The position numbers were made by a program, and so were the translations under genes. 64,000 nucleotides of DNA from a virus: positions 35,096-99,095 of the IMG/VR virus record IMGVR_UViG_3300020469_000023, one strand, 5' to 3'. Within the stretch, counting starts at the first letter, position 1, and every line of letters begins with the position of its first letter. Of this stretch, positions 1 through 64,000 are shown piece after piece. The notes under the pieces were generated by a model, which saw only the letters and a list, made by a program, of their open reading frames with translations, ran no database searches and was not told the DNA's origin.

Positions 1-863
1 ATCATCAAACCTCTTCTACCACCTGCCCAAATAGTTGACATACCACCTGTAGCAATACCTGCCGCGAGTAGACCCATACCTTTAACACCAGCAGGTGTTG
101 CCAATACTTCTGTGAATCCTATATTACCTGCAATTGCTTCTGGTATACTAGATAAGTCATAGTCACTATCTAAGTTACCTGAGAATGACATTTGTAACCA
201 CTGATATGTTAAAAATCCTGCTATTCCTACACCAGCAACTGTTTTTAATTTAGGGTACTTATTAAGAAACTCATCAACTTTTATTGTACCTTTTTGTAAT
301 CCTTGTACCATTTGTGTGGCCGCTACTTTATCTGAGGCAAAGTTTACTGCACTATCTACTGTTTTAAGACCATCAAGTGCAACTTTACCACCACCCATAC
401 CAACTGCCTTAACTGCTTTGAAGACACTTTTTTCTTTGATTGCATTTACGAGTTCGTCTCGTGCAACACCTAAATCTTTTGTAATCTGATTTACTTCACT
501 ACTAAGTGCTTTCTTTAATGTTGGGTGTTTACTGAGAGGTTCGTTATATCTTTTCGGGTCTGGTGTATCTGCATCTGCAGAACTTGTTTTGACATCAACA
601 CTTTTATTAGTATCAGTAGTGGGTGTGTCTTTAGTTGATAGATAAGACCTCATTGCTTTTGCAGTATCAGATTGTGGATTCTTTTTAATATAGTCTTGTT
701 GAAACTTTTCACCTTTGTCTTGCCACCAAGGTGTCTTTTCGTCTTCTAATAACATACACCAGTCATTGTATGTACATTCATTCAGTTCACGATTTACTTG
801 TTGTTCAAACAAGAATGTGCCTTCTGTTAGTTCTTGGTGATTGACGTAAGTTGTAAACTTCAC
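1..863 (-). CDS. Hypothetical protein, 3'-truncated by window edge (MKFTTYVNHQELTE...), Gly/Ala-rich hydrophobic C-terminal part
   Basis: Manual translation: GTG at 863 overlaps the TGA of the upstream gene (GTGA); frame is open to the window edge; not in the ORF track. Confidence 0.75.
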   Translation of the reverse strand, partial: MKFTTYVNHQELTEGTFLFEQQVNRELNECTYNDWCMLLEDEKTPWWQDKGEKFQQDYIKKNPQSDTAKAMRSYLSTKDTPTTDTNKSVDVKTSSADADTPDPKRYNEPLSKHPTLKKALSSEVNQITKDLGVARDELVNAIKEKSVFKAVKAVGMGGGKVALDGLKTVDSAVNFASDKVAATQMVQGLQKGTIKVDEFLNKYPKLKTVAGVGIAGFLTYQWLQMSFSGNLDSDYDLSSIPEAIAGNIGFTEVLATPAGVKGMGLLAAGIATGGMSTIWAGGRRGLM

Positions 864-1465
864 TTAGTTATATCTCCTGTAGTCACATACATTTTTTGAT
901 TACTATGCAAATGAATTGCAGTATATATGTCAAGTCCTAAAACTTCATCTACAGGAGTTGATTCTTCTTCAAGAATTCTTATTTGGTCATCTTTATGTGT
1001 ATCAGTATAAATGCAAGTCATACTGTCATGTTTCATTCTATAGACACCAGGAGATAATTGTTTGTCTTCTAACATAAACCATTGTGTATCTTCTGCAAGT
1101 ACATCTAGTATATCAATACCAGTTGCTTCGTGAATCTTGCGAAGATTCTTATCTGATAATTCACCATGCTCTTTGATAAGTGCTAATGCGGCACCATATC
1201 TTGCAACAAATGATTTACCACCAGGGACTTTTGCTAATAAAGATTTAAGTCTAATAACAAGACGTAGAAATGTCGTGTAATGTGTTGACAATTCCATTCT
1301 ACCATCCATTGTTAATTTAAGTTCTTCTTTCTTTTTCTTATCTACTTTACCTTCTTTATCGATGAGACCAATCTCATATGCACCTAATTTTTCAAAAGGT
1401 GTAGTTAACAACTTTAAAAATCGAAGTGTATATACCAGGTCTGCGGCAGATTTTAGAATTCCCAT
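860..1465 (-). CDS. Conserved hypothetical protein of marine T4-like phages
   Basis: 201-aa ORF; TATAAATA 5 nt upstream of ATG. Confidence 0.7.
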   Translation of the reverse strand: MGILKSAADLVYTLRFLKLLTTPFEKLGAYEIGLIDKEGKVDKKKKEELKLTMDGRMELSTHYTTFLRLVIRLKSLLAKVPGGKSFVARYGAALALIKEHGELSDKNLRKIHEATGIDILDVLAEDTQWFMLEDKQLSPGVYRMKHDSMTCIYTDTHKDDQIRILEEESTPVDEVLGLDIYTAIHLHSNQKMYVTTGDITK

Positions 1466-1470
1466 ACGTC

Positions 1471-1478
1471 TATTTATA
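1471..1478 (-). promoter_or_regulatory. gp55-type late promoter TATAAATA
   Basis: TATAAATA-GACGT-ATG on minus strand. Confidence 0.75.
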
Positions 1479-1830
1479 TCTCTCGAAGTTTCTCGACAAC
1501 ATTTTTATCCATTTCTATGTTGGTATACTCTTCGTTTTTAATTGTTTTAAGAAAAATAAGAAAGGGTTTGATAACTGGCCAGTATTCTAGTTCTAGTTTA
1601 AGTTCAAGAATATTAAGACCTGCTTCAATGTCAAAGACATTAAAGATTACAATAAGATGATTTAGTATAAGACGTTCAGAAAGAACACCACTATCTCTGT
1701 AACGATTAAGTAATCGTTTGATGTATTTAAAACGTTTTAAATCTTCAAGAAAATCGTCTGTGTCAATACACTTTGGATTGTAGTAATTCTGAGCGGCATA
1801 GACTAATAGATTATCTTTCGTTAACTTCAT
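1474..1830 (-). CDS. Conserved hypothetical T4-like phage protein
   Basis: YYNPKC...EDLKRFKYIKRL...ERLILNHLIVIFNVF pattern typical of marine T4-like phages. Confidence 0.7.
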   Translation of the reverse strand: MKLTKDNLLVYAAQNYYNPKCIDTDDFLEDLKRFKYIKRLLNRYRDSGVLSERLILNHLIVIFNVFDIEAGLNILELKLELEYWPVIKPFLIFLKTIKNEEYTNIEMDKNVVEKLREI

Positions 1831-1855
1831 GATATACTATTATGTATATCAATTC

Positions 1856-2161
1856 TTAACTAAAAAGTTCTTTTACAGTTTGTAGTAGTGTTGCTTTTGA
1901 TTTTCTTCTATCTAACTCAACACCTTTTTCTCTAGCAAGTGATTCAAGTTCTAACTTATTCATTTGGTCTAGACCTTTGTTATTAGCAGGTGCTTCTGTT
2001 AACACTTGTGCTTTTTTAGGTTTAGCACCAAAAAATAAATCTATTTCTTCTGTAGTAAATCCGGCACTTACATAAAGTTCGCCTGTGTCAGGGTCTTCCC
2101 AACCGTTCGCAGTAGGTACTGCATTTTCACACCAACCTGGTGCAACTGGTTTAATCGCCAT
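1856..2161 (-). CDS. Hypothetical protein with C-terminal helix-extension-helix-like segment
   Basis: 101 aa; LDQMNKLELESLAREKGVELDRRKSKATLL. Confidence 0.6.
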   Translation of the reverse strand: MAIKPVAPGWCENAVPTANGWEDPDTGELYVSAGFTTEEIDLFFGAKPKKAQVLTEAPANNKGLDQMNKLELESLAREKGVELDRRKSKATLLQTVKELFS

Positions 2162-3849
2162 TATTTTTCTCCTTTAGTCTTTGGTAATTCTTTTGGTTGC
2201 ATAGGTAAATCTTTTGGGTCATTGTCTTTAACCATTGTACCTTTATCACCATTCTTTCTTTTTGCCATTCTTTCTAAAAATGACTTAGCATCTTTAGTTC
2301 GTGCATCAAAAGGATTTCTGTTATCTTCTTTAGCACTAGCAACTATCTTTCTCATTTCAGGTACATTTTTACCTGATAATGCCTTAATTGCTAAGTCCAT
2401 AAGAGTATTTTCAGTTTTAATTGATTTCTTACCTTCACCTTCTTTAGGTTCTTTTTCACCTTTAACAGGTGCTTCTGTAGATTTAATAGGTTTAGAGTCG
2501 CCTTTTGCTTGTTGTTGTTTGACATGTTTGCCTTGTTTAGTGTCTTTAGCAGTTTTAGAAGTGTCGTCTATTGCTTTTTCACCATCAACAACTACGTCTT
2601 TTTTACCATGTGCATCTACAAAGTCTGTCTCACCTTCAGGATTGTTCTCACCTTTTTCTTCTGGTTCAGAACCATCTTTCTCTTTTTTCTTCTTACCAAC
2701 AGCATCAACTGCCATTAGTTCGTTTAAGAGATTAGTAAAGTCTGATACTTGTGCGGCCTCACTCAATTCTTTTTGTACATCTTTAATAGTTTTTGCCTTA
2801 GCACTAACTCCTAAATTTCCCTTAGCGAATTTAATAAGTACAGCATCTGGACCTGACATTTGAACATTGTCACCGCCAAATGGACTAGAACTAATTTTTT
2901 TAATTTTAATACCAAGTTTTTTTGCATTTCGTCCGCCGGCGCTAGAACCTTCATAGTCATCAACTTTTATTGTACCTTCACCAATTTTAGAGATTTCTGC
3001 TTCTTTTTCACCAGCATTACCAGAAGTTTTCTTTTTCTTTTTGTCTTCAGGTTTTTCTACGCCAACTTTTGGTTTGTCTTCTTCTGCATCATCTTCACTA
3101 GGTTTGTCTGCATCAGGTACCATAGGTTTCTTTTTCTTCTTCATTGGGTTTTCATCTGAGTCCATCATTTTTGGTTCTTCTTCTTCTTCGTCCTCTTCTT
3201 TCATTTTTTTCTTTTGACTCTTAATCATTTTGTCATCGTCTTTGTGGACTTTTTCTTTGTGTGCTTCTGTTTGAAGAATTTGCATGTCTTCTGCAGGGAC
3301 TTCTTTTTCTATACCATGAGCAAACTCAACATCATACCAGTCAACAGAACCGTCATCGTTTGGTATTGCATGAGATTCGTATACTGGTTTACCAAGTCCA
3401 AACTCTGGGTGGTCAACGTAAGTTGCACAATCGTGGTCTTTAGAATGACACATTTCACGAATGTCATCTAAACTAAATGATTCTTTTTGAAGTTTGTTTA
3501 ATTCTGATTGAACATCATATTCTTTATCACCAACTTTAAATTTCTTTTCACCTTTTTCTTTTGCGGCCATTAATGCTTTACTAAATGCATTGCCTTCTTT
3601 TTCCATTGCTTTTGAAACTGCTTTACGTCTTTTGTGAAGGAATTTATCAGAAGAGTCAACATCGCCATCGTTATCAATGTCTTTGTCTTTTCTATCGTCA
3701 AATTTCTTTTTAACTGCTTTAGGTTGAACTGCATCTAACCCATCGCCATCATCTGACTTATCGTTCTTGTTTGTTTCGTCAAGAACTTCTTCTTTTTGTT
3801 CGTACATACTTCTGTATGCATTTTTAATATTCTGATTTATGTCTGCCAT
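2161..3849 (-). CDS. Highly charged modular protein, putative head-internal protein (likely start MADINQ at 3849)
   Basis: K/E/D-rich ORF with DKDIDNDGDVD motif; lies in late cluster. Confidence 0.6.
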   Translation of the reverse strand: MADINQNIKNAYRSMYEQKEEVLDETNKNDKSDDGDGLDAVQPKAVKKKFDDRKDKDIDNDGDVDSSDKFLHKRRKAVSKAMEKEGNAFSKALMAAKEKGEKKFKVGDKEYDVQSELNKLQKESFSLDDIREMCHSKDHDCATYVDHPEFGLGKPVYESHAIPNDDGSVDWYDVEFAHGIEKEVPAEDMQILQTEAHKEKVHKDDDKMIKSQKKKMKEEDEEEEEPKMMDSDENPMKKKKKPMVPDADKPSEDDAEEDKPKVGVEKPEDKKKKKTSGNAGEKEAEISKIGEGTIKVDDYEGSSAGGRNAKKLGIKIKKISSSPFGGDNVQMSGPDAVLIKFAKGNLGVSAKAKTIKDVQKELSEAAQVSDFTNLLNELMAVDAVGKKKKEKDGSEPEEKGENNPEGETDFVDAHGKKDVVVDGEKAIDDTSKTAKDTKQGKHVKQQQAKGDSKPIKSTEAPVKGEKEPKEGEGKKSIKTENTLMDLAIKALSGKNVPEMRKIVASAKEDNRNPFDARTKDAKSFLERMAKRKNGDKGTMVKDNDPKDLPMQPKELPKTKGEK

Positions 3850-3851
3850 TT

Positions 3852-4148
3852 TTATCCCCAAAGAGCATTACTTATTACACTTGCTATAACTGTTGCACAA
3901 GAAACTATTACTATCCAAAAAACTCGATGAATTACCATAACAGTTTGAGCATTTGATTGAACTTGTGCCTCTATAGCATCAAGTTTCACACCATGATTGT
4001 TCATTCTGTCGTGGCCATTCGATAGTTGATTTTCAATACTCACTATCTTCTCTTCGACTCTTGCCAATGAAACGATAGCATCTGACAGTTTATCGATTTT
4101 ATCTTCGATTCTGTCTAAACGAGTGGTTGAAGTTTCCTTTGCGACCAT
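3852..4148 (-). CDS. Coiled-coil protein with C-terminal transmembrane helix
   Basis: RLDRIEDKIDKLSDAIVSLARVEEKI heptads; VFWIVIVSCATVIASVI. Confidence 0.65.
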   Translation of the reverse strand: MVAKETSTTRLDRIEDKIDKLSDAIVSLARVEEKIVSIENQLSNGHDRMNNHGVKLDAIEAQVQSNAQTVMVIHRVFWIVIVSCATVIASVISNALWG

Positions 4149-4178
4149 TTTTTCCCATTTAAGTAAAATTTATACTTT

Positions 4179-4186
4179 TATTTATA
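4179..4186 (-). promoter_or_regulatory. gp55-type late promoter TATAAATA
   Basis: Exact consensus in intergenic gap. Confidence 0.7.
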
Positions 4187-4215
4187 CAAATTAATTTCTA
4201 GACATTGAGTATGAC

Positions 4216-5004
4216 TTAAGAAAAACCTTTATTTTTGTGTAGTTTTTTATTGTCTTGCATGTATTTTTCACATAATAACATACCTAAATCAACTATTGAG
4301 TAGTCAAAACCTAAATAATCAAAAATTTTTATTAATTGTTCTTCTCTTTCATCTTCATCTTCTGTATGTAATAACTTCATTGGGTCTATATGTAACCAAT
4401 CGTGGGGTTCTGGTATCCAGTCTTTATATCGTTGTGTAGTAAATAAATTAAATTCTAATGGAGTTTCCCAGATATCACCAATATTGTTTAAACCGAACTC
4501 TTGTAATAAAGGAGTAAGTTTATTTATTGCAATTCCTTCTGGTTGATTGAATGCCGCAGTTTCTGACATAGTGTGAGTACCTTTACCAAACACTTTTATT
4601 TGTGCTAAGTCTCGACAAAACTTTGAACCTTTAAGTTCTGTTGTATTTAAAATAATAGTCTTCGATACATTCCAATCTGAGTATAAACCTTTTATCCATT
4701 GGTCTTCTTGTACTACATATCCATAACAGTGGTCAATTCGTAATGTCCACTTATCGTTTGAAGTTGTCCAAAGTTCTTCAAAAAACTCTTTTGGACTGTA
4801 ATCAACAAGGCATTTGTGTGTGCCTAAACCTAAATAAAGATGAGAATGATGGTCGAATCTGTCTCTTTTAAATTCGTATTTAGTAATATTATCTATTTTG
4901 TCAGTTTCATGTTGATTGAATTCATGATGGCGTTGTAGATATGATGCTAAGAATTCACCACCATTTCCACCTAAATAATGTATATTTAATAATTTATGTC
5001 TCAC
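4216..5004 (-). CDS. Hypothetical protein, possibly sulfotransferase-like fold
   Basis: 262 aa; N-terminal YLGGNGGEFL glycine loop. Confidence 0.45.
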   Translation of the reverse strand: MRHKLLNIHYLGGNGGEFLASYLQRHHEFNQHETDKIDNITKYEFKRDRFDHHSHLYLGLGTHKCLVDYSPKEFFEELWTTSNDKWTLRIDHCYGYVVQEDQWIKGLYSDWNVSKTIILNTTELKGSKFCRDLAQIKVFGKGTHTMSETAAFNQPEGIAINKLTPLLQEFGLNNIGDIWETPLEFNLFTTQRYKDWIPEPHDWLHIDPMKLLHTEDEDEREEQLIKIFDYLGFDYSIVDLGMLLCEKYMQDNKKLHKNKGFS

Positions 5005-5013
5005 AAAAAGTAT

Positions 5014-5352
5014 TTATTTAGTTTTTACGTACAGTCTATTTTTTGCTTGTTTTGTATTATCAAATGACATACCATACATTTTACCTATTCTATTGAGTTG
5101 TATGACTCTTTGATTGCTAGGCATGTTCATTAATTGTTTTTGCATTGTACCAAATAGTTTTTTCATTGCATCTATTTCAGTAGTAACCATTTGTCCTTCT
5201 TCTACATTTTCACCACGAGCATTCTTAAAATCTTGGGCCGAAGGTGCGCCTTTCTCACCAGGTTTTCTCATCTTCTTACCACTTTTTCGTTTCTTATGGA
5301 TATTGGCCCATAAAGACTCGTTTGAAGAAGCGAATTGTTTAAATGATTTCAT
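5014..5352 (-). CDS. Basic protein with capsid-targeting-like N-terminus
   Basis: MKSFKQFASSNE start; LWANIHKKRKSGKKMRKPGEKGAP. Confidence 0.6.
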   Translation of the reverse strand: MKSFKQFASSNESLWANIHKKRKSGKKMRKPGEKGAPSAQDFKNARGENVEEGQMVTTEIDAMKKLFGTMQKQLMNMPSNQRVIQLNRIGKMYGMSFDNTKQAKNRLYVKTK

Positions 5353-8060
5353 TTTCCGAGTAGTCTTTTTAGACCTTGAACTGTCATTTTCTTATCGTTC
5401 ATTGCAGTTTGAACTTTAAGTCTGTCTTGTGGTTTACGAATTGCATCAAACTTTTTCATCATCATCTTAGCATCTGCTGGTTTCAACATTACTTTTTTAC
5501 CATTTCGTAATTCTATTTGTGCAGGTCTTTGTAAATCTGTAACTTTTCTTATTTGCATAACAACATTTTTATCTGCGGCCTTTCTGTCATCTTTAGTTGC
5601 AACACCGTAACCATCATCGTCTTTATCTTTACGTTTACCCATATCTCTCATTGCATCTGCTTTTGCACGAGACATAGATTCTGTATTTATTGCCTTTTCT
5701 AAATCATCTGCCTGTTTTGCATGAGTCTTAGAACCACCTCTTAACTTCTTAACTAAGTCTTTGACAAATGGTTTGTCTTTGGCATCTAATGCTTCTGACT
5801 TAGGTTTCTCATGAGTATAACCCATTTTACCAAACTTCATATGGTCAGCATATGTATTTGCCATGACTTCTTTATCACCCTTATACATTTTATGTGGTTT
5901 AAAGTCTTTCTCATCTGCACATTCATTCTTAGGTTTCTCACCTCGTTCTTTCTTAGAGATTGCAATTGCGGCCTGTTGTGCGGGAGATACTGCTTCTATT
6001 TTATATTTTTTACCATAATTAGTCATAAGTGTTTTTAATGCTTTTAAATCTCTTTTGTCATAGGCATTTCCCAAAGCAAGATAAAGTGTAGAATCAATTT
6101 GTCCTTTTGGTTTAACAATCTTAGCAATTTTTTCTTGTTCTGCTTTACCCAATCTAGGGAATCTTTCTTTAACTCTTTGTAATATTGCTTTTTGGTTAGG
6201 TGATACTGCTTCTTTTTGCATTAACATTTTAGTATTAAGAGTTCCAATCATTTTAAGGATTGAGTCTCTTGCATCTAAAACTTTTTTATAGTCTTTGTTA
6301 TGTCTTGTATCTTTTAATTCTTTATCACCTATAGTTGCAATCTTTTGATAAGTTTGTAAAACCTTTTGCATGTCTTTGGAGAGTTTTTTCATTGCATCTA
6401 CTTCTTGTCTTGTGACTTCTTGTAAATCAGTTGACTCTTTTCTTGATTTACCAGCAACTTTCATTGTAAGATTAACAAGTCCTGGTAATTTAAGTGTGTC
6501 CATTCTTTTCTTGTTCTGTGAATTAACTTTGTCATATACAGATGCTATCATACTTGCAGTTGTTAAGTCAAGTTGCATACCGTCTATTTTCATCATAGAT
6601 TTTTTCTTAACTACTTGACGAACCTTCTTCATAGTTGCAGACTCTTCGTTAAGTGGTGTACCTGATTTATAACCTTCGTATATCAAACTGAATATTAATC
6701 CATTACTTGCTTGTAAAATAACTTCATAAACATCGTCCCTAATTGCAGTATCTAAATCTGCAAACAAGTTTAATTCTTTAGGGTCTCTCATTATCTTTTT
6801 ACCCTTTTTAGTAATAGTCATTCCTTTTGAGATTACATCAATTATCTTCTTAATTTTTGGGGCGTCCATTTCATCTCTCGGTTCACCTTTACCAAAAGCG
6901 GCGCCTTTCTTAGCGGCACCTCTTCTATCTTGGTTCATTATTCTTGCAAGTGACCTAACAATAAGAGAAGTATTCGGGTCTTTTATTTTATGTTTACCGT
7001 CTTTCTTTTTCTGAAGCATGTCCATGACATCATCATGTTCCATTGCTGGACCCGATGCTCTAGATTTTTTGAATTTGGTTCTAATTTTTCGTTCAAGACC
7101 GTCTTGGCCTGGTTTTAGTGCAAATTGTTTTTCTAACAAGTCAAGTTGTTCTTCAAGAGAGTTTAGTTGTGCAAGTACATCTTCTGTTGCAGTATCTTTA
7201 GTTCTTTGTATTTCGTCTTTCTCTTGTTCTGCTTCTCTTTTATGTTTTGCTTTTAAGTCTGCCATTTCTTTTGCTCTTTCAACTGCATCTTCAATTAAAG
7301 ACGGGTCTCCATAAGATGATTTACCTCTTGCCACTGCATCAAAGTCTCTTAACTGTTTCTTATTGCCACTCATAGTTACAAGAGTATCATTACCTTTTTT
7401 CTTAAATGCTACTTTCAACTTCATTAACTTTGCAGATGAATTAAACTTGTCCATTTCAGGTTTTTGTATACCTTTAACTCGGTAAGTCATCGTATTTTCA
7501 TTTATCGATTCTTTCATAGCAGGTAGTTCACCCATTTTAATCGCCATTCTTGAGAAACCTTTTGGATTTTGTTTCTGCATTGACTGTAAAACTTTAACAC
7601 TAGTCATGTTCATAAGATTTGCAATACCGTCTATCTCTTTTCTATTTCTAGTTTTGAATAGTTTACCCAACTTATCTTCCATAGACTCTTCAAGGTCTTT
7701 TCTTTTTAAAACTTTAGTTTTCTTTACTTTACCAAGTGGTATACCATCTGGCATTGCAACAGAAGTTGTGCTTGTCATATCTTCGTTTGCAGTTTTAAGT
7801 GCTTGTTGAACAACAGGCATCTTTGAAAGACCTCTTTTAAGTTTTTCTATTTCTTTACTTGCGAGAGTATAATTACCACCTAAATCAAGTGCAAGTTCAA
7901 TTGCTTTCTTAACTGTCTTGTCTTTAGCGGCCATTTTTGCTTTAGGATTATCTTTATAATACTTTGCAACTTCTTGACCCGTAAGTTTAGACTTACCCAT
8001 TTTAGATAATGGGTCTAACTTACCACCTTTAACTCTTTCAGATATGTCTCTGAACTTCAT
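5349..8060 (-). CDS. Large Lys-rich modular protein, putative head-internal polyprotein
   Basis: 903 aa; MKFRDISE start; modules delimited by Glu-ending motifs. Confidence 0.6.
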   Translation of the reverse strand: MKFRDISERVKGGKLDPLSKMGKSKLTGQEVAKYYKDNPKAKMAAKDKTVKKAIELALDLGGNYTLASKEIEKLKRGLSKMPVVQQALKTANEDMTSTTSVAMPDGIPLGKVKKTKVLKRKDLEESMEDKLGKLFKTRNRKEIDGIANLMNMTSVKVLQSMQKQNPKGFSRMAIKMGELPAMKESINENTMTYRVKGIQKPEMDKFNSSAKLMKLKVAFKKKGNDTLVTMSGNKKQLRDFDAVARGKSSYGDPSLIEDAVERAKEMADLKAKHKREAEQEKDEIQRTKDTATEDVLAQLNSLEEQLDLLEKQFALKPGQDGLERKIRTKFKKSRASGPAMEHDDVMDMLQKKKDGKHKIKDPNTSLIVRSLARIMNQDRRGAAKKGAAFGKGEPRDEMDAPKIKKIIDVISKGMTITKKGKKIMRDPKELNLFADLDTAIRDDVYEVILQASNGLIFSLIYEGYKSGTPLNEESATMKKVRQVVKKKSMMKIDGMQLDLTTASMIASVYDKVNSQNKKRMDTLKLPGLVNLTMKVAGKSRKESTDLQEVTRQEVDAMKKLSKDMQKVLQTYQKIATIGDKELKDTRHNKDYKKVLDARDSILKMIGTLNTKMLMQKEAVSPNQKAILQRVKERFPRLGKAEQEKIAKIVKPKGQIDSTLYLALGNAYDKRDLKALKTLMTNYGKKYKIEAVSPAQQAAIAISKKERGEKPKNECADEKDFKPHKMYKGDKEVMANTYADHMKFGKMGYTHEKPKSEALDAKDKPFVKDLVKKLRGGSKTHAKQADDLEKAINTESMSRAKADAMRDMGKRKDKDDDGYGVATKDDRKAADKNVVMQIRKVTDLQRPAQIELRNGKKVMLKPADAKMMMKKFDAIRKPQDRLKVQTAMNDKKMTVQGLKRLLGK

Positions 8061-8068
8061 TGATACTC

Positions 8069-8335
8069 CTATCTAAATGCTACTGAAACTCCAAGAACTG
8101 CCGCGTTTGCCGCAAATATCTCGTCTGTCTTACCTTTTCTTACGTATATCTCTTGATTACCAGCAAGTGTAAAAGTTCCTATTGCCACTCCAGCAGAAGT
8201 TTCAACTGTAACTAATCTTGCAGTACCACCACTATTAATAAGGCGAACTAATCCTGCTTTACCAAAATTACTACCATTAGTAGTCGATGTACCACATGCG
8301 GCCTCTGTTCCTAATACTTGAATATATCTTGCCAT
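8069..8335 (-). CDS. Small Gly/Ala-rich beta protein, possible virion protein
   Basis: 88 aa, GGAG SD, downstream of late promoter. Confidence 0.5.
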   Translation of the reverse strand: MARYIQVLGTEAACGTSTTNGSNFGKAGLVRLINSGGTARLVTVETSAGVAIGTFTLAGNQEIYVRKGKTDEIFAANAAVLGVSVAFR

Positions 8336-8344
8336 GTTTTTCTC

Positions 8345-8590
8345 CTAACCTAAATCTTGGTCGTGATTTAATTTAATACCTTTCTTTTTCTTAGTAATGA
8401 AGGCATTAACTCTTGCCATACCCCATTGTGCTGGAGTTGTCCCTGGTCTATGACCAGTTCTCCATGCGGCAACACCTCTATCGAATACTTTTTTTAAAGT
8501 TTTAAATGCAAATCCAGACTTTGATGCCTTGTTTTGAAGACCTTTAGTCGAACTTTCTTCTATTTCTGCATATTCTTTAAAAGATATCAT
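8345..8590 (-). CDS. DUF5824-like protein (likely start MISFKEYAEIEE at 8590)
   Basis: RGVAAWRTGHRPGTTPAQWGMARVNAF; TATAAATA 5 nt upstream of ATG 8590. Confidence 0.65.
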   Translation of the reverse strand: MISFKEYAEIEESSTKGLQNKASKSGFAFKTLKKVFDRGVAAWRTGHRPGTTPAQWGMARVNAFITKKKKGIKLNHDQDLG

Positions 8591-8595
8591 GTTTC

Positions 8596-8603
8596 TATTT
8601 ATA
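8596..8603 (-). promoter_or_regulatory. gp55-type late promoter TATAAATA
   Basis: TATAAATA-GAAAC-ATG. Confidence 0.75.
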
Positions 8604-8606
8604 CTA

Positions 8607-9845
8607 TTAGTCATCGCCAAACATTTGTTTGTATGATTTCGTATGTTTACTAAGTTTTGTTCCTTTCTTTCTTGCCTTTTTGTCTCCAGGTGCATCTTTG
8701 TATGCAGATGGATTATCATCGTCCATCTTACCATGTTTAGCAAAATGTGATGCTCTAGAACTTTTCGTTTTCTTTGCTACACCTTTATAGTAAACAGATG
8801 GTTGCGAACCTTCTTTATCTTTGACATCTTTATCTTGAGCAACTCTTGCCTTTTCTTTTTCCATGATAGTCGCAACGTCATCAACAATTTTTTCTGCAAC
8901 ACGTTTAGCAGTAGCAGTAGCAATTGCCATTTTTTTACTCATGTCCATTTTAGGGTTATCTTTTTCAATTGCTTTTGCTATCTCTTCTCTTTTCTTAAGT
9001 TCTGCTGGTGTTAGTTTCTTTTCAACAAGTTCTATTGCATCTAACCATTTACGTACTTTCTTTTTATCACTTGTTTCAATAATAACATAATTAGAACCTA
9101 ATACTGTAATAACACCAACTTCTTCTGATTCTTTGATAACAACAGTATCGCCTATTTCATAAAGACTACCTTTGATGTAGTTCTCTCGAAGTTCGTTTAA
9201 TTTACCAAGGTCAACATGACGTTTGAACTTTTTCTCTTCTTTAAGTCCCATGCCTTTACGAACATCATTAAATAACTTACGAGTATCTTTATCATTCATT
9301 GTGCTTGGTACACCTTGAGAGAATGCAGTATAATCATTTTGTTGAGCATTTGCTCTTTGTTTTGATGCAGACATACCAGCAACTCCTTCAGCATCTGGGT
9401 CACGTTCACCTGCAGACAATACATTAATTGATTCAAAGTTGTAGAAACCATGTCTACCTTTGACACCATTATACTTTTTCAATAGTGTGTCAAACTCTCT
9501 AACTCTATCAGAACCAACAATCATATTTACTTTACGATATCCTTGGTCATATAGTTCTGTTACAGCATCAAAGGCAGTTCTTATCTTTTTATTAATGATA
9601 ATACTTCTACCATGTTTTGGAAACATTTTTCGCATATGTTTGATTTTATCTGAGTAAGATAGTGGGTCTTTCTTTGGATTAGATACTTGTGAAGTAAAAA
9701 CTTTATAGTCATTTCTACCAGATTTCTTTGCTAAATTTTCAAGTACTTTACCATGTCCAATAGTAGGTGGATTCATTCTACCAAACGTGAAGAATACCTC
9801 TCTTTCTGCTTCAATTAAATATTGTGAAAAGTTTTTGATTGCCAT
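8607..9845 (-). CDS. Cytidylyltransferase-like (HxGH) nucleotidyltransferase with extra C-terminal modules
   Basis: FTFGRMNPPTIGH, VGSDRV, SAGERDPD, MSASK motifs. Confidence 0.8.
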   Translation of the reverse strand: MAIKNFSQYLIEAEREVFFTFGRMNPPTIGHGKVLENLAKKSGRNDYKVFTSQVSNPKKDPLSYSDKIKHMRKMFPKHGRSIIINKKIRTAFDAVTELYDQGYRKVNMIVGSDRVREFDTLLKKYNGVKGRHGFYNFESINVLSAGERDPDAEGVAGMSASKQRANAQQNDYTAFSQGVPSTMNDKDTRKLFNDVRKGMGLKEEKKFKRHVDLGKLNELRENYIKGSLYEIGDTVVIKESEEVGVITVLGSNYVIIETSDKKKVRKWLDAIELVEKKLTPAELKKREEIAKAIEKDNPKMDMSKKMAIATATAKRVAEKIVDDVATIMEKEKARVAQDKDVKDKEGSQPSVYYKGVAKKTKSSRASHFAKHGKMDDDNPSAYKDAPGDKKARKKGTKLSKHTKSYKQMFGDD

Positions 9846-9851
9846 GATATA

Positions 9852-10214
9852 TTACTTATCTTCTTTAGATTTCTTTTTCTTTGCTAACTCATCTTTCCTT
9901 ACTTGTGGTAAAATCTTTACAGCAAACTTTTTAATCTTATTTTTCATTTTGTCAAGTTTTTTCTCAATCTCATTTCTTCGAGCAAGAGATACTTGTTGAG
10001 GTGCTTGACCTTTAGTTATTTTCTTAAAGAACTTTAGACGTGCTTTTTTCAATGCACGTTTCTTTAGTTTCTCAGGTGATGCTATTTTACGGGCCGCTTT
10101 CTTTCGACCCATTGCGATTTTTGCCTTGATTTTTTTGAATTGACGAGACCTCTTCAACCTTTGTTGAACTGTCATTGCTTCGTCTGTAGTTGTGAACTCT
10201 TTAAATGATTTCAT
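9852..10214 (-). CDS. Very basic protein with capsid-targeting-like N-terminus
   Basis: MKSFKEFTTTDE start; K/R-rich. Confidence 0.6.
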   Translation of the reverse strand: MKSFKEFTTTDEAMTVQQRLKRSRQFKKIKAKIAMGRKKAARKIASPEKLKKRALKKARLKFFKKITKGQAPQQVSLARRNEIEKKLDKMKNKIKKFAVKILPQVRKDELAKKKKSKEDK

Positions 10215-10215
10215 T

Positions 10216-12462
10216 TTACCTCGGTTTATCCCATCCTTTCAATATATTAGCAGAAAAGTTATTATAAGAAAATTCTAATCTATCAACTAACTTAACTGCA
10301 CCACCACCTAACTTATCAATAGCAACATATCCTTCTGCACCTGTTGTTTTATAACCATTTCTTGTTTTTACAAATGCATCTATATTGCTAATGTTGTTTA
10401 ATCTATTTATAAGTTTTAGTTTTGCGAGAACTATATTCTTCTGTAAATCAAACATATTGACAAGCGAAACTCTATTTTGTGGTGAAAAGAACTTTAAAAT
10501 TGTGTCTAATTTATCTTGTTGTGTTTGTTTTCCTTTTGCAGTTTTACGTTTGTCCATTTCTTTTTTATATTTATTCTCAATCCAACGTATCAATCTTGCA
10601 GTATGTTTCTTACTGTCTGGTAACATTTGCCCTGCTCTAACAAAAGTATTATTGTATTGTTCGATTAATTGTGCAAGTTCTGGATTCTTTTCTAGTTCTC
10701 GAAGTGTATCACCAGCGACTTTGTTAAAAAGAAAACCAGCAGTACTTAAATAACCTGTAACTTCTGTTGTTTCTTTTTCATTCATTGTTGCCTCACCAGC
10801 GCCACTTAGTTCTGCATCTTGCGACCAAACTGCTGGAGAAGATGGTATCTTTTTCACACCATACGATGCTTTCATTGATGCAAAGTCTTTACCTTTATAT
10901 GTTGTATGCCAAACTATACCAATCTGTGACTTAGTAATACGTTTGGCCGCTTCTGTACCTGATTCAACTGCATAGACAATTGTGTTTGGGTGAAATGTAA
11001 TATACTGCTTACCATCTATTTTAGTTTTACTTAAGTCTTGTTTTGAGTATAAGAAGTCTCCTTGTATGACATCTTTAATACCAAGATTCTTTAAATGCTT
11101 CAATGCAAGTTTTAGTTTCTCTGCTAAATCGCCTGAAGTATCAGCATCAATATCAGCATTTGATTTATATACTTTTGGATTCTTAGCAAAGATACCTTTC
11201 TTAGCAACAAAGAACTTACCATCACTTGGGTCTTCACCACAGAAGATTGCTGGTGCACCATCCCACTTAACTGACATCTTAGTTGATGATTTACCTGCTA
11301 ACATATCACGTATACTTCTCAAGGCATTGATTGCCTCTCTTGTACCTTTGACTCCACCATACAAAACTTTATCTTCTATATGTGTCATGTGTGTATTCTT
11401 TTCTTCTGGTAAGAAAAGACTTTTGTAAGATTCTGTCTGAAATGGTGTCAACTTACGATACTTTTTATTGTTCTTCGGGTGATATTCCATGTAGTCTTCG
11501 TTTCTTTCTTTAGTTTTCTTTTTCATCTTATTAATATATGTACGATAGATTGCCGCTTCTGCAGATTTACCCATTTCTTTTGCACGTTGTTCCATAGCAA
11601 CTGCCGCTTGGATTTTGTGTGCATGTTTTTTACCAGAGTTTTCTATCTTCTTAACACTTGCTCTTGCAGTTTCAACGTCTTTAAATCCTAATCCATGTAT
11701 TGTACCTTTAGGGTTTTCATCTGTATATAAATCAGAATGTTTTTTAGAGTTAGCGGGTTGACCTTTCTTTCTAGGTATTCTAGGGTTTGTCTCTTCTTTC
11801 TGAGTCTTTATCCACTTTTGTGCAATTGGATTCATAGGTTTCTTGTCTGCAAATTGTTTTATTATTCTAAATGCTCTAGTTGTTTCTTTATTATAGTCTT
11901 TTCCATCTGAGTTGTCAACTATTGTCAATCTACTTTTAAATGCTCTTTGATATTTACCAACGTTTCTTTGAACATTGTCCCACATCTTTGCAACTTCTTT
12001 CGGGTCTAGTTTTCTTGCTCTTTCCATATTTCTACGTAAAGCAGTTTCTTTATCTGTGTTGACAAATATCATTGCAGTAGAATAACCTAATTCTTTTAGT
12101 TTTTCATTCTGTCTAATTATTTTATCTGCATCACGCCCTGTACCATCAATGACTAAACCAAGTCTGCCTTTCATATACATCATTTGTTGTTTTGCAGTCA
12201 ACTCTTTTGCTTTAGTTCTTATATCTTGACCACCAACAGAAAAAATATTATCAGGGTTCATTTCTAGACCTGCTTGATTCATTGCACGTTCAAATGCAGT
12301 ATCAGAATTTACAACTTTAAAACCTAAAGATGTAAGTCCTGTTTTACCAACAATAAATGATTTACCACTACCTGGTCCACCAGCAAGAAAGATTGCTTTG
12401 AAGATTGCAGGGTCATTAACACCTTCTTCAACTTCTGCTATGTGTTCATTAAAACTTAACAT
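10216..12462 (-). CDS. Fusion: N-terminal P-loop kinase (PNK/zeta-like) plus C-terminal DUF6267-like domain with ligase-type motifs
   Basis: GGPGSGKS, VIDGTG, RRNMERAR lid; KWDG, QGDFL, EGYV, VKLV. Confidence 0.7.
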   Translation of the reverse strand: MLSFNEHIAEVEEGVNDPAIFKAIFLAGGPGSGKSFIVGKTGLTSLGFKVVNSDTAFERAMNQAGLEMNPDNIFSVGGQDIRTKAKELTAKQQMMYMKGRLGLVIDGTGRDADKIIRQNEKLKELGYSTAMIFVNTDKETALRRNMERARKLDPKEVAKMWDNVQRNVGKYQRAFKSRLTIVDNSDGKDYNKETTRAFRIIKQFADKKPMNPIAQKWIKTQKEETNPRIPRKKGQPANSKKHSDLYTDENPKGTIHGLGFKDVETARASVKKIENSGKKHAHKIQAAVAMEQRAKEMGKSAEAAIYRTYINKMKKKTKERNEDYMEYHPKNNKKYRKLTPFQTESYKSLFLPEEKNTHMTHIEDKVLYGGVKGTREAINALRSIRDMLAGKSSTKMSVKWDGAPAIFCGEDPSDGKFFVAKKGIFAKNPKVYKSNADIDADTSGDLAEKLKLALKHLKNLGIKDVIQGDFLYSKQDLSKTKIDGKQYITFHPNTIVYAVESGTEAAKRITKSQIGIVWHTTYKGKDFASMKASYGVKKIPSSPAVWSQDAELSGAGEATMNEKETTEVTGYLSTAGFLFNKVAGDTLRELEKNPELAQLIEQYNNTFVRAGQMLPDSKKHTARLIRWIENKYKKEMDKRKTAKGKQTQQDKLDTILKFFSPQNRVSLVNMFDLQKNIVLAKLKLINRLNNISNIDAFVKTRNGYKTTGAEGYVAIDKLGGGAVKLVDRLEFSYNNFSANILKGWDKPR

Positions 12463-13549
12463 TTCTTTTTACTCTAATATCTGGTATCGCACCAAGAAAA
12501 GATGTAAGTTGTCTCAAACCTTTTTTAAAAAAGTTTGTAACTTTACTCCATGTTTTACTTACAAATGATTTAACTTTATTTAATATGTTAAATTCAACTA
12601 ATGTTTCTTTTTCATTTGTATCTAATTCTTCTGTCATAGAGTCTACTATTAATGAAATTACTGACCAGAAAAAATATTCTCCAGTTCCACCTTTTTCATT
12701 AGTCGGAGATACAAGTTCTTTTTTAGTTCGTTGTGATGTTTTAAACCTTGTTTGAAGTTTCATTGCAGTTGCTATTTTTTCACAATAACTATCATCATTA
12801 ACATCATGAATTTCTACTTTTCCACCGTCAGCAGTAGAGACCAACATTAAGTCTGCAGATGCTGGACTACTTTTACCAAATTTTTCATAACCTGACATTG
12901 CTTCTCTGGCAAATTCTATTTTAAATTCTTTAGACTGATTAAATAAATTACCAAGTTCTTTCATACAATCTTTGTGTGCTTTTTCCGCGGCATTAACTAC
13001 TTTGTTTGTACCCGCTTTAATTAAAGGTCTAATTTTTGAAGGTGCTAATGTATTTTTTACAAAACCTTCTAATACTTGATTTGTTTTTTTATATTGTGGA
13101 CTTTTTACTAAATCTGAATTAGAATTTTTAACTGCCGCTTGAAACGTTGCAGTTGATTCTGCTTTACCGCCAGACATTAGTTGTGCTAAACCTATTTTAA
13201 CTGAAAAGTTTTTATCACCTATTTTTACATCTGTTTTTGGTGTAGTATCAGAAGCATCATATGATTTCCAAAAATCTGTTAAACTAGATTTTGTTCTACC
13301 AAATACTTCTGCTTTTTTATTTTTTAGTTGTGGGTAATCTTTTAGTATTTTTGTTGCAATTAATTCACCTGTTTTTTTGGCACTTGGAGTATTTTCTATT
13401 TTATCGTAAAGTTGTTGTTTAATACCATAATCTTCTGTAGATTCCATTACTCTTTTAGTTACAGTATAAAAACCCATAACTATTGCCGCTTCATAATCTT
13501 CTGCTTTTAATTTTGCTTCTGTCAAAAAATTATTTTTAAATGAATGCAT
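12449..13549 (-). CDS. Putative PD-(D/E)XK nuclease-fold protein with capsid-targeting-like N-terminus
   Basis: MHSFKNNFLTEA start; TPKTDV...FSVK. Confidence 0.5.
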   Translation of the reverse strand: MHSFKNNFLTEAKLKAEDYEAAIVMGFYTVTKRVMESTEDYGIKQQLYDKIENTPSAKKTGELIATKILKDYPQLKNKKAEVFGRTKSSLTDFWKSYDASDTTPKTDVKIGDKNFSVKIGLAQLMSGGKAESTATFQAAVKNSNSDLVKSPQYKKTNQVLEGFVKNTLAPSKIRPLIKAGTNKVVNAAEKAHKDCMKELGNLFNQSKEFKIEFAREAMSGYEKFGKSSPASADLMLVSTADGGKVEIHDVNDDSYCEKIATAMKLQTRFKTSQRTKKELVSPTNEKGGTGEYFFWSVISLIVDSMTEELDTNEKETLVEFNILNKVKSFVSKTWSKVTNFFKKGLRQLTSFLGAIPDIRVKRNVKF

Positions 13550-13721
13550 ATCCGAACTCTGTTAATATCTGTTGTTTATCTATTGCTTCATCAAGAGGCA
13601 ATCTCTGTATTGTTGATGTAAAGTTGAAAAATTCTGTGATGATTACAGTATCATCTTCTAGAATTGAAAAGTTGACGAAGTGTCCTTCGTCTTCCATTGT
13701 TCCTGCCCAACATTGTGTCAT
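13536..13721 (-). CDS. Small hypothetical protein
   Basis: 61 aa; TATAAATA 6 nt upstream; overlaps start of next gene. Confidence 0.55.
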   Translation of the reverse strand: MTQCWAGTMEDEGHFVNFSILEDDTVIITEFFNFTSTIQRLPLDEAIDKQQILTEFGYAFI

Positions 13722-13727
13722 AACTAC

Positions 13728-13735
13728 TATTTATA
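13728..13735 (-). promoter_or_regulatory. gp55-type late promoter TATAAATA heading the internal-protein-like cluster
   Basis: TATAAATA-GTAGTT-ATG. Confidence 0.75.
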
Positions 13736-13739
13736 ATAG

Positions 13740-14432
13740 TTAAAATTTGACACTAGTGTTTTCTTCGTTCCATTGAGCAATTACTGATTTTAGTGGTGTG
13801 ACCCAGTTATCTCTATGTTCAATATAGACAATAGGGTCTCTGTCATCAACTGCAATTAGAGTTACGAGTTGAGTAATAGGTAATTGTGTTCGTTCTTCCC
13901 ACATAATCGCATATGCAGATTCTTGCATGAAGTAGTTATGACACCACTGTTTCTTTTTATACTTACGACTTGTTTTGAAATCAATAATAGATAGTTTGCC
14001 CTGCCATTCTGCAACACAATCGACTCTACCTGCAACCCCTAGATAATTAGAATAAAGTGGTGCCTCTTGAGCATGAATATTGTTTATGTTTTCATCTAGA
14101 ATAGGTCTTATCTTTTGAAACGTTTCTATATTGTTTGGCATTACGCCATCTAAATAATCAGCATCATTGTCTAGATACTTTTCGCAAACTGTATGAACTG
14201 CAGTACCACGATTCGCCGCACGAGTTGATATCTTATTTGCTTCTACTTCACCGACTCTTTTACGCCACTTTGCAATACTATCTCTACTGAGTATTGATAA
14301 TACTGTAGTAATCGATGGTAAGTCTATACCTTCGGGTGTGTGATACTTACGACCTTCATCTGTCGTTACAGCATTCATTTCAGTTAATTCTACTGGAATA
14401 TGGTTAAAATTTTGTTTCTCTTTCATATGCAT
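13740..14432 (-). CDS. PD-(D/E)XK exonuclease
   Basis: PSITTVL, RGTAVH, AGRVDC, IIDFKTS, YFMQESAY. Confidence 0.85.
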   Translation of the reverse strand: MHMKEKQNFNHIPVELTEMNAVTTDEGRKYHTPEGIDLPSITTVLSILSRDSIAKWRKRVGEVEANKISTRAANRGTAVHTVCEKYLDNDADYLDGVMPNNIETFQKIRPILDENINNIHAQEAPLYSNYLGVAGRVDCVAEWQGKLSIIDFKTSRKYKKKQWCHNYFMQESAYAIMWEERTQLPITQLVTLIAVDDRDPIVYIEHRDNWVTPLKSVIAQWNEENTSVKF

Positions 14433-14703
14433 CTTGCTCGTCTATTTCGCCTTTGATTAATAATTGTTGTGCATGAATTAACTCATGTGCCAATGTTGTA
14501 AATCTTTCTTCATCATATCTAATGTAGATATCTAAATGTTCTAACTGTTCATCAAATTCAATATAACCTTTAGTGTTTTGTAATGAGATAGTTGGTGGTA
14601 ATTTTCGAATTGAAACAATTACGTCTGCATCATCTATCTTTAGTTGCTTTACTAGTTCTATTGCTTTGTTCTGAATCTCTTTGTTTTTGCAAATAATGTT
14701 CAT
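14404..14703 (-). CDS. Small zincin-like metallopeptidase domain protein
   Basis: TLAHELIHAQQ (HExxH) and downstream EQDAY. Confidence 0.6.
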   Translation of the reverse strand: MNIICKNKEIQNKAIELVKQLKIDDADVIVSIRKLPPTISLQNTKGYIEFDEQLEHLDIYIRYDEERFTTLAHELIHAQQLLIKGEIDEQDAYERETKF

Positions 14704-14858
14704 CTTGTTCTTCGATGTATTCCATATAAGGACATTTCTCTTCTTCTTCTTGTTTTGAAAATAACTTTTTAAACCAATTAATCATTTATTTTGACTACAT
14801 TATACTTAAATATGCAAGAAAAGTCAACCCTTAAGTTGACTTTCCTCACTTGAAAAGA

Positions 14859-15815
14859 TTATGCCGCTTCGGCGTATTCTACTGCCTTCTCGACTGCTTT
14901 AATCTTTCTACTTTGGTTTCTACCAAACCATGCAGATGCCATTCTCGAATCTGCTTCTCTACCCATCTTGTGGTCTGTAAGATAAGTAACTGAGTTAAGT
15001 GCCTGCCACCAAGTTCCAGCACCCATTTCTGCACCCGGTTGGGTCTCAAGAACTGAGTATGCATCTTGACCTGTAGTAGATAAGTCTTCAAACTTTTCAA
15101 CTGTTACAGGTTTCTTACCTTGGTAAGTTCTAGGGAACACTTCATTGTAGTATTGAACTAATGCTTTCGCACTAAAGTTTTTACTTGCAAGAAATTGTGC
15201 CACATCTTTGTATTGAGCAAACTTTTCACTTGCAAGACCCATAGTCTCTTTTACGTGGTTAGCATCAAACACTTTTCTGTGATTCAATTTTGTACCCTGG
15301 TTTTTAACAGATGCTAATGCCATACTTAAAGTATTATTACAAACAACTCTGATTGGAGTAAATCTAATATCAATAGACTTTCCATATTCATGTGGGTTTG
15401 CAAACAATAGGTATGAATCTACTTGGTCATTTTTACCAATGTCAAATGATTCTTTGACTTTTGCAAGTCCCCAAACCATTTTACCATCACGTAATGAACC
15501 AGCAGTTTCCATACTCATGTCACCTGCTAAACAGTACTCTGAGAAGAATTCAAATGATTCTTCGTTTTGTACTGGGTGCCAATTCTTACCAACTTGAGTA
15601 AGAACTTTGTTATCAGAACTTCTTACCAATGCTTCTTGCCCAGTAAGAACTTCTATTTCACCAACTCTTGCATAAGTTGGAACCTTGTTGACTTGCCAAT
15701 CAAGTCCTGCTTTTACCATTATCTGGTTGGGACTCAAGTCATCGCTGACTTTCGTACCAAGGCCATGCCAAGGAACTTCTCCTGCATATGCCATACTTTC
15801 AACTGCCGCTACCAT
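14859..15815 (-). CDS. DUF932 family phage/plasmid protein
   Basis: VPWHGLG, AGLDWQV, PVQN, ETAGSL, TPIRVVCNNTL. Confidence 0.85.
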   Translation of the reverse strand: MVAAVESMAYAGEVPWHGLGTKVSDDLSPNQIMVKAGLDWQVNKVPTYARVGEIEVLTGQEALVRSSDNKVLTQVGKNWHPVQNEESFEFFSEYCLAGDMSMETAGSLRDGKMVWGLAKVKESFDIGKNDQVDSYLLFANPHEYGKSIDIRFTPIRVVCNNTLSMALASVKNQGTKLNHRKVFDANHVKETMGLASEKFAQYKDVAQFLASKNFSAKALVQYYNEVFPRTYQGKKPVTVEKFEDLSTTGQDAYSVLETQPGAEMGAGTWWQALNSVTYLTDHKMGREADSRMASAWFGRNQSRKIKAVEKAVEYAEAA

Positions 15816-15830
15816 ATAAACCTCCTATAG

Positions 15831-16217
15831 TTAGTCATTCCAATTGTAATCTGGTTGAACTTGACCATTGAGAATTTCCTCAATGAATTCAACCGCTTCA
15901 TAACATGTGCCACCTATGTGCCACTCGTATTCTTCTGTAGGCGTACCACCAGTTTTCCAATTGTAAACTGTCGCCTTAATAGTTTCATAATCTTTGTCAC
16001 CATATTCATCTGTAAAATAAACTTTACCGTCAATTGCCCATTGAGTTTGAACTTTGTCATATGGGTCACCTGTTGAATAAGAAGGTGTACCAAATAAGTT
16101 ATATAACTTATCATAAGTAGTAGTCACATAACTTTGTAAACTACTACCACTTTCTGGATTTTCAGCAACTTCATACTCGCAGTTTTCTGCAAGAATTTTC
16201 TCTGATAGATAAATCAT
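15831..16217 (-). CDS. Hypothetical protein
   Basis: 128 aa; TVYNWK, EWHIGG. Confidence 0.65.
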   Translation of the reverse strand: MIYLSEKILAENCEYEVAENPESGSSLQSYVTTTYDKLYNLFGTPSYSTGDPYDKVQTQWAIDGKVYFTDEYGDKDYETIKATVYNWKTGGTPTEEYEWHIGGTCYEAVEFIEEILNGQVQPDYNWND

Positions 16218-16474
16218 ATGTTTGCTACCTCTAACATTGAAAGAGGCACTCTGTATGCTTTACCTCTCATTTGAACAACTGCTTTCTTTTGTTTAATCTC
16301 AATGATTGTACCAAAAGTTTTTTTAGTTTTTTGAACAACGAACACGCCGTCACCTTCTTTGAAACTTGCTTTCGCAAGGGCATCTAAAATATCTTTACCG
16401 AAATGATAGACTTCTGCCAATTGTTCAGGTGTCTGAATCTTTGACAGTTCTTTTATTAACGTTTTACTTAACAT
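16214..16474 (-). CDS. Hypothetical early protein with SH3-like C-terminus
   Basis: 86 aa; GAGAGG SD; sigma70 promoter upstream. Confidence 0.65.
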   Translation of the reverse strand: MLSKTLIKELSKIQTPEQLAEVYHFGKDILDALAKASFKEGDGVFVVQKTKKTFGTIIEIKQKKAVVQMRGKAYRVPLSMLEVANI

Positions 16475-16505
16475 TTTACCTCTCTGTTTATTAATTTATG
16501 TTGTT

Positions 16506-16534
16506 ATTATAACAAGTCAAACAATAATTGTCAA
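16506..16534 (-). promoter_or_regulatory. sigma70-type early promoter
   Basis: TTGACA-17-TATAAT. Confidence 0.85.
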
Positions 16535-16543
16535 CTCTTTTTT

Positions 16544-16999
16544 TCATATTAATTGAAATTTTTCTACCTCTGGTTGGAAGTTAAAATCCCAATCTTCAAA
16601 ATTTTCACACAATGGGTGAGAAAACCAACCATCACGACTATAATTTGTACTATACCCGTCTAACCAAACTTTTACTTGTTTTTCAATAAAGTCTTCGTAA
16701 GGAACAAAGACAAACAAAACATCGTCTCTAGAACCTTCTTTAGTATAAAATTTACGAGTATAAAATTTTATTGTTATACCTTTCTTAAAGTCATTTTTTC
16801 TAAAGTCAACATAACCCGTGACCCAAGGTAAAGACTCACCTAATTCTTCTGCTAATTTTTCATCGGTGATTTGAACTTCTTTTACATTCTGTTCATAATC
16901 ACTATGGAAAGTATATTTACCATCTTTATAATTATAATCTGTAGAATTAGACCTATAAATGTCTTCTTTTACTCTTTCAATAAATTGATTACTTTGCAT
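16544..16999 (-). CDS. Hypothetical early protein
   Basis: 151 aa; GAGG SD; own promoter. Confidence 0.65.
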   Translation of the reverse strand: MQSNQFIERVKEDIYRSNSTDYNYKDGKYTFHSDYEQNVKEVQITDEKLAEELGESLPWVTGYVDFRKNDFKKGITIKFYTRKFYTKEGSRDDVLFVFVPYEDFIEKQVKVWLDGYSTNYSRDGWFSHPLCENFEDWDFNFQPEVEKFQLI

Positions 17000-17029
17000 T
17001 TTACCTCTTTTCTTATTCTTAATACAAGT

Positions 17030-17058
17030 ATTTTACAGGGTCAAACAGGAATTGTCAA
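17030..17058 (-). promoter_or_regulatory. sigma70-type early promoter
   Basis: TTGACA-17-TAAAAT. Confidence 0.8.
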
Positions 17059-17094
17059 CCCTTGTAATTAAAATAAGTGTTTTGCTACGACAGA

Positions 17095-17607
17095 TTATGT
17101 CGCATACTTTGAAAAGAATGTAATTACAGTTCTATCTGTATTGCCATGTAAGGGGTGATGTGGTACGTTTGCATTGAAACAAACTGCACGATTGTATTTA
17201 AATGGAACTTCGTCACCATCTATCCAAGTGCCACCATTTCCTTCTAGATAAATGACACCTGAAAAGTCCCATGCTTTATCGATATGTGGCATGGGTGTAG
17301 ATATGTTTTGTTCTAGTAAATGTTTGTAGAAAGTAATCCAACCAACTTTTACATCAAACATGTTTTGTATTTTATTGACGACCTCAGGAAGTTCGAACAT
17401 AAGATTTTTAGTTCGAAGTCCTGGCCATTTACCAATGGATTCGCTTTTATTATATTCTGCATATTGTTTTGCAGTATAATAATTAGAACTCTTAGAAAAC
17501 TCTAAGACTTCATCTGGGTCATCAAGAAAGTTTTCAAATACTTGATATTTAGATTTTGACACTAAACTGTAAGGTTGCATAGAGTTTGTCAGTATTGTAG
17601 TCATCAT
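17095..17607 (-). CDS. 2OG-Fe(II) oxygenase-like protein (start may be 17580)
   Basis: ENFLDDPD, WPGLRT, PHID, GVIYL, YNRAVCF, H...R. Confidence 0.7.
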   Translation of the reverse strand: MMTTILTNSMQPYSLVSKSKYQVFENFLDDPDEVLEFSKSSNYYTAKQYAEYNKSESIGKWPGLRTKNLMFELPEVVNKIQNMFDVKVGWITFYKHLLEQNISTPMPHIDKAWDFSGVIYLEGNGGTWIDGDEVPFKYNRAVCFNANVPHHPLHGNTDRTVITFFSKYAT

Positions 17608-18166
17608 CTACTATGTATCTAACCCCAGGTCTTATGGTGAACTTTTTACCAAACTTAATATTTAACATGATATCAGTTTGAATATCTTCAAATTCTCCAT
17701 CATCTACACCGTCTTTTGCGAATGCGAATCTAGGTGAGAAATGAACTTGTGGTGCAAAACAAACTAAGTCTGTATTACATTGAAAGTTACCTTTATACCC
17801 AAGAGTAGTTAAGACTCTAAAGTAATAAGTATCACTTTTTTTACCTTCGATATCACGATACTCTACTCTAGGTCTAAAGTAGAAACCATTATCTTGTTCA
17901 AAGAGTTTTACTGATACTCTAGGTCGGTGTTCAATTCTGCCTTTCTTTTCAATGTACTGATATGAAAAATCCCAGTTATCGAGTTTGTAACCCAATTGGT
18001 GATGTGTTTTATCAGTATCTCCAAAGTAATGTCTGTATCTCCAAGATACATTATTACCAAAACTATCTTTAGTTTGTAATTTTAAATTTAATTGTTCTCT
18101 ATCCCAATTTTCTGCAGAAAATACTGATGCAGATAAGAACATTATTAATATTAAAAGGTTTTTCAT
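17549..18166 (-). CDS. Putative outer-membrane beta-barrel protein
   Basis: Signal peptide MKNLLILIMFLSASVFS; alternating amphipathic strands; ends ATLQFSVKI. Confidence 0.65.
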   Translation of the reverse strand: MKNLLILIMFLSASVFSAENWDREQLNLKLQTKDSFGNNVSWRYRHYFGDTDKTHHQLGYKLDNWDFSYQYIEKKGRIEHRPRVSVKLFEQDNGFYFRPRVEYRDIEGKKSDTYYFRVLTTLGYKGNFQCNTDLVCFAPQVHFSPRFAFAKDGVDDGEFEDIQTDIMLNIKFGKKFTIRPGVRYIVDDDYNTDKLYATLQFSVKI

Positions 18167-18196
18167 TATATTACTCCAATAATAAATTTAACAAAT

Positions 18197-18225
18197 ATTA
18201 TACTCGCACTAACAAGAATTGTCAA
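18197..18225 (-). promoter_or_regulatory. sigma70-type early promoter for the beta-barrel gene
   Basis: TTGACA-17-TATAAT; GGAG SD downstream. Confidence 0.85.
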
Positions 18226-18265
18226 TACTTGCTTAGTATATATGCTTCTTATAACTCTGTTTTCA

Positions 18266-18273
18266 TATAAATA
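18266..18273 (+). promoter_or_regulatory. gp55-type late promoter of the curli-like operon
   Basis: TATAAATA 7 nt before ATG 18281. Confidence 0.75.
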
Positions 18274-18280
18274 GACGTGT

Positions 18281-18577
18281 ATGAACAATATAATGAAATT
18301 ATTAATGGAAGTGGGTATCCCGATTGGTAGTGCAATCATCATGGGGTTCTTTATCTTTCTGACTTTAAAATACATTTTAGATAGTGTTGGTGGTTCTGTT
18401 ACAGGTCTTACTAACATTATGAATGGTTTAGAGTCAAGAGTTCGTCAAATGAATAATGATATGATAAAGATTGACTTGTTAGTAAGTGAGTCTTTAGATT
18501 TAAGACCAGACATCGATAGAGTTGCGAGAGCAGAAAACTTTATGGAAGATGGTAAGATAGACTCTAGGAGAGATTAA
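18281..18577 (+). CDS. Small membrane protein (N-terminal TM plus coiled coil)
   Basis: EVGIPIGSAIIMGFFIFLTL; RVRQMNNDMIKI. Confidence 0.75.
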   Translation: MNNIMKLLMEVGIPIGSAIIMGFFIFLTLKYILDSVGGSVTGLTNIMNGLESRVRQMNNDMIKIDLLVSESLDLRPDIDRVARAENFMEDGKIDSRRD

Positions 18578-18906
18578 TGAACAGCAGTAATATTAATCAA
18601 ATTGTTTTGATTATTGATGAGGTTGGTTATCCAGTTTTAATGGCAATCGGTATGGGATATTTTATCTGGTATGTTTGGAAGTATGTGACGAAAGAACTAA
18701 AACCAAAAATTGGTGCTTCACATAAGACTCTTATTAAATTATTAGACCAGATTAGAATGCTTGACAATGACTTGATACGATTACAACAGAAAGTAAATAC
18801 TGTAATCGAATATAGAAAACAAGAAGAATTAAAAAAACAAGGGCAAGAAGATGAAGACAGCACAGTATATATTAATGATATGGGTAAGTCTAACGATAAC
18901 AAGTAA
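18577..18906 (+). CDS. Small membrane protein, paralogue of preceding gene
   Basis: EVGYPVLMAIGMGYFIWYVW; QIRMLDNDLIRL. Confidence 0.75.
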   Translation: MNSSNINQIVLIIDEVGYPVLMAIGMGYFIWYVWKYVTKELKPKIGASHKTLIKLLDQIRMLDNDLIRLQQKVNTVIEYRKQEELKKQGQEDEDSTVYINDMGKSNDNK

Positions 18907-19333
18907 TTTGTTTGCTGACCAGATAGTTCATAAATTTAAATCTCCATCATTTAGTGGTATTGGACAATCGTCACACTATTTAACAATAGAGAATCAACAG
19001 AAGTCTCGTAGAGATAAGATTCAAGAAGATATCGAATCTGCAATTGCAAAAGCAGAACGTGAAGCAGATAGTACGACCCATGCTAAGTTCCTTAGAAACT
19101 TAGAGTCAAGAATCTATGCTCAAATATCAAAACAATTAGTTGACCAAATGTTTGGTGATGGAGTAAATGAAGGTTCAATAGAAGGTTTCTTTGATATGCT
19201 TGGTAATACTGTAGCATACGAATTATGTACAGGTTGTGGTGATGATGGTATTGATGTAATTAGAATTACAATTACAGGCGATGATAATACAACAACAACA
19301 TTAGATGTACCAGTAGGTAGTGGAGCATTTTAG
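18851..19333 (+). CDS. csgF: Curli assembly protein CsgF
   Basis: Signal peptide then DQIVHKFKSPSFSG; FLRNLESRIYAQISKQL; precedes csgG. Confidence 0.8.
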   Translation: MKTAQYILMIWVSLTITSNLFADQIVHKFKSPSFSGIGQSSHYLTIENQQKSRRDKIQEDIESAIAKAEREADSTTHAKFLRNLESRIYAQISKQLVDQMFGDGVNEGSIEGFFDMLGNTVAYELCTGCGDDGIDVIRITITGDDNTTTTLDVPVGSGAF

Positions 19334-20205
19334 TGAAAATATTTTTATTGATAGGAGTATTCGTTCTATCAAGTTGTGCTAGTATTCCTTCTTTCTCACG
19401 TATAGATTGTGATGAAAGAGAATTAGCATGTCGAGAAAGTGCAACTATAGAAAAGTTGCCATCGACAGCAGAATTAAAAAAAGTGCCAGGTCCAAGTAAT
19501 GGTAAACCTGTAGTAGTTGCAGTTTATGGATTTACAGACAAAACTGGCCAAAGAAAAAGTAGAGATACATTTTCAGATTTTTCTACTGCAGTAACACAAG
19601 GTGCAGATTTACTTGTTATTGATGCACTTAAAACTGCAAGTAATGGAGAGTGGTTTAGAGTAGTTGAGAGAACTAATATAGATGCTCTCATAAGAGAAAG
19701 GCAAATAATAAGAAGTTCTAGAGAAGAGTTTAAAGAAGATAAACAACTAGCATCTTTAGTATTTGCAGGGATTTTAATTGATGGTGGTGTTGTTGGGTAC
19801 GACACTAACATCGAAAGTGGTGGTCGTGGAGCAAGATACTTAGGTATCGGACACAATACATCATATAGAAGAGATTCAGTAATTGTTAGTCTAAGGGCAA
19901 CCTCAACACTAACAGGTGAAATTTTAATGAATGTTCAGGCGAAAAAAACTATTTTGTCTGTCGGTGGCGGTTATGATTTATTCCGATTCTTTGATATGGA
20001 TACAAAGTTATTGGAATTTGAAGATGGTAACGGATTTAACGAAAGTGTAACGTTTGCAGTTCGCTCCGCTATTGAAGTTGCCGTATTAGAACTTATTTAC
20101 CAAGGACACGATAGAGGTTTTTGGAAAATGAAAAGTGACCATCGTCACCCACACTTAAGTGATGGGACTAACGATAAACACTTAATAACTAAGGAGAAAG
20201 AATGA
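19333..20205 (+). CDS. csgG: Curli secretion channel CsgG
   Basis: Lipobox LSSC; VAVYGFTDKTGQRK, FSTAVTQG, WFRVVER, ERQIIR, GARYLGIG. Confidence 0.92.
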   Translation: MKIFLLIGVFVLSSCASIPSFSRIDCDERELACRESATIEKLPSTAELKKVPGPSNGKPVVVAVYGFTDKTGQRKSRDTFSDFSTAVTQGADLLVIDALKTASNGEWFRVVERTNIDALIRERQIIRSSREEFKEDKQLASLVFAGILIDGGVVGYDTNIESGGRGARYLGIGHNTSYRRDSVIVSLRATSTLTGEILMNVQAKKTILSVGGGYDLFRFFDMDTKLLEFEDGNGFNESVTFAVRSAIEVAVLELIYQGHDRGFWKMKSDHRHPHLSDGTNDKHLITKEKE

Positions 20206-21119
20206 GAACTTTAATTCTCGCTTTATTATTAACAGCAAGTGCTTTTGCATTTGCGGATAATGAAATATATATCGAGCAAGTTGGTGAAGGTGTAGAAATT
20301 ATTATTGAACAAACAGGTAATGGAAACTTGATTGGGCAAAATACTAGCACTGGTGCTAATGCGACCGACATGAAACTGCAGATAGGTAACTCTAATGCAT
20401 ATTGGTTGTTTAATGGAAGTAACAACTTACTATTTGGTGATATCAACTCAGATGGTTCAAACATTGACTATAATGTTCAAGGTTCGAACAACAGAATCAA
20501 TCAATTGATTGGTACTGTAACTGGTAATACTAGTAGTAATCAAAGTGCAGATGCCATTGATATGAATGTAGATGTTCAAGGTGATTATAACCAGACAACG
20601 TTTAGGTTAGGTAATAAATCTGAAACTTACAATACACCTCATAATTTAGGTGATGGTGCATTTTTTAACAATAGTGCAGGTTTTAAAACGTATAGCAATC
20701 ATACATTTACAGGTAGTAACATCACGGGTTATGGAACTTATGGTGGTAATGCTACAAGTAACTATGGGTCAAATGCCGCATATTGGGATGCCTGGAATAT
20801 TACAGAAGGTAGTGCTGATGGTGCCAACATTGACTTATTAGTTGATGGCAGTGGTGCTTCAAATACTATTGGTGCATTTATAAACTCTTCAAATGCTGTT
20901 TGGGATTGGGACATAACTGGTTCAAATAACTGGATATTAACAACTCAAGAAGATGGAAGTGATAATAAAATATCTGTTGATTTAACAGGTGATAAAAACT
21001 ATGTATTTGTTGGTCAAAGAACAGGTACAAGTATAAGTGGTGCAGAGGCGATATTAGATGCAAGTTTTGTTACAGACGGTTCAGAAATTACGATTATTCA
21101 ACAAGATACTGGCGAGTAA
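20202..21119 (+). CDS. Curlin-like secreted Asn/Gly-rich beta-solenoid protein
   Basis: Signal peptide; NEIYIEQVG, IIIEQTGNGN, GSNN repeats. Confidence 0.7.
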   Translation: MRTLILALLLTASAFAFADNEIYIEQVGEGVEIIIEQTGNGNLIGQNTSTGANATDMKLQIGNSNAYWLFNGSNNLLFGDINSDGSNIDYNVQGSNNRINQLIGTVTGNTSSNQSADAIDMNVDVQGDYNQTTFRLGNKSETYNTPHNLGDGAFFNNSAGFKTYSNHTFTGSNITGYGTYGGNATSNYGSNAAYWDAWNITEGSADGANIDLLVDGSGASNTIGAFINSSNAVWDWDITGSNNWILTTQEDGSDNKISVDLTGDKNYVFVGQRTGTSISGAEAILDASFVTDGSEITIIQQDTGE

Positions 21120-22209
21120 TCTTATTCTAATAGGGTCTGTTTATGCAGACTCTATTGGCGATATTCGTGAGCATACTGGTAGTGCGGCAATCGAAAGAGA
21201 ATCTGGTGAAGAACTAGTTGTCTCTCCTGCTTTTTTACCTGATGTTGAAATGAATGATACTGCTATTACTGGTAATGGCAGAATGTTAATTGAATTCAAA
21301 GATAAAGAAGAATTAGCATTGACTGAACACACAAAGATTTATATTGATGAAGTATATTATGACCCTGACCCATCGCTGTCAAAGATGACTATGCGAATGG
21401 CACTTGGTACTGCTAGATTTACATCTGGTAGAGGTGAAATGATTGACAAAGCAAACATTGACATTTCAACACCAACTGCTCAGATAGGTATTCGGGGAAC
21501 AGATTTTACAACTACAGTTGATGAACTCGGTAGAACGTTAGTTGTATTATTACCTGATGAAAATGGAGAATCATCTGGTGAAATATTTATTACAAATGCT
21601 GGTGGGACAATTACATTGAATGAAGCATATCAATCTATGATGCTTCAATCATTTGATGTAATGCCACAAAGAACAGTTATTCTTGAAGGCATTACGCCCG
21701 ATTCAATTAATAATATGTTTATTGTTAATCCACCAAAAGAGATAAAAGAAGTAGAAGCAGAAGGAGAAAGTAAAGAAGACGATGCTCAAGGTATTTTAGA
21801 TGTAGACTTCTTGGCATACGATGCCTTAGAAGAAGATGCTTTAGAAGATAAAGGAGAATTAGAATATACAGAACTAGATATTGACTTATTAGATGTTGAG
21901 TTTCTTCAAGACGTATTAGACATTACTGCTGACCTCGATAGAATAAATGAGATTGATAGAGAGGTTGCAGATATAGGTAATGTTAACATTGAAGGTACTC
22001 AAGTAGGGTTTGATGATGATAGTCAATATAGTACGTTTGTTAATAAAGAAGAAGAGACGATTGTTATGACTAGAGAAGTAGAAGGTGTAATTAGAATAAC
22101 TCATGCGATTTATACAAATGCAGTTATTGAAACATACACTAACCAAAAACCAAGCGAGATAACTTTAGGAGATGGTTCAGATGCAAGAATCATAATAATA
22201 CAAGAATGA
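21058..22209 (+). CDS. FecR-domain protein with acidic linker and C-terminal beta domain
   Basis: TGNGRMLIEFKD, TPTAQIGIRGTDF; signal-like N-terminus. Confidence 0.8.
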   Translation: MQVLLQTVQKLRLFNKILASNLILIGSVYADSIGDIREHTGSAAIERESGEELVVSPAFLPDVEMNDTAITGNGRMLIEFKDKEELALTEHTKIYIDEVYYDPDPSLSKMTMRMALGTARFTSGRGEMIDKANIDISTPTAQIGIRGTDFTTTVDELGRTLVVLLPDENGESSGEIFITNAGGTITLNEAYQSMMLQSFDVMPQRTVILEGITPDSINNMFIVNPPKEIKEVEAEGESKEDDAQGILDVDFLAYDALEEDALEDKGELEYTELDIDLLDVEFLQDVLDITADLDRINEIDREVADIGNVNIEGTQVGFDDDSQYSTFVNKEEETIVMTREVEGVIRITHAIYTNAVIETYTNQKPSEITLGDGSDARIIIIQE

Positions 22210-23036
22210 TTAAATTTTTAAAAGAAAATACATCACCACAAGGTATAAAGACTATCGTAACAATGTGGATTTTATTTGCATTTGCTATTGGTGGTTGTGA
22301 ATATGTATATGCTGATAATGAAGTATATATTACTCAAAGTGGTGAAGGTACAAAGTTGTTTATCGAACAAGAAGGTAAAGATAATAAAGTAGACTTCTCA
22401 ATGCAACATCAGGGTAATGAAGTAAAAATAATCCAGCATGGGCATAATAATAAAATAGCATATGGACATTGGGGTTCACTAACTAGTGGAGATATAGATG
22501 GAACGTTTAATTCATTAGACTTTGCACAAATATGTGGACGTGGTTCAAGTTGTAAAGAATCTGATATCGGTCTGCATATCTATGGAGACAATAACTCAAT
22601 ACGTTGGGGACAAGGATATATTTTAAGTTCTCCGACTTCAACTTGGACATGGGACGGAAGTGAAGGTGGTGGTCATCATCTAACTTTAGATGTTCATGGA
22701 GATAATAATAATGTTGCGGGTAGTCAAAGAAACTCATCTGCAGGCATCTATAGTGAACACCAAGCAGATATCTATCTTTACTCTAATAACAATAGTGTTT
22801 TTTGGAGACAAAATACAGATGGTGTTAAAGATGTAAATTTATACACATATAATGATGGTAATAATATTACTGGTTATCAATCTGGTTATGCAACACATAC
22901 TGCAAATATATCTTTAACTGGGTCTAGTCCAACAACATTAAATTTAACTCAAGAAGGTAACTCTGCTCAATCATATTCACTATCACAAAACTGCCAAACT
23001 ATGGGTGGTTGTAGCATTTCTGTTACACAACAATAA
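22206..23036 (+). CDS. Second curlin-like secreted protein
   Basis: NEVYITQSG, FIEQEGKDN, IIQHGHNN, GDNN repeats. Confidence 0.7.
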   Translation: MIKFLKENTSPQGIKTIVTMWILFAFAIGGCEYVYADNEVYITQSGEGTKLFIEQEGKDNKVDFSMQHQGNEVKIIQHGHNNKIAYGHWGSLTSGDIDGTFNSLDFAQICGRGSSCKESDIGLHIYGDNNSIRWGQGYILSSPTSTWTWDGSEGGGHHLTLDVHGDNNNVAGSQRNSSAGIYSEHQADIYLYSNNNSVFWRQNTDGVKDVNLYTYNDGNNITGYQSGYATHTANISLTGSSPTTLNLTQEGNSAQSYSLSQNCQTMGGCSISVTQQ

Positions 23037-23041
23037 AGACA

Positions 23042-24871
23042 ATGTATAATTGGAAAGTTGTTCTCGTAACAATAGCATTACTTGTAAGTGTTCGTATTGC
23101 TGACCCTAAATTAGTAGAGCAGTTTCGTTTAAACTATTTTGATTCACTTCAATATTTACAAGAACCCGTAGACTCTGGTATTGTTTTAGTTGATATTGAT
23201 GAAAAGTCTTTAGAGCAATTTGGACAGTTTCCATTTCCACGTGATATCTATGCACAAGAATTAAGTAAGAATGGTGCATTGTCTTTGTATGTAATGAATA
23301 TGAGTTTTACAGAAGCAGATAGATTTGGTGGTGATGAAGACTTAGCAAACGTGATGAATCTTCGTGAAGTTATATTATCTTCTATTCCTACAAACGTAAC
23401 AAATAAAGGCGACAAACCATTTCTTGGTTTTGGCAAACTAGGTAAAGGTAACCCAAGTAATTGGTTATATAACTACAAAGGTATTTCTACACCAATAAAA
23501 GAATTAAATCCTGTTGGAGTTGGTGTTGTAAGTGCGGCACCAAGTGTTGATGGTATAGTTCGTGAAGCACCCTTAATGGTAATTGCAAACGAACATATCT
23601 ATCCTTCTCTTGCATTAGAAACTTTACGTGTTTGGAATCGTCAACCTAATTATGCAATGAAAGTAAAAGAAGCAGGTGTTGAATGGGTAAGAATGGGTAA
23701 ACTAGATAAAATGTCCACTACACCTAACTCTAATATTCAGATTGCATATTGGAATAATTTTAAACGTATTTCTTTTGGTGAACCAATGCCAGATGGGCAA
23801 ATGTATATTATAGGACTATCTGCTGGTGGATTGGTAAACCCAGTACCAACACCCATGGGTGCAATGTACCCACATGATGTTCAAGCAAACTTAATTCAAA
23901 CTGTCGTGAGCGGTGTACAAATACAAAGACATTTCTTTCTTGAACAGTTAGAAATACTTGTTCTGATAATAAGTACACTATTAATACTACTTATGGTATA
24001 TAGATTGCCTACGTATTTAAGTGGTATACTATCTCTTGCAATGATTGGTGGTATAGTTGCAACAGGACTATATTATTGGTATACTGCTCTGTTACTTATT
24101 GATGTAGTTTACACGTCACTGGCATTATTCCTAGTGTTTGGACATGCATCATTTAACAAGTACTACGTCACATACAAACTTAAGGAAATGATTAAAGGAC
24201 AGTTTAAAACATATCTATCGCCAGATATGGTAGATAAACTTGCAGAAGACCCAAGTCTTTTAAAACTTGGTGGTGAAAGAAGAAACATGACTTTCTTTTT
24301 TATGGATATTGTAGGGTTTACACCAATATCAGAACACTATAAAAACAATAATGACCCCGAAGGTCTAGTGGAATTAATTAATAACTTTTTAGATAGAACA
24401 TCAAATATTATACTAAATAATGGTGGTACTATTGATAAATACATGGGTGATTGTATAATGGCGTTTTGGAATGCTCCATTAGACAACAAGTATCATGCAG
24501 AACTTGCCTGTATATCTGCAATTCAAATAGAAAAAGAAGTAGGAGAAATTCAAGATGAATTTAAAAGAAAAAATCTACCTAGCATTAATGTTGGTATTGG
24601 TATTAATACCAGTGATTGCATATGCGGTAATCTTGGTAGTCAATCCAGATTTGATTATTCAGTCATCGGAGATGGCGTCAATCTCGCCGCACGTCTGGAA
24701 GCATTAGCGGGTAGAGGCGATTATAAAAAACATATGACTATAGTTGGACAAGATACTGTTGATTCAATAGTTGTAAATGGATATAGTCAGAAAGATGTTA
24801 TGTTTAATTACATTGATGAGATACAAGTAAAAGGTAAAGAAGAAAAAATAAAAATATATTCACCGAGTTAG
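23042..24871 (+). CDS. CHASE2-domain class III adenylate cyclase
   Basis: VLVDIDEKSL, GQFPFPR (CHASE2); 3 TM helices; FMDIVGFT, DKYMGD, DYSVIGDGVNLAARLE. Confidence 0.92.
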   Translation: MYNWKVVLVTIALLVSVRIADPKLVEQFRLNYFDSLQYLQEPVDSGIVLVDIDEKSLEQFGQFPFPRDIYAQELSKNGALSLYVMNMSFTEADRFGGDEDLANVMNLREVILSSIPTNVTNKGDKPFLGFGKLGKGNPSNWLYNYKGISTPIKELNPVGVGVVSAAPSVDGIVREAPLMVIANEHIYPSLALETLRVWNRQPNYAMKVKEAGVEWVRMGKLDKMSTTPNSNIQIAYWNNFKRISFGEPMPDGQMYIIGLSAGGLVNPVPTPMGAMYPHDVQANLIQTVVSGVQIQRHFFLEQLEILVLIISTLLILLMVYRLPTYLSGILSLAMIGGIVATGLYYWYTALLLIDVVYTSLALFLVFGHASFNKYYVTYKLKEMIKGQFKTYLSPDMVDKLAEDPSLLKLGGERRNMTFFFMDIVGFTPISEHYKNNNDPEGLVELINNFLDRTSNIILNNGGTIDKYMGDCIMAFWNAPLDNKYHAELACISAIQIEKEVGEIQDEFKRKNLPSINVGIGINTSDCICGNLGSQSRFDYSVIGDGVNLAARLEALAGRGDYKKHMTIVGQDTVDSIVVNGYSQKDVMFNYIDEIQVKGKEEKIKIYSPS

Positions 24872-24875
24872 CGTT

Positions 24876-25097
24876 ATGAAAAAAGTAGAGAGGTCTTTTT
24901 CAAGTGCAGTAAGAATGCCTTATCAAGATGCAATTGCATTTGCACTAAGACTTCATGACTTTCATATCGCACAATCTATTCAAGACTCAAAAAATAAAGA
25001 GTTTCATAAAAAACAAGCACAAAGAATGCGAGATTGGTTAACTGATATGAAAGATTTTATTATTTCGAATGAGTCTTCTCATGAACATGAAGCATAA
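24876..25097 (+). CDS. Hypothetical protein
   Basis: 73-aa ORF directly after the cyclase. Confidence 0.55.
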   Translation: MKKVERSFSSAVRMPYQDAIAFALRLHDFHIAQSIQDSKNKEFHKKQAQRMRDWLTDMKDFIISNESSHEHEA

Positions 25098-25335
25098 TCA
25101 AAGCATAATGAATAACTTTTAATAAGTCATCTTTATTATACCCATTCTTATTTCCATATCGCTGTGCATATTTCATTATGTTGCCGATACAAAACCCTTC
25201 GCCATGTCCACCATCAATAATAAACTCGGTTGCTTGAAACTTGTTTTTAGAATAATGTTGATTGTAAGTTTTATCAACATAACTTTTAAGTTCTTCTAGA
25301 AATTTGTCTTCGTTGTATTTGTATGTATTTTTCAT
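25060..25335 (-). CDS. DUF3310-like protein
   Basis: TYNQHY, GFCIGNIMKYAQRYG, DLLKVIHY. Confidence 0.75.
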   Translation of the reverse strand: MKNTYKYNEDKFLEELKSYVDKTYNQHYSKNKFQATEFIIDGGHGEGFCIGNIMKYAQRYGNKNGYNKDDLLKVIHYALIMLHVHEKTHSK

Positions 25336-25343
25336 TGTGGTAT

Positions 25344-25372
25344 ATTATACACTATTATTCAGGCGTTGTCAA
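25344..25372 (-). promoter_or_regulatory. sigma70-type promoter
   Basis: TTGACA-17-TATAAT, 8 nt before ATG. Confidence 0.8.
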
Positions 25373-25993
25373 GTCTTCAATTACTTCATTTAAGTAATTC
25401 ATGTTAGTAAACTTTAGTGCCATTGTAAATCTATCGCATGAAGTATAAGCAGAATGCCAACAATGATTTTCTGGGTCATTCTCTTCACCAAAATGAAACC
25501 AACGACATTGCCAACCTTTCTTATCTGGTATAGTGACTATTTCATTTGTTTTTTTATCTAAGTAATTAAAATACCCATCGCCTTTTAAACTATATGTAAA
25601 TAGCATTTGATATGCAGATGCATTCCAATTTGTGTGCCAACCTATAAATCCACCTGGTGGATAATAATTTAATAAAGCATTATGTTTTGCGCCAATTTCT
25701 GGTGGAAATTGATATTTGTAATATTCATAAAATTTTTTCCAGACGCTTGGATTTTTTTCAGATGCATTACTTGTAGAAGTATTATAAAATGCATCAGGGT
25801 ATCCATCGTGATTTCTTGACATAATATCATTTAAGTACTCTCTAGAGCAATAATATTCACCATTATCTAAATCACCTCTAATTGTATTATAATCCATGTT
25901 GTCGTAATCTAAAGAATAAAATTCATCTATTAAATTATTTAACTTGTTGTTATAATAAGAATTATTAATTACTATTTCTGCCATACCAATCAA
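25355..25993 (-). CDS. Putative 2OG-Fe(II)/cupin-fold protein
   Basis: YPPGGFIGWHTN, CWHSA...R. Confidence 0.55.
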   Translation of the reverse strand: MIGMAEIVINNSYYNNKLNNLIDEFYSLDYDNMDYNTIRGDLDNGEYYCSREYLNDIMSRNHDGYPDAFYNTSTSNASEKNPSVWKKFYEYYKYQFPPEIGAKHNALLNYYPPGGFIGWHTNWNASAYQMLFTYSLKGDGYFNYLDKKTNEIVTIPDKKGWQCRWFHFGEENDPENHCWHSAYTSCDRFTMALKFTNMNYLNEVIEDLTTPE

Positions 25994-26237
25994 TTAATTC
26001 ATCGCCTTTTAATGCTTTACCAAAAATATGAATTAATTTACCATTCTTTACTCTTTCAATTCTTTTGTCATTGAAATGAGTATCAGTAACCATTTCACCA
26101 TTTGCTGTGTCTTCTGGTCTATTATCATACCACATACTGCTTAAACTATGTACGTGTACAGAATTAGTGCCTTTTGCCCACTCTTCTGCTTCAAGTAAAA
26201 GTCTCTGTCTTTCTACAGCACTATTAAATTCACCCAT
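25965..26237 (-). CDS. Hypothetical protein
   Basis: 90-aa ORF in operon. Confidence 0.6.
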   Translation of the reverse strand: MGEFNSAVERQRLLLEAEEWAKGTNSVHVHSLSSMWYDNRPEDTANGEMVTDTHFNDKRIERVKNGKLIHIFGKALKGDELIDWYGRNSN

Positions 26238-26911
26238 TATGCACCATACATTTCTATGTTTGTGATTAAGTCCATAAAAACCGGTACTCTATCTTTCTCT
26301 TCCCAGTTTCTGTTTTGTTCAATTCCAACTTCAAACTGCTTTAAATATAATTTATTTTCTATATCTTTCCACATTCTTTTAGCAATATCATCTGGGTCTA
26401 ACATGGGATAGTCTTTATGTTTTGTTGGGTCAAAATTACCAGTTTCGTCTTTGCTTGTTAAACCAGTTCTAGTTAGACCAAGACTGTAGTTTGTCCAATA
26501 TATATTTTTTGCTTCTCTATTTCTTACTTTCCACATATATGCTTCTAGTAGCAATTTTGCTTTACTGTTGGTGTAGTGCATATATGGTTGTTTTATTAAA
26601 CCATCATAAAAATCATCTAAGTTATCCACTAAAAAAGCATAAGCGAGAGCAGACCCAGTCGTAATCATAACACCTTTTTTAAATCTTTCTACAAACCAAG
26701 TAGCAATGTTATTTTGATTGCCATATCCCCAAACATTGTTAAACAATATATCTGGTTGATATTCTTTTATAAAACCAAGAACATCTGGAAGATTATTAAC
26801 AATGTCATGACCTGTTGAACGAGAAATACCTTTTACTTCATAATCACTAGGGCAATTTTCTAGTATTGCTTTACCAATACCAGAAGTATGTCCTGTGATT
26901 AGTACTTTCAC
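26237..26911 (-). CDS. Short-chain dehydrogenase/reductase
   Basis: VLITGHTSGIG; YTNSK (YxxxK). Confidence 0.8.
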   Translation of the reverse strand: MKVLITGHTSGIGKAILENCPSDYEVKGISRSTGHDIVNNLPDVLGFIKEYQPDILFNNVWGYGNQNNIATWFVERFKKGVMITTGSALAYAFLVDNLDDFYDGLIKQPYMHYTNSKAKLLLEAYMWKVRNREAKNIYWTNYSLGLTRTGLTSKDETGNFDPTKHKDYPMLDPDDIAKRMWKDIENKLYLKQFEVGIEQNRNWEEKDRVPVFMDLITNIEMYGA

Positions 26912-27180
26912 TATACTCTATCAATTATTGATGTTGCATCTTCATATGCTTTTTTAACATCTTCATGAGTATCAACTTTTAATACTACATTGCTTTTTCT
27001 AAAATCAACTTTATCAGGTGATTCTACACTTGTTACACATACTCCTTTTGCAAATCCAAATCCTTCTTGAGATTGGATTACCATTTTAGGTTTAGATAGA
27101 GTAATGATATCTCCACTTTCGTATGTCAATTCACCTATGTATTCTCCATAAGTTGTTACTACAGTTGTTATGTCTGCCAT
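26911..27180 (-). CDS. Hypothetical protein (Sm-like fold possible)
   Basis: 89 aa, GGAG SD. Confidence 0.6.
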   Translation of the reverse strand: MADITTVVTTYGEYIGELTYESGDIITLSKPKMVIQSQEGFGFAKGVCVTSVESPDKVDFRKSNVVLKVDTHEDVKKAYEDATSIIDRV

Positions 27181-27188
27181 ATTTTCTC

Positions 27189-27392
27189 CTATAATTTTAT
27201 TGCTAATACAACTAGTATTGCTAACTGTATTAATATAACTATTAACAACTCAATACCCAAGATAGTATGATACCATATCCACCTAGTTTTATATGCATTG
27301 TCAACACTTAATTCTTCGGGGTCTGGTTCACCAGATATACCTTTATCAGGTTGTCCCCATAATGTCTCTTTTATTTTGTTTATTATTCCCAT
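27189..27392 (-). CDS. Small membrane protein
   Basis: C-terminal hydrophobic helix. Confidence 0.6.
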   Translation of the reverse strand: MGIINKIKETLWGQPDKGISGEPDPEELSVDNAYKTRWIWYHTILGIELLIVILIQLAILVVLAIKL

Positions 27393-28771
27393 TTGAAATC
27401 TTTAAATTTTTCTGAACTTACTCGTTCACCTGACGTTGACTTATCAAATACTGGAACATCATCTTTATTACTAACAACACCTTGGTCATTATCATCTGCT
27501 AGTTTCATTTTGCTTCTATCAACTTTTAATGTGAATCTATTATATTTAGTCGGGTCGTTATATCTGTTTTTTAATTGCTTAACAAGTATCTTGCCCATTG
27601 TATTTAATTCTTCATTTGATATTAATGCAAACATTAAGTCAGCAGTTGCTGGCAAACCAAACGATTCAGAAGTATCTTCTAGACCAGGGTCGTCACTAGT
27701 AAACCCACTTCTGTTTGTTTGTGTTGCACTCATAATCGGGACATTAAACTCTACAGCAAGACCTCGCATTTCTTCTGCAATACTCTTGATATAAGAATAA
27801 GAGTTGATACTACCACCAATCATTTTCATTCTACTTGATGCACATATGTTTAGATAGTCAACAAAGATTATTTCTGGTACAAAATTCTTTTTAAGTTTTA
27901 ATTCATTTAACAATGCACGAAAGTGAGAAGTGTTTGCTTGACCTGTGGGATATTCTTTGATAATTAATTTACCATCTGTCTTTGCAGTTATCTGACCTAC
28001 TTTATCTCTAAACATATCTTTAGATAAATTCTCAATTTGGTCAATTGGTATATTCAATAAGTTTGCATCGATTCTTTCTGCGATTCTTTCTTCTGCCATT
28101 TCCATAGTAATATATAAAACGTTTCTACCTTGTGCTAATATATTAGATGCACAATGACACATGAATAATGATTTACCAACACCTGTGCCTGCAAGAGCAA
28201 TGTTTAGAGTTTTATTTGGTAGACCACCTTTCGTTATCTTATTAAAATTATCTAAGTCAAAAGGTATTCGTTCTTCTTGTTCATGATAAAAATCATATCG
28301 TTCATCTACTTGTTCAAGATAATCATGCCCTACTTTAGTATCAAACGAAACACCAAGTGCTTTTGATAGAACATCAGGGATTGCATTCTTTTGAAGTGTT
28401 GCATGTTTACCATCGATGATAGATATAGACTCCATGACTGCATTATATACAGAACGGTCTTGACACCATTTCTCAGTTCTTTCAATTAACCAATCTAAAT
28501 TCTCTGGTTCAGCAGTAAAGATATTGGGTAACATTTCAATTGCTTGTCGATAGTTGTCTTCACTTAATCTATTACCTTCATCAACTTCAATCTTAAATGA
28601 TTCAAGTGTTGGTATCTTATTAAACTTAGATACAAACTTTGCAACTTCTTTAAATAAGTCTTTGTAAACACCTTCGAAATAATCGGGTGCTAAAAAGGGT
28701 AATACTCTTCGTGTGTATTCTTCGTTAGTAAGAAGATTACGAAGAATCGTTTGTTCTAGATTTATATTCAT
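27383..28771 (-). CDS. gp41: Replicative DNA helicase gp41
   Basis: LAGTGVGKS, YITMEMAEE, DYLNIC, SESFGLPATAD. Confidence 0.96.
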   Translation of the reverse strand: MNINLEQTILRNLLTNEEYTRRVLPFLAPDYFEGVYKDLFKEVAKFVSKFNKIPTLESFKIEVDEGNRLSEDNYRQAIEMLPNIFTAEPENLDWLIERTEKWCQDRSVYNAVMESISIIDGKHATLQKNAIPDVLSKALGVSFDTKVGHDYLEQVDERYDFYHEQEERIPFDLDNFNKITKGGLPNKTLNIALAGTGVGKSLFMCHCASNILAQGRNVLYITMEMAEERIAERIDANLLNIPIDQIENLSKDMFRDKVGQITAKTDGKLIIKEYPTGQANTSHFRALLNELKLKKNFVPEIIFVDYLNICASSRMKMIGGSINSYSYIKSIAEEMRGLAVEFNVPIMSATQTNRSGFTSDDPGLEDTSESFGLPATADLMFALISNEELNTMGKILVKQLKNRYNDPTKYNRFTLKVDRSKMKLADDNDQGVVSNKDDVPVFDKSTSGERVSSEKFKDFKWE

Positions 28772-29123
28772 TTTCTGCCCATGCTATATTTTCTTCTGTT
28801 GCTAGTACTTCGTGATTCTCTTTATCCCATGCCATCATCGACCCATCTGTAATTGATGCTTCAATAATATTACTTAGTATTCTCCCAGAGTACTCTTGGA
28901 ATTCAAAGTTGCCTTCTATTTCTAAGTCAGGGTCAGGACTACTAATTATTTCGTAATTAAAAGTAAGTGCATCTTGCTTACCATCGAATGCTACATTACC
29001 ATAACGAATAACAGTTTCGGGAAACTCTTCTAATAGTCTTACGTCCCAACCCTTTTCATCTAATGAACTCGGGATAATTTCATAGTGAATACCTTCACTA
29101 AGTTTATCTACAATATCATTCAC
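28737..29123 (-). CDS. Hypothetical acidic protein in the gp40 position
   Basis: Lies between uvsX and gp41. Confidence 0.55.
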   Translation of the reverse strand: MNDIVDKLSEGIHYEIIPSSLDEKGWDVRLLEEFPETVIRYGNVAFDGKQDALTFNYEIISSPDPDLEIEGNFEFQEYSGRILSNIIEASITDGSMMAWDKENHEVLATEENIAWAENEYKSRTNDSS

Positions 29124-30180
29124 TAACTATCTCTTCCATATCTACTTTTGATTGTAAACCAATAGAGTACTGACTTTTAACAAACTCTTTAAAGTCTGTG
29201 TCTGCAAAGATAGGATTCCAGAACTCGCCTGTCAAAGTATCTTTTTCTCTTAGTTTACTGCCAATCATTTCACCAGATTCTTTATTGACCACTTGGTACC
29301 AACCATTACTAGGTTTTACTACATAACCACCTGCAAGTGCAACATCAAGTAGACCACTAAAACTTTCTATACCACCTTCCCATGATACTGCGATAGGTAT
29401 TTTAGATTTCTCTTTAACATATCTACTCTTTTCAATATTAATAACAAATTCATAACCAGTAACTTCTGTACCAGTTTTTTGTTGTCTTCTACCTATAATC
29501 CAAATGTTGTCTGCAGAATAATAAATACCAGTCCCACCACCAACAACGTCTTTAGGGAACAAACCAATTTCTTTATAAGTATGATTTACTGCAATAAGTG
29601 GTATATTTTTCATTTTTAAATAAGGTGTTGTCATTCTAAATAAACCCTTAAGTGCTTTTGCTCTAGACATGTCTGCAACTGATTTTTCATTCATTGCATC
29701 TTCAAGTTCTTTTTTACTTGCGAGATTACCAATAGAATCAATTACAACTATTACATCATCGGTTCTTTCTAGTTCTTCTAGTTGTCTAATTAAATCAAAC
29801 TTTAATTCTTCTACATTAGTAATAGGTGTATGTAAGACTCTTTTTGTATCAATATCAAATTGTTCAAAGTAAGATTGTGGTGACCCAAACTCTGAATCAT
29901 AAAATAACATAACTGCATCTTTCTTTTCTTTTAAATAAGATGATGCCATTTTCAATGCAAAAGATGTTTTAAAGTGTTTACTTGGTCCAGCAAGAACAGT
30001 AAGTCCTGGCATTACACCACCATCGAAGTTACCACTCAATGCTACATTAATCATTGGTACATCTGTAGTTACCATATCTGATTCAGTAAAAAATTTAGAA
30101 TCAGAAAGTACTGCAGTATTTCCTAGTGTTGAATTTTTCTTCAACTTATCCATTATAGATGCCATATTATTTGTCCTCAA
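29116..30180 (-). CDS. uvsX: RecA-like recombinase UvsX
   Basis: AGPSKHFKT, FYDSEFG, IDSIGNLASKKE. Confidence 0.96.
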   Translation of the reverse strand: MRTNNMASIMDKLKKNSTLGNTAVLSDSKFFTESDMVTTDVPMINVALSGNFDGGVMPGLTVLAGPSKHFKTSFALKMASSYLKEKKDAVMLFYDSEFGSPQSYFEQFDIDTKRVLHTPITNVEELKFDLIRQLEELERTDDVIVVIDSIGNLASKKELEDAMNEKSVADMSRAKALKGLFRMTTPYLKMKNIPLIAVNHTYKEIGLFPKDVVGGGTGIYYSADNIWIIGRRQQKTGTEVTGYEFVINIEKSRYVKEKSKIPIAVSWEGGIESFSGLLDVALAGGYVVKPSNGWYQVVNKESGEMIGSKLREKDTLTGEFWNPIFADTDFKEFVKSQYSIGLQSKVDMEEIVSE

Positions 30181-31051
30181 ACTTTATGTTGTTATCTTTT
30201 TCACGTTCATCGAGTTCATACTCTTCTCGCATTTTATTGTTTATTTTAACAGACTCAGCAATTAAAGTCAAGTCTTCATCAAATTTAGTAAATGCATTCA
30301 TATCTTTTGGTAAACATGCACCACCAAACCCACGTTTGCCATCATAACCAGGGACTCTAGAATGAGCAAAACCTATTCTACCATCACTACAGATACCATT
30401 AATTACTCTTTGAGCATTCAAACTTTGTTTCTTTGCACTATCATGTATTTGATTCATAAATGTAACTTTCATACCAAGATAACTATTCACACCATATTTT
30501 ACCATGGCCGCTTCTTGTGGTGTCATACTAACCCAAGAAAGATTAATACATAAACTAAATGTACTATAAAAAGTTACAATTCTTTGGCAAGATTCTTCTG
30601 TTGGTCCACCAATAATTCTCATTCTAGAATTTATAAATTGGTCTTTTGCATTGTTCTCTGTTAAAAATTCTGGATTGTGTGTAATTCTGGGTTTATCATC
30701 GTCATGTACTGAATTATATAATCTAGTTAAAATATCTGGTGTGACTGTTGATTTGATAACAATAAGTGCATCTGTATGTTCAATAAGTTTTAATACTGCA
30801 TCTTCGACAATAGCACCATCGACTGTTCCATTATCAGACATTGGTGTTGGGGCACATACAAAAACACATGCTGGATTCCATTTACATAAATCATCTATAT
30901 TTGTTTGTAGTTTTGGGTCAACATAAAACTTTTCTAACTCGTCATTTGTAAATGCATAATCAATTGCTTGACCCACAAATCCATAACCAACAATTCCTAA
31001 TTTAAATTTACTTTTTGCCATTAATTCACCTCGTGATATTCTTTGTACCAA
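30167..31051 (-). CDS. UDP-glucose 6-dehydrogenase-like protein (short form)
   Basis: GIVGYGFVG, IKSTV, NPEFL, GFGGACLPKD. Confidence 0.88.
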   Translation of the reverse strand: MVQRISRGELMAKSKFKLGIVGYGFVGQAIDYAFTNDELEKFYVDPKLQTNIDDLCKWNPACVFVCAPTPMSDNGTVDGAIVEDAVLKLIEHTDALIVIKSTVTPDILTRLYNSVHDDDKPRITHNPEFLTENNAKDQFINSRMRIIGGPTEESCQRIVTFYSTFSLCINLSWVSMTPQEAAMVKYGVNSYLGMKVTFMNQIHDSAKKQSLNAQRVINGICSDGRIGFAHSRVPGYDGKRGFGGACLPKDMNAFTKFDEDLTLIAESVKINNKMREEYELDEREKDNNIKFEDK

Positions 31052-31989
31052 CTTACAAACTCTGCGACACCATCATCAATGTCAACTACAGGTCTATATC
31101 CAATTTCTTCTATTTTCGAAGTATTGCTCCAAGTTTCAAGTACGTCTGCGGGATGTGGTGGTGATTTTATAATATCTGGTTCTCTGTTCAATTCAATTCC
31201 TATTCTATTTATAAAATGCATAAGGTCGACTTGTTTGCCTCTACCAATATTAAATATTTCACCTGAGTTTATATCTTGATTAAAAATACATAACTTAATA
31301 CCTCTTACGATATCGTCAATATACGTAAAGTCTCTTTTCATCATACCCCAATTAAATGCCCTAATAGAATTACCAGCAACAATGTCTTTTGTCATATCAT
31401 ACAATGCCATATCTGGTCTACCCCATGGACCATATACTGTAAAAAATCTTAAACCTATGTTGTGCAAACCTGACATTTTAAATTGACACTCGTTTACATA
31501 CTTAGTATATGCATATGGATTCTTTTGATGTGGTTGAACTATGTCTTCTGTCCATGGTAATGTTTTAGTGCCACTATAGACAGATGATGTTGATGCATAA
31601 ATTACTTTTTGGACGTCATGTAGTTTACATACGTTGATTAAATTCTGAGTACCATCTATGTTATCTTTGTGATATAAATGTTCGTTACCAACACTTTGAC
31701 GAACTCCAGCACGTGCGGCAAGATGTACAACGATGTCGGGTTCATAATCTTGAAAAAGATAATCTAGTTTTTCAAAGTCATTTAAATCACAATCTCTGAT
31801 TTCTAATCCAAAATGTTTGCATCTATCTTTTTTTAATTCTGGGTCATAGTAATTATTAAAGTTATCAATACCAACACAATATAAATCATGTTCTTCTGTA
31901 AGTAAAGAATTCATTAAATGACTACCAATAAACCCTGCACCTCCTGTGACTAATATCTTCATGCAATTAATTTCTATTTCTGTAGACAT
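31021..31989 (-). CDS. NAD-dependent epimerase (UDP-glucuronate 4-epimerase-like)
   Basis: TGGAGFIG, HLAARAGVR, YAYTK, RFFTVYGPWGRPDMA. Confidence 0.9.
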   Translation of the reverse strand: MSTEIEINCMKILVTGGAGFIGSHLMNSLLTEEHDLYCVGIDNFNNYYDPELKKDRCKHFGLEIRDCDLNDFEKLDYLFQDYEPDIVVHLAARAGVRQSVGNEHLYHKDNIDGTQNLINVCKLHDVQKVIYASTSSVYSGTKTLPWTEDIVQPHQKNPYAYTKYVNECQFKMSGLHNIGLRFFTVYGPWGRPDMALYDMTKDIVAGNSIRAFNWGMMKRDFTYIDDIVRGIKLCIFNQDINSGEIFNIGRGKQVDLMHFINRIGIELNREPDIIKSPPHPADVLETWSNTSKIEEIGYRPVVDIDDGVAEFVSWYKEYHEVN

Positions 31990-32920
31990 ATTCTAGTGCC
32001 CTATCTGCTTCTCGTACCATATCTCTGTTTTTATACCAACCACCAGTTTCTGCATCGAGTTCTTTACATAGAGTTGCAATCTGTTGAGCAGTAATTGGAT
32101 AACCTTTCGATACTGCATTACCAGATGTTGCAACCATAATCTGATACATTTTATAATACCAACCCGACTCTGAGATAGTTCGATACTCTGATTCTAATTT
32201 CTTTGACCAGAAAGGACAATCTCTATAACTAGACCAAGTAATATTAGTATTATCTAGTTTGCTCTTACGATGTTCAACAACTGCTTTCTGTAATTCTGGT
32301 GGTAATCTATCTAAAAAGTTTGTCCCCTTGTTTTCAATATAAGAATGTTTCTCCATTAACATTTCTGGGTCGAGTTTAACACCCTCATTAGTAAAAATGA
32401 AATCAAATGCATTTGGATATTTTGCAGGGACATAATACATTCTTGCAAGGTCTTTTGTTTGTTCGTCACCAATCTCTTTGAATTGTTTATTCATTGCAAA
32501 CCAAAAGTGAGATAAGTCTTTTGCATCTACTTCTTTAGTAAGAGGAAAAACTAAACGAAACTTTGGTCGTTTTTCTGTTGATGATGCAGTACTATAACAC
32601 ACGTAATGATATACACCAAACTTTTCATATAACTCTTTCTTTAATTGCAAAAGAACATCGCCAGATGTATCAGCAAGTATATAACTATCCACATCAAGAC
32701 AAGACCAAGCACCCCATTTATTAACACTCTTATTACTTCTTGTCCGACCTTCGTCAAACCTAGCAGGACTAATAAGAGCAGAACTATTATTTCCACCTTT
32801 TTCACCTCGTTCATTTGATAATTTATATAGCAACTCTTCAAACTTATCCCATGAATCAAAACTCATAGTTCTATGAGTCTTATTGTCATAAGTATTTTTG
32901 AATATTGTTAGACTATACAT
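31967..32920 (-). CDS. Primase-polymerase (AEP)-like protein
   Basis: LDVD, YSTASS...PKFRLVFPL, KDLARMYYVP. Confidence 0.6.
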   Translation of the reverse strand: MYSLTIFKNTYDNKTHRTMSFDSWDKFEELLYKLSNERGEKGGNNSSALISPARFDEGRTRSNKSVNKWGAWSCLDVDSYILADTSGDVLLQLKKELYEKFGVYHYVCYSTASSTEKRPKFRLVFPLTKEVDAKDLSHFWFAMNKQFKEIGDEQTKDLARMYYVPAKYPNAFDFIFTNEGVKLDPEMLMEKHSYIENKGTNFLDRLPPELQKAVVEHRKSKLDNTNITWSSYRDCPFWSKKLESEYRTISESGWYYKMYQIMVATSGNAVSKGYPITAQQIATLCKELDAETGGWYKNRDMVREADRALEYVYRNRN

Positions 32921-32928
32921 TACTTATC

Positions 32929-32957
32929 ATTATACATTAATTTGCACACAATGTCAA
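32929..32957 (-). promoter_or_regulatory. sigma70-type promoter
   Basis: TTGACA-17-TATAAT, 8 nt before ATG 32920. Confidence 0.85.
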
Positions 32958-33065
32958 CCAGAAGAATCTGGCCAATGCATACAACCTTGTTCTTTAAATA
33001 TCTTGCGATATTTTTTCATCATTTTATTGTGTTGTCTTTGTTGTTCGATTTCTTTTTTTGTTTTC

Positions 33066-33221
33066 TTACCCAAACTTAGCACCACTGTTTACATCATCTT
33101 TCTTTTTCTTTTTAAAAGTAAAAAAGTTTTTAAATCCACCACTTAGTCCCCACATAGTAAATAGATATACTAAAGTTAATACACCTATTATTTGTAAGAT
33201 TGCTTCAATCCACTCTAACAT
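33066..33221 (-). CDS. Small membrane protein ([10 protein letters not shown]...)
   Basis: ATG overlaps the gp43 stop (TAATG); one TM helix and basic tail. Confidence 0.5.
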   Translation of the reverse strand: MLEWIEAILQIIGVLTLVYLFTMWGLSGGFKNFFTFKKKKKDDVNSGAKFG

Positions 33222-35689
33222 TATCCAAAAAACTCGTCTAATGATGCTTTGGGTTCTGCCGACCAATCAATCGCATCAAAAATTGGTTCGAGCGGTTCAA
33301 GAAAAGTTTTTTCAAACATTGTATCATAGTCAACGTATTTATGTAAGTTAAATTCTTCTGGTAATCTCATCTTAAATGAAATAACATTTTCATTAATTGG
33401 GTTTGGTGTTTTTAAATAACAAAATTTAATCTTCTCACCATTACCAATCTTTTCATATTTTTTATTCAACTGGTGTTTTTCTATGTAGTGATTATGTAGC
33501 AAACTACCTCTAGAATGTATTGGTGTGCCTTTGGTATAAATGTTTTTGTTGTCTTTGTATTTTTTTACGTGACGAACACCACGAGGAAATGCAATATCTT
33601 CTGGGCGTATTTCACTAAACTCTTTACGAAAGTTTGCGACAAACTCTTGTGCTTCATCTTGAGTTTTACCAACTAAGATAGGAAATAACTCTTTCATTTT
33701 ATTACGAACTAATTCTGGTGTAGAAGATTTAATTGCTTCAATACCCATAATCTTTAGTTTTGGTTTTGCATACTGAACACCTTCTGAGTTGTGTACATTT
33801 AGAATATATCTTTTCTTTGCCTGCCAAATACCTTTATCTGCAATAACTTCTCTACCCATTTCCATACGATTACTCATTGCACCAGAATAGTTTGCAAACT
33901 CTTGATACGAATCTGTTAAGACTTTTTCAAAATGAGTTTTAGATATCTCGTCCAGAAACTTAACAGGATTTTTAGGATTGAATTTCTGGACGAGTTCACC
34001 CATACGAATGTATAGTGAATCTGTGTCAATTGCTATGACATAATCTTCTTCATCTGTTTCTAATAACTTATTCATTTCTTTATTGACAGTTCGTTCTGCC
34101 CAAAGAATTGCTAACTGACCTGACATTGTGATAGATTCTGCAACACGTTGGTCAAAGTATCTAAACCAACGATTGCCTAATGCACCATAAAGTGAGTTCA
34201 TTAAAATCTTAATTGCCATTTGTTCATTGTACAGATGCGATATCTTATTTGATAATGCTTTTGTTGGTGTAGTCTCATACTCTTGTTGTAACTTCAACAT
34301 TTCTTTTTTAATCTCTACACGTTCTTCATAATATTTCTGAATAACAAATGGGATTACACCCTGTCTTTCTTTTGAAAATCTTACACCATTGGGTGTTGTT
34401 GCATATGTTGTATCAATATCTGTTTGTTTTCTTAACATGTGTTCAATAGATGTATCGACTAGTCCATCAACTACAGTTTCGGGTGACATATTATTCTGAA
34501 CGATAATATTAGGATATAGTGAGTTCAAGTCAAACGATACTACCCAATCATGGCCGCCAATCTGAGGTTCTTTTACATATGCACCGACAAAATCTGATTT
34601 ACTCTTTTCTATTTTAGGTGGGCAAACAACTTTATTCTGCTCAAGTATACGATAGATAATAGTGTCCCATATCATTGTCGTACCAAGTACGTCTCTATAG
34701 TTTACACCACCACGATATGCCATAGTCAATGCTAATGTAATAAGACCTAACTTCTCTTCGAATCTATCAACTAATTCAACGTCTTTGATATTGTACTCAA
34801 TAAATTTTTGATAGTCGTTTTTATATAATGAAAACAAACTACCTTGGTCTTCATATGATAACTTACCTTCACCAAGTTCTACGTGTGAAATATGATTTAG
34901 TGAATACATTTCTTGTTGTACGTATGTAAACTTCTTGTATAGTTCTAAATAGTCAAGTTGAGTTACACCCATAATATCATATGCATAATTAGTGTTACCA
35001 GTAAACTTATCTTTTCTATTGTCTTCTTTAACATTACCCCAGGGTGATAGTTTTTTAATTTCTTCTTCGCCATAGACTTTTCTAATTCTATTGACAATGT
35101 ATACCATATCAAAACCAATACTATTCCAACCAGTAACAATATCTGGATAGTTATCTTTCCAATACTCTAGAAATTTGTGAAGCAGGGCCGCTTCGTTTTT
35201 ACATTGAGTATAAACTACATTGTCTGCAGGATTAAACTCACCAAAACCCCATGTACGATAAACATTTTCTTTACTATTCTTTGTTGTAATTGCAGTAATG
35301 GGCCATTCTGCTAAATGTGGTTCAGGAAAACCTTGGTCTGACTGACACTCAATATCAATTGTTGTGACAGATATATCGTCACGATTAAACTTTATATCTT
35401 CTGGGTATTTTTGTGCAATAAACTGAGAGACATAATTATTCATACCATAAACTTCAAAGTTATCTACGTGTTCATATCTTTTTGTAAAGTCTGTTGCATC
35501 TTTCATAGAATCAAACTCGATTGGTTCGACTAAAGTATTATCAAGAGTTTGCCAACCAGTGCTTGGTTTAGATGTTGTTACGTATAATTTTGGTTTAAAT
35601 GGAATTCTTTGCTTGACTCTTTGCCCACCTTTATATCCAATATAAAGTAAACTGTTGCCATAACGAGTCACGTTAGTATAAAAATTCAT
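33221..35689 (-). CDS. gp43: Family B DNA polymerase gp43
   Basis: DIEC exo [27 protein letters not shown]. Confidence 0.97.
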
Positions 35690-35713
35690 AATGTAATCCT
35701 GTAGTTAATGTGT

Positions 35714-35742
35714 ATTATACTAGGTTGAACAAAAAATGTCAA
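35714..35742 (-). promoter_or_regulatory. sigma70-type promoter of gp43
   Basis: TTGACA-17-TATAAT. Confidence 0.85.
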
Positions 35743-35795
35743 GAGATATTTTTTTAATAAATAAAAATACATATTATAAATTAACACGAGTAAAA

Positions 35796-36014
35796 ATGCC
35801 AACAAAATTTAAACCAAGCGAAGTACTAGTTGATAGAGCAACAAAGAAAAGAAGTATAAAACATCATTATATAAAACAGATAAGTCAAGATGAATTGTTT
35901 AAAACATTAAACAACGAATCTACCTCAAAAAAATTAAAACAAAAAGTTCGCCACGAACTAAGACGTAGGGGCGTAAAAATAGTTACAACAAGAAAAACAG
36001 AAGGTATCTGTTAA
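35796..36014 (+). CDS. Small basic hypothetical protein (MPTKFKPS...)
   Basis: ORF fills the gap; internal ATG preferred because the longer start overlaps the gp43 promoter. Confidence 0.55.
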   Translation: MPTKFKPSEVLVDRATKKRSIKHHYIKQISQDELFKTLNNESTSKKLKQKVRHELRRRGVKIVTTRKTEGIC

Positions 36015-36496
36015 CCTTCAATCCCAAAAGAATAAGTCACTCTTGATTGTAATGGTGTTATTTTGTGGTCAGTACCTCTAGGTATATAAACAACATCGCC
36101 TGGTATCATAACTTTATCTATTTCTTCTACTACTAACTTAATACGACCTTTTACTTGTAGCAATAAAACGTCCATATTATCTCTATGTAATGGATAACTT
36201 TCATGTTTACCAAAACCCATGAATGCAATATTTGTAATTGTTTTGTTTGGACAAAGGTCTTGCAATAAAGAGATAATTGTTTTTACGATAGATTTAACTG
36301 AACTTCTTTTATGTAAATCATTTAACATGATTCTATTTTTATTAGGTTCTCTTTTAATTAAATCATCAGGGTGACTATCAATCATGTTAACGATTGTAGT
36401 CCAGTTTTGATTGATTAACTCTGGGTCAATACTTGTTTCGAAAACACGATTACTTTGTATTGCCGATGTTATATTTTGGGCAAAGTTCCCATTCAT
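36011..36496 (-). CDS. JmjC/cupin-like oxygenase
   Basis: HRDNMDVLLLQVKG, PGDVVYIPRGTDH. Confidence 0.75.
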   Translation of the reverse strand: MNGNFAQNITSAIQSNRVFETSIDPELINQNWTTIVNMIDSHPDDLIKREPNKNRIMLNDLHKRSSVKSIVKTIISLLQDLCPNKTITNIAFMGFGKHESYPLHRDNMDVLLLQVKGRIKLVVEEIDKVMIPGDVVYIPRGTDHKITPLQSRVTYSFGIEG

Positions 36497-36863
36497 TTTT
36501 TTCTTTAAAAGGTATTATTTTAATTTGCTTTAGAGAACTGCATTCTTTTACTTGTTCTGCATTTTGTATTTCTACTAATCCCCAATCACTTAATAAAGTT
36601 GCAATTGTATTTCTACGTTCTAAATCTGATTGTTCTAAATTAGATTTCTTTCCATCTAACATAAACAATTCTTTAAAGTGTACTATAAAGTATCTACCTT
36701 GTTTGTGTAATATATGACACGATTGAAATAATTTATTTTCTTTTCTTGATGCAACACCGATACGTGTTAATGTTTCTCTGACTTTTAAAAAGTCATCTGG
36801 TTCTGCGATTGTTACTTCTAACATATCTGCAGGTTTCCAAGTTACTGTATTACTTTCTTCCAC
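36450..36863 (-). CDS. regA: Translational repressor RegA
   Basis: DDFLKVRETLTRIG, LFQSCHILHKQGRYFIVHFKELF. Confidence 0.96.
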   Translation of the reverse strand: MEESNTVTWKPADMLEVTIAEPDDFLKVRETLTRIGVASRKENKLFQSCHILHKQGRYFIVHFKELFMLDGKKSNLEQSDLERRNTIATLLSDWGLVEIQNAEQVKECSSLKQIKIIPFKEKNEWELCPKYNIGNTK

Positions 36864-37227
36864 CTTTACTTACCTTCTTTCTTAATACATCTATTTGTTG
36901 TGGAGTAAGGAGTTGAATAACTTGTCTTGCTTTTTCATTGCTATATCCATAGTATTCTTTAACCACATCAACGTCATGTTCTATTTCTGGTTTAATCCAT
37001 TTACTAAACCTTTTTCTCTTTCTAATTGTATTTATAAGAAATGCGAATTGTAGACGTGATTCTAAGTGTCCATACCTATTCATTTCATTTGCAAGAGCAA
37101 CAGTATCAGGAAAATAAGACAATGACCTATTAATAACAAAAGGTACATATGCTTTTTCTGTTTCTTCATCGACCATGATATTTCTTTTACCATAGTTGAT
37201 TTCGTTTAAATATTTAAATGGATTCAT
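36850..37227 (-). CDS. gp62: Clamp loader small subunit gp62
   Basis: YVPFVINRSLS, RKRKRFSKW, YYGYSNEKA. Confidence 0.92.
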   Translation of the reverse strand: MNPFKYLNEINYGKRNIMVDEETEKAYVPFVINRSLSYFPDTVALANEMNRYGHLESRLQFAFLINTIRKRKRFSKWIKPEIEHDVDVVKEYYGYSNEKARQVIQLLTPQQIDVLRKKVSKGGRK

Positions 37228-37233
37228 TATTTT

Positions 37234-37710
37234 TTAAAAGTTCATTACCACACATATTCTACCATCTAGTGAAGGTTCAACACCATGTATTAAATTAGCA
37301 TTAAACATTACAAATAAATTGTCTTTAGGTTCTATTGTAATACCTTCATCTGGAAAAATTAAATTACCCGATTCATCACCAACTTTTAAATAGTATATTG
37401 CACTCATCTTAGTATCATTTACATCATGGTGATGAAACTTACAACCTTGACCATCTGTATAGTTTATACTCCACATTTCTATACTTTTCATCTTAGCATG
37501 TTTCTCAATTTCTTGTTTCATTATAGACCAAGAAAGTGGTACTTCTTTTCCATTACATTTTTCACGTTCAAAATCTGGTTCCCATATTTCACCACCAAGT
37601 AATCTAGTAATATCTGTGCCTGTTCTTGACTGGTCACGATGGGCATTTTCTTGAATATGTTCTATAATCAAGTCTTTGTTTCTTATTTCAAGTTTACTTA
37701 AACTCAACAT
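37234..37710 (-). CDS. 2OG-Fe(II) oxygenase-like protein
   Basis: HHHD, SAIYYL, F...LIHGV, R. Confidence 0.7.
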   Translation of the reverse strand: MLSLSKLEIRNKDLIIEHIQENAHRDQSRTGTDITRLLGGEIWEPDFEREKCNGKEVPLSWSIMKQEIEKHAKMKSIEMWSINYTDGQGCKFHHHDVNDTKMSAIYYLKVGDESGNLIFPDEGITIEPKDNLFVMFNANLIHGVEPSLDGRICVVMNF

Positions 37711-38629
37711 TCGCCATAATCTCTGTTAGACATGCTACCATATTTAATTCATGGTCAGCAACAAATGAATTCTTGTATTGATAATCAGCAAGTATAATTA
37801 CAAGTTGTGGTATACTTTCTGGTTTGACATTTTCATTCATTGAATCATAAACACCACGAATGATTGCTACTGGGTCAATATCAATATTGTTTACAACCCA
37901 AGTTCGCATACGTTTAAAGTCTTTTGCTTTTAAGGCAGGATATAAATCGTTAAAACTATCGTCTTGTTTTATTAAGACTTCTGCATCAATTGTGCCACCA
38001 ATAGAATTACGTTGACACTCATTTAAAACTCTACGCCAATCTGGTGCATGTTTACTAATAAGTTCTGCAATTACATCTTTGTTATATTTAACATTTTCTT
38101 TGACAAGAATATCTTCAAGACGTTTCATAAACTGCATACACAATTGTGCCATAGTTTTCTTATCAGTATTAAATTCATAAACACCACATCTTGAATGTAG
38201 TGGTTCAATCACACGATTCTTAAAGTTACATGTAAGAATAAATCTACAGTTTTGAGAAAACTCTTCGATGAAACCACGAAGTGCTGGTTGTGTTGATTGT
38301 GGATTTAAATAATCTGCTTCATCTAGTATGACTACTTTGTAACCACCCTGTAATGAAATAGAAGATGCAAACTGTTTTATCTTACCACGAAGAGTATCGA
38401 TATTACCTTCTTCTGACCCATTGATAACAATGTAATCAAGTTCAAGTTGTTCACATATTGCTTTTGCTACAGTAGTTTTACCTAGACCAGCAGAACCAGT
38501 GAATAACATATTTGGTATTTCACCAGATTCAACAATCTTAGTAAATGTATCTTTTAGTTGTTTTTGAAGTATTGTCTGTTCGACAGTTTTTGGTCTATAC
38601 TTCTCGACCCATAGGAAATCATCATTCAT
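37694..38629 (-). CDS. gp44: Clamp loader large subunit gp44
   Basis: LWVEKYRP, GSAGLGKT, DEAD, SRC. Confidence 0.96.
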   Translation of the reverse strand: MNDDFLWVEKYRPKTVEQTILQKQLKDTFTKIVESGEIPNMLFTGSAGLGKTTVAKAICEQLELDYIVINGSEEGNIDTLRGKIKQFASSISLQGGYKVVILDEADYLNPQSTQPALRGFIEEFSQNCRFILTCNFKNRVIEPLHSRCGVYEFNTDKKTMAQLCMQFMKRLEDILVKENVKYNKDVIAELISKHAPDWRRVLNECQRNSIGGTIDAEVLIKQDDSFNDLYPALKAKDFKRMRTWVVNNIDIDPVAIIRGVYDSMNENVKPESIPQLVIILADYQYKNSFVADHELNMVACLTEIMANVEFK

Positions 38630-38727
38630 AATATAAAGTTCAAAGGTGAGAGTTGTAAGAAAGCGTTGTGTATAATATTACTGTGACACCTAGCAATGTG
38701 CTTACAACTCTCGAAATTAAAAAGAGT

Positions 38728-38756
38728 ATTATAACAGGTCTAACTAGACTTGTCAA
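38728..38756 (-). promoter_or_regulatory. sigma70-type promoter of gp44
   Basis: TTGACA-17-TATAAT. Confidence 0.8.
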
Positions 38757-38967
38757 GACCTTGCTGAGATTGAAATTGTTCGCACAATTGTATAATCTGA
38801 GTTGCTTGGTCTCTAAGTTGACCAATAGTAGTCAACTCTTCTCCTTTAAAACCACCTCTTTGTACTACTGTATCAATAACTGCTACTGTTGAACGAGCAA
38901 CTCTATTTGATACTTCATATATTTGTGAGTGGTCATCTGCTTTTTTTTCTGGTACTGGTTTTGCCAT
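38740..38967 (-). CDS. Hypothetical protein (MAKPVPEKK...)
   Basis: GGAG SD at end of gp45. Confidence 0.6.
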   Translation of the reverse strand: MAKPVPEKKADDHSQIYEVSNRVARSTVAVIDTVVQRGGFKGEELTTIGQLRDQATQIIQLCEQFQSQQGLDKSS

Positions 38968-38968
38968 G

Positions 38969-39646
38969 TTACGCTCCGTATGTTGAAGATTTCTCAAGTG
39001 CAATAAAATATTCTATGTCACTTTGAGTACTTGTAAATTGTGAAATTAATTTTGAAGAGATTGCTACATGAAAGTCTTCATCAATAACTTTTAAATTATT
39101 CACATTCATTATAAAGTTGAATTTCGCACCTTCGGGGTATGAACCTTCAACATCAATACTAAACAAATTCGAAGTTGCATTTTGACTATCAGTAATTGAT
39201 AATCTTACTGCGCCTTGTGTATCAGATATAGATAATTCACTATGCCCTAAAACACCCGATGCTTTTCTAACTTTCGAAAGTGTATCACTATCTAGTGTAA
39301 AATTAACTTCTGCTTCTGGCATAGTTACATCTTTACCAGATGAAGTTAACATGTCTGGGTCACTATAGTAATACTTTACTGCAGAACGACCAGTTTTGTC
39401 ACCGATAGTTACATAATCTGATTCAAATGAAAGATTCGCACTATCTACTAAATCTAAAACATTTAAGAATTCACTTAAATCATATATACCAAACCCTTGT
39501 GGGAATGATTCCTGAATTGTTGCCGATGAAAGAACATTTCTTGCTACAGAAATAGTCTTTATTTGATTACCCGATTCAACAACGATGTTCGGGTTAATAG
39601 TTGCATAATTTCTTAATACACCTATCGTTTGGTCACTTAGTTCCAT
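38969..39646 (-). CDS. gp45: Sliding clamp gp45
   Basis: NYATINPNI, FGIYDLSEFL, YFIALE. Confidence 0.95.
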   Translation of the reverse strand: MELSDQTIGVLRNYATINPNIVVESGNQIKTISVARNVLSSATIQESFPQGFGIYDLSEFLNVLDLVDSANLSFESDYVTIGDKTGRSAVKYYYSDPDMLTSSGKDVTMPEAEVNFTLDSDTLSKVRKASGVLGHSELSISDTQGAVRLSITDSQNATSNLFSIDVEGSYPEGAKFNFIMNVNNLKVIDEDFHVAISSKLISQFTSTQSDIEYFIALEKSSTYGA

Positions 39647-39655
39647 GATATACTC

Positions 39656-41371
39656 CTATCTAATTTTACTAAAGTTCTTATCTTTGATAAACTCAATCTT
39701 TCTATCAAAGATTGAATCTTCAAGTTCTCCCTTATGGGATATTACAAATACTTTTGTATCTTCCTGCAAAGTATACAGTATTTTCATTAAATTGTCAACC
39801 CCTTCCATATCTAAAGATGAATCAAATGTTTCATCAAGTACTAGAAGATTAGTTGCAACACTATTTTTCATCTTAGCAATTTGTCGCCAAGTAAATAATA
39901 GTGACAGGTCAATTCTTTGTTTTTCACCTTCTGAAAAAGAATCATAAGTAAAAGCATCACGATGGCGAGAACGAATAGTCTCTACGAAACTTTCGTCTAA
40001 GTCAAAGTGAACAAAGAAATCTAATGTCTGTAAATATTGATTAGTCAATTTATTTATTACAGGTAAATATTGTTTTATAATTTTTGATTTGATACCAGTA
40101 TCTCTAAGTAGTTCACTACTTACTTGATTGTAAGAGAACTGCTCATTTAATTTGTACTTTTCATCTTGGTGTTTTTCTTTTTCTTTTCTATACTCTTCGA
40201 GGTCTGCATTCGCATCTGATAAATCACCACTTGATTCTATTTGAGATTCTATTTCTCCTTTTAATGCATCAATTACTTTATTTAACTTAGCAATAGTTTT
40301 ATTATTACCTGATACCTCGGCATTATATCTTTTACAATCATCAACAGTATCTTGAAATAATTGAATTGCTTTTTCATAATTCTCTCTTTCTTTATCTGCT
40401 TTGCTTATACCAACTTCTAAATCTTTTACTCTTTTACTAGTAACTTTTAGTTTCTCTTGTTTTAATACTGAGTCTATCTCTTGACTACATGTAGGACACT
40501 CATCATTTTCTGTAAAGAACTTATGTTCTTTTTTGGTCGCTTTATGTTGTGCAACGATAGTTGAAAGTGTTGCCTCAAATTTTGCTTTTACTTTTTGAAT
40601 TGCATCTATTTTTTCTAGTGCTGGTTCAAATGATTGTGCTACATTATCAAGTAATGCTGTATTTCTATCGTTCAACACTCTAATATCTTCTTGAGTTGTA
40701 ACAATCATGTCCTCTTTTTCTTTTCTAAATTGAGCATTTACGTTGGCAATATCTCTAAGGTATTTCTTTTGAGCATTTATTTTTGAGTCAACTAAATGAA
40801 TGTCGTTTTGATTCTGAGTAATATTATCTTTAAGTAATGATATCTTTTCTTTTAGAATTTGATTCATAACAGAAAACATATTAATATCAAGTAGGTCTTC
40901 GATTACACTTCTTCGCTGTTGTGAGGATAACTGCATAAAAGGTATAAAACTCGAAGACCCAAGAACCACAATTTGATGAAACGATTTGTGATTTAATTTT
41001 AAAATATTTTTTTCTAACATTGCCTGATAATCTGTGACATGAGAATTTTGATTTGCCATGTTACCATCTATCCAAACTTCAAACTTATTAGGTTTAATTG
41101 TTCTAACTAATTTAAATTGTTTTTTACCAATTCTAAATTCTACTTCAACTACACTACCTTTCTGATTAACAGAATTAACTAATTGCATTTTAGATATCTT
41201 TCTATGTGGTTTACCAAACAATCCAAAAGATAGTGCATCTAACATTGTTGATTTACCTGCACCATTTTGTCCTACTACTAAAGTAGTTGGTGCTTTTTCA
41301 AAATCTATTTCTGTAAAGTTATTACCAGTACTAAGAAAGTTCTTGTACCTCAATTTCTCAAAATGTATCAT
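39656..41371 (-). CDS. gp46: Recombination ATPase gp46 (Rad50/SbcC-like)
   Basis: GQNGAGKS, CPTC hook, FSEGEK, LDETFD. Confidence 0.96.
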   Translation of the reverse strand: MIHFEKLRYKNFLSTGNNFTEIDFEKAPTTLVVGQNGAGKSTMLDALSFGLFGKPHRKISKMQLVNSVNQKGSVVEVEFRIGKKQFKLVRTIKPNKFEVWIDGNMANQNSHVTDYQAMLEKNILKLNHKSFHQIVVLGSSSFIPFMQLSSQQRRSVIEDLLDINMFSVMNQILKEKISLLKDNITQNQNDIHLVDSKINAQKKYLRDIANVNAQFRKEKEDMIVTTQEDIRVLNDRNTALLDNVAQSFEPALEKIDAIQKVKAKFEATLSTIVAQHKATKKEHKFFTENDECPTCSQEIDSVLKQEKLKVTSKRVKDLEVGISKADKERENYEKAIQLFQDTVDDCKRYNAEVSGNNKTIAKLNKVIDALKGEIESQIESSGDLSDANADLEEYRKEKEKHQDEKYKLNEQFSYNQVSSELLRDTGIKSKIIKQYLPVINKLTNQYLQTLDFFVHFDLDESFVETIRSRHRDAFTYDSFSEGEKQRIDLSLLFTWRQIAKMKNSVATNLLVLDETFDSSLDMEGVDNLMKILYTLQEDTKVFVISHKGELEDSIFDRKIEFIKDKNFSKIR

Positions 41372-41553
41372 AAATTATATTGTTTCTTTATCTCTTCGGG
41401 TATTGGTTCATGAAAAGGAATACTATTCATAGTTCTCACTTTCATTTGTAGAATTAAGTTTCTGTTTTTTTCTATCGTATTTTGTTTTGTCTTTATGTGT
41501 AACAGGTTTATGAAACTTGTCCATATTCTTTTTAACTGGGTCTTTTTTACCAT
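41368..41553 (-). CDS. Small hypothetical protein
   Basis: 61 aa between gp47 and gp46. Confidence 0.45.
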   Translation of the reverse strand: MVKKTQLKRIWTSFINLLHIKTKQNTIEKNRNLILQMKVRTMNSIPFHEPIPEEIKKQYNL

Positions 41554-41562
41554 TTTGATTTC

Positions 41563-42621
41563 TCATTGTATTTCAATATTCTGTGCCTCAGTCATCAAAG
41601 ATGATATTTCTCTTTTGATTCTATTTTTATCCAAATCAGTTTGTACCGAATCAATGTAATTATACACTACTGTTTCAGTATTGTCAATGTTTATTTCACC
41701 ATCATTTACATTTTCTCCAATAAATTCAGAAAAGTCTTCTGCTATTTTTAGTTCATGTATTTTTTGATTCTGTATTCTATCAACGAATCTTTCAAACTTA
41801 TAAGTATCACCTTTGTTAACAACAATTAATTTAACAAACTTATTATCTAGGTATCTTAAGTCTTGAAACTCATTCATTTTTTCGTGGTCATAATATATCT
41901 TTTCAAAGATAGTGTTTGGATTTAGTATTGCTTCTATTTCTCTTGTATCAGTATCAAGAACATGAAAATACTTTTTATCACCACAATCATTCCAGAAGAA
42001 CTCCATCTGTGCGCCTAAGTAATGCACATTACCTTGAGAAGACTTAGCATGAAAATGTCCAGTCAATACCATTTCGAATCTATCGAATAGACTTCGGTCC
42101 ATACCATCATGTGCTGGCATACCTCGATACATGTCAAACCCAATCAATTCTAAATGGGCACCAATAATAGATGCATTACAATTGTTAATAAACTCTAGTG
42201 ATTCTTTTTCATTATCGTCTGCAATCCATGGCACTAAACCTATCTTTAACTTATCGTACTCCATTACCATAGGTTTTTGAATGATGTTCACTTCATTCAT
42301 ATAATGACCTTGCAGTTCTTTCAACGAGTTTAATTCATTCGTGTTTTTAAAATAAGTATCATGATTACCTAAAATGATATCCATAGTCATACCATATTCT
42401 CTTAATTTCTCTAGAAATATTTTACGATTATGATTTAAACATTTAAAATTAACTGTCTTACGATTGTCATAGTAATCACCTAAATGTAATATTCTTGTAA
42501 TACCATTTTCTATTAGATATGGAAAGAATACGTCACGATAAAATAACTCTTGATAATCCATAAAGATATCAGAAGAATTACGAATACCGCAGTGGGTATC
42601 GTTTAAGATAGCAATTTTCAT
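41563..42621 (-). CDS. gp47: Recombination nuclease gp47 (Mre11-like); start MKIAILNDTH
   Basis: DTHCG, LGDYYD, GNHD, GHFH; GAGG SD before 42621. Confidence 0.95.
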   Translation of the reverse strand: MKIAILNDTHCGIRNSSDIFMDYQELFYRDVFFPYLIENGITRILHLGDYYDNRKTVNFKCLNHNRKIFLEKLREYGMTMDIILGNHDTYFKNTNELNSLKELQGHYMNEVNIIQKPMVMEYDKLKIGLVPWIADDNEKESLEFINNCNASIIGAHLELIGFDMYRGMPAHDGMDRSLFDRFEMVLTGHFHAKSSQGNVHYLGAQMEFFWNDCGDKKYFHVLDTDTREIEAILNPNTIFEKIYYDHEKMNEFQDLRYLDNKFVKLIVVNKGDTYKFERFVDRIQNQKIHELKIAEDFSEFIGENVNDGEINIDNTETVVYNYIDSVQTDLDKNRIKREISSLMTEAQNIEIQ

Positions 42622-42646
42622 TGAATGTTCCTCACAATTATTTAGT

Positions 42647-42675
42647 ATTATATAGACTCCAACAACTTTTGTCAA
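42647..42675 (-). promoter_or_regulatory. sigma70-type promoter of gp47
   Basis: TTGACA-17-TATAAT. Confidence 0.85.
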
Positions 42676-42700
42676 CCATTAATTTATAGGTTAGAAATTA

Positions 42701-42708
42701 TATAAATA
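42701..42708 (+). promoter_or_regulatory. gp55-type late promoter
   Basis: TATAAATA-GATGT-ATG. Confidence 0.75.
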
Positions 42709-42713
42709 GATGT

Positions 42714-43250
42714 ATGGCAGTAAACTCAACAGTACAAGTAGATGACCAGAATTTAACTACGAATCTAAACTATCTACAACCAACTGGATTCAAACTCTTA
42801 ATAGATAGAGTTAAATATCCTAATCTAGAATACTTTTGTCAAGGTGTTGCACACCCTAGTGTACAATTAAATCCTGTAGAATTACCTACAAGAAGAATTA
42901 CATCTGTACCACTTGCTGGTGATAAGATAACTCATGGTGAAATTACATTTACAATTATACTTGATGAAAATATGACTGGTTATAATGAAATGTTTAATTG
43001 GTTACAAAGACTTGTGAATGATGGGCAAGTAAATCCTATTGCAAGAAACACTAAGTTTCCAACATATGCAGATATAACTCTTGCAATACTGTCAAGTCAC
43101 AATAACACTACTCAAAAAATTAGATACAAAGATTGTTTGCCTACTGGTTTAGGTGCTATAAACTTTGTTACTACAACTGGTTCTGTAACGTACTTAACAT
43201 TCGATGCTACGTTTAGATTTAGTCAATTTGAGATAACAAAACAAACTTAA
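42714..43250 (+). CDS. gp3: Tail completion/tube terminator gp3
   Basis: NYLQPTGFK, EYFCQ, LDENMTGYNEMFNW; late promoter; upstream of uvsY. Confidence 0.8.
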   Translation: MAVNSTVQVDDQNLTTNLNYLQPTGFKLLIDRVKYPNLEYFCQGVAHPSVQLNPVELPTRRITSVPLAGDKITHGEITFTIILDENMTGYNEMFNWLQRLVNDGQVNPIARNTKFPTYADITLAILSSHNNTTQKIRYKDCLPTGLGAINFVTTTGSVTYLTFDATFRFSQFEITKQT

Positions 43251-43251
43251 T

Positions 43252-44334
43252 ATGAAAATAATAAAAACAGAAACTCCAAAAGATGTCGTTGAATATGATG
43301 GAGAAGAATATCCAGCAAACTTAGACCCGACAGATATAGTAGAAATTTTTCAAACACCACTTACTGGTGCATATAACTGGGACTATACTGTTCAAGATAA
43401 TCGTATTAAAAAACTATATGAATTAGGTAAAGAACTTAATTGGAATGTAGAAGTTGATGTTGATTGGTCACCAAAAAAAGTAGAAATAACAAACGAAGAG
43501 TTTGAGTTTGAAGATAATCAATGGTCAGACCACCCAGAATATAAAAAATGGGACACACCAAAACGTATGGAGTTTTTTAAAGATTTAGAAAGTTGGGGAA
43601 CAAGTCAGTTTCTTCATGGCGAACAAGGGGCATTATTAGTTGCAAGTCAATTAACATCGTGTGCGCCAACATTTAATGCAAAATTATATGCGGCCTCACA
43701 AACATTCGATGAAGCGAGGCATGTTGAAGCATTTAATAAGTATATTCAAACAAGATTAGGAAGACGATGGCCTATTGGTACAGCATTAAAAGGACTTTTA
43801 GATAAGATACTTACAGACCCTAGATGGGATTTAAAATTTATTGGTATGCAAGTAGTTATTGAAGGTTTAGCATTAGCGGCCTTTCAAGCGGCAAAAGAAG
43901 GTACTAGTGACCCTGTTTATAAACAAATGCTCGAATATATTATAAGAGACGAGGCGAGACACGTGACGTTTGGTATAAATTATCTTACCGACTTTGTTAC
44001 GACACTCTCAAAAGAAGAACAACTGGATAGAGCAAAGTTTGCCTTAGAAGCATGTACTGTCAGTAGAAACAGATTAAAAGCATATGAAGTATGGAATAAA
44101 TATAGTCTAAATATAGAAGAGACAGAACAGTATCAAAAAGAACATATATTTCAAACACAATTTCAAGATACTTTGTTTAGTAGAATAATGCCTAATCTTA
44201 AAAAGATAGGATTATTACAAGACGAATTAATACCTGAATATGATAAACTAGGTGTGATGGGTTATGTAAATGGTGATAATGATTTTGAAACAAGTTGGGA
44301 AGAACTTAGTAAACCGCTCAAGGAGGCAGTATGA
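43252..44334 (+). CDS. Ferritin-like di-iron protein (AurF-like)
   Basis: GEQGAL, DEARH, IEGLAL, DEARH. Confidence 0.8.
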   Translation: MKIIKTETPKDVVEYDGEEYPANLDPTDIVEIFQTPLTGAYNWDYTVQDNRIKKLYELGKELNWNVEVDVDWSPKKVEITNEEFEFEDNQWSDHPEYKKWDTPKRMEFFKDLESWGTSQFLHGEQGALLVASQLTSCAPTFNAKLYAASQTFDEARHVEAFNKYIQTRLGRRWPIGTALKGLLDKILTDPRWDLKFIGMQVVIEGLALAAFQAAKEGTSDPVYKQMLEYIIRDEARHVTFGINYLTDFVTTLSKEEQLDRAKFALEACTVSRNRLKAYEVWNKYSLNIEETEQYQKEHIFQTQFQDTLFSRIMPNLKKIGLLQDELIPEYDKLGVMGYVNGDNDFETSWEELSKPLKEAV

Positions 44335-44531
44335 CAGAAGATATAATTAATGTATTAATTAAACAATGTGAAGCAGGGATAGAAAGACACAAAATGAATG
44401 TTCGTGTCTTAACAGAAAAGAATGTAGGTCTTGCTGAACATGGTGACTTGATAATTACAATAGAAGGTGAATTAGACAAGGTTGCAAACTACGAAGATAG
44501 ACTAGCAGTATTAAAAAAATACTTTACATAA
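44331..44531 (+). CDS. Hypothetical protein
   Basis: 66 aa, GGAGG SD. Confidence 0.65.
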   Translation: MTEDIINVLIKQCEAGIERHKMNVRVLTEKNVGLAEHGDLIITIEGELDKVANYEDRLAVLKKYFT

Positions 44532-44551
44532 TCTGCCTAATACTGTATAAT
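44523..44551 (+). promoter_or_regulatory. sigma70-type promoter of uvsY
   Basis: TTTACA-17-TATAAT. Confidence 0.7.
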
Positions 44552-44574
44552 AAGCAGTTTATAGGAAATATATC

Positions 44575-45024
44575 ATGATAAATTTAGAATCAATACTTGC
44601 TGAGTGGAAAGAAGACTCACAAATATCAAAGAATCAACTAGACGAAGTATCTAGAATCACACCAGCATTACACTCGAAATATTTAGAATATCTCTCACTT
44701 ACTAAACTACGTATGAAGAAAGCAGAATTCGAACAAAAGAATCTGTTAAAAGAGAAATGGTTATATTATGAAGGTAAAATGCCACAAGAAGATATAGAAT
44801 CACGAGGTTGGAAAGCAGACCCTTATGATGGACTTGTTATCACAACAAAAGGTCAGAAAGAAAATTGGTATGATACTGATAAAGAAATTCAAGATTCTGA
44901 ACTGAGAATACAATATTTACAAACAACTATTGATACGCTAACTGAAATAGTTAACAATCTTACATGGCGACATCAAACGATATCGAACATGATTAAGTGG
45001 AGACAGTTCGAAACTGGTATTTAA
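44575..45024 (+). CDS. uvsY: Recombination mediator UvsY
   Basis: LHSKYL, WLYYEGK, ISNMIKWRQF. Confidence 0.9.
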   Translation: MINLESILAEWKEDSQISKNQLDEVSRITPALHSKYLEYLSLTKLRMKKAEFEQKNLLKEKWLYYEGKMPQEDIESRGWKADPYDGLVITTKGQKENWYDTDKEIQDSELRIQYLQTTIDTLTEIVNNLTWRHQTISNMIKWRQFETGI

Positions 45025-46520
45025 TGCGACCCGCAAACACAATAGAGATAGGTCTAAAAGACCACTCGATGATGTTGATAGATGCCGAAGGTCATCAACT
45101 CAAAGAATTATCTGAATATTTTTCATTCTTTGTCCCTGGACATAGATATATGCCAGCATTTAAACGTAAAGTGTGGGATGGCAAAATAAGATTATTTAAT
45201 CAAATGACACGTGAGTTAAATGTCGGTCTATATCCACATATAAAGAAGTTTGCTCTTGATAGAATGTATCCAATCCAACTTGTTGATAATGATGAGTATG
45301 GACATCCTGAACTTAAGAATAAAATACAACACAAGTCTTTAATAAAGTATCTTGATAGTCTCGATGCACCTTTTGAGATAAGAGATTATCAATACGATGC
45401 AATCTCACATGGTATCGAAAACAAAAGATGTTTATTATTGTCACCGACTGGTAGTGGTAAATCATTTATCATTTATAATCTGCTACGCTGGTATGCTGAC
45501 AATCATGATAAGAAGATGTTAGTTATTGTTCCGACAACAAGTTTAGTAGAACAATTATATAAAGACTTCTATGAATATGGGTTTGATGTTGATAATGAAG
45601 TGCATCGTATCTATTCTGGTAAAGATAAGATAACAGATAAACGTATCATTATATCTACGTGGCAATCTATCTATCGTCTTAAGTTTGATTGGTTTGAGCA
45701 GTTTGGTGCTGTCTTTGGCGATGAAGTTCATTTATTTAAAGCAAAGTCATTGACTGGTGTAATGAACAAATGTAAGAATGCTGAGTATCGTTTTGGTACT
45801 ACAGGTACTTTAGATGGGACAGAAACAAATAAACTAGTACTTGAAGGTCTATTTGGTATGACTCATAAAGTTATCGCAACACGTGATTTACAAGTTCGTG
45901 GTACTCTTGCTGGTTTAGATATTAACGTCTTACTATTAAGATATCATAATGATGTATGCCACATGATGAAAGGTAAGACATATCAAGATGAAATTGATTA
46001 TATTGTACGTCATGAAAAACGTAATAACTTTATTAAGAACATGACTTTAGATTTAGAAGGTAATACATTAGTCTTGTTTCAGTTTGTTGAAAAACATGGT
46101 AAAGAACTCTTTGAAATAATTAAAGATGATGCAGAAAAAAATCGAAAAGTTTTTTATGTATCTGGTGAAGTAGATGCGAAAGATAGAGAGCAGATAAGAG
46201 GTATCGTTGAAACACAAAAGAATGCAATAATTGTCGCATCATTAGGGACATTTAGTACAGGCATAAATATAAAGAACTTACACAACATTGTCTTTGCAAG
46301 TCCAAGTAAAAGTCAAATAAAAGTATTACAGTCGATTGGTCGAGGTTTACGACAATCAGATGATGGCAGTAATACAACTTTATATGATATAGCAGATGAT
46401 ATGCATGTCAAGTCACATAAGAACTTTACATTGAGACATAGTGGAGAAAGAATAAAGATATATGCGAAAGAACAATTTCCATATAAAATTATTCCTATTA
46501 ATTTAAAAGGTGATAAATAG
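45024..46520 (+). CDS. uvsW: SF2 helicase UvsW
   Basis: WDGKIRLF, SPTGSGKS, DEVH, QSIGRGLR. Confidence 0.95.
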   Translation: MRPANTIEIGLKDHSMMLIDAEGHQLKELSEYFSFFVPGHRYMPAFKRKVWDGKIRLFNQMTRELNVGLYPHIKKFALDRMYPIQLVDNDEYGHPELKNKIQHKSLIKYLDSLDAPFEIRDYQYDAISHGIENKRCLLLSPTGSGKSFIIYNLLRWYADNHDKKMLVIVPTTSLVEQLYKDFYEYGFDVDNEVHRIYSGKDKITDKRIIISTWQSIYRLKFDWFEQFGAVFGDEVHLFKAKSLTGVMNKCKNAEYRFGTTGTLDGTETNKLVLEGLFGMTHKVIATRDLQVRGTLAGLDINVLLLRYHNDVCHMMKGKTYQDEIDYIVRHEKRNNFIKNMTLDLEGNTLVLFQFVEKHGKELFEIIKDDAEKNRKVFYVSGEVDAKDREQIRGIVETQKNAIIVASLGTFSTGINIKNLHNIVFASPSKSQIKVLQSIGRGLRQSDDGSNTTLYDIADDMHVKSHKNFTLRHSGERIKIYAKEQFPYKIIPINLKGDK

Positions 46521-46524
46521 TATT

Positions 46525-47010
46525 ATGGAAGTAAAACATTTTAAGTTAGACACAGGAGAGGAACTCTTGTGCGAAGTGGTTGAGTGGTATGATGAAGAAG
46601 GATTCGAAGACGAAATAATTATTCGTAAAGCGGCCAAATTAGTTTACACTAAAACTAAAACTGGTATACCTTTTTATTCGCTTCGCCCATGGATGGTATA
46701 TCAAGAAAATCTTACAGACGTTATGACATTAGATAGAAATCATATTGTTGGTATGGCAACACCTCCAGATTATTTAGTTATACAATGGGAAGATGCTATT
46801 CTAGATATGCAAGAACTTCATAATGATAGACAAGCAGAGACTAAAAAAAGAATTGAAGAGTTTACAAAAAGAGCAGAACAAAAACCACAAAAACCGATAT
46901 CAGAAGTGATAGATGATTTATTAAATACTATGGATGGTGCCAAAGAGCAATTTAAAGACAATGTAATTGAGTTATTTCCTAACGATGAAAAGGACGATAC
47001 GATTCATTGA
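46525..47010 (+). CDS. Hypothetical protein (MEVKHFKL...)
   Basis: KLDTGEELLCEV; GATAAATA 5 nt upstream. Confidence 0.65.
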   Translation: MEVKHFKLDTGEELLCEVVEWYDEEGFEDEIIIRKAAKLVYTKTKTGIPFYSLRPWMVYQENLTDVMTLDRNHIVGMATPPDYLVIQWEDAILDMQELHNDRQAETKKRIEEFTKRAEQKPQKPISEVIDDLLNTMDGAKEQFKDNVIELFPNDEKDDTIH

Positions 47011-47036
47011 TATTCAGCGCCCCGGAGAACTTTAAG

Positions 47037-47065
47037 ATTATACCACACAGAACATAAATTGTCAA
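47037..47065 (-). promoter_or_regulatory. sigma70-type promoter antisense to upstream genes
   Basis: TTGACA-17-TATAAT on minus strand. Confidence 0.7.
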
Positions 47066-47080
47066 CCATTATTTTAAAGA

Positions 47081-47109
47081 TTGACTAAATATGTAATATA
47101 GAGTATAAT
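47081..47109 (+). promoter_or_regulatory. sigma70-type promoter of gp55
   Basis: TTGACT-17-TATAAT. Confidence 0.8.
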
Positions 47110-47135
47110 ACACAACAATTAAATATGGATATATT

Positions 47136-47747
47136 ATGACAGAGAAAAAATTAAAACCACAAGAAAAACCACACTATGTAAACAATAAAGATTTTTCATT
47201 AGCAGTAGTTGATTATTGTCAAGTCGCAGAGAAGGCAAAGAAACAAAAATCTAAAAAAGTACCAATTGTTCCAAATTACATTGCAGAATGTTTTCTTAAG
47301 ATTGCTGAAGGTCTATCACACAAATCAAACTTTATAAGATATACTTATCGAGAAGAAATGGTAATGGACGCTGTAGAAAATTGTTTGAAAGCAATTAAGA
47401 ACTATGATATTAAAACTGCAACAAGAACTGGTACACCAAATGCATTTGCATACTTTACTCAGATATCTTGGTATGCATTTCTACGTAGAATCGAAAAAGA
47501 AAAGAAACAACAAGACATTAAGTTAAAGTATATCGCTAACGTTGGTATAGACGAACTAGTTGACAATCAAGATGGCGATACGCCTAGTGATGAAGCAATG
47601 GCATTCGTTGATAATCTTCGTTCAAGAATTGATGGCGTAAGAGCAAATGATTTATATTGGAAAGATATTGTTACAGAAGAAAAAAAGAAGACAAGAAAGA
47701 GACGTGCTGTAAATGTTGATTCTGACTTAAAAGACTTCTTAACTTAG
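47136..47747 (+). CDS. gp55: Late sigma factor gp55
   Basis: HYVNNKDF, CFLKIAEGLS, NAFAYFTQI, AFLRRIEKEKKQ. Confidence 0.95.
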   Translation: MTEKKLKPQEKPHYVNNKDFSLAVVDYCQVAEKAKKQKSKKVPIVPNYIAECFLKIAEGLSHKSNFIRYTYREEMVMDAVENCLKAIKNYDIKTATRTGTPNAFAYFTQISWYAFLRRIEKEKKQQDIKLKYIANVGIDELVDNQDGDTPSDEAMAFVDNLRSRIDGVRANDLYWKDIVTEEKKKTRKRRAVNVDSDLKDFLT

Positions 47748-47804
47748 GTATACAGAACCCCCGGATAAGTCTCTAGTCTATAGTATATATACAAACTAAG
47801 TTTT

Positions 47805-48131
47805 TTAGAACTGTACAGAGACTCCACACCCACATGATGCTTCTTCATTAGGGTTTATTATCTTAAAGTATTCGTTAACACCATCGACAATCCAATCTAA
47901 AGTAGAACCTTGAAGAAATGGTATTGAGAGTTTATCTACTACTATATTGAACTTTCCGTAGTCTAGAATAATATCGCTTTCAGTAGTAGATTCAACATAC
48001 TTAATATAATACTCGTACCCAGCACACCCACCAGCAGTAACACCAAGGCGAATACCACTTCGATTGCTATTCTCCGTTCTCTCAATCGCTTTAGATATCG
48101 CTCCATCTGTTAACTCAATATCCATATCCAT
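47805..48131 (-). CDS. iscA: Fe-S cluster carrier IscA/HesB family
   Basis: GGCAGYEY, NPN...SCGCGVS. Confidence 0.88.
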   Translation of the reverse strand: MDMDIELTDGAISKAIERTENSNRSGIRLGVTAGGCAGYEYYIKYVESTTESDIILDYGKFNIVVDKLSIPFLQGSTLDWIVDGVNEYFKIINPNEEASCGCGVSVQF

Positions 48132-48561
48132 TCGGGTCTTCCCATTGGTTGTGTTTTCTATGTTTACTTTTTTCTTCCCAATCTTCAACTGCTTTCTTAA
48201 TACCTTCTTCTGCAAGTACTGAGCAATGTAATTTGATAGGTGGTAATTCTAATGCTTCTGCAATCTCTTTATCTTTTATTTGTTTTGCTTCATCAATAGT
48301 TTTACCTTTAAGCATTTCAACAAACATTGTCGATGATGCTATTGCACTACCACACCCATATGTTTTAAACTTGACATCTTCAATTACGTCTGTTTCTGGA
48401 TTAAGTTTGATATCTAATTTCATGACATCACCACATGCTGGTGCTCCAACTAAACCAGTTGCAACATTAGGGTCATTGGGGTCAAATCTACCTACTGCAT
48501 GTTTTTCTGGATTCTTTAATACAGATTCAAATCTGTCTACTACTTTACTACTATATGCCAT
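48115..48561 (-). CDS. iscU: Fe-S scaffold IscU (start MAYSSKV)
   Basis: GAPACGDVM, FKTYGCGSAIAS, LPPIKLHCSVLAE. Confidence 0.93.
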   Translation of the reverse strand: MAYSSKVVDRFESVLKNPEKHAVGRFDPNDPNVATGLVGAPACGDVMKLDIKLNPETDVIEDVKFKTYGCGSAIASSTMFVEMLKGKTIDEAKQIKDKEIAEALELPPIKLHCSVLAEEGIKKAVEDWEEKSKHRKHNQWEDPNGYGY

Positions 48562-48566
48562 ACTAC

Positions 48567-48574
48567 TATTTATA
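48567..48574 (-). promoter_or_regulatory. gp55-type late promoter of iscU
   Basis: TATAAATA-GTAGT-ATG. Confidence 0.75.
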
Positions 48575-48575
48575 A

Positions 48576-48705
48576 TAAAAAAAACCCCGGTCAAGGGAAA
48601 GTTGCGAACTTTCTGGTCTACCTCACCGGGGGTGATTGTCTATCGACTTTTGACTTTACGCCGTTACTTTATTTTAGAAATTTACCTCTCTTTCTCATTC
48701 TCAAT
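48576..48705 (-). ncRNA. Candidate ~130-nt small RNA
   Basis: Own sigma70 promoter, GC-rich 3' stem plus U-tract, only a 9-codon ORF. Confidence 0.5.
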
Positions 48706-48711
48706 ACAAGT

Positions 48712-48740
48712 ATTATAATAGGTTTGGCAACTTTTGTCAA
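48712..48740 (-). promoter_or_regulatory. sigma70-type promoter
   Basis: TTGACA-17-TATAAT. Confidence 0.85.
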
Positions 48741-48763
48741 CCATTTTTTTAAAAATATTTTAC

Positions 48764-48792
48764 TTGACAATTGTTGCTGAACTTGTTATTAT
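48764..48792 (+). promoter_or_regulatory. sigma70-type promoter
   Basis: TTGACA-17-TATTAT, 6 nt before ATG. Confidence 0.8.
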
Positions 48793-48798
48793 AACAAT

Positions 48799-49071
48799 AT
48801 GAATAATCTTACATTTCTAAAAGAAACTACTGATTGGGGTGAATACGAAACTCCTAATAACACTTACATTCTAAATGAGAAGGGTCAGTTAGTCGCTTTT
48901 ATTAGAGAGGGTGAGACTAGAGCAAGACGTTTTGCTACTCCTATCAAAAAGTTTGATAAGAGATACAGAACTTTTGAGAAAGTCAAAGTAACTCCCTCAG
49001 AGTGGGTCTGGGCAGATATCAGATATAGTAAAAAGAAATCTGCTACTTACGGGCCATACACAACAAAATAG
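48799..49071 (+). CDS. Hypothetical early protein
   Basis: 90 aa; ETTDW...PNNTY. Confidence 0.7.
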   Translation: MNNLTFLKETTDWGEYETPNNTYILNEKGQLVAFIREGETRARRFATPIKKFDKRYRTFEKVKVTPSEWVWADIRYSKKKSATYGPYTTK

Positions 49072-49074
49072 TTC

Positions 49075-49103
49075 TTGACAATTTTTGTTTAGTCAAGTAT
49101 AAT
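49075..49103 (+). promoter_or_regulatory. sigma70-type promoter of bS21
   Basis: TTGACA-17-TATAAT, 8 nt before ATG. Confidence 0.85.
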
Positions 49104-49111
49104 ACTAAACA

Positions 49112-49408
49112 ATGAGAAAAAATAACTATAACAGACGTCCACAGAGACCGAAGAAACGAAGATACGATGGACCAAAAGATACTGGTTTAACTGTATATGT
49201 TCGTGATGGCAATGTCGACCAAGCACTCAGAAGATTTAAAAAGAAAGTTAAAACTGCTGGTGTTATTGAAGACATTAAGAAAAGAGAATTTTTTGTTACT
49301 CGTAGAGAGAAACGTAGATTGCTAAAAGATAAAGCAATTCGTAGACAGAAAAGAGAAAACGAAGAATTTAAGAATACTTTCCTTAGGGGAAATAGAGGCA
49401 TTAGATAG
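49112..49408 (+). CDS. rpsU: Ribosomal protein bS21 with basic N-terminal extension
   Basis: VYVRDGNVDQALRRFKKKV...IKKREFF...EKRR. Confidence 0.88.
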   Translation: MRKNNYNRRPQRPKKRRYDGPKDTGLTVYVRDGNVDQALRRFKKKVKTAGVIEDIKKREFFVTRREKRRLLKDKAIRRQKRENEEFKNTFLRGNRGIR

Positions 49409-49565
49409 TCTTTAATTATCTAGCACATAGTCACTATTCGACTAAAGTGAAATCAGAATAGAGTTGGTTACTGAACACCCATGTGAATATGAGAAAGGTC
49501 ACATTACCTCTATAAGGGAAGAGACGAACATTAACTCTTCCCTTAAATGTAGAGGTTGTATTTTT

Positions 49566-49573
49566 TATAAATA
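49566..49573 (+). promoter_or_regulatory. gp55-type late promoter upstream of riboswitch
   Basis: TATAAATA. Confidence 0.7.
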
Positions 49574-49595
49574 CTAGTGTATAGAAATATACATA

Positions 49596-49743
49596 CGTTC
49601 ATCTTAGTATTATTGACTACTAAGACGGAAGTAGGAAGATAGGAAAACCTCTTTCTTTTTCATAAAGAAAGGTAAGCAAGTAAGCACTTATGGGTCAATA
49701 AATTCCAGTGCTGAACGAGACCGACAATCGACCGAAGGAACGC
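49596..49743 (+). ncRNA. Glutamine riboswitch-like element (glnA RNA family) with large insertion
   Basis: CGTTCA...GACGGAAGTAGG...CCGAAGGAACGC hallmark segments; precedes a YRG peptide gene. Confidence 0.75.
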
Positions 49744-49807
49744 TATGAGAAGGGTGTACAACGAAAGTTGTATGTACGAAATCGATTAGAAAACTGGAGG
49801 GATACAC

Positions 49808-49972
49808 ATGTCTTATTACAGAGGTATCAAAGTAACTCCTGAAAATATTGCTAAAGAGAAAAATTCTCCAAAAGCAGGTATTTACAGAGGAACTAAGCAC
49901 GATGCGGAAGTATCTAAAGACAACACGTCTACTAGCGAATTAAATTATCGCGGTGTAAAACATGTTGCTTAA
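49808..49972 (+). CDS. 54-aa YRG-repeat peptide (DUF4278-like)
   Basis: MSYYRGIK...IYRGTKH...NYRGVKHVA; GGAGG SD; not in the ORF track. Confidence 0.8.
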   Translation: MSYYRGIKVTPENIAKEKNSPKAGIYRGTKHDAEVSKDNTSTSELNYRGVKHVA

Positions 49973-49993
49973 TAGATAACTTGCTATCAGAAC

Positions 49994-50023
49994 AAGGGCA
50001 GACTTAACATCTGCCCTTTTTTT
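49994..50023 (+). terminator. Rho-independent terminator
   Basis: AAGGGCAGA-loop-TCTGCCCTT plus T-tract. Confidence 0.85.
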
Positions 50024-50201
50024 ATGTTATGTATGAAAGTATAACTATACTGCATAGAGTAATTGCAGGTATCATGTAGAGAGAAGTATTAACATTTGAT
50101 ACTTCAAATTTCTTTTCTGCTACATCTAAACCACCTGCTTTTATTACTTTGTGTAATCTGCCAGACTTCATAAGTTTGTGTAGTTTTTTCATATGTTTCA
50201 T
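50022..50201 (-). CDS. 59-aa basic protein with C-terminal TM helix
   Basis: MKHMKKLHKL...IPAITLCSIVILSYIT; TATAAATA at 50236-50243. Confidence 0.55.
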   Translation of the reverse strand: MKHMKKLHKLMKSGRLHKVIKAGGLDVAEKKFEVSNVNTSLYMIPAITLCSIVILSYIT

Positions 50202-50267
50202 TAATGTGACAATTGTGTGTCACCTATGTAACATTTATTTATAAGTTTATTATTTTACAAATAATGG

Positions 50268-50296
50268 TTGACAAATGTTGTAAACTTTGTTATTAT
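50268..50296 (+). promoter_or_regulatory. sigma70-type promoter of candidate large ncRNA
   Basis: TTGACA-17-TATTAT. Confidence 0.8.
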
Positions 50297-50302
50297 AACA
50301 AC

Positions 50303-50810
50303 ACTCGATAACGTTAACTTTGTAATGTGAGTTAATAGTTCAGGGTCAATTGAGGTGAGAGTCCTCTTGAAGAAGAGACCTATCATACATGGTCCACTTG
50401 TAACCTGAACCTAGTTGGTGAGAGTTTTGCGACTCGATAAACAACGTAAGTTGATGTTTTGTGCCAAGGTGGCCAATTCATTAATGACGAAGCAGTTAAA
50501 TGTGGGAAAATAGATGCGAGTAGAGATACATGGTTTGTGAACCCCATGGAAACAATAGATTGATTATCTAGAGAATACGAAATGGTTGGCAAGTAAAACA
50601 ATGATTATGAGTTAATCACATAAGTCATAGTTTGAAGGCCGTAACATATGTAAACAATTTTTGAAAGAGAATTGGGGAATTTACCCGAAAGACGAAGTAT
50701 CTGCACCTTGATGAGCATGGAATTGCAAGGCGCCAAATCTCGATGGTAGTGAGTGGTAATGAGAAATGAATCAATACGAGGCGAAGAAGGAGTGGTGACA
50801 CTCCTTTTTT
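50303..50810 (+). ncRNA. Candidate ~500-nt structured non-coding RNA
   Basis: Bounded by promoter and terminator, no substantial sense ORF, many helices and GNRA loops. Confidence 0.65.
50787..50810 (+). terminator. Rho-independent terminator
   Basis: AAGGAGTG-GTGA-CACTCCTT plus T-tract. Confidence 0.85.
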
Positions 50811-50816
50811 GTATAT

Positions 50817-50850
50817 AAAAAAAGGGAGTCTCGAAAGACTCCCCCTTTTT
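50817..50850 (-). terminator. gp23 terminator (UUCG loop, probably bidirectional)
   Basis: GGGAGTCT-TTCG-AGACTCCC plus T-tract on minus strand. Confidence 0.9.
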
Positions 50851-50869
50851 GGTCTGTAACCTATACAGA

Positions 50870-52174
50870 TTAAGTTAAGATATTAGTAACCTTAAATATT
50901 CTGTAGTAGAAGTTAGTTTTAACAGATGCAAGACCGTTAGCAGGTGTAGAACCTACAAATGGGTTTGACGCCATTCCGTATCTTGTTTTAAAACCTATTC
51001 TAGGTTGGAAAGTATCTTCCCCAACTGCTTTAACCATTTGTAAAGGTACATATGGGCAGTAGAAAACACCAGCGTCATAAGGGTTAGTACCTTTATAACC
51101 TACAGTACAGTAGTCTGTGTTTGCATATGGGTCGATATACACTTTGATTCTTCCGTTAAGAAGACCAGCAAATGTATTTCCAGTATCGTCAACATTTAAG
51201 TTGTTCGCTATACCTGGAGAGTAATCTAAAGTTCCAGCGGCCGCTAAAGCAGTTGCAACATCAGAAGAACAGATTAGGATATTTCCTTTTCCTCTTCTTG
51301 AGTCTTTCGCTATCTGATTACATTCTCTATCTATTTGAACACCTAAACCTTTGAACTTCTCAGCACTCCATCTTCCATCAGCATCAGAAGACATATTGAA
51401 CACACCATTAACAGTAACGTTTGCTTGTTGGGCACCGTCTTTTGCTTGTGAGTTAATAGTTCTGATAACTTCTCTATTGATTTCCGCTAAGATTTCAGTA
51501 GATAAGATGTTAGCAAGTTCAGTTTCAGCATCTAAACCGTGGATTGCTTTAAGGTCTTGAGCAAGTTCTAAAGTGTACTCTGCTTTTAAGGCACGTGAAA
51601 CAGCAGTTACAGTTGATTTCTCAATTGTAAAACCCATTTCATTGAAAGTACTACCAGTAGTTGCACCAAGTTCCTCAGCATCTACAGTAGGCATACCAGA
51701 AGCGGTAAGAGCAGTTAATCTTAAACCTGCTGAGTCAATACCATTGTAACCTGAAACGTTGTCAGAATCATGAGTTCCAGATGAGTCACCTGAAAATCTA
51801 GTTTCTGCTTCGCTGAACAATGCTTCTCTATTAGAAGTTGAACCACCTTGGTATCTTGCCTTCATAGCAAAGATTAAACCAGTTGGTCCATTCATTGGTT
51901 GAACACCACATACATCGTATGCGATTAAGTTAGGCATAGCACGTCTAACTAATGAGATTAAGACTGGGTCAAAATTGGACACACTTGAAGTATTGTTAGC
52001 AGGTGCGGCCTCAAATAACATAGTCTCGTTTTGTTCTGCAATTGCTTTCTCTTGGTTTTCCAAAAGGGCCGCAGTTACGGAACGCCTGTGATTGTCTTTA
52101 ATGGCGCCAGCAGATTCTTCATCTAAGACTGGTTTCCATTTTTCAATCAGGTTGTCATAACTTTGAATTTCCAT
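50870..52174 (-). CDS. gp23: Major capsid protein gp23
   Basis: LVRRAMP, GVQPMNGPTGLIFAM, SRALKAEY, FYCPYVPL, FKTRYG. Confidence 0.98.
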   Translation of the reverse strand: MEIQSYDNLIEKWKPVLDEESAGAIKDNHRRSVTAALLENQEKAIAEQNETMLFEAAPANNTSSVSNFDPVLISLVRRAMPNLIAYDVCGVQPMNGPTGLIFAMKARYQGGSTSNREALFSEAETRFSGDSSGTHDSDNVSGYNGIDSAGLRLTALTASGMPTVDAEELGATTGSTFNEMGFTIEKSTVTAVSRALKAEYTLELAQDLKAIHGLDAETELANILSTEILAEINREVIRTINSQAKDGAQQANVTVNGVFNMSSDADGRWSAEKFKGLGVQIDRECNQIAKDSRRGKGNILICSSDVATALAAAGTLDYSPGIANNLNVDDTGNTFAGLLNGRIKVYIDPYANTDYCTVGYKGTNPYDAGVFYCPYVPLQMVKAVGEDTFQPRIGFKTRYGMASNPFVGSTPANGLASVKTNFYYRIFKVTNILT

Positions 52175-52200
52175 CGTTATTTTCCTATGTTTAATCTAAA

Positions 52201-53292
52201 TTAATTTTTAGATTGAGTTTTTCTTAAAGTAGAAACATACTTATCCATTGAAGAATTAGATTCGATTAACTCGTCACTTTCTCCTTCACTTTCTTCGGAT
52301 ATCATATCGTCACTACCGCTAGGTTCGTTAGAGAAATGTGCTTCTTTAACAACTTTAACTTTTTCTGCATACTTTTCAGCATCTTCAAAGTCTAAGTCAT
52401 TAACTAAAGATTTTAATTTCTCAACTTGTGTGTCAGCAAGGTCAGAAGAAGATTCTCTGATAATTTCCTCTTTCTTCATTTCTTCTAACTCACCGCTTTG
52501 GTCGATAACTTTCTGAGTAGTTTCATTGAGTTTAGACTCAAGTTCTTCTACTTGTTCAGCAAGTTCGTCAACTAGGTCAACTTTGGACTCAGGAACTTCG
52601 ATGTAAGATTCACTAAATAAATCTTTCAACTTAGACATAAACCCTTCGGCGATTTCAGTCCTAAGACCGTTCTCAACCTGAAGTTCATTTTCCTTAACCC
52701 AATTTTCAACTACATAATTAAGGTATGAATCGACTTTCTCAACCATTTCAGATTTAGTTGAAGATAACTCTTCTTCTAATTCTTCTTTGTATTGAGATTC
52801 TAATCTATCAATTTCTTCTGATAGTTTAGATTTTACTGCCGCTTCAAATATTACTGCAGTTTTTTCCTTGAACTCATCACTTAGAGTTGCTTCGGATTCG
52901 ACTAGTGCATTTAAATCGCCCATAGTGTCAACTTCTGGTGATTCAACAATTGCTTCACCTTCCATTTCTTCTACTTCTTCTTTTTTCATGTGATAATTGG
53001 CATACATGCCTTCCATGTCTGATTTAGACATTTTCAACATTTTGTCAGTCATCGCACTAATCATGCCTGCTTTTGTTTTCGGTGCAGGTGCCTGTTTAGG
53101 TTTTACCGCATCGGCCGCTTTATCTACAGATGCAATAGACTCAGGTTCGCTTACTGGACTGGCGTCCTTAGCACTACCTTTTGCCTTTACACTTGACATT
53201 GCTTCCGCTTCTTCGAGAGTTTCTTCCACGATTTCGTTAACTACTTCATCAGTAGAAGTCTCGACTTCATCATTTCTGATTTCATCTGTCAT
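52201..53292 (-). CDS. gp22: Prohead core scaffold gp22
   Basis: FKEKTAVIFEAAV, KVDSYLNYVVENW. Confidence 0.93.
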   Translation of the reverse strand: MTDEIRNDEVETSTDEVVNEIVEETLEEAEAMSSVKAKGSAKDASPVSEPESIASVDKAADAVKPKQAPAPKTKAGMISAMTDKMLKMSKSDMEGMYANYHMKKEEVEEMEGEAIVESPEVDTMGDLNALVESEATLSDEFKEKTAVIFEAAVKSKLSEEIDRLESQYKEELEEELSSTKSEMVEKVDSYLNYVVENWVKENELQVENGLRTEIAEGFMSKLKDLFSESYIEVPESKVDLVDELAEQVEELESKLNETTQKVIDQSGELEEMKKEEIIRESSSDLADTQVEKLKSLVNDLDFEDAEKYAEKVKVVKEAHFSNEPSGSDDMISEESEGESDELIESNSSMDKYVSTLRKTQSKN

Positions 53293-53316
53293 AATTGACT
53301 CCTTTTGAACATATTA

Positions 53317-53976
53317 CTATGTTCTCGATTTAATTAACGAGAGGAAATTTTTAAATTCTCTTACAGAAGTCTCATAAGCGACTTTTCTGGGAGCATTTTT
53401 AATTTCTGTCTCCATTTCTTCAATTTCTTGAGGTTTTAAAACACCGTTATTCCAAACCCACTCAACACCTTCCATTATACCATTAACAAATGCTTCTGGT
53501 GCCGATGGGTCTTGCACGATATCAACTGTGCTAAGAATGAAGTCCTCTCGGACTTGCATAGCGCCGTTTCTATTCTCAAGACTACCCATACCACGAGTTG
53601 ACACTCCTAGTTGAACTCCGCCATCAAGAAGACCTTTTACAATCTTACCATTTGGCGTATCAAGTATTTGCGCCTTTCCTACTACATCAGTTCCCTCAAA
53701 TTTGAGTTCTTTGATTAAGTGTGAAACTTTATCTAAATTAACAGTTGGTCCTTCTGGGTGATTTAATTCACCGACCGCTCTGTTAGTTTTTATTTGTTCT
53801 TTATCATATTTTGCAACTGCTTTTTCCATGATTGCTTTAGGATATACTCGACCATTTCTATTCTTCTTGTCGGTCTGTGCAAATATTCCTTGAATCTTAT
53901 ACTGCTTTTCACCAGCATCATTCTTTTCAACAATACATTCTAAACTACTTTCTGTATATTCTGTAATTAACTTCAT
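53317..53976 (-). CDS. gp21: Prohead protease gp21
   Basis: NRNGRVYP, GELNHP, GVSTRGMGS, DPSAPEAFV. Confidence 0.96.
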   Translation of the reverse strand: MKLITEYTESSLECIVEKNDAGEKQYKIQGIFAQTDKKNRNGRVYPKAIMEKAVAKYDKEQIKTNRAVGELNHPEGPTVNLDKVSHLIKELKFEGTDVVGKAQILDTPNGKIVKGLLDGGVQLGVSTRGMGSLENRNGAMQVREDFILSTVDIVQDPSAPEAFVNGIMEGVEWVWNNGVLKPQEIEEMETEIKNAPRKVAYETSVREFKNFLSLIKSRT

Positions 53977-54182
53977 GTAAGTTCCTTTATAGTTGCTGTT
54001 ATTGCCCTTTCGGCATCTTTTTGATTCTTATACGAATCTAACTTATCACCATCCACATATGCGATAAACGGCAGACTACCAGTATCTTTGGTAATCACCA
54101 CGTCTATACGATTCATCTTTTTCTTGAAGACGATTTTACCCTTAGGTTTTACCGCTTCTCTAAGCGAAAAAAATGTTTTCAT
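53973..54182 (-). CDS. Small prohead core-region protein (gp68 position)
   Basis: MKTFFSLREA start; directly upstream of gp21. Confidence 0.55.
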   Translation of the reverse strand: MKTFFSLREAVKPKGKIVFKKKMNRIDVVITKDTGSLPFIAYVDGDKLDSYKNQKDAERAITATIKELT

Positions 54183-54207
54183 AATAAGTTTTCCTCTTTT
54201 GTCTTAT

Positions 54208-54215
54208 TATTTATA
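54208..54215 (-). promoter_or_regulatory. gp55-type late promoter
   Basis: TATAAATA. Confidence 0.75.
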
Positions 54216-54235
54216 CAAAAGAGGTTTTTTAAAAC

Positions 54236-54625
54236 TTATGCTTCTATACTATCTGTAGATTCGTCTGAGATTTCGTCTCCAGGCGTCTCTGCTTCATCTG
54301 GAGTGTATTCAGGTTCTGGTATATCTATACCATTGTAGACACTATTAGCAAGTTCAACTTTTTTGTTGTCTAACATATCATTCATTTTAGTATCTAAGAT
54401 ATCTTTAAATGAACCTTCAGCACCATTTAAATCACCATCTAATATCTGGTCAATCATATCTGCTTGAGGATTAGACATAACTTCTGCGGCATCATCAACT
54501 GCAGATGGCATATCGTCTTGGTCATGATATTCTACCTCTGTAGGTTGGTCTAATTCTAATTCAACTTCTTGGTCAGAAACATCATCAAGTTCTAATTCTT
54601 GTTGTTCTTCGTTTTCGTTAATCAT
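54236..54625 (-). CDS. Acidic prohead core protein (gp67-like)
   Basis: Very acidic; AEGSFKDILDTKM...KKVELA; position after portal. Confidence 0.6.
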   Translation of the reverse strand: MINENEEQQELELDDVSDQEVELELDQPTEVEYHDQDDMPSAVDDAAEVMSNPQADMIDQILDGDLNGAEGSFKDILDTKMNDMLDNKKVELANSVYNGIDIPEPEYTPDEAETPGDEISDESTDSIEA

Positions 54626-54627
54626 AA

Positions 54628-54846
54628 TTACGCCTTCTTAGTTGTTTTTTTAGCAGGTGCTTTCTTTTTAGCAGTTGCTTTTTTTACAGCAGTTTTTGCC
54701 TTAGTTGCAGTCTTTTTAACTGCTGTCTTTGTTTTCTTTGCAACAATCTTAGCATCTTCTTTATCAACATCACCATCACCGTCTTGGTCAGCAACACTTA
54801 TAAACCATGCTTTAACTTTTGCATACAAGTCTTTTATATAATCCAT
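54628..54846 (-). CDS. Small protein with DxDxDG motif and Lys/Ala-rich tail
   Basis: DQDGDGDVD; KKTKTAVKKTATKAKTAVKKATAKKKAPAKK. Confidence 0.65.
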   Translation of the reverse strand: MDYIKDLYAKVKAWFISVADQDGDGDVDKEDAKIVAKKTKTAVKKTATKAKTAVKKATAKKKAPAKKTTKKA

Positions 54847-54860
54847 TCTATTCTCCTAGA

Positions 54861-56396
54861 TTAAAAGTTATCATCACCACCAGCATCTGCATCATCACCA
54901 TCACCACCGGATTCGTTTTCTGCTTCTACTTGTGCTTTCATTTCGTCAATGTCTTCTTCGGACATTTGCATGACGTTTTTCATTACCCACTCACGTGAGA
55001 AATATTCACCTACATATTGAGATATTTGGTCCATAGTGTTTAATCTATTCTGTAATATCTCTGAGTCTTTCAACTCTGTAAAGTGATTATCTCTTAAGAA
55101 GTCAACAGTAATGTCGTTCTTCCAAAGATTCCAATCCGCATCAGTAATAATACCTTTGAGGATTAGTTGCTTTCTCAATATGTCAGTAAAGAGTTTTGAA
55201 AATCTTTTTCTTATTTTATCAATAAACTTTTGAAACTTAACTTCGTCACGATTAATTTCTGTACTTCTACCAAGACTAAATTGTGCTTCTTGTTCTAATC
55301 TACTAAGTGGTACGTTCAATGAACGATATAATCTTTTCTGAAAGTAAACGATATCGTCTATTTGACCTAAGTTTTCACCACCCGGTAGTGTAGTAATTTC
55401 TGTTCCTCTACCACCTTCACGTCTAGGTAACCAAAAGTCTTCAAGCATTGACATATGTTTTCTGTCATCTTTTAATTCACCAGTACTTGCATCATAGACT
55501 AACTTGTTTCGATAACGAGTCATAATGTCTTTCATATATGCTTCTGATTTACCTCTTGGCATATTACCAACATCAATATAGAATATTCTTCTTTCTGGCG
55601 CTCTTGCTAATCGATAGATTACAAGAGAGTCTTCCATCATTCTTAACTGATTGATTGGTTTTAATGCTTTGTGTAAATAAGATACGACTTGTTTCTTTGT
55701 TGGGTCCATAAGACCAGATGTAACATATGATACTGAATCGGGTGATAATCTTACACCCTGATTACTACCACTCTTTTCTTGAAAGATATAAAACTCTTCT
55801 ACTTTATCTACAATCTTGGCACCAGTTGCAGGGTCTTTCTTGTATTTAACATTCTTAACTTTTCTTACTTTAGTAGCATCAATAGTACGAATGTCTTGTA
55901 TACCAAGTTTAGGTTGTGATTCGTTTACTATTAAATGATGATATAGTCTACCATCAATGTAGTAAGACCTAAATATATCAGTACCCATTTCAGTAAACTT
56001 CATCATACTAACAACTTTATTAAATTCTTCCATCATTGTTTTCTTGATGTTATCTGGTGCATCAACGTTATCAAGATTTAATTCAACTGGTCCTTCATTT
56101 TCAGAACCTACGATTGCTTCATTAACAATATCTTCTATCGCCGCATCTACTTCTGGGTGAACTGCAACACCACGATACTTAAGTACTAATTGACGATTAT
56201 CTTTTGCTTGATTGCCGTCCATGTCAATGAACTGGCCATAGTGAGACCCACTTGCAGTTACATATCCAGCACCATCAGGGTCTGTGGGTGTAACCACTGA
56301 TTGAAGTTTTTTCTTCTTGTCTTCTTTTTGTTTGTCTTCTGCTCTTTTTAGTTCGAAACCAAAAAGTTTCAGAATACTATTGTCTTGTTCTGCCAT
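54861..56396 (-). CDS. gp20: Portal protein gp20
   Basis: YRLARAPERRIFYIDVGN, EDFWLPRREGGRGTEI. Confidence 0.97.
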   Translation of the reverse strand: MAEQDNSILKLFGFELKRAEDKQKEDKKKKLQSVVTPTDPDGAGYVTASGSHYGQFIDMDGNQAKDNRQLVLKYRGVAVHPEVDAAIEDIVNEAIVGSENEGPVELNLDNVDAPDNIKKTMMEEFNKVVSMMKFTEMGTDIFRSYYIDGRLYHHLIVNESQPKLGIQDIRTIDATKVRKVKNVKYKKDPATGAKIVDKVEEFYIFQEKSGSNQGVRLSPDSVSYVTSGLMDPTKKQVVSYLHKALKPINQLRMMEDSLVIYRLARAPERRIFYIDVGNMPRGKSEAYMKDIMTRYRNKLVYDASTGELKDDRKHMSMLEDFWLPRREGGRGTEITTLPGGENLGQIDDIVYFQKRLYRSLNVPLSRLEQEAQFSLGRSTEINRDEVKFQKFIDKIRKRFSKLFTDILRKQLILKGIITDADWNLWKNDITVDFLRDNHFTELKDSEILQNRLNTMDQISQYVGEYFSREWVMKNVMQMSEEDIDEMKAQVEAENESGGDGDDADAGGDDNF

Positions 56397-56458
56397 ATAT
56401 ATTTCTCATATTATATTCAATTCGCCCATAATAAAGAGCAAGTTTTATTCTCACTCTT

Positions 56459-56466
56459 TATTTATA
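56459..56466 (-). promoter_or_regulatory. gp55-type late promoter
   Basis: TATAAATA upstream of gp20. Confidence 0.7.
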
Positions 56467-56478
56467 TATGTTTTAAGA

Positions 56479-57006
56479 CTAAGATGTAGTGTTACTTTCC
56501 CAATATTGTATTGCGAACTCAACTGTAAACTCTTCAATAGTATCTACTGTTTCGTAGTTTAAGTCAATTGCACTAATATTTATAGGGAATGCACCTCTAA
56601 AATTATAAGTCTTGATGACCGATTCGTCTCGGTCTAATTGTTCTACTTTTAAATCTGCTTGATAATCAACAGGATTAACTAAACCAGTATTTGCTTGGTG
56701 ATTGTTAATACCATTCTGCCATCTTTCCATAGCATTTCTAACATTAAAGTCAGTATCATTGATTATTGTTGCTGTCCAAGATTCAAACGTTCTATCACCT
56801 GCTACTTTAAGTTGACGACCTCTAAAAGGTACAATTAACTCATTCATAACTGCCGCAGGTAATTGAGCGGCCTTACATAAAAATGAAGTCAATTCAACAT
56901 CTGCCTCTGCATATGCAGGGAAGTTAATAGTCGCTTTAAAGAGATTAGGTCTAGCACCACCACCTCTTATTTTGGATTTAAAATCATCTACGCCCATTAT
57001 TGCCAT
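56479..57006 (-). CDS. gp19: Tail tube protein gp19
   Basis: GGARPNLF, FRGRQLKVAGDRTF. Confidence 0.95.
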   Translation of the reverse strand: MAIMGVDDFKSKIRGGGARPNLFKATINFPAYAEADVELTSFLCKAAQLPAAVMNELIVPFRGRQLKVAGDRTFESWTATIINDTDFNVRNAMERWQNGINNHQANTGLVNPVDYQADLKVEQLDRDESVIKTYNFRGAFPINISAIDLNYETVDTIEEFTVEFAIQYWESNTTS

Positions 57007-57017
57007 TTTTTATCTCC

Positions 57018-58802
57018 TTAAACTGTTCCGACTACTTCTTCAAACTCTACACCAGTTCTAACTGCTACAAAGTTAAGAGTCACAAAGTTAATGCTTCTTG
57101 CAGGTTTAATGAATATACTTGCAATAAACTCGTTTCTATCTATAACTGCCGCTGTGTTATTTGTTGAATCACAAACAACTCTAAAGTCTGTTATACCTCT
57201 TCGACCTTGAATTTCTCTTAAGAAAGGTTCGACAATGTTTACGAACTCAGCACGAGTAAACTCATCATTGAATTCAAACATTACGTTTCTACCAGCAATT
57301 GCTATTGCTCTTTCTATTCCTAAGAATAATCGTCTAACATTGATTCTATCAAATGCAGATGGTCTAGATTCGTTAGTTTTATCACCGAATAACATGATAC
57401 CTTGACCAGGTATATTTGCTATTGGGTTTATACCTGCTTTGTAAAGTGTATCTCTTTCAGATTTACTTGGTGAAAGAACTATATCTGTTATTCCTAGATA
57501 TCTACCACGTCTTTGACCTGCAGGTGAGAACCAATTTGCCGCAACTAAGTCAGTTGCCGCCATTAGACCTGCAGTACTTGATGCCGCAGGAATCTTAATA
57601 AATTGGTCATTATACTTATCAAATACTTTTAGATAATTATTATCTTGTACTAGATAAGATGATTTAGTATATGTGTTGTTACATGCTAGTACTGCCGTAT
57701 TTGTTGATGTTACAACTGCCGCAGTTCTACTTGGTGAAGCAACTGCTACACAATCTTTTCTTAATGATGCCGCTGTAGAAACTAAATCGTTTACTACAGT
57801 AGTTGCATTTGCATCTGCAATAGATTCAGGTGCGATTAAGAAGTCAACTTCAATGTTGTCAACATCTTCAAACTTATCGAAACCTCTTAGGACATCGTCT
57901 GTACCTAATGTTGATGAACTAACACCACCAGTAAATGACCACTCATTTTGTCCTGTTCCGAATGTTACATCACCTGCGAAATCTTGAGAACCATTTGCGG
58001 CCGCTGTGTCCCATAGAGAACCAGAGAAATCATTGATTCCATCTGAGTCACCATGTCTATGAAATGCGCCAGCATAAATGTATTCTGATTTTGCTTTGAT
58101 AACATCTTTGTAATAATTAGACGTACCATCAGTTGCTTTTGCATTTGAGGCAACTGATAAGAAAGGATATGTTTCTAAGACTGTACCAGCAGTTCCTGAT
58201 ATTTCACCATCTTCATCTACAACTGCTACGTGTATTTCATCATTTTTACCACCAAGTCCAGTTACAAAACTAGATGACCCTGGTGCCGCATCGAATTGTG
58301 CTTTGTATGTCCAACTGTTAAAGTTGTTAGTACCACCACCATCTGAGTCAGAAGTACCACATATTGATACTAGTAAAGAGTTACCTAATGACCCTGGGAA
58401 TCTACCTATAAATGCTCCATCACTTGAGTCAATAGTTGCCGCTTCGAAGGCAGTTAAATTGCCAAGTGCTTGGTTAGTTGCACTTGCATTAGTACCAATT
58501 TTGTTGTTAACTGCTAAAGAGTTTTTAGCATCTGAGTCTGTTTCACGTACTACTTGTAGTGCATTTGAGTATCTCAGAAAGTAAGCGGCCGAATGAAAGT
58601 CTACCGTATTAGTTGTGGTGGGTGCAGAAAATACTTCTACTAGTCCTGCTTCGTTAGAAATTAATGTAGTTTCTCCTACTGGACCCCAACCGAAGTTGCC
58701 CACAAATGCACCTGTATTAGTCGCAACATTAGGGACTACTCCCGTTAAGTCTACTTCTTTTACAGTTACAGCAGGCGATGCCGAAGGTGTAAATAATGCC
58801 AT
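57018..58802 (-). CDS. gp18: Tail sheath protein gp18
   Basis: WGPV, WFSPAG, FDRINVRRLF, FEFNDEFTR, IKPARSINF. Confidence 0.97.
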   Translation of the reverse strand: MALFTPSASPAVTVKEVDLTGVVPNVATNTGAFVGNFGWGPVGETTLISNEAGLVEVFSAPTTTNTVDFHSAAYFLRYSNALQVVRETDSDAKNSLAVNNKIGTNASATNQALGNLTAFEAATIDSSDGAFIGRFPGSLGNSLLVSICGTSDSDGGGTNNFNSWTYKAQFDAAPGSSSFVTGLGGKNDEIHVAVVDEDGEISGTAGTVLETYPFLSVASNAKATDGTSNYYKDVIKAKSEYIYAGAFHRHGDSDGINDFSGSLWDTAAANGSQDFAGDVTFGTGQNEWSFTGGVSSSTLGTDDVLRGFDKFEDVDNIEVDFLIAPESIADANATTVVNDLVSTAASLRKDCVAVASPSRTAAVVTSTNTAVLACNNTYTKSSYLVQDNNYLKVFDKYNDQFIKIPAASSTAGLMAATDLVAANWFSPAGQRRGRYLGITDIVLSPSKSERDTLYKAGINPIANIPGQGIMLFGDKTNESRPSAFDRINVRRLFLGIERAIAIAGRNVMFEFNDEFTRAEFVNIVEPFLREIQGRRGITDFRVVCDSTNNTAAVIDRNEFIASIFIKPARSINFVTLNFVAVRTGVEFEEVVGTV

Positions 58803-58868
58803 GATTCTATCCTATTCGTTAGTCTAATTATAAGTTATCATAATACGGTTATGTTCAATATATGCTTT

Positions 58869-58876
58869 TATTTATA
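58869..58876 (-). promoter_or_regulatory. gp55-type late promoter
   Basis: TATAAATA upstream of gp18. Confidence 0.75.
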
Positions 58877-58889
58877 CAAAAACTGATTT

Positions 58890-60509
58890 CTACCACTCTT
58901 CTTGAATTATCTCATCGTTGTGTTGGTCAAACCAACGTTCTGCTTGTTCTTTTCTTTCTAGTTCTTGTTCAAACTGAGTACCATCATCTATGAACCCTAC
59001 AGGTGGTACATCTTCATCTATTTGTCTCATTTTATCTTCAAACATTATCTTTTTTAAGTCAATGTCTGTTAAGTCTCTAAAATATGTACCAGAAACAAAA
59101 TAACCAAACATAACTAGATTCATCATTAAATCATCGTGATTACCATCACTTGCTTCGTAAGATTGACCTCGAGCAGTAAATGTAGATATTTCAAGTATCG
59201 TTTGCTCATCATATATCTGGAGTTTACGATGCTCTAGAATGTCTTTAATTGATGAACACCCAATACGTTTTACTTTACGTGTCATTTCAATTCCAATTCT
59301 ATCTGCCTTGACAGCAGACTCCATATGAATATTATCGTATTCCAATTCTTGGTATAGTCCATTGCAAACTACAGACCCCTGGTCATTTGACTCGATAACG
59401 ACATAACACTCATTATAGAATTTAGCGTACTTATATATAATATTAGGAAACAATACAGGAGAAATAGTATTATTGCGATAGACAGCGACTTGTTTAAAGG
59501 GCCTAGTGCTAATATCGATAACGTTAAACGTAGAATAATCCTGTCCCCTTCCTTTGCAGACATCTACTGTCATGATGTATTGGTGGTCTTTAGTAGGTTC
59601 TCGATAAATTAATAAATCACCACCTTCTCGTACCTTTCGTGGATTCTTTGCACGAAAACCCATAAGTGTTTCTCCATTAATCAAAGTATCACCTGTACCA
59701 AAAAACGTATTACCAAACTCTTGGTCAAATTGTAAAGCAGAGGTATTTGCAATTGTCATTTCTCTCCACTTCTCGTCACGCCCAGGAACGTCACTCCAAT
59801 TTACAGTAAATGGTATGAACTCATTGACATTTTGACATGCACCTTCCCAGAGTTTATGAAACGTATTACCAATACCATTTGCAGTAGAAGTAACAATTAC
59901 TTTTGTATCAGTACCAGCAGAGATAACAGGATATGTAGACGTATAGAACTCATTGGCACGTTCTACAAAAGCAAACTCATCAAGATATAGTAAGTTAACA
60001 GACATACCACGAATAGAACTACCAGACGTTGCAGATGCGATAATACGACTATTATTACTAAACTCTATTGAACCTTTGTTAAGTGCTTTGGTACCTGGTT
60101 GAAGAAAGAAAGGTAGATTCTCTAACATAAGAGTTATTCTTGCTAACATTTCTCTTGCTACAGCACCTTTATTTGCCAGTATTGCAATTGTTTTTTCGGG
60201 GTGAAAACATGCATACCACAAAAGATATGCAACAGAACTAATTGATTTACCTGATTGTCGACATGCTAACACTATAGAAAATCTGTTGTTATCAAAATGA
60301 GAAAACATTTCATGTTGATAAGGATAAAGTTTAAAAGGTACTAGACCTTCATCAAGTGAAATAATTTTTAAATATTTTTCACAAAAATATGCAGGGTCTT
60401 GACTACACTTGACATATTCTTTGATTTCTTTTTTAGTAAAGTCATGTTGAACACCATCACGTTTAACATTAATATTACCAAGATAAGTTTCACTCTTCGG
60501 GTTCAACAT
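58890..60509 (-). CDS. gp17: Terminase large subunit gp17
   Basis: RQSGKS, LDEFAF, STANG, HDDLMM. Confidence 0.97.
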   Translation of the reverse strand: MLNPKSETYLGNINVKRDGVQHDFTKKEIKEYVKCSQDPAYFCEKYLKIISLDEGLVPFKLYPYQHEMFSHFDNNRFSIVLACRQSGKSISSVAYLLWYACFHPEKTIAILANKGAVAREMLARITLMLENLPFFLQPGTKALNKGSIEFSNNSRIIASATSGSSIRGMSVNLLYLDEFAFVERANEFYTSTYPVISAGTDTKVIVTSTANGIGNTFHKLWEGACQNVNEFIPFTVNWSDVPGRDEKWREMTIANTSALQFDQEFGNTFFGTGDTLINGETLMGFRAKNPRKVREGGDLLIYREPTKDHQYIMTVDVCKGRGQDYSTFNVIDISTRPFKQVAVYRNNTISPVLFPNIIYKYAKFYNECYVVIESNDQGSVVCNGLYQELEYDNIHMESAVKADRIGIEMTRKVKRIGCSSIKDILEHRKLQIYDEQTILEISTFTARGQSYEASDGNHDDLMMNLVMFGYFVSGTYFRDLTDIDLKKIMFEDKMRQIDEDVPPVGFIDDGTQFEQELERKEQAERWFDQHNDEIIQEEW

Positions 60510-60834
60510 CTATAACATTCTCTTTTTTTATAAGTTTTTGTAGTTCTGCAGTTGTTCCAACAAATAAATTATTAGTTGTTTGTCCTATTTGTTTAATGTC
60601 TTCTTCTGTTTTAACTTTTTTTAACTTAGCATTTACGTCCATTAACTTGTCGTTAACATCTGCTATTTGTTTTACCATGTTCCCAAATACTTCAAAAGCA
60701 CGTGGGTGTTCTGATTCTCTGGCAACATCTGCCATTAAATCTAAAGTCTCTTTACTTTTTTCTATTAATTCGTAGTATGTTTTTCGACTATACTCGTAAT
60801 CGGCATCTATGTTTTTATTATCTGTTTCTTTCAT
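60490..60834 (-). CDS. gp16: Terminase small subunit gp16
   Basis: DYEYSR, HPRAFEV, NNLFVGTTAELQK. Confidence 0.9.
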   Translation of the reverse strand: MKETDNKNIDADYEYSRKTYYELIEKSKETLDLMADVARESEHPRAFEVFGNMVKQIADVNDKLMDVNAKLKKVKTEEDIKQIGQTTNNLFVGTTAELQKLIKKENVIDVEPEE

Positions 60835-61396
60835 AATCGGTCTCCAACCACCCCGTTATAATGTATTTATCTTCTTTTAAATCTGGATTTGCACGATGTG
60901 TGTGAGTATAATATGCAGGCCATATTCCTAGTTTACCAGTTTCAGGTTTTACTGATAATTTTTGATGCAAAAAATCAGTATATCCAGTATCAGTATCATT
61001 TAAATAAAATGTCCAAACAGCAAACCTTTTTTTAAACTTTTCCCACTCTGGACTAAATATTGGTAGTTCAGAATGCCATGCAGTAAACCCACCACCCTCT
61101 ACACTCTTTTGCAATTTATATCCAGTAATAGTATAGGAACCAGTAGTACTCCCACCTTTATTAAATTCATTTAAATAATGTTTCATATGTTCGTGAATAA
61201 TAGAATTTAATTTATTATAAAATGCTTTAAAAGAACCAAACTGTTGACAACCAGAAATAGATATATCTTCTCTTCCTTTTCTAGAAACCTTTAAATAGTT
61301 TACTCCAGTGTTTCCACTTATTATCTTGTTATCAAACCAAGATATCATATCATTACAAACCTCTTTACTTAGAGAATTTTTTTCTTCATAAATCAT
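60818..61396 (-). CDS. 2OG-Fe(II) oxygenase
   Basis: WHSE, FYLND, IWPAYYTHTHR, KYIITGW. Confidence 0.85.
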   Translation of the reverse strand: MIYEEKNSLSKEVCNDMISWFDNKIISGNTGVNYLKVSRKGREDISISGCQQFGSFKAFYNKLNSIIHEHMKHYLNEFNKGGSTTGSYTITGYKLQKSVEGGGFTAWHSELPIFSPEWEKFKKRFAVWTFYLNDTDTGYTDFLHQKLSVKPETGKLGIWPAYYTHTHRANPDLKEDKYIITGWLETDYERNR

Positions 61397-62175
61397 ATAT
61401 TACTTATATTATCAGAATCTACAGTATTAAATCCATAATCACTATCTGCAGTCACATTTGCTGGTGTTGGTGTAATTTGTTGTGTTTTGTAGTAATCACC
61501 ACTATCTGCCGCACTATCAATAATAAACAAGTTATTACTAACTTCACGAATAATTTTACTTGTGCCAAGTGGTCCATGAAAGTTTATCTTCATTTCAAAA
61601 CTTAGTGTATAAACAATAGTTCGTCTTTGTTCTATTGAACCTTCAAAGTCATCTGAAAAAGACACACTTGTTAATGTAATTGGTACATCTTCACTTAATG
61701 CAACATTAGTAAAAGGTTTTACAGAAACAGTATATTGTGGTGTAAAGAATGGAAATATTTGTTCTACTATCTGTAGTGCATCGTCTTGAGACTTAGCATA
61801 AACATTTAAATCAAAATTAATGTTGTATGGTGTTGCAGTAAATAACTTTTGTCTTGATACTGTTGAACCAGCAAGTACTTTATTTAAGTTATTCATTTTA
61901 TTTAACTGTCTTGTTTCATCATATGCTATGCCATTTATTTCAAAAGACATACGTGGTAATTTGATTGCAACAACTCTTTCGTTTTGTTCACCATTTGTCA
62001 TTGCTTCTATTCTAGCAAGAAAATTTCTTTTTGGTGCATATGATAGTGGCACTTTAACTTGTGAGATAGTTTCACCTGCAGAGTTCTGTCTAAGCACATA
62101 AAGATTATTAAATAACGACCCGAAGACACTTACAGCACTTCGAACTCTTTTGTGATAAAAATGAGTACCAAACAT
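61393..62175 (-). CDS. gp15: Tail sheath stabiliser gp15
   Basis: FGSLFNN, KVPLSYAPK, LPRMSFE, QIVEQIFPFFTP. Confidence 0.93.
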   Translation of the reverse strand: MFGTHFYHKRVRSAVSVFGSLFNNLYVLRQNSAGETISQVKVPLSYAPKRNFLARIEAMTNGEQNERVVAIKLPRMSFEINGIAYDETRQLNKMNNLNKVLAGSTVSRQKLFTATPYNINFDLNVYAKSQDDALQIVEQIFPFFTPQYTVSVKPFTNVALSEDVPITLTSVSFSDDFEGSIEQRRTIVYTLSFEMKINFHGPLGTSKIIREVSNNLFIIDSAADSGDYYKTQQITPTPANVTADSDYGFNTVDSDNISNI

Positions 62176-63050
62176 TATGTCATATCTCCAAATGGATTAC
62201 CTTCACTAAAGTCTAAGAAGTCTGATTCAAAGTCATCGAATACAGTATTCTGAGCATCTTCTTGTATCTGTTGTATTTGTTTTACTAGTGAAGGTGTTGC
62301 AAGAGTAAGACTTGTACCACCTGATACTATAGCATTTGTTGTCCACTCATGAAACAATCCATCTGTTGCTCCACTATGAACAACATAAATTGTGTTATCT
62401 GAGTCAGACCTAAATGAAACTTCACCAGTCATACTATATGTGCCAAATGATTGTGTTATAGTTTCACCTACAATAAATCCTGGCACACCTTGAGAATCCA
62501 TACGAAGGTCATAAGTAAATGCATTCTTTTCTTCAATCTCTTGAATGTCAGCAACACCAGTATCAAAGTCTTCGTCATTGTATTCAAACAATTCACATTG
62601 CAATCTAAATGTTGGTAAATCTTTTAATTGATAGAATGGTGTTTCTGTTTCAACTTTACGTATTTCAAACATAGACTCAGACATTGGTAAAAATATTAAA
62701 TCACCTTCTCTTGGTCTAAAATTTGCTACTTCTAGTCGTTTACCAACTAATTGTACCCATCGCTTTCGAGATACAACAAAGTTTGCTTGGTCTCTTAACT
62801 CTATGCCAAACTTAGTAAATAAATCTCCTTCACCTTCAAATGCTTCTGTATTTTCAATATACATTTCTATTTTATATGCATCTGAAAATCTAGATGGTAC
62901 ATCATCTAAGAAAAGTTTATCTTTGTTAACTACTTCTCTAGGTAAATAATAAACATCTTGTCCAAACATCTGGAGAGATTCAATAACTAAATCTTCAAAG
63001 AGTTGTTGTTCTGAACGAACTTTTGTTTTAAAATACTGGTTTGTTGCCAT
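62175..63050 (-). CDS. gp14: Neck protein gp14
   Basis: GQDVYYLPR, RPREGDLIF, FSEGNPFG. Confidence 0.93.
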   Translation of the reverse strand: MATNQYFKTKVRSEQQLFEDLVIESLQMFGQDVYYLPREVVNKDKLFLDDVPSRFSDAYKIEMYIENTEAFEGEGDLFTKFGIELRDQANFVVSRKRWVQLVGKRLEVANFRPREGDLIFLPMSESMFEIRKVETETPFYQLKDLPTFRLQCELFEYNDEDFDTGVADIQEIEEKNAFTYDLRMDSQGVPGFIVGETITQSFGTYSMTGEVSFRSDSDNTIYVVHSGATDGLFHEWTTNAIVSGGTSLTLATPSLVKQIQQIQEDAQNTVFDDFESDFLDFSEGNPFGDMT

Positions 63051-63053
63051 GAC

Positions 63054-63827
63054 CTACCCTACAAAGAAATTAGGCGGATTGTCATACTCGTTTCTTAATT
63101 TTTCTATTTCTTTTTCTATTTCTTCTTTAGCATCATCAATCAATTGTCTACCATTTAACGTCACACCACCAGGGAGAGTCATGCCTTCAAATTTACTTAT
63201 ATTTTCTCCCCATTGTTTTTTTAGTATAGCAGTTACGTAATTTTTCATGAATAAATTATTGTAAACACCGCCAACACTATCTGCTAACTCAATAAACATT
63301 TCAATCATAATATAATCTCCAACTTTTATATCACCAGTTGGACCCATATCTCCTTGAATAAACAAGTTAGAACTATGTCTATTGAATTGTATTTGAGGTT
63401 GACCAGTAAGTTTTAAATCAATCATTGAAAGATATTGTTGCATGTGTTCGTAATATGCTAAATCACCAACACCTGTTGCCAAGTCTGCAAGGTCATTTAA
63501 TCGCATTTGATATTTAATGTCAAAGAAGTTTACATTTGATGTTGAATCACCTATCATAAAAACTTTTACAACATCAAGTATTCTACCAGCAATTGCTGGT
63601 AAGGCAGTATCTAAATTAATTTGTTTAATATCAAGCATTGCTTGAGTAATTAGTACAGGTTGATAAATTCTTATCTGTCCATCAGCGGCATATTCACGAA
63701 ATAACTGTAGACCATCATCAATTCTATCTTCGATTTGGTCATCGTCTACATTTATTTCTATGACTGGATATCCGAGTCTACGAAGTACATAGTCTCTAAA
63801 ATCATTTCTATTACTTATTTTCGCCAT
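63054..63827 (-). CDS. gp13: Neck protein gp13
   Basis: RRLGYPVIEINV, KQWGENISKF, LPGGVTLNG. Confidence 0.93.
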   Translation of the reverse strand: MAKISNRNDFRDYVLRRLGYPVIEINVDDDQIEDRIDDGLQLFREYAADGQIRIYQPVLITQAMLDIKQINLDTALPAIAGRILDVVKVFMIGDSTSNVNFFDIKYQMRLNDLADLATGVGDLAYYEHMQQYLSMIDLKLTGQPQIQFNRHSSNLFIQGDMGPTGDIKVGDYIMIEMFIELADSVGGVYNNLFMKNYVTAILKKQWGENISKFEGMTLPGGVTLNGRQLIDDAKEEIEKEIEKLRNEYDNPPNFFVG

Positions 63828-63842
63828 ATTACTATTTATCTA

Positions 63843-64000
63843 TTAATTTAATAAAGTTCCTGAGTTATTGTATACGTTAATTCTGTAGTGTGTACCTTCT
63901 TGACCATCTAATGTTGCGGCATTTAGACCACTACCATTTGAGTCAACTGTTTGTATTAGTGCCATTACATGATTTGCATTTAGTCCAAACTGACCACCAG
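63843..64000 (-). CDS. 3' end of a tail fibre-like protein (partial)
   Basis: Manual translation ...VDSNGSGLNAATLDGQEGTHYRINVYNNSGTLLN*. Confidence 0.6.
   Translation of the reverse strand, partial: GGQFGLNANHVMALIQTVDSNGSGLNAATLDGQEGTHYRINVYNNSGTLLN

Follow-up and report, generated by a model that had tools for sequence, protein, structure and literature searches.

A late-gene block in a pelagimyophage encodes candidate head-internal proteins with leaders resembling the T4 capsid-targeting sequence

The window, a stretch of 64,000 nucleotides, belongs to a T4-like pelagimyophage (Kyanoviridae) whose host is the ocean bacterium SAR11; its sole near-identical match in the phage collection is a 166-bp stretch of pelagiphage Mosig. 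A single late-gene block runs on the minus strand from 13,735 down to 5,014, and all features given below lie on that strand. At its head stands a T4-type late-promoter-like TATAAATA (13728..13735), found at equal spacing upstream of the g366 orthologue in two relatives (L003 and L010), and a second TATAAATA (8596-8603) lies upstream of g81. A preliminary description of this DNA had taken both for late promoters: the element is present at both places, but its role at g81 is doubtful, because it stands just 5 nt ahead of the ATG. Overall, TATAAATA occurs 16 times in the window, against 9.7 expected. Between the first promoter and g366 lies g61, a 61-aa ORF (13536..13721) that is missing at the equivalent place in relatives and may be no real gene.

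The product of g366 (12449-13549; 366 aa, start MHSFKNNFLTEA) carries the leader MHSFKNNFLTE (residues 1-11), followed by A, and has a net charge of +15. In its AF2 model (pLDDT 78.6), leader residues 1-11 are disordered. The structural matches are HinP1I (Z 10.3, 188 residues, rmsd 3.8), MspI (Z 9.9, 203 residues, rmsd 4.2) and HhaI (Z 6.8), the next unrelated structure scoring 5.2, and Foldseek gives MspI a probability of 0.99. Past its leader, the modelled protein is therefore predicted to have the MspI/HinP1I restriction-endonuclease fold. D107, S116 and K118, candidate residues for the catalytic D ... (Q/N/E)-x-K motif, do not vary among 43 homologues and fall on predicted neighbouring strands. 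Leaders vary within the family, and always end in [LI]-x-E right ahead of an invariant mature start; 25 of 120 orthologues have only a 7-residue MQxL[LT]EA start, confirmed as real, that lacks the aromatic pair discussed below. A domain search of the block returned no methyltransferase domain. We considered that g366 might cut a motif avoided by the phage, since the genome has no GATC or AGCT, yet this absence does not track the gene: GATC is also absent at the loci of close relatives without a g366 homologue, and L010, whose g366 is 89% identical, has 12 AGCT sites. The link is thus unsupported.

Next in the block, g748 (10216-12462; 748 aa, start MLSFNEHIAEVEE) has the leader MLSFNEHIAE, followed by V, then a P-loop kinase (residues ~14-220), a basic linker and a DUF6267 domain (~350-748), with Pfam matches to Zeta_toxin/AAA_33 and DUF6267. 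When the DUF6267 model (AF2, pLDDT 94) was scanned against known structures, RNA ligases were found with modest Z scores of 7.2 to 8.1 over 178 to 205 residues, and every match of more than 175 aligned residues was an RNA ligase; the best were the Naegleria nick-sealing ligase (8.1), Trl1 (7.7 and 7.6), T4 Rnl1 (7.4) and T4 Rnl2 (7.3). These matches come from the full structural scan only, Foldseek on the same model being weak (DNA ligase IV, probability 0.5). The K-x-D-G motif (K59, D61, G62) is invariant in 108 sequences of 34 to 59% identity to the query, and the likewise invariant E370-G371 and K384 would fit ligase motifs IV and V. Judging from the model, DUF6267 is an RNA-ligase-fold nucleotidyltransferase domain. 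g748 would then join a P-loop kinase to an RNA-ligase fold, as in the healing-and-sealing systems of T4 (Pnkp with Rnl1) and fungi (Trl1); however, Trl1 has the order LIG-KIN, which is reversed in g748, where no phosphoesterase domain is seen. Among 94 DUF6267 cluster representatives, 25 lack any leader, and most others show M..F..[FY][LI].E directly before the start of the conserved domain. The fusion is leaderless in S-RIM8 and S-CREM2.

The third enzyme candidate, g412 (8607-9845; 412 aa, start MAIKNFSQYLIEAE), has the leader MAIKNFSQYLIE, followed by A, in which the motif is displaced by two positions; a basic tail is also present. Its match to Pfam CTP_transf_like (22.1 bits, cutoff 21), the P-T-I-G-H-G at residues 26-31, which is of the (T/H)-x-G-H type, and weak NadD-type matches in NCBIfam (E about 0.03) point to an NMNAT-like HIGH-motif nucleotidyltransferase. 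The protein contains 9 [LI]-x-E motifs, against 2.8 in shuffled sequences. All three enzyme assignments proposed earlier (kinase/ligase, nucleotidyltransferase and nuclease fold) hold up. Sequence-only searches against solved structures (g748, g412, g366 and a DUF6267 profile) gave nothing usable, and look-ups in NCBIfam and the Atlas gave no information on the substrates of these enzymes.

The remaining genes of the block are smaller or less readily classified. g120 (9852-10214; 120 aa), with the leader MKSFKEFTTTDE followed by A and 28% lysine, encodes a small histone-like protein, and its leader is the closest to that of T4 IPI. g81 (8345-8590; 81 aa) encodes a DUF5824 protein with the leader MISFKEYAEIEE, followed by S; its true ATG is at 8590, and the orthologues in L012 and C48C1 begin likewise. 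g88 (8069..8335), a conserved 88-aa protein, has no leader. g903 (5349-8060; 903 aa), lysine-rich with a net charge of +75, starts with the short leader MKFRDISE, followed by R, and its orthologues vary in length between 489 and 1179 aa. It does not seem to be a polyprotein with many gp21 sites, [LI]-x-E showing no enrichment (9 observed, 6.9 in shuffles). g112 (5014-5352; 112 aa) encodes a small basic protein with the leader MKSFKQFASSNE, followed by S. Domain searches recognised no enzyme domain in g120, g112 or g903. Two outliers announced in the preliminary description, at 863 and 54182, are both present. The first is g287 (3..863), which has a GTG start, reads (M)KFTTYVNHQELTE followed by G, and continues beyond the window edge; its orthologues in relatives begin MKTFTDF, MKKFKEF or MKTFQEF. 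The second is a 69-aa basic protein starting MKTFFSLRE, followed by A (53973..54182), which occupies the gp68 position immediately ahead of the protease gene.

That protease, the prohead core serine protease homologous to gp21 (53317..53976; Pfam Peptidase_S77, 1.6e-39), is 37% identical to T4 gp21, with the GELNHP and S-x-RG-x-GS blocks conserved, and is the presumed leader-removing enzyme. The leaders presumably dock on the acidic T4-type scaffolding core protein, homologous to gp22 (52201..53292; Pfam T4_CASP, 3.2e-61; net charge -53). The major capsid protein gp23 (50870..52174) has a likely maturation site L-F-E/A-A at residues 53-56, and the gp20 portal gene is also in the window. In T4, the gp23 cleavage site F-L-T-E65/A is identical to the end of the g366 leader.

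All the N-termini previously listed were found, each at a real start codon. The leaders are 8 to 14 residues long and begin at the initiator Met, and orthologue starts agree. Five products start with M-x-S-F-[K/N]; in one more this motif is displaced by two positions, and another begins with a short variant. Aromatic residues at both 4 and 7, as in T4 IPIII, are seen in g120 (F4, F7), g112 (F4, F7) and g81 (F4, Y7); g748 has F4, H7, I8 and E10, cyanophage orthologues F4, F7, L8 and E10, and the pairs of g366 and g412 are F4 with F8 and F6 with Y9. [LI]-x-E is present in g748 (IAE), g366 (LTE), g412 (LIE), g81 (IEE), g903 (ISE), g287 (LTE) and the ORF at the gp68 position (LRE); the leaders of g120 and g112 end without it, in T-D-E and S-N-E. 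The weak members are g903 and g287, which fit only by register shift or only via their orthologues, and g412 also fits only with a register shift. All tagged proteins are basic (net charge +9 to +75, 13 to 28% Lys). Since the leader recurs on non-homologous proteins in the window genome, HTVC008M, C48C1 and IMG/VR relatives, it reads as a portable tag across unrelated proteins.

How specific is this pattern? In the T4 record, ipI starts MKTFKEFT, and ipII and ipIII start MKTYQEFIAEA; residues 4 and 7 are needed for targeting, and residues 8 and 10 for processing (PMC9026906). The claimed likeness to the capsid-targeting sequence (CTS) of T4 holds against both this record and these mapped determinants. 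g120 and IPI share 7 of their first 8 residues, with no similarity beyond. Scores of 33, 30 and 22 against the T4 7-mers were reached by three genes, the maximum among 760 internal Met-anchored 7-mers being 19. When the matrix was built solely from the leaders of other phages, four of the top five among 146 genes were members of the eight-gene block (hypergeometric, about 2e-5), and the fifth adjoins the prohead protease gene. The leader pattern is not due to chance. No replication or tail gene is among the top scores, and highly expressed late structural genes carry no tag; that replication genes lack the pattern, as stated beforehand, is borne out by this matrix.

The resemblance to the CTS of T4 IPI, IPII and IPIII extends to the N-terminal propeptide, the aromatic residues 4 and 7, a putative aliphatic-x-Glu processing site in most of the leaders, the genes for a gp21-type protease and a gp22-type core, the basic Lys-rich late proteins, and a conserved tag borne by unrelated mature parts. 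The T4 propeptides are 10 to 19 residues long (Mullaney and Black 1996, as summarised in PMC9026906 and PMC3012670). There are also differences: the present phage is one of the Kyanoviridae infecting SAR11, at least seven tagged genes lie in a single block, and, unlike in T4, some leaders are register-shifted or lack the aliphatic residue. The T4 cargo consists of inhibitor and DNA-binding proteins of 8 to 21 kDa, whereas here several are predicted large enzymes (366 to 903 aa). The tag mechanism itself is already known from T4; new are its occurrence in a pelagiphage, the grouping of the tagged genes and the enzymes that carry it.

Virion proteomes of related phages bear on whether the tag is used. 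In the literature searched, we found no such proteome for this phage or any pelagimyophage, and no paper tying the capsid-targeting sequence to cyano- or pelagiphages, subscription journals lying outside the search. Purified virions of three cyanophages contain an orthologue of g412: S-SM1 (PMC3037559), S-SCSM1 (ORF91, 40% identity, leader MKSFLQFLKE; PMC9602691) and S-CREM2 (ORF154, 31% identity). Using a matrix trained without S-CREM2 sequences, the ranks 1 to 4 among its 208 ORFs were taken by ORF14, ORF6, ORF154 and ORF136, all four virion-detected; with 48 of the 208 ORFs so detected, the chance of this is about 0.003. ORF87, the leaderless DUF6267 homologue, is absent from the S-CREM2 virion proteome. 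In S-SCSM1, ORF90, 92 and 93 of the syntenic block are listed as virion-detected and have no leader, so the tag would not be the sole route into the particle. The published proteomes also include leader-bearing enzymes, among them NMNAT-like cytidylyltransferases, kinases and a SAM hydrolase (S-SM1, S-SCSM1, S-CBWM1, S-CREM2; PMC3037559, PMC9602691, PMC10665884); g412 is orthologous to members of this set (31 to 40% identity), in the same syntenic block and with the same leader. These papers report detection only, and their authors themselves allow for carry-over of abundant proteins; a targeting leader is not mentioned in the sections consulted, and no peptide-level evidence of cleavage was found in the Kyanoviridae proteomes consulted. 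What the pelagiphage adds is the endonuclease-fold protein and a leader on the kinase-ligase fusion.

We consider it likely that the block and the outliers at 863 and 54,182 encode head-internal proteins with propeptides homologous to the T4 CTS, proteins that would be loaded, cleaved and delivered. The core of the leader would be an aromatic residue at 4 and an aromatic residue or His at 7, with aliphatic-x-Glu directly after or a few residues later. Through this tag, each protein would attach to the scaffolding core, which is acidic and of gp22 type, during prohead assembly; the Peptidase_S77 protease would then cut after Glu, in an F-L-T-E/A context as in T4 gp23 maturation, and the mature Lys-rich proteins would remain with the packaged DNA and exit with it at infection. 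Packaging of the tagged proteins into the head appears well supported, though indirectly. The putative cargo comprises two small histone-like proteins, the 903-aa basic protein, the DUF5824 protein, the endonuclease-fold protein, the kinase-ligase fusion and the NMNAT-like enzyme. Because the late-block proteins bear a head-targeting tag, the virus probably carries ready-made enzymes (nuclease-like, kinase and ligase-like, NMNAT-like) into the next cell. The idea of a packaged enzyme set, put forward before this analysis, is supported by the T4-type tag, the protease and scaffold genes, and the virion-detected orthologues in cyanophages. As to their use, we infer that the enzymes likely act on nucleic acids and nucleotides ahead of phage gene expression; the anti-defence role suggested in the preliminary description would be speculative.

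Alternatively, the leader may bring these proteins to the prohead core, where they would act only there or in the filled head (assembly, charge neutralisation, condensation), being degraded or having no role in the next host. The very Lys-rich, basic nature of all tagged proteins fits such a role, as does the lack of a recognisable enzyme domain in g120, g112 and g903, and lysines of T4 internal proteins touch DNA phosphates (PMC3012670). However, catalytic-type motifs are conserved in four cargo members (K-x-D-G/E-G/K; D..S-x-K; HIGH; P-loop), and a mere DNA counter-ion role is therefore hard to explain; moreover, orthologues are reported in mature virions, hence are not fully degraded. We regard this alternative as unlikely.

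The shared N-terminus could also reflect how late genes are expressed or their translation initiated (codons rich in A/T after the ATG, spread between neighbours by recombination), with no role in targeting. The first 15 nucleotides of g120 and g112 are indeed identical, Shine-Dalgarno sequences are weak at several tagged genes, and MK starts are frequent in phage proteins. Yet the leader is conserved at the protein level despite other codons and residues, in families 35 to 60% identical; the mapped T4 determinants are matched, highly expressed late structural genes lack the leader, and the leader score predicts virion association in S-CREM2. This explanation seems very improbable. Still less credible is an inhibitory propeptide, removed by the protease, that silences the nuclease or kinase in the producing cell independently of packaging: a protease-type site at the leader end and a restriction-endonuclease fold among the cargo would suit it, but the tag is also on small non-enzymatic basic proteins, a disordered peptide of 8 to 14 residues is unlikely to block such unlike active sites, and the only protease of matching specificity works within the prohead.

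Going beyond packaging, one may speculate that this phage, and Kyanoviridae generally, deliver a translation-independent 'first-minute toolkit' that replaces a T4-style early programme in SAR11, with a nuclease against host DNA, kinase-ligase repair and NAD+ upkeep by the NMNAT-like enzyme. The kinase-ligase would heal RNA or DNA cut, for example, by host anticodon or other nucleases, the NMNAT-like enzyme would keep NAD+ up or restore it, and in a slow-growing, ribosome-poor SAR11 cell, pre-made enzymes could stand in for T4 early genes. We hold this extension to be tentative and rather doubtful.

T4 Alt is a packaged, injected ADP-ribosyltransferase processed by gp21. It offers a parallel, being a large enzyme that enters a T4-type head, undergoes trimming by the head protease and reaches the cell along with the DNA, to act before phage genes are expressed; it differs in its enzymology and in being processed at both ends (PMC9026906). 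Head-internal sets loaded during assembly are also described for giant phages of the SPN3US/phiKZ type and for the Dar proteins of P1, and the ejection proteins of giant phages have a propeptide trimmed by the prohead protease before being ejected; their targeting signals are, however, unrelated or undefined, and their capsid lineages are different.

Should the tag function as it does in T4, genome or metagenome sequence would suffice to predict which proteins are carried by pelagi- and cyanomyophages, the most abundant myoviruses of the ocean. This would explain a puzzle, namely that NMNAT-like transferases, kinases and a SAM hydrolase recur in cyanophage particles, several groups having left undecided whether they are contaminants. 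The question arises as to how a restriction-endonuclease-fold protein is packed beside the phage's own DNA. On the practical side, the leader is short, natural and available in many sequence versions, which would make it useful for placing proteins inside T4-type capsids. Finally, for DUF6267, a family of about 2,575 clusters at 50% identity, there is now a lead to function, that of an RNA-ligase-fold enzyme, often predicted to be head-targeted.

The late-promoter-like motif TATAAATA at 13728-13735 on the minus strand heads a run of tightly packed late genes that extends down to 5014, and most products of this block begin with a leader resembling the capsid targeting sequence of T4. The N-termini that the preliminary description listed for the block genes are all exact, the single correction being that the 81-aa gene (g81, 8345-8590) starts at the ATG at 8590. 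Two outlying genes named there, at 863 (g287, with a GTG start) and at 54182 (a 69-aa ORF beside the prohead protease gene, 53317-53976), were found as described.

In the T4 record, ipI starts with MKTFKEFTSTTT, and ipII and ipIII start with MKTYQEFIAEA. The 120-aa gene of the block, g120 (9852-10214), starts with MKSFKEFTTTDE, and therefore seven of its first eight residues are those of IPI; past the leader, no similarity between the two proteins was found by BLASTP. According to the mapping of Mullaney and Black, targeting in T4 acts mainly through residues 4 and 7, and processing through residues 8 and 10, with a propeptide of 10 to 19 residues (reviewed in PMC9026906). Leaders in the window have F at position 4 in five genes and F, F, Y or H at position 7, or alternatively F at position 8 where one residue is inserted; I-A-E, L-T-E, L-I-E or I-E-E comes next. 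The T4 gp23 cut site follows F-L-T-E65, and the leader of g366 (12449-13549) ends in the same four residues. The agreement is not uniform: the processing motifs of g120 and g112 (5014-5352) are imperfect compared with T4, and some leaders match the T4 determinants only after a register shift.

The leader is specific to a few genes of this genome. Scored against the two T4 7-mers, g120 reaches 33, g112 30 and g81 22; among 760 internal 7-mers anchored on Met, the highest score is 19. With a position matrix trained only on leaders of T4, C48C1, HTVC008M and cyanophages, the five highest-scoring genes out of 146 are g120 (17.6), g112 (11.2), the protease-adjacent 69-aa ORF (6.4), g748 (10216-12462; 6.4) and g81 (5.7), and the highest of 753 internal controls scores 6.0. 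Four of these five lie inside the eight-gene block, for which the chance is about 2e-5. That the replication genes lack the pattern, as had been proposed, holds for this matrix over the 146 genes: no replication gene scores, nor does any tail or capsid gene.

The tag is distributed like a portable module: orthologues of these genes in relatives start with it, and so do non-homologous proteins of 69 aa (MKTFGQHSKELEE), 439 aa (MIKFKDI) and 100 aa (MKKFKEFTG). Among 120 homologues of g366 the leaders vary (for example MKFKTYLTEA, MLQFQEFLTEA and MKKFSTYLTEA), always ending in [LI]-x-E immediately ahead of the invariant mature start LKAEDYE; in 25 of the 120 the start is MQxL[LT]EA alone, a short form that is genuine and lies 6 nt downstream of the late promoter. 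The DUF6267 family, to which part of g748 belongs, comprises 2,575 clusters at 50% identity and its domain opens with a conserved H-x-H-x-E-D block; right ahead of this block, M..F..[FY][LI].E is found in most representatives, 25 of 94 having no leader. Five IMG/VR contigs of another phage type (L016-L020, G+C 38 to 41%), with unrelated neighbour genes, carry a stand-alone 223-aa kinase that has the leader MLRFKQFLDE and shares 55 to 60% identity with the N-terminal domain of g748.

Orthologues and leader-bearing proteins of relatives have been detected in virions. For cyanophage S-CREM2, PMC10665884 gives 52 proteins in CsCl-purified particles. We scored 208 ORFs from almost the whole S-CREM2 genome with a matrix trained without this phage, and ranks 1 to 4 went to ORF14 (APH-like kinase, VKRFDAFLTEE), ORF6 (SAM hydrolase, MKDFDSFLEE), ORF154 (cytidylyltransferase, MKNFSSFLTE) and ORF136 (MQTFSMFFSE). 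All of the top four and five of the top six were detected in virions, versus 48 of the 208 overall (about 0.003). ORF87, a DUF6267 homologue without leader, is absent from the virion proteome. In the virion-detected 'Cas9-like' ORF12 (7704-10313 of the S-CREM2 record), a leader-like L-R-F-A-S-F-M-A-E-A begins 18 residues inside the annotated start, which may be wrong. The NMNAT of S-SCSM1, ORF91, which starts with MKSFLQFLKE and is 40% identical to g412 (8607-9845), is likewise among the virion proteins reported in PMC9602691, as are its neighbours ORF89, 90, 92, 93 and 97; some virion proteins of the syntenic cyanophage block have no leader. Sullivan et al. (PMC3037559) detected the same transferase in S-SM1 virions. 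The sections examined of these three proteome papers (PMC3037559, PMC9602691, PMC10665884) make no mention of a targeting leader, and those of two of them state that contamination cannot be excluded.

The tagged proteins are all basic (net charge +9 to +75, Lys 13 to 28%); the scaffold has a net charge of -53. The enzyme classes anticipated for them, namely kinase/ligase, nucleotidyltransferase and nuclease fold, are borne out by the domain matches and folds of g748, g412 and g366. The AF2 model of g366 (pLDDT 78.6, residues 1-11 disordered) has as top structural matches HinP1I (Z 10.3), MspI (Z 9.9) and HhaI (Z 6.8), the next match being well below; Foldseek concurs with the MspI/HinP1I-type matches, and D107, S116 and K118 are invariant in the family. 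In g748, Zeta-toxin/AAA_33 P-loop kinase matches are joined to DUF6267, whose model (pLDDT 94) has long structural matches to RNA ligases only (Z 7.2 to 8.1 over 178 to 205 residues); 108 diverse DUF6267 sequences all keep K-x-D-G, E-G and a K further on. For g412, the CTP_transf_like match is barely over threshold and the NadD-type matches are weak; a HIGH motif is present, and PHROG profiles show DUF6267 fused to a g412-type transferase in other phages. In g412, residues 201-327, which link the transferase domain to the basic tail, are enriched in [LI]-x-E (9 versus 2.8 expected), motifs that could be internal protease sites. The g81 product is a DUF5824 protein, and no recognisable domain was found in g120, g112 or g903 (5349-8060).

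The window encodes T4-type gp20, gp21, gp22 and gp23, and both a prohead protease and a scaffold are present. By analogy with T4, tagged proteins would dock on the scaffold core, the leader would be cleaved after Glu, and the processed proteins would stay with the packaged DNA, to be ejected and act in the next cell. An anti-defence role of this putative cargo is only a possibility, as are RNA repair, NAD+ supply and attack on host DNA. The mechanism itself is that of T4 and is not new; the T4 literature had already suggested that T4-like phages can use the tag to load a variety of proteins (PMC9026906). What is new is that the tag occurs in a pelagimyophage, that seven or more tagged genes are tightly clustered, that the putative cargo includes an endonuclease-fold protein and a kinase-ligase, and that within DUF6267 the tag is present in some members and absent from others.

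The source is a 99-kb contig (G+C 31 to 37%) whose closest named relatives, Pelagibacter phages Mosig and HTVC008M and phage C48C1, are all Kyanoviridae. The window also encodes DNA polymerase, clamp loader, UvsX, gp41, gp46/47 and, at 18281-25097 on the plus strand, a curli-type operon (CsgG/CsgF-like, curlin-like repeats, FecR-like, CHASE2 cyclase) of a kind previously described in pelagimyophages (PMC7029224). The same gene order occurs in near-identical (97%) and more distant (55 to 89%) IMG/VR contigs. Beside the cargo block lie a DUF7207 gene (g118, 1474-1830) and a 201-aa gene (g201, 860-1465); the two are kept adjoining it in HTVC008M, C48C1, S-RIM8, S-N03, S-CREM2 and S-SCSM1, which identifies the block as one syntenic module across Kyanoviridae.

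GATC and AGCT have no copy in the 99,095 bp of the contig (expected, about 290 and 95 to 298, respectively), and CGCG is depleted (5 versus 19 to 73 expected). All close pelagimyophage loci are without GATC, AGCT is missing only from the closest ones, and L016-L020 do not avoid GATC. These absences do not track the endonuclease-fold gene g366 across loci, and a tie between the two is not supported.

Three copies of the late-promoter-like motif TATAAATA on the minus strand (13728-13735, 8596-8603 and 1471-1478) lie just 5 to 6 nt ahead of an ATG, that of g61, g81 and g201, so that transcripts starting there would be leaderless or nearly so. The 61-aa ORF g61 (13536-13721, minus strand) is inserted between the promoter and g366, whose start it overlaps. 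It is missing at the corresponding place in the IMG/VR relatives L003 and L010, where a late-promoter-like motif lies at identical spacing upstream of the g366 orthologue.

Follow-up and report, generated by a model that had tools for sequence, protein, structure and literature searches.

The operon considered here lies in the genome of a marine T4-like phage, represented by a 99-kb record of which a stretch of 64,000 nucleotides (the window) was analysed. According to the ORF calls it consists of nine co-oriented genes, most of them overlapping, which occupy positions 18281-25097 of the + strand 3' of a TATAAATA box in the order TM1, TM2, CsgF, CsgG, CurA, FecR-domain protein, CurB, CHASE2 cyclase and a 73-aa ORF. 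In this order the genes overlap by 1, 56, 1, 4, 62 and 4 nt, and the last two junctions are gaps of 5 and 4 nt. The features are as follows, with the main evidence for each in brackets.

18266..18273, + strand: TATAAATA, putative T4-type late promoter box (8 nt 5' of the first ATG)
18281..18577, + strand: TM1, 98-aa one-pass membrane protein (phrog_18771, 5e-25; hydropathy; conserved in 73 loci)
18577..18906, + strand: TM2, 109-aa paralogue of TM1 (phrog_18771, 8e-27; cross-matches between TM1 and TM2)
18851..19333, + strand: CsgF homologue with a signal-peptide-like N-terminus (Pfam CsgF, PF10614, 9e-9; phrog_35372, 1e-36)
19333..20205, + strand: CsgG homologue, outer-membrane lipoprotein (Pfam PF03783, 8e-46; lipobox LSSC, Cys15)
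20202..21119, + strand: CurA, curlin-like beta-solenoid subunit with a signal peptide (weak Curlin_rpt matches in its family; AF2 model; paralogy with CurB)
21058..22209, + strand: secreted FecR-domain protein (Pfam FecR, 1.5e-8; Foldseek; alignment; model)
22206..23036, + strand: CurB, second curlin-like subunit and CurA paralogue (hhalign to CurA; family HMM matches bacterial curlins)
23042..24871, + strand: receptor-type class III adenylate cyclase, 609 aa (Pfam CHASE2, 3e-29; Guanylate_cyc, 5e-17)
24876..25097, + strand: 73-aa ORF, 4 nt 3' of the cyclase gene, of uncertain operon membership

The operon genes are real and conserved. A previous reading of the same DNA from its letters alone (the sequence-only reading) had given ORF positions that agree with these coordinates, and the gene identities and operon structure it proposed were borne out by Pfam, PHROGs, structure matches and conserved gene order. 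Its list of eight genes stands but lacked the ninth ORF (24876-25097), which is limited to the closest relatives (7 loci, 69-77% identity) and has no significant family match in Pfam or PHROGs.

The operon is probably transcribed from the T4-type late promoter, judging from the sequence context of the box, and would then be expressed late in infection. Across the window TATAAATA occurs 16 times (9.7 expected), and an ORF starts no more than 30 nt after 5 of the 16 copies, compared with 3.4% of random positions; the spacing of 6-8 nt between motif and ATG recurs at three other sites. In 35 of 73 related loci the box is conserved, standing at -13 to -15 nt from the first gene, and many of the remaining loci have it with a single base changed. 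Position and conservation together support the late-promoter placement that had been claimed for the box, while RNA-library contigs cover the operon no differently from its flanks and so do not show its transcription.

The cluster is already known. Work that appeared from 2013 to 2022 reported it from phages of SAR11 and OM43, with prior publications in 2020 (PMC7029224) and 2022 (PMC9004378; PMC9599517), one of which reports the identical gene order and calls the curlin-like proteins CsgA/B (PMC9599517). Aggregation, superinfection block and lysis timing have likewise been proposed before (PMC9599517; PMC7029224; PMC9004378), so that the sequence-only reading, which named csgF and csgG as reported in some marine T4-like phages, understated the prior knowledge, as the full cluster and its proposed roles had been published. 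Co-occurrence of the genes in other genomes, on which that reading had been staked beforehand, was found in about 80 viral loci: about 80 IMG/VR loci show the same gene order, as do the cultured phages HTVC008M and Melnitz. The pelagiphage T8SS cluster (HTVC008M, pelagimyophage MAGs, HTVC023P-type podophages and the Methylophilales phage Melnitz) has the same genes in the same order, and the operon described here is a more distant, uncultured member, its CsgG being 47% identical to that of HTVC008M and 41% to that of Melnitz, and its cyclase 38% and 32%, respectively. It further differs by a 65-residue insert in CurA and by the 73-aa ORF 3' of the cyclase.

At the head of the operon, TM1 and TM2 are, as far as their sequences tell, a paralogous one-pass membrane pair known only from phages. 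They have the motif R.(M/L)(N/D)ND(M/L)I(K/R) in common, and the helical tail of TM1 ends in ARAENF.EDGK.D.RRD. Matches of the pair in PHROGs and the Atlas are viral proteins of unassigned function only; for TM1, Pfam gave no hit and the Atlas clusters found are viral hypotheticals only. The small membrane proteins of the pelagiphage cluster have been labelled histidine kinases (PMC9599517), a label for which no support was found: TM1 (98 aa) and TM2 (109 aa) each have a single TM segment and a helix but no HisKA/HATPase_c core, and no kinase family was matched in Pfam at E up to 0.1.

The following two genes encode the components of a putative curli-type pore. The CsgF homologue scores 36 bits against a Pfam cut-off of 25.8, and phmmer returned no CsgF chain among its PDB matches. 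The phage homologues share the conserved start of the mature protein, VHKFKSPSFSG, which may be the counterpart of the E. coli CsgF segment that enters the CsgG pore. CsgG can be aligned from end to end with E. coli CsgG structures (residues 2-268, 6e-46); it retains the FSTAV segment around E. coli F56, has D in place of N55 and differs in the residues around Y51. The absence of csgE noted by the sequence-only reading held for the entire 99-kb record, in which CsgE had no match, and neither CsgC nor CsgD was matched by Pfam among the operon genes. In these absences the phage differs from the csgBAC-csgDEFG system of E. coli and Salmonella, with which it shares the full-length CsgG and the Pfam family of CsgF, and the curli genes of those bacteria form two divergent operons rather than one operon behind a putative phage late promoter. 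CsgD, CsgE and CsgC genes have also been reported absent from alphaproteobacterial systems (PMC9599517).

The assignment of the putative substrates is less direct. Curlin_rpt scores for the two proteins of the window lie below the Pfam threshold (E 0.08 and 0.04, 13-14 bits against a cut-off of 20.7), and the description as curlin-like therefore needed further support, which profile and model comparisons supplied. Curlin_rpt is weakly matched by 12 of the 14 members of the CurA family; hhalign pairs CurA with CurB at E 7e-25 and 99.6% probability; and the AF2 model of CurA consists of paired strands and resembles Pontibacter CsgA (8c50) with a VIA-align Z of 15.3, although other beta-solenoids were also matched. 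The CurB-family HMM matches the curlin genes adjoining csgG in five Alphaproteobacteria (E 8e-24 to 1e-6), which are themselves Pfam Curlin_rpt proteins (1e-70 to 7e-8); the CurA profile had no match in 301 Alphaproteobacteria. On these comparisons CurA and CurB are judged to be true curlin homologues, and the paralogous pair may be analogous to E. coli CsgA and CsgB. CurA has the N-terminus DNEIYIEQVGEG..IIEQTGNGN and carries at residues 139-203 a lineage-specific insert predicted to be disordered, while CurB ends in C.T.GGCS.SVTQQ. The N-termini of both (DNEI.I.Q) appear unlike the glycine-rich targeting segment of CsgA.

Alphaproteobacterial curli operons have the same order of csgF, csgG and curlin gene(s), and likewise lack CsgE. 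In the five genomes, CsgG is 38-47% identical to the phage protein and the curlin genes directly follow csgF-csgG, but these curlins are rich in canonical repeats (Pfam down to 1e-70), those of the phage being highly diverged. Within about 9 kb, the five bacterial curli loci have no FecR, CHASE2 cyclase or TM1/TM2.

It has been suggested that CsgG-CsgF serves as a gated outer-membrane pore or as a secretin- or pinholin-like lysis timer, in which case the curlin-like proteins would not be fibres (PMC9004378). We regard this as unlikely, even though it would suit the missing CsgE gate, the constriction partly unlike that of E. coli CsgG, the two holin-sized one-pass membrane proteins at the operon head, the probably late expression and the observation that neither cytograms nor TEM showed clumping with Melnitz (PMC9004378). 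The suggestion was made on the assumption that csgA/csgB are missing, whereas nearly all loci retain two curlin homologues, each with a signal peptide, at the substrate position of bacterial operons; nor would an outer-membrane pore alone explain the conserved FecR-domain protein and cyclase.

The cyclase has a first TM segment (6-24), a periplasmic CHASE2 domain, three further TMs within 305-367 and a cytoplasmic cyclase domain at about 410-609; hydropathy peaks at 6-24, 305-323, 322-340 and 349-367, and the Pfam CHASE2 match spans residues 11-315. Alignment to CyaB (3r5g) and Cya2 (2w01) assigned the two metal-binding aspartates (D422, D470), the adenine-specifying K466 and D538, the transition-state residues N547 and R551 and the phosphate-binding R536, all of which are present. 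The active site that had been described as intact thus has its full residue set, and 24-26 of the 26 phage homologues retain the catalytic residues; by this alignment, the protein is a class III adenylate cyclase with a complete catalytic site. A receiver for its product is harder to find. No cNMP-binding domain was detected in the 99-kb record, in complete HTVC008M and Melnitz or in any of three large viral contigs, and of 81 Pelagibacteraceae genomes only 3 gave a cNMP_binding match and the other 78 none. Class III cyclases are present in 3 of the 81, one being a phage contig. The cAMP output step proposed by the sequence-only reading therefore found no support, and any cAMP output would be without a known reader.

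For the same reason it is quite improbable that the cyclase raises cAMP in order to steer a CRP/Clr-type regulator of the host, with the secretion genes as mere neighbours. The intact and conserved active site would fit such reprogramming, as would the precedent of the homologous S. meliloti CyaD1, which feeds the CRP-like regulator Clr (PMC5498481). In addition to the scarcity of readers, the interleaved order curlin-FecR-curlin-cyclase is kept in about 80 loci and across phage types, which argues for functional coupling over chance neighbourhood.

The FecR-domain protein (35 bits, Pfam cut-off 24) comprises a signal-peptide-like N-terminus, a FecR core (about 33-230), an acidic linker with 33 D/E among 92 residues and, at the C-terminus, a beta domain of six strands that ends in RIIIIQE, the C-terminal motif being conserved in 44 distinct sequences. 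Foldseek matches it to the C-terminal domain of PupR (6ovk, 7e-4) and to BDI_1681 (4m0h, 1e-3). An identity as a FecR-type anti-sigma regulator was rejected, as the roughly 30 signal-peptide-like residues before I33 leave no room for a cytoplasmic anti-sigma domain. Hydropathy revealed no internal TM segment, and Pfam no ECF sigma factor or TonB-dependent transducer gene in the operon. The protein has a FecR domain, yet its predicted layout is not that of a FecR regulator.

The closest bacterial cyclases (36-41% identity) are present in 100 of 301 Alphaproteobacteria, and FecR genes are strongly linked to them: of the 20 best alphaproteobacterial cyclases, 6 have a Pfam FecR match no more than 3.5 kb away, compared with about 0.24 expected from 68 FecR matches in about 69 Mb. 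One of these neighbours is a giant protein in which FecR is fused to adhesin-type repeats. As in the phage, genes for an extracytoplasmic FecR-domain protein and a CHASE2 receptor lie together in S. meliloti (clr-cyaD1-smc02177-smc02178; PMC5498481), where the receptor is likewise a class III adenylate cyclase, and in Burkholderia and Pseudomonas, where it is a histidine kinase (PMC5192318). The bacterial cyclases are longer (about 750 aa against 609 aa), and in bacteria the signal has a reader in the cytoplasm, either Clr or a response regulator, of which none is seen in the phage; the bacterial loci, unlike that of the phage, have no linkage to CsgG. In S. meliloti, the CyaD cyclases did not need smc02177 to perceive their signal, and it behaved as an output rather than a sensor (PMC5498481). 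The chain from fibre through FecR to CHASE2 drawn by the sequence-only reading is thus supported in its FecR-CHASE2 linkage, including the adhesin-fused FecR, and not in its cAMP output.

Import of cofactors or siderophores through an open CsgG channel, with FecR as an iron-citrate-type regulator (raised in PMC9599517 and PMC7029224), is very improbable. The missing CsgE and the FecR name and fold of cell-surface-signalling anti-sigma regulators would suit it, but the protein has neither room for an anti-sigma domain nor an internal TM, the operon lacks a transducer and an ECF sigma factor, the bacterial FecR relatives adjoin CHASE2 cyclases and not iron transporters, and the two curlins would be left without a role.

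With moderate confidence we therefore favour a pelagiphage-type type VIII secretion (curli-like) module, including a working model that joins fibre, FecR and cyclase. The module appears to combine two alphaproteobacterial-type modules with a phage-only gene pair. In its csgF-csgG-curlin core the CsgG lipoprotein would form an outer-membrane channel in which CsgF is seated, by analogy with E. coli, and CurA and CurB would be secreted through CsgG as beta-solenoid subunits of a fibre or amyloid. Late in infection the cell may in this way gain a pore and a coat of phage curlin fibres. The second module, a signalling pair, would consist of the secreted FecR-domain protein and the CHASE2 receptor adenylate cyclase: the former may report the state of secretion, fibre or envelope to the periplasmic CHASE2 domain by contact, and this input could gate cytoplasmic cAMP synthesis to the putative benefit of the phage. 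Against the favoured reading stand the missing clumping with Melnitz (PMC9004378), the sub-threshold Curlin_rpt scores, the scarcity of cNMP-binding domains and the S. meliloti result on smc02177 (PMC5498481). One phage clade (L008-L014, L071) retains all operon genes except the cyclase, which argues that the cyclase is dispensable for the remaining genes.

The operon comprises nine ORFs, all on the + strand and together spanning 18281-25097 of the window, whereas its neighbours to either side are - strand genes; the sign of the GC skew flips across the block. The products were identified with Pfam and PHROGs:

18281-18577 and 18577-18906, + strand: TM1 (98 aa) and TM2 (109 aa), paralogues (phrog_18771) without a Pfam family
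18851-19333, + strand: CsgF (Pfam 9e-9)
19333-20205, + strand: CsgG (Pfam 8e-46)
20202-21119, + strand: CurA, curlin-like, 305 aa (Curlin_rpt 0.08, below threshold)
21058-22209, + strand: FecR-domain protein, 383 aa (Pfam 1.5e-8)
22206-23036, + strand: CurB, curlin-like, 276 aa (Curlin_rpt 0.04, below threshold)
23042-24871, + strand: CHASE2 class III adenylate cyclase, 609 aa (CHASE2 3e-29, Guanylate_cyc 5e-17)
24876-25097, + strand: 73-aa ORF without a significant family

The coordinates and gene list of the sequence-only reading agree with these ORF calls and Pfam/PHROGs assignments, the sole omission being the terminal 73-aa ORF. The first six junctions are overlaps (1, 56, 1, 4, 62 and 4 nt in turn) and the last two are gaps (5 and 4 nt), which fits a single, translationally coupled transcription unit.

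Genes of this kind have a history in the literature. CsgF and CsgG have been annotated in the genome of the cultured SAR11 phage HTVC008M since 2013, the 'curli operon' of pelagimyophages was defined and 'sibling capture' proposed in 2020 (PMC7029224), and CsgGF of the OM43 phage Melnitz was modelled in 2022, with a proposed role in lysis timing (PMC9004378). In the same year the exact cluster (HK, CsgF, CsgG, CsgA/B, FecR, CsgA/B, AC) was reported in podo- and myo-pelagiphages; an origin in Alphaproteobacteria and movement between phage families were inferred for it, its genes were mapped at all 65 GOV2.0 stations, metatranscriptome matches were reported, and aggregation, superinfection defence, import and recombination were discussed as functions (PMC9599517). 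The cluster is therefore real but already known, and the roles put forward by the sequence-only reading (aggregation, a block to superinfection, timing of lysis) repeat published hypotheses (PMC9599517, PMC7029224, PMC9004378). What is new here is the curlin homology established via bacterial synteny, the quantified linkage of FecR and CHASE2 including adhesin-fused forms, the revision of two labels used in the literature, iron regulator and histidine kinase, and the missing cAMP receiver.

The T4-type late promoter box TATAAATA lies at 18266-18273, with the first ATG 8 nt downstream. The window contains 16 copies against 9.7 expected, a modest excess over chance, and their position is more telling than the bare count: five of the 16 have a same-strand ORF start (at least 60 aa) within 30 nt downstream, compared with 3.4% of random positions, and four of these five spacings are 6-8 nt. 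Among related viral loci the box is found 13-15 nt upstream of the first gene in 35 of 73, and one-base variants occur in many others. Judging from this placement and conservation, late expression of the operon is a reasonable inference. Among the public RNA libraries, 82% of the sampled words are present in one oligo-dT marine run. Contigs from it match at 100% identity and are spread evenly over the operon, its flanks and the intergenic stretches, with no readable start site, and this even cover makes RNA indistinguishable from carried-over phage DNA in that run. The Melnitz gp33-like late-transcription co-activator had no match in the record, which is only 57% complete.

Two perfect sigma-70 consensus promoters border the operon on the opposite strand. 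One (TTGACA-17-TATAAT, 18225-18197, -), whose -35 box and the late TATAAATA box are separated by about 40 nt, serves a divergent 205-aa ORF (17549-18166, -); this ORF matches only DUF2490 in Pfam, weakly and below threshold (3.5e-4), and has no PHROG. The other (25372-25344, -) lies just 3' of the operon and precedes a 91-aa DUF3310 protein (25060-25335, -; phrog_480, 5e-31).

The secretion core is readily recognisable. Residues 2-268 of CsgG align with the solved E. coli CsgG (6e-46), and the protein has an LSSC lipobox; the FSTAV segment, which includes E. coli F56, is retained, whereas N55 is replaced by D and the residues around Y51 are changed. The N-terminus of CsgF resembles a signal peptide and is followed by a mature start, VHKFKSPSFSG, that is conserved in phage homologues and may correspond to the pore-inserting portion of E. 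coli CsgF; against PDB sequences CsgF gave only chance matches to Bcl-xL (E 0.005 or worse). TM1 and TM2 are single-pass membrane proteins with a helical tail. Their published label as histidine kinases (PMC9599517) is not borne out, as no kinase family was found in Pfam at E up to 0.1, and in PHROGs and the ESM Atlas they match only viral proteins without assigned function.

Are CurA and CurB curlins? Four lines of evidence bear on the question. Curlin_rpt is matched by 12 of 14 diverse CurA relatives (best 9.5e-4), always at the N-terminal repeat IEQ.G....I.Q.G.GN, and CurA and CurB are paralogues (hhalign probability 99.6%, E 7e-25) whose families share a mature start, (D)DNEI.I.Q.GD.L.L.I.Q.GYGN. 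The AF2 model of CurA has paired strands, with pLDDT 75-89 outside a lineage-specific disordered insert, and in VIA-align it ranks among beta-solenoids, one of which is Pontibacter CsgA (8c50), matched over 191 residues with Z 15.3 and rmsd 9.0 and, at 18%, more identical in sequence than any other entry in the list; Foldseek against the PDB returned no match at E up to 0.001 and generic beta-helices only. The most decisive test is the fourth. Close relatives of CsgG (38-47% identity) occur in 5 of 301 sampled alphaproteobacterial genomes, in the order csgF-csgG-curlin gene(s) in all five, and the phage CurB-family HMM matches the curlin genes adjoining csgG there (8e-24 to 1e-6), the same genes that Pfam identifies with Curlin_rpt at 1e-70 to 7e-8. 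The CurB profile matched locally, and the CurA profile found no match in the 301 genomes at E up to 1e-3. Taken together, the Curlin_rpt matches of relatives, the paralogy, the model and the bacterial synteny argue that CurA and CurB are diverged but true curlin homologues, occupying the place that the substrate genes take in T8SS operons of bacteria. The CurA insert (residues 139-203, window 20616-20810) is rich in Asn, Gly, Tyr, Thr and Ser, predicted to be disordered (pLDDT about 30), present only in the closest relatives of the window, and divides the solenoid into two halves.

The FecR-domain protein begins with about 30 signal-peptide-like residues, rich in K/R and then ILASNLILIGSVYA ahead of DS, followed by a conserved FecR core (approximately 33-230), a strongly acidic linker predicted to be disordered (33 D/E in 92 residues) and a C-terminal six-strand beta domain modelled with confidence. 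Foldseek groups the core with the periplasmic domains of anti-sigma regulators, PupR (6ovk, 7e-4) and BDI_1681. An iron regulator of the FecR type is nonetheless rejected: the protein has no internal TM segment and no room for a cytoplasmic anti-sigma domain, although the FecR domain itself is present. The CurA, CurB and FecR families all end in an alternating-hydrophobic strand closing with Q (ITIIQQD, SISVTQQ, RIIIIQE or NITITQTN), and the terminal motif is conserved in 44 distinct FecR sequences. Homology of the FecR C-terminal domain to curlins does not follow, since the hhalign match (E 0.05-0.14, about 1% probability) is confined to the last 11 columns and amounts to a short motif. The shared terminus is a lead only, one that would fit docking of FecR on a curlin strand.

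The cyclase has a TM helix at residues 6-24, a periplasmic CHASE2 domain, three TMs between 305 and 367 and a cytoplasmic catalytic domain. The catalytic residues noticed at the outset are indeed in place by comparison with CyaB (3r5g) and Cya2 (2w01): metal-binding D422 and D470, adenine-specifying K466 and D538, and N547...R551. R536 is kept as well, and all these residues are retained in 24-26 of 26 phage homologues. Relatives of 36-41% identity and about 750 aa are present in 100 of the 301 alphaproteobacterial genomes. Linkage to FecR was assessed for the 20 best bacterial cyclases by mapping all Pfam FecR matches across their 19 genomes, after greedy ORF picking had been dropped because, in high-GC DNA, it favoured long spurious ORFs on the antisense strand over the real genes. 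FecR matches number 68 in about 69 Mb, approximately one per Mb, yet six of the 20 cyclase genes have one within 3.5 kb, where about 0.24 would be expected by chance (Poisson p about 2e-7); a seventh lies at about 6 kb, and more CHASE2-FecR pairs occur elsewhere in the same genomes. CsgG or CsgF was found near none of the 20. The same pairing is known from S. meliloti, clr-cyaD1(CHASE2 cyclase)-smc02177(FecR domain)-smc02178, where a CyaD1 construct without CHASE2 produces cAMP constitutively and the FecR-domain gene behaved as an output, dispensable for signal perception (PMC5498481). A Burkholderia/Pseudomonas operon combines a response regulator, a LysM-FecR protein and a CHASE2 histidine kinase (PMC5192318). 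By this comparative evidence FecR and the CHASE2 cyclase appear to be a separate bacterial signalling pair that phages have grafted onto a curli core. The chain from fibre via FecR to cyclase proposed by the sequence-only reading gains comparative backing from the pairing in bacteria, with the S. meliloti FecR gene counselling caution.

In contrast to the phage operon, the five bacterial csgF-csgG-curlin loci all lack FecR, cyclase and TM1/TM2 within about 9 kb. Given these curli loci, the CsgG-less cyclase loci and the FecR-CHASE2 linkage, the phage operon reads as a T8SS core combined with a FecR/CHASE2-cyclase pair, both modules being of alphaproteobacterial type and interleaved as curlin-FecR-curlin-cyclase, with a phage-only TM pair in addition. 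A CsgG scan of IMG/VR yielded 141 relatives, of which 80 loci were kept, and the order from TM1 to cyclase is common to them wherever the contig is long enough. A cyclase-less clade (L008-L014, L071) retains TM1 through CurB, with CsgG 70% identical to that of the window. In 50,697 GenBank phage records CsgG and this cyclase occur together only in HTVC008M and four Melnitz isolates, whose CsgF, CsgG, curlin repeat proteins, FecR and cyclase are already annotated. A reduced module of one TM gene, CsgF, CsgG, CurA, FecR and cyclase (L091:423-5388) is present on a contig of 52% GC in a Nisaea MAG, compared with about 33% GC in the myophages, beside a tyrosine integrase, a Sak4-like annealing protein and a Cas4-like exonuclease (L091:6120-10114). 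The module is therefore carried by a temperate phage of quite different composition as well.

Some members carry additional genes. Several of the cyclase-less clade have an ORF of about 170 aa without known family between FecR and CurB (e.g. L010:10892-11404 in locus L010:10892-12216), and in the large viral contigs L076-L080 (216-340 kb; e.g. L077:11849-15626) the cyclase is set apart from CurB by 2-4 kb of further genes, one encoding a 456-aa product with a weak cytochrome c motif (E 1e-3); family searches of both sets were uninformative. The whole phage operon is also found in GTDB representative genomes (L083-L090), in MAGs labelled Synechococcus, Sphingobacteriales, Rhodobacterales, Saprospirales, Planctomycetaceae and Pelagibacter. 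These are almost certainly phage contamination of bins, from which spurious 'bacterial' records of CsgG, FecR or cyclase could arise. In a FecR alignment scan of bacterial genomes nine of ten matches fell in the phage operon, on contigs placed in unrelated MAGs; the tenth was an unrelated FecR-Hint protein.

By equipping infected cells with a secretion pore, fibres on the surface and a cyclase, phages could affect aggregation, the export of carbon, superinfection and recombination on a very large scale, a case already argued in print. No receiver of the cAMP is visible in phage or host, as judged from the phages and Pelagibacteraceae genomes searched for PF00027. The cNMP-binding domain PF00027 was found neither in the 99-kb record (57% complete) nor in complete HTVC008M and Melnitz or three large related viral contigs, in a search where control genomes gave matches. 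In a sample of 81 Pelagibacteraceae genomes (including G303-G381) it occurs in three, as does the class III cyclase domain, one of the latter three being a mis-binned phage contig (L089). Within the limits of this sample, and assuming SAR11 as the host lineage, the phage cyclase would enter cells mostly devoid of the usual cAMP machinery. One further reading strikes us as rather improbable when taken as a whole: FecR and the cyclase would serve the phage as a sensor of fibre assembly or of the state of the envelope, and the cAMP would be read by an unrecognised receptor or exported, since cNMP-binding domains are missing from the phages and most SAR11 genomes lack both these and class III cyclases. 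On this reading FecR itself may also be a third client of the CsgG pore, and its conserved C-terminal strand (I.I.I.Q) could dock onto curlin subunits and couple fibre to receptor physically.

ORFs as large as 1,500-3,350 aa, with FecR as their N-terminal domain, often adjoin alphaproteobacterial CHASE2 cyclases, for example L105:68-6073 (G178:C62) and those in three other sampled genomes (G149:C1 near 679 kb, G112:C1 near 1.27 Mb, and G190:C48). In one of these giants the FecR domain is followed by cadherin-like, Big_9, FG-GAP and RTX repeats, a composition like that of surface adhesins. Adhesin-fused FecR beside bacterial CHASE2 cyclases may hint at the same coupling of fibre and receptor, and the architecture may merit separate study.

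Follow-up and report, generated by a model that had tools for sequence, protein, structure and literature searches.

The window, a 64,000-nucleotide stretch of IMG/VR virus record IMGVR_UViG_3300020469_000023 (positions 35,096–99,095), is T4-like, with a gp23 that is 62–69% identical to those of Melnitz and phage C48C1. Its forward strand carries what appears to be a self-contained cassette, in which a late promoter, a 5′ hairpin, an aptamer, a platform domain, a GGAGG sequence, a 54-codon DUF4278 gene and a terminator follow one another. The putative T4-type late promoter, TATAAATA, occupies 49566–49573, 22 nt upstream of helix P1 of the aptamer, and a leader hairpin (GUGUAUA-GAAA-UAUACAU, 49577–49594) fills the space between the two; the same hairpin is found in relatives whose promoter starts at −28 to −33 (L006, L012, L017, and L025). 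That the element sits behind a phage late promoter had been stated in the preliminary description of this DNA, and the wider dataset agrees, as 48 of 82 viral copies have TATAAATA no more than 70 nt upstream of P1, with most starts at −13/−14 or at −28 to −33, versus none of 37 SAR86 genome copies, which instead have TATAAT-like −10 boxes (sigma-70-type promoters). In relatives, the gene beside UvsW is annotated as a late sigma factor, and at the same place the window has a 203-aa ORF (47136–47747), for which a Pfam search gave no hit. A sigma-70 promoter built on the TTGAC of the P2 loop was also considered, and a promoter scan reported no promoter-like site there.

Downstream of P1, a platform domain (49743–49795) comprises helix PX, the conserved strands GAGAAGGGUG and UGUACGAAAUCGA, hairpin Hc, and the linker AAAACU, arranged in the window as PX, GAGAAGGGUG, Hc, UGUACGAAAUCGA, and then AAAACUGGAGG. 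PX is a covarying helix (CUA 49743–49745 with UAG 49787–49789) made of UA, GC, and AU pair types; canonical pairing at its three positions is seen in 82/82, 82/82, and 81/82 of the leaders. The TACAAC-GAAA-GTTGTA hairpin remarked upon earlier as preceding GGAGG is Hc (49757–49772), with its GAAA loop; it covaries, and is represented by 37 distinct hairpin sequences. A class-1 platform, as in the window, is found in 83 of 97 leaders, and without exception a conserved platform domain, GGAGG, and a DUF4278 (IF17-like) YRG peptide come after each complete leader. The Shine–Dalgarno (SD) sequence GGAGG (49796–49800) lies 7 nt before the start codon ATG at 49808; every parsed leader has GGAGG or GAGG 3–12 nt before AUG, a motif that the parsing pattern itself demands. 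The gene (49808–49972) encodes a basic peptide with three YRG repeats (DUF4278, IF17-like), whose sole Pfam hit is PF14105 at 24.9 bits, 0.4 bits short of the cut-off of 25.3; the peptides of relatives hit PF14105 in 10 of 10 cases, four of them above the cut-off. In IF17, binding to glutamine synthetase has been demonstrated for a part other than DUF4278 (PMC6212724). A terminator scan places an intrinsic terminator-like hairpin with a T run at 49994–50028, which closes the unit. Contigs from four RNA libraries, with at most one differing letter, cover parts of 49522–49929, for which DNA carry-over is a possible source.

The riboswitch core and its extension domain

By covariance-model evidence, the element is a genuine type-1 glutamine riboswitch (glnA RNA, RF01739). 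Positions 49594–49746 of the forward strand match RF01739 at 40.8 bits against a gathering score of 35, over the full model (1–53) and with an E-value of 1.9e-05 in a search of the whole window. This bears out the earlier reading of a glnA-type switch with a large elaboration of P3 and places the glnA model above its gathering threshold. The other model that had been put forward, that of the glutamine-II riboswitch (Downstream-peptide, RF01704), fails at 14.2 bits against a gathering score of 33, and covers 49593–49627 only. The RF01739 three-way junction is present in full, with P1 CGUUC/GAACG, a P2 hairpin, and a P3 closed by GG/CC, and a DUF4278 (gifB-like) gene lies directly downstream, as is usual for RF01739. 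The 5′ strand of P1 (CGTTC in the DNA, 49596–49600) is invariant in 88/88 related sequences; its 3′ strand GAACG (49738–49742) and the core strand GAAG that runs into it (together 49734–49742) are likewise invariant. The P1, P2, conserved core, later hairpin, GGAGG, and late promoter motifs quoted in the preliminary description all lie where it placed them, including the core motifs CGGAAGTAGG (49626–49635) and CCGAAGG (49732–49738). The core joining strand CGGAAGUA (49626–49633) matches the RF01739 consensus, its AGUA supplying half of the loop E motif, and the GGAAGUA within it is invariant. Both junction strands that form the loop E motif, ACGGAAGUA and GAAGG, match the consensus exactly in the window and are invariant across 87 sequences. 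Loop E has been described as part of the glnA fold, and in the solved glutamine-I structure the ligand touches the terminal C1:G59 pair of P1 (PMC6698751).

P2 is a hairpin with an 8-bp stem and an 8-nt loop (49602–49625; strands 49602–49609 and 49618–49625). It is represented by 51 distinct sequences, and its pairs 1–4 are canonical in 97/97 leaders, with three to five pair types each. Its loop, TTATTGAC (RNA UUAUUGAC, 49610–49617), has a sequence specific to types A–C of the family. Between the GG and the CC of P3, the RF01739 alignment of the window leaves an insertion of 96 nt. When 19 representative relatives were scored with RF01739, 17 fell between 38 and 50 bits, and types E and F are missed by the Rfam model. 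A quick two-stage RF01739 genome search of the phage's own record also misses the element that the covariance scan finds, presumably because of the insertion, at the first-look filter. Since one method overlooks the phage element and the Rfam model overlooks types E and F, glutamine switches are probably under-annotated.

Our comparison of relatives indicates that this “insertion” of about 96 nt is a conserved extension domain, 60–100 nt long across the family. In the predicted architecture, P3 is lengthened to about seven pairs and opens into a second three-way junction composed of two hairpins, HPa and HPb, and invariant joining strands. The 5′ strand of the extended P3 (GG, an AA internal loop, and GAU; 49634–49640) pairs with its 3′ strand (AUC, a GA internal loop, and CC; 49727–49733), and all 35 distinct combinations of the two strands form the helix, with a mean duplex energy of −4.2 kcal/mol for cognate pairs versus −2.2 for non-cognate ones. 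Changes on both sides occur in every modeled pair of P2 and P3, the latter amounting to 5/5. The suggestion that extra hairpins occupy the site of the normally short P3 holds insofar as there is a large elaboration at P3, but P3 is lengthened rather than replaced.

P3 is followed by the joining strand Ja (AGGAAAACCU, 49641–49650), whose GAAAACCU portion is nearly invariant. An AGG-AAAA-CCT hairpin proposed here (49642–49651) had to be abandoned, as relatives read CUGAAAACCU, UUGAAAACCU, or CUGACAACCU at the site, which forms part of the invariant joining strand GAAAACCU after the extended P3; the AGG/CCU pairing is not kept because the two bases before GAAAACCU vary (AG, CU, UU, or GG). The proposed CTTTCTTT/AAAGAAAG hairpin (49651–49671) does exist and is kept in relatives as HPa (CUUUCUUU-UUCAU-AAAGAAAG plus a G, 49651–49672), of which we found 56 distinct sequences, all of them hairpins, with changes on both sides in five of six modeled pairs. 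Next comes the joining strand Jb (UAAGCAAGUA, 49673–49682), in which AGCWAGUA is conserved in all leaders and the AGUA end abuts HPb. HPb (49683–49712) consists of AGCAC/GUGCU, a UUA bulge, UGG/CCA, and an 11-nt loop, GUCAAUAAAUU (49694–49704), and corresponds to the AGCAC..TGG/CCA..GTGCT hairpin recognized from the outset. Its base pairs covary among 44 distinct sequences, most of which are 8–13 nt long and often end in GNRA loops; HPb is enlarged in this phage clade, and the apical UGGGUCAAUAWAU(U)CCA is common to types A–F and L078, on three different lower stems. The last joining strand, Jc (GAACGAGACCGA, 49713–49724), begins with a GAA that abuts HPb. It contains a GAACG (49713–49717) identical to the 3′ strand of P1, a candidate decoy, as well as CCGA(C)A, a candidate anti-SD; (G/A)AACGAGACCGA turned up at each of the new loci from a scan whose pattern left it out, as well as in all matches of another scan. 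The AGUA...GAA strands around HPb appear to repeat the loop E layout found on either side of P3 in the core, and Jb seems to resemble the core strand ACGGAAGUA, at seven of nine positions and with the same placement relative to a hairpin.

Over 88 related sequences, 93.9% of the cells pair and changes on both sides are seen in 21 of 27 pairs, counted on an alignment fitted to the covariance model's own structure; this model-based alignment was used because a MAFFT alignment misplaced P1 in 15 rows. None of 500 shuffles reached that level, and slid controls pair at 39–50%. As the invariant strands show no covariation, the pairings suggested for them (the loop E-like Jb/Jc and the decoy P1) draw on analogy and nearest-neighbor folding. 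Our literature search found no paper describing the extension.

Distribution among SAR86 genomes and phage contigs

The extension was found in 97 distinct leaders in total. It occurs in about 85 uncultured viral contigs (70 from one motif scan and 15 further loci from a second), in 39 genome contigs, 34 of them labeled SAR86, and in 36 metagenome contigs. Of 121 genomes sampled from the SAR86 order, 36 have full-length matches. A covariance model of the extended form (R1) scores 85–125 bits on all extended members and 30 bits on the compact switch of Melnitz. The window scores 114.5 bits over the full length of this model with all segments parsed, and has the extended P3, GAAAACCU, HPa, AGCWAGUA, HPb, GAACGAGACCGA, and the P3 3′ strand that define the extended class. 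The insertion is not a private elaboration of this phage, but a family-wide feature shared by SAR86 chromosomes and many phage contigs. Among GenBank phages, neither a blastn search with 49540–49980 nor a tblastn search with the peptide gave a match, and uncultured contigs and SAR86 genomes are the only known sources of the cassette.

The leader and gene of the window are about 75% identical in nucleotides to the SAR86 chromosomal copies. Judging from its occurrence, the module in its entirety is native to the chromosomes of SAR86, and most likely T4-like marine phages took it up, replacing the sigma-70 promoter by TATAAATA; this host-to-phage direction is suggested by promoter types and distribution rather than by a rooted tree. 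A structurally enlarged subclass of glutamine riboswitches is common in SAR86, which is among the most abundant heterotrophic bacteria of the ocean, and in T4-like phage contigs, and the cassette ties uncultured myophages to SAR86 through a host-type module rewired to a late promoter. The second junction also offers a natural elaboration of a very small aptamer for structural study.

Loop complementarity and the proposed switch

The HPb loop contains GTCAATAA (49694–49701), the exact reverse complement, over 8 nt, of the P2 loop TTATTGAC (49610–49617). In composition-preserving shuffles of the two loops, at least seven Watson–Crick pairs arise in 610 of 200,000 (0.3%). Six or more loop–loop pairs are possible in only 9 of the 97 leaders, all of types A–C, and all others have at most four. 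The complementarity extends over seven to eight pairs in types A–C only, in which the aptamer domains are 88–91% identical, and for this reason the retention of the loops is weak evidence. Among types A–C, no compensatory change between the P2 and HPb loops was found. The 8-bp kissing loop of the preliminary description therefore stands as an exact 8-nt complement, but the covariation that it would lead one to expect is lacking, the match is confined to types A–C, and sister types keep the HPb loop without a partner. The complementarity is a clade-specific addition that may form a kissing contact.

There are two main ways to read these loops. In one, to which we give somewhat less than an even chance, a kissing helix of 7–8 bp joins UUAUUGAC in the P2 loop to GUCAAUAA in the HPb loop. 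It would pre-organize or fix one conformer and move the glutamine threshold of this phage clade. The duplex would be worth −7.1 kcal/mol in the window, −6.0 in type B, and −6.2 in type C, and the exactness of the match, its rarity in shuffles, and its confinement to types A–C all speak for it. Elsewhere HPb often ends in a GNRA tetraloop, which fits a docking role of the arm, and tetraloop–receptor contacts have been exchanged for kissing loops in other RNAs. The decoy-P1 fold would also put P2 (8 bp) and HPb (5 + 3 bp) side by side at equal lengths. However, the only differences, an A-to-U change in HPb of type C that gives a U–U mismatch and the loss of a U from P2 of type B, are both without compensation, the eighth pair competes with the G–U closing pair of HPb, and the HPb apex persists in four types (D, E, F, and L078) with P2 loops (UUU, GCAA, UUUU, and a palindromic stem) that cannot pair with it. 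In the other reading, which we hold to be nearly an even bet, the match between the two loops does nothing in itself, the HPb apex is kept for another partner (a protein, or an RNA elsewhere), and the P2 loop arose by chance or by templated (quasi-palindrome) reverse-complement copying. Conservation of the apex across three lower stems and four partnerless P2 types, changes at the edge of the putative helix at about the background divergence of the clade, and a chance of a few percent, estimated from the shuffles, for a 7-nt match among several loop pairs all count in its favor. Nevertheless, a 7–8-bp match between the loops of equal-length hairpins is a typical signature of a tertiary contact, and no alternative partner emerged. 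Over a span reaching from 200 nt upstream to some 400 nt downstream, the best other complements do not exceed chance, nor do the 6–9-nt matches that were the only ones found for the HPb loop in types D–F and L078. In the rest of the window, the HPb loop motif is not repeated beyond expectation (17 matches with at most two mismatches versus 14.5 expected), nor is TTATTGAC (5 versus 4.9). An 8-pair match of the type B and C loop to AUGUAUUG at the start codon was set aside, being at the level expected by chance for the search space.

Two further explanations concern the element as a whole. The extension could be a nested second sensing core, a diverged duplicate of the aptamer with P3 acting as P1, HPa as P2, and HPb as P3, allowing two binding events or ligands. 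The topology is the same as that of the core, and Jb AAGCAAGUA and Jc GAACGAGAC match the core strands ACGGAAGUA and GAAGGAACG at seven of nine and five of nine positions, respectively, both flush against the hairpin. We nevertheless consider this improbable, as the insertion alone (49634–49733), scanned at E-values up to 10, yields neither RF01739 nor any other credible family, the inner joining strands measure 10 and 14 nt versus 1 and 4 in the core, and the pocket-forming terminal C:G pair is without a clear inner counterpart. Far less credible still is that the element is no metabolite switch here, but a structured leader for protein binding or stability whose aptamer function decayed after transfer. 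It is true that the late promoter already supplies temporal control, but all RF01739 core positions are intact and invariant in both phage and host copies, and the phage copies have kept the arrangement of platform and SD.

The joint reading that we prefer, and regard as quite probable, is that of a type-1 glutamine switch with a conserved extension, forming a SAR86-native cassette most likely taken up by the phage and likely acting as a translational ON switch with a candidate decoy P1. The ON-switch logic is that of the cyanobacterial gifB riboswitch (PMC6212724). Glutamine would stabilize P1, the terminal C:G pair of which would touch the ligand and abut helix PX, leaving GGAGG free. When glutamine is lacking, CGUUC could turn to the GAACG of the extension, which is identical to its partner in P1, and this decoy pairing would free CCGA(C)A and the 3′ strand of P3 to mask the SD. 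The minimum-energy fold does pair CGUUC with the internal GAACG in the window and in L001, L006, and L019, and the folding model puts the energy difference between the two states at 1.7 ± 2.1 kcal/mol across the 97 leaders. Over these leaders, enforcing P1 leaves the SD unpaired with a probability of 0.62, versus 0.52 when the decoy pairing is enforced, and the corresponding values for the window are 0.95 and 0.54; the modeled effect is modest, being reversed in 10 of 97 leaders and amounting to less than 0.1 in 35. Plain minimum-energy folding of 49590–49812 (z = −0.87) does not recover the aptamer and is uninformative for this fold.

A more elaborate version, in which the extension is a built-in decoy or anti-P1 that masks the SD and the P2–HPb kissing contact locks the two hairpins on the decoy helix, raising the glutamine threshold for a late IF17-like peptide, is in our estimation rather unlikely; if true, it would show that in nature a phage has adjusted the set-point of a riboswitch acquired from its host. 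The cassette suggests that these phages use host glutamine as a cue, late in infection, for making an IF17-like peptide. The proposal that late gene expression senses host nitrogen is reasonable in its link to nitrogen, because the controlled gene encodes a DUF4278 (IF17-like) peptide, but it concerns one small gene in its own promoter-to-terminator unit and not late expression in general.

Comparison with known systems

A kissing peripheral contact that is family-wide and backed by covariation and solved structures is known from the L2–L3 interaction of purine riboswitches. The window resembles it in that complementary loops on two hairpins of similar length could pre-organize the fold; however, its loop match is confined to one clade, AU-rich, and without covariation.

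Glutamine riboswitches have been reported as exclusive to cyanobacterial genomes (PMC6212724). The leader of Synechocystis gifB (IF17), described in the same study (Klaehn et al. 2018), shares with the window the core P1 CGUUC/GAACG, P2, the strands CGGAAGUA and GAAGG, and the GG/CC of P3. Both lie upstream of a DUF4278 gene, and the window element is probably a translational ON switch too. In contrast to gifB, P3 of the window bears, rather than a short loop, a conserved domain of about 96 nt with a second three-way junction, there is a conserved platform domain of 53 nt after P1, and the extended class belongs to SAR86 and its probable phages, with the window copy behind a T4-type late promoter.

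RF01739 members also occur in two related marine T4-like myophages, Methylophilales phage Melnitz and Pelagibacter phage Mosig (Buchholz et al. 2022, PMC9004378), whose gp23 is 59–62% identical to that of the window. Their switches are compact (49–54 nt, without the extension) and score 52.8 and 50 bits with RF01739, respectively, whereas with the extended model Melnitz reaches only the 30 bits given above and Mosig has no match at E ≤0.001. The Melnitz switch is followed by a 32-codon ORF without the YRG repeats of the extended-class peptides.

The chromosomal cassettes of SAR86 have the same extension domain, platform, and peptide family as the window. The phage copy differs from them in its late promoter and 5′ hairpin, where they have the sigma-70 promoter, in an HPb enlarged to 30 nt with the loop GUCAAUAAAUU, and in a P2 with the complementary 8-nt loop.

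The riboswitch and its phage setting

The element in the window genuinely belongs to a known riboswitch class, and its structural form is new and widespread. The Rfam model of the glutamine riboswitch (glnA leader), RF01739, aligns in full to 49594-49746 at 40.8 bits against a gathering score of 35, and is the sole match above a gathering score in an Rfam scan of the whole window, which upholds the glutamine-riboswitch assignment made in the preliminary description from sequence alone; the related model RF01704 reaches only 14.2 bits in the window. Every motif quoted there was recovered in place: P1 (CGTTC at 49596-49600 with GAACG at 49738-49742), the P2 stem (49602-49609 with 49618-49625), the core motifs CGGAAGTAGG and CCGAAGG, hairpins at 49651-49671, 49683-49712 and 49757-49772, and GGAGG (49796-49800) before an ATG at 49808. 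A two-stage genome search with RF01739 returned no match in the phage's own record, where cmscan gives 40.8 bits; the first-look filter apparently fails on an insertion this long.

The window belongs to a T4-like myophage. Among its products are the capsid protein Gp23 (477 bits), ribosomal protein S21 and proteins resembling IscU and IscA. Identity of the capsid protein is 69% with phage C48C1, 62% with Melnitz, a phage of OM43, and 59-61% with the pelagiphages HTVC008M and Mosig. The riboswitch has the S21 gene on one side and gp23 on the other. The S21 gene (49112-49408; Pfam 59.5 bits) is directly upstream of the cassette, with a perfect match to the sigma-70 consensus (TTGACA-17-TATAAT) ahead of it at 49075-49103. 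On the minus strand at 47805-48594, two overlapping candidate ORFs have matches among proteins that assemble Fe-S clusters, one being IscU-like (NifU_N, 142.6 bits) and the other IscA-like (Fe-S_biosyn, 50.4 bits); they look like auxiliary metabolic genes. Downstream of the riboswitch, an ORF of 54 codons (49808-49972) encodes a basic peptide with three YRG repeats, followed by a terminator-like hairpin (49994-50018). Pfam gives a single match to this peptide, DUF4278 (24.9 bits, just under the cut-off of 25.3). This domain is that of IF17, the factor that inactivates glutamine synthetase in cyanobacteria, whose gene usually lies behind glutamine riboswitches (PMC6212724).

The extension domain and the platform

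The insertion, previously put at about 95 nt, measures 96 nt between the GG and CC of P3 in the RF01739 alignment, and is a family-wide domain. Pattern scans for the two core halves spaced 80-110 nt apart returned 17 viral contigs, while the invariant 3' part of the extension was found in 70 viral contigs and in 39 bacterial and archaeal genome contigs, 34 of them labelled SAR86 and many of them 0.1-1.1 Mb long. The same 3' module, when preceded by AGTA at a distance of 20-50 nt, was present in 36 metagenome contigs, and the 5' part alone located 15 more viral loci, all of which carry (G/A)AACGAGACCGA although it is absent from the 5'-only pattern. The 97 distinct full leaders parsed in total share a common plan: CGUUC, A, the P2 hairpin, CGGAAGUA and the P3 5' strand; then the joining strand NNGAAAACCU (Ja), hairpin HPa, NNAGCWAGUA (Jb) and hairpin HPb; and finally GAACGAGACCGA (Jc), the P3 3' strand, GAAG and GAACG. 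In 83 of the 97 the aptamer is followed by a platform, consisting of helix PX, strand GAGAAGGGUG, hairpin Hc and strand UGUACGAAAUCGA, and then by AAAACUGGAGG and the start codon (AUG) of a YRG peptide. A covariance model of aptamer plus extension gives 85-125 bits on all parsed leaders. With it we found one copy in the phage's own record; among 121 genomes sampled from the SAR86 order, 36 match it over its full length, and many others hold compact, often tandem, matches. These compact matches are 45-58 nt long, often two about 70 nt apart (for example G044:C5:6914-7036 and G009:C1:170158-170274), and some such genomes have the extended form as well.

The fold is borne out by covariation. When 88 sequences are aligned to the model, standard pairs fill 93.9% of cells, 21 of 27 pairs change on both sides, none of 500 shuffles reaches any of five pairing measures, and sliding the 3' partners lowers pairing to 39-50%; this alignment was fitted to the model, hence its pair counts lean towards the model, and independent segment-based counts agree with them. 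P2 occurs as 51 distinct sequences, with pairs 1-4 canonical in 97/97 and three to five pair types, HPa as 56, HPb as 44 and Hc as 37 distinct hairpins. The PX pairs are canonical in 82/82, 82/82 and 81/82 leaders (UA, GC and AU types). For P3, all 35 strand combinations form helices, at -4.2 kcal/mol for cognate versus -2.2 kcal/mol for non-cognate strands. P3 is thus longer than usual and leads into a second three-way junction; hairpins do not replace it. The AGG-AAAA-CCT hairpin of the preliminary description is to be dropped, being unconserved, with the two bases 5' of GAAAACCU varying without compensation.

The 3' end of Jb (AGUA) and the 5' end of Jc (GAA) both lie flush against HPb, the same arrangement as that of AGUA and GAA around P3 in the core, where they form a loop E motif (PMC6698751). 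Agreement with the respective core strand is 7 of 9 positions for Jb and 5 of 9 for Jc; no glutamine model matched the insertion scanned alone. Judged from these sequences, the extension may repeat the junction in a nested and diverged form. P3 projects sideways in the solved glutamine-I structure, outside the pocket (PMC6698751), and is therefore a natural site for expansion.

Loop complementarity and a proposed switch

HPb is usually 8-13 nt, often with a GNRA loop. In six phage types and one MAG contig (types A-F and L078; the window is type A), it is 28-30 nt with the apex UGGGUCAAUAWAU(U)CCA, carried on three different lower stems. The complementarity reported between the window's P2 loop TTATTGAC (49610-49617) and GTCAATAA (49694-49701) in the HPb loop does amount to eight Watson-Crick pairs, the eighth of which competes with the G-U closing pair of HPb. 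A P2 loop (U)UAUUGAC occurs together with the enlarged HPb only in types A-C (9 distinct leaders), with eight pairs in type A (-7.1 kcal/mol) and seven in B and C (-6.0 and -6.2 kcal/mol). With the loops delimited by RNAfold, these nine leaders have 6-7 pairs and every other leader at most 4; shuffles of the window's two loops gave at least 7 pairs in 0.3% of trials. We regard a functional P2-HPb kissing contact as possible but somewhat doubtful, and give about the same weight to the complementarity being a by-product, the HPb apex having been kept for another reason. The apex persists where P2 offers no partner, in types D (loop UUU), E (GCAA or GUAA), F (UUUU) and L078 (palindromic apex), and no other partner above chance was seen nearby. 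The aptamer domains of types A-C are 88-91% identical, and the two differences that touch the loop-loop helix, A to U in HPb and one U lost in type B P2, both weaken it without compensation. Of the conservation and covariation that the preliminary description asked for, the complementarity thus shows the first only inside one shallow clade, A-C, and not the second; this clade-specific feature is interesting but unproven. In types B and C (L004, L006 and relatives), the HPb loop CAAUAUAU is complementary to AUGUAUUG at the peptide start codon, with 8 pairs, one of them G-U, which is about chance level for the search space.

With the aptamer's family membership, fold, cassette and distribution established, folding models suggest how the leader might switch. 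Glutamine contacts the terminal C1:G59 pair of P1 (PMC6698751), and the equivalent pair directly abuts PX in the extended leader. CGUUC could pair either with the true GAACG or, in a decoy state, with the identical invariant GAACG that starts Jc. The minimum-energy fold picks the internal GAACG in the window and in L001, L006 and L019, and across 97 leaders the modelled gap between the P1 and decoy states is 1.7 ± 2.1 kcal/mol. The main partners of the SD in the modelled decoy state are Jc and the P3 3' strand (CCGACA/UGGAGG, around tandem G-A). The predicted probability of a free SD averages 0.52 in the decoy state versus 0.62 with P1 enforced (0.54 versus 0.95 in the window), and is higher with P1 in 52 of the 97 leaders and with the decoy in 10. 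Decoy pairing would, within the model, explain the invariance of GAACGAGACCGA. The decoy fold would also set P2 and HPb side by side off the same helix with equal lengths, a geometry that suits a kissing contact, and such a contact would favour the OFF state.

Host copies, origin and known glutamine riboswitches

RNA libraries from four studies contain contigs identical to the window (in X20, but for one letter), covering 49633-49929 (X15), 49522-49777 (X16), 49633-49760 (X19) and 49634-49847 (X20); they hint at transcription of the cassette, DNA carry-over being possible. Libraries X15, X19 and X20 also hold short contigs of very great depth (summed word depth about 690-1940) across the conserved core at 49624-49660. 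Such contigs continue into SAR86-type variants, and suggest that the SAR86 host versions are abundant in metatranscriptomes. Among five SAR86 genomes (G001-G005, behind leaders L091, L092, L101, L103 and L079), all have PII, and neither GlnE adenylyltransferase nor a classical GlnA was seen; the sole glutamine synthetase match in each is one short GS-domain match (frames of 332-351 aa). The one of these matches that was extracted, at L172:1011-2054, is a GlnII-like protein of 348 residues (NF041605, 357 bits, below the cut-off of 500). A peptide that regulates glutamine synthetase, conjecturally by binding it, would suit a cell of this kind.

The window's leader and gene share about 75% identity with SAR86 chromosomal copies (L110, L088, L079) and 99% with two environmental contigs. 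The putative T4-type late promoter motif TATAAATA stands upstream of P1 in 48 of 82 viral copies, starting mostly at -13/-14 or -28 to -33, and in none of 37 SAR86 genome copies, which have TATAAT-like boxes 7-12 nt upstream of P1. The window's TATAAATA (49566-49573) is at -30, in the -28 to -33 group, with a GAAA-capped 5' hairpin (49577-49594) between it and P1. The simplest reading is that phages acquired a host cassette and then re-wired it to late transcription, and a host-type cassette is a host clue for these uncultured phages. Compared with type D, the window's platform is 94% identical and its aptamer domain only 76%, which points to reshuffling of the two within phages by recombination between them. 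Mosaic leaders appear when window 49743-49810 is compared with L001 and L004, and a short 40-residue form of the peptide is common to types B, C, E and F. Types E and F (L153, L154) have GCUGAAGG instead of CCGAAGG, so that P3 starts with a G-U pair; these extended leaders score below the Rfam gathering score, and standard annotation would therefore miss them.

In the literature found by full-text searching, the extension domain, the platform and DUF4278 cassettes in heterotroph phages are undescribed. A 2025 paper lists RF01739 matches in SAR86 (PMC12379486), the Melnitz paper describes compact riboswitches (PMC9004378), and the other publications found deal with cyanobacteria. The published phage cases of the glutamine riboswitch are Melnitz and Mosig (PMC9004378). 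The Melnitz riboswitch (L075, MZ577097.1 46398-46446), read by its authors as controlling a tmRNA gene, is followed about 25 nt downstream by GGGGAG and then by a 32-codon ORF (MTLYQQW...), which differs from the phage peptides described here in being without YRG repeats. The riboswitches of both phages are compact, at 49-54 nt, and that of Melnitz reaches only 30 bits with the covariance model of aptamer plus extension.
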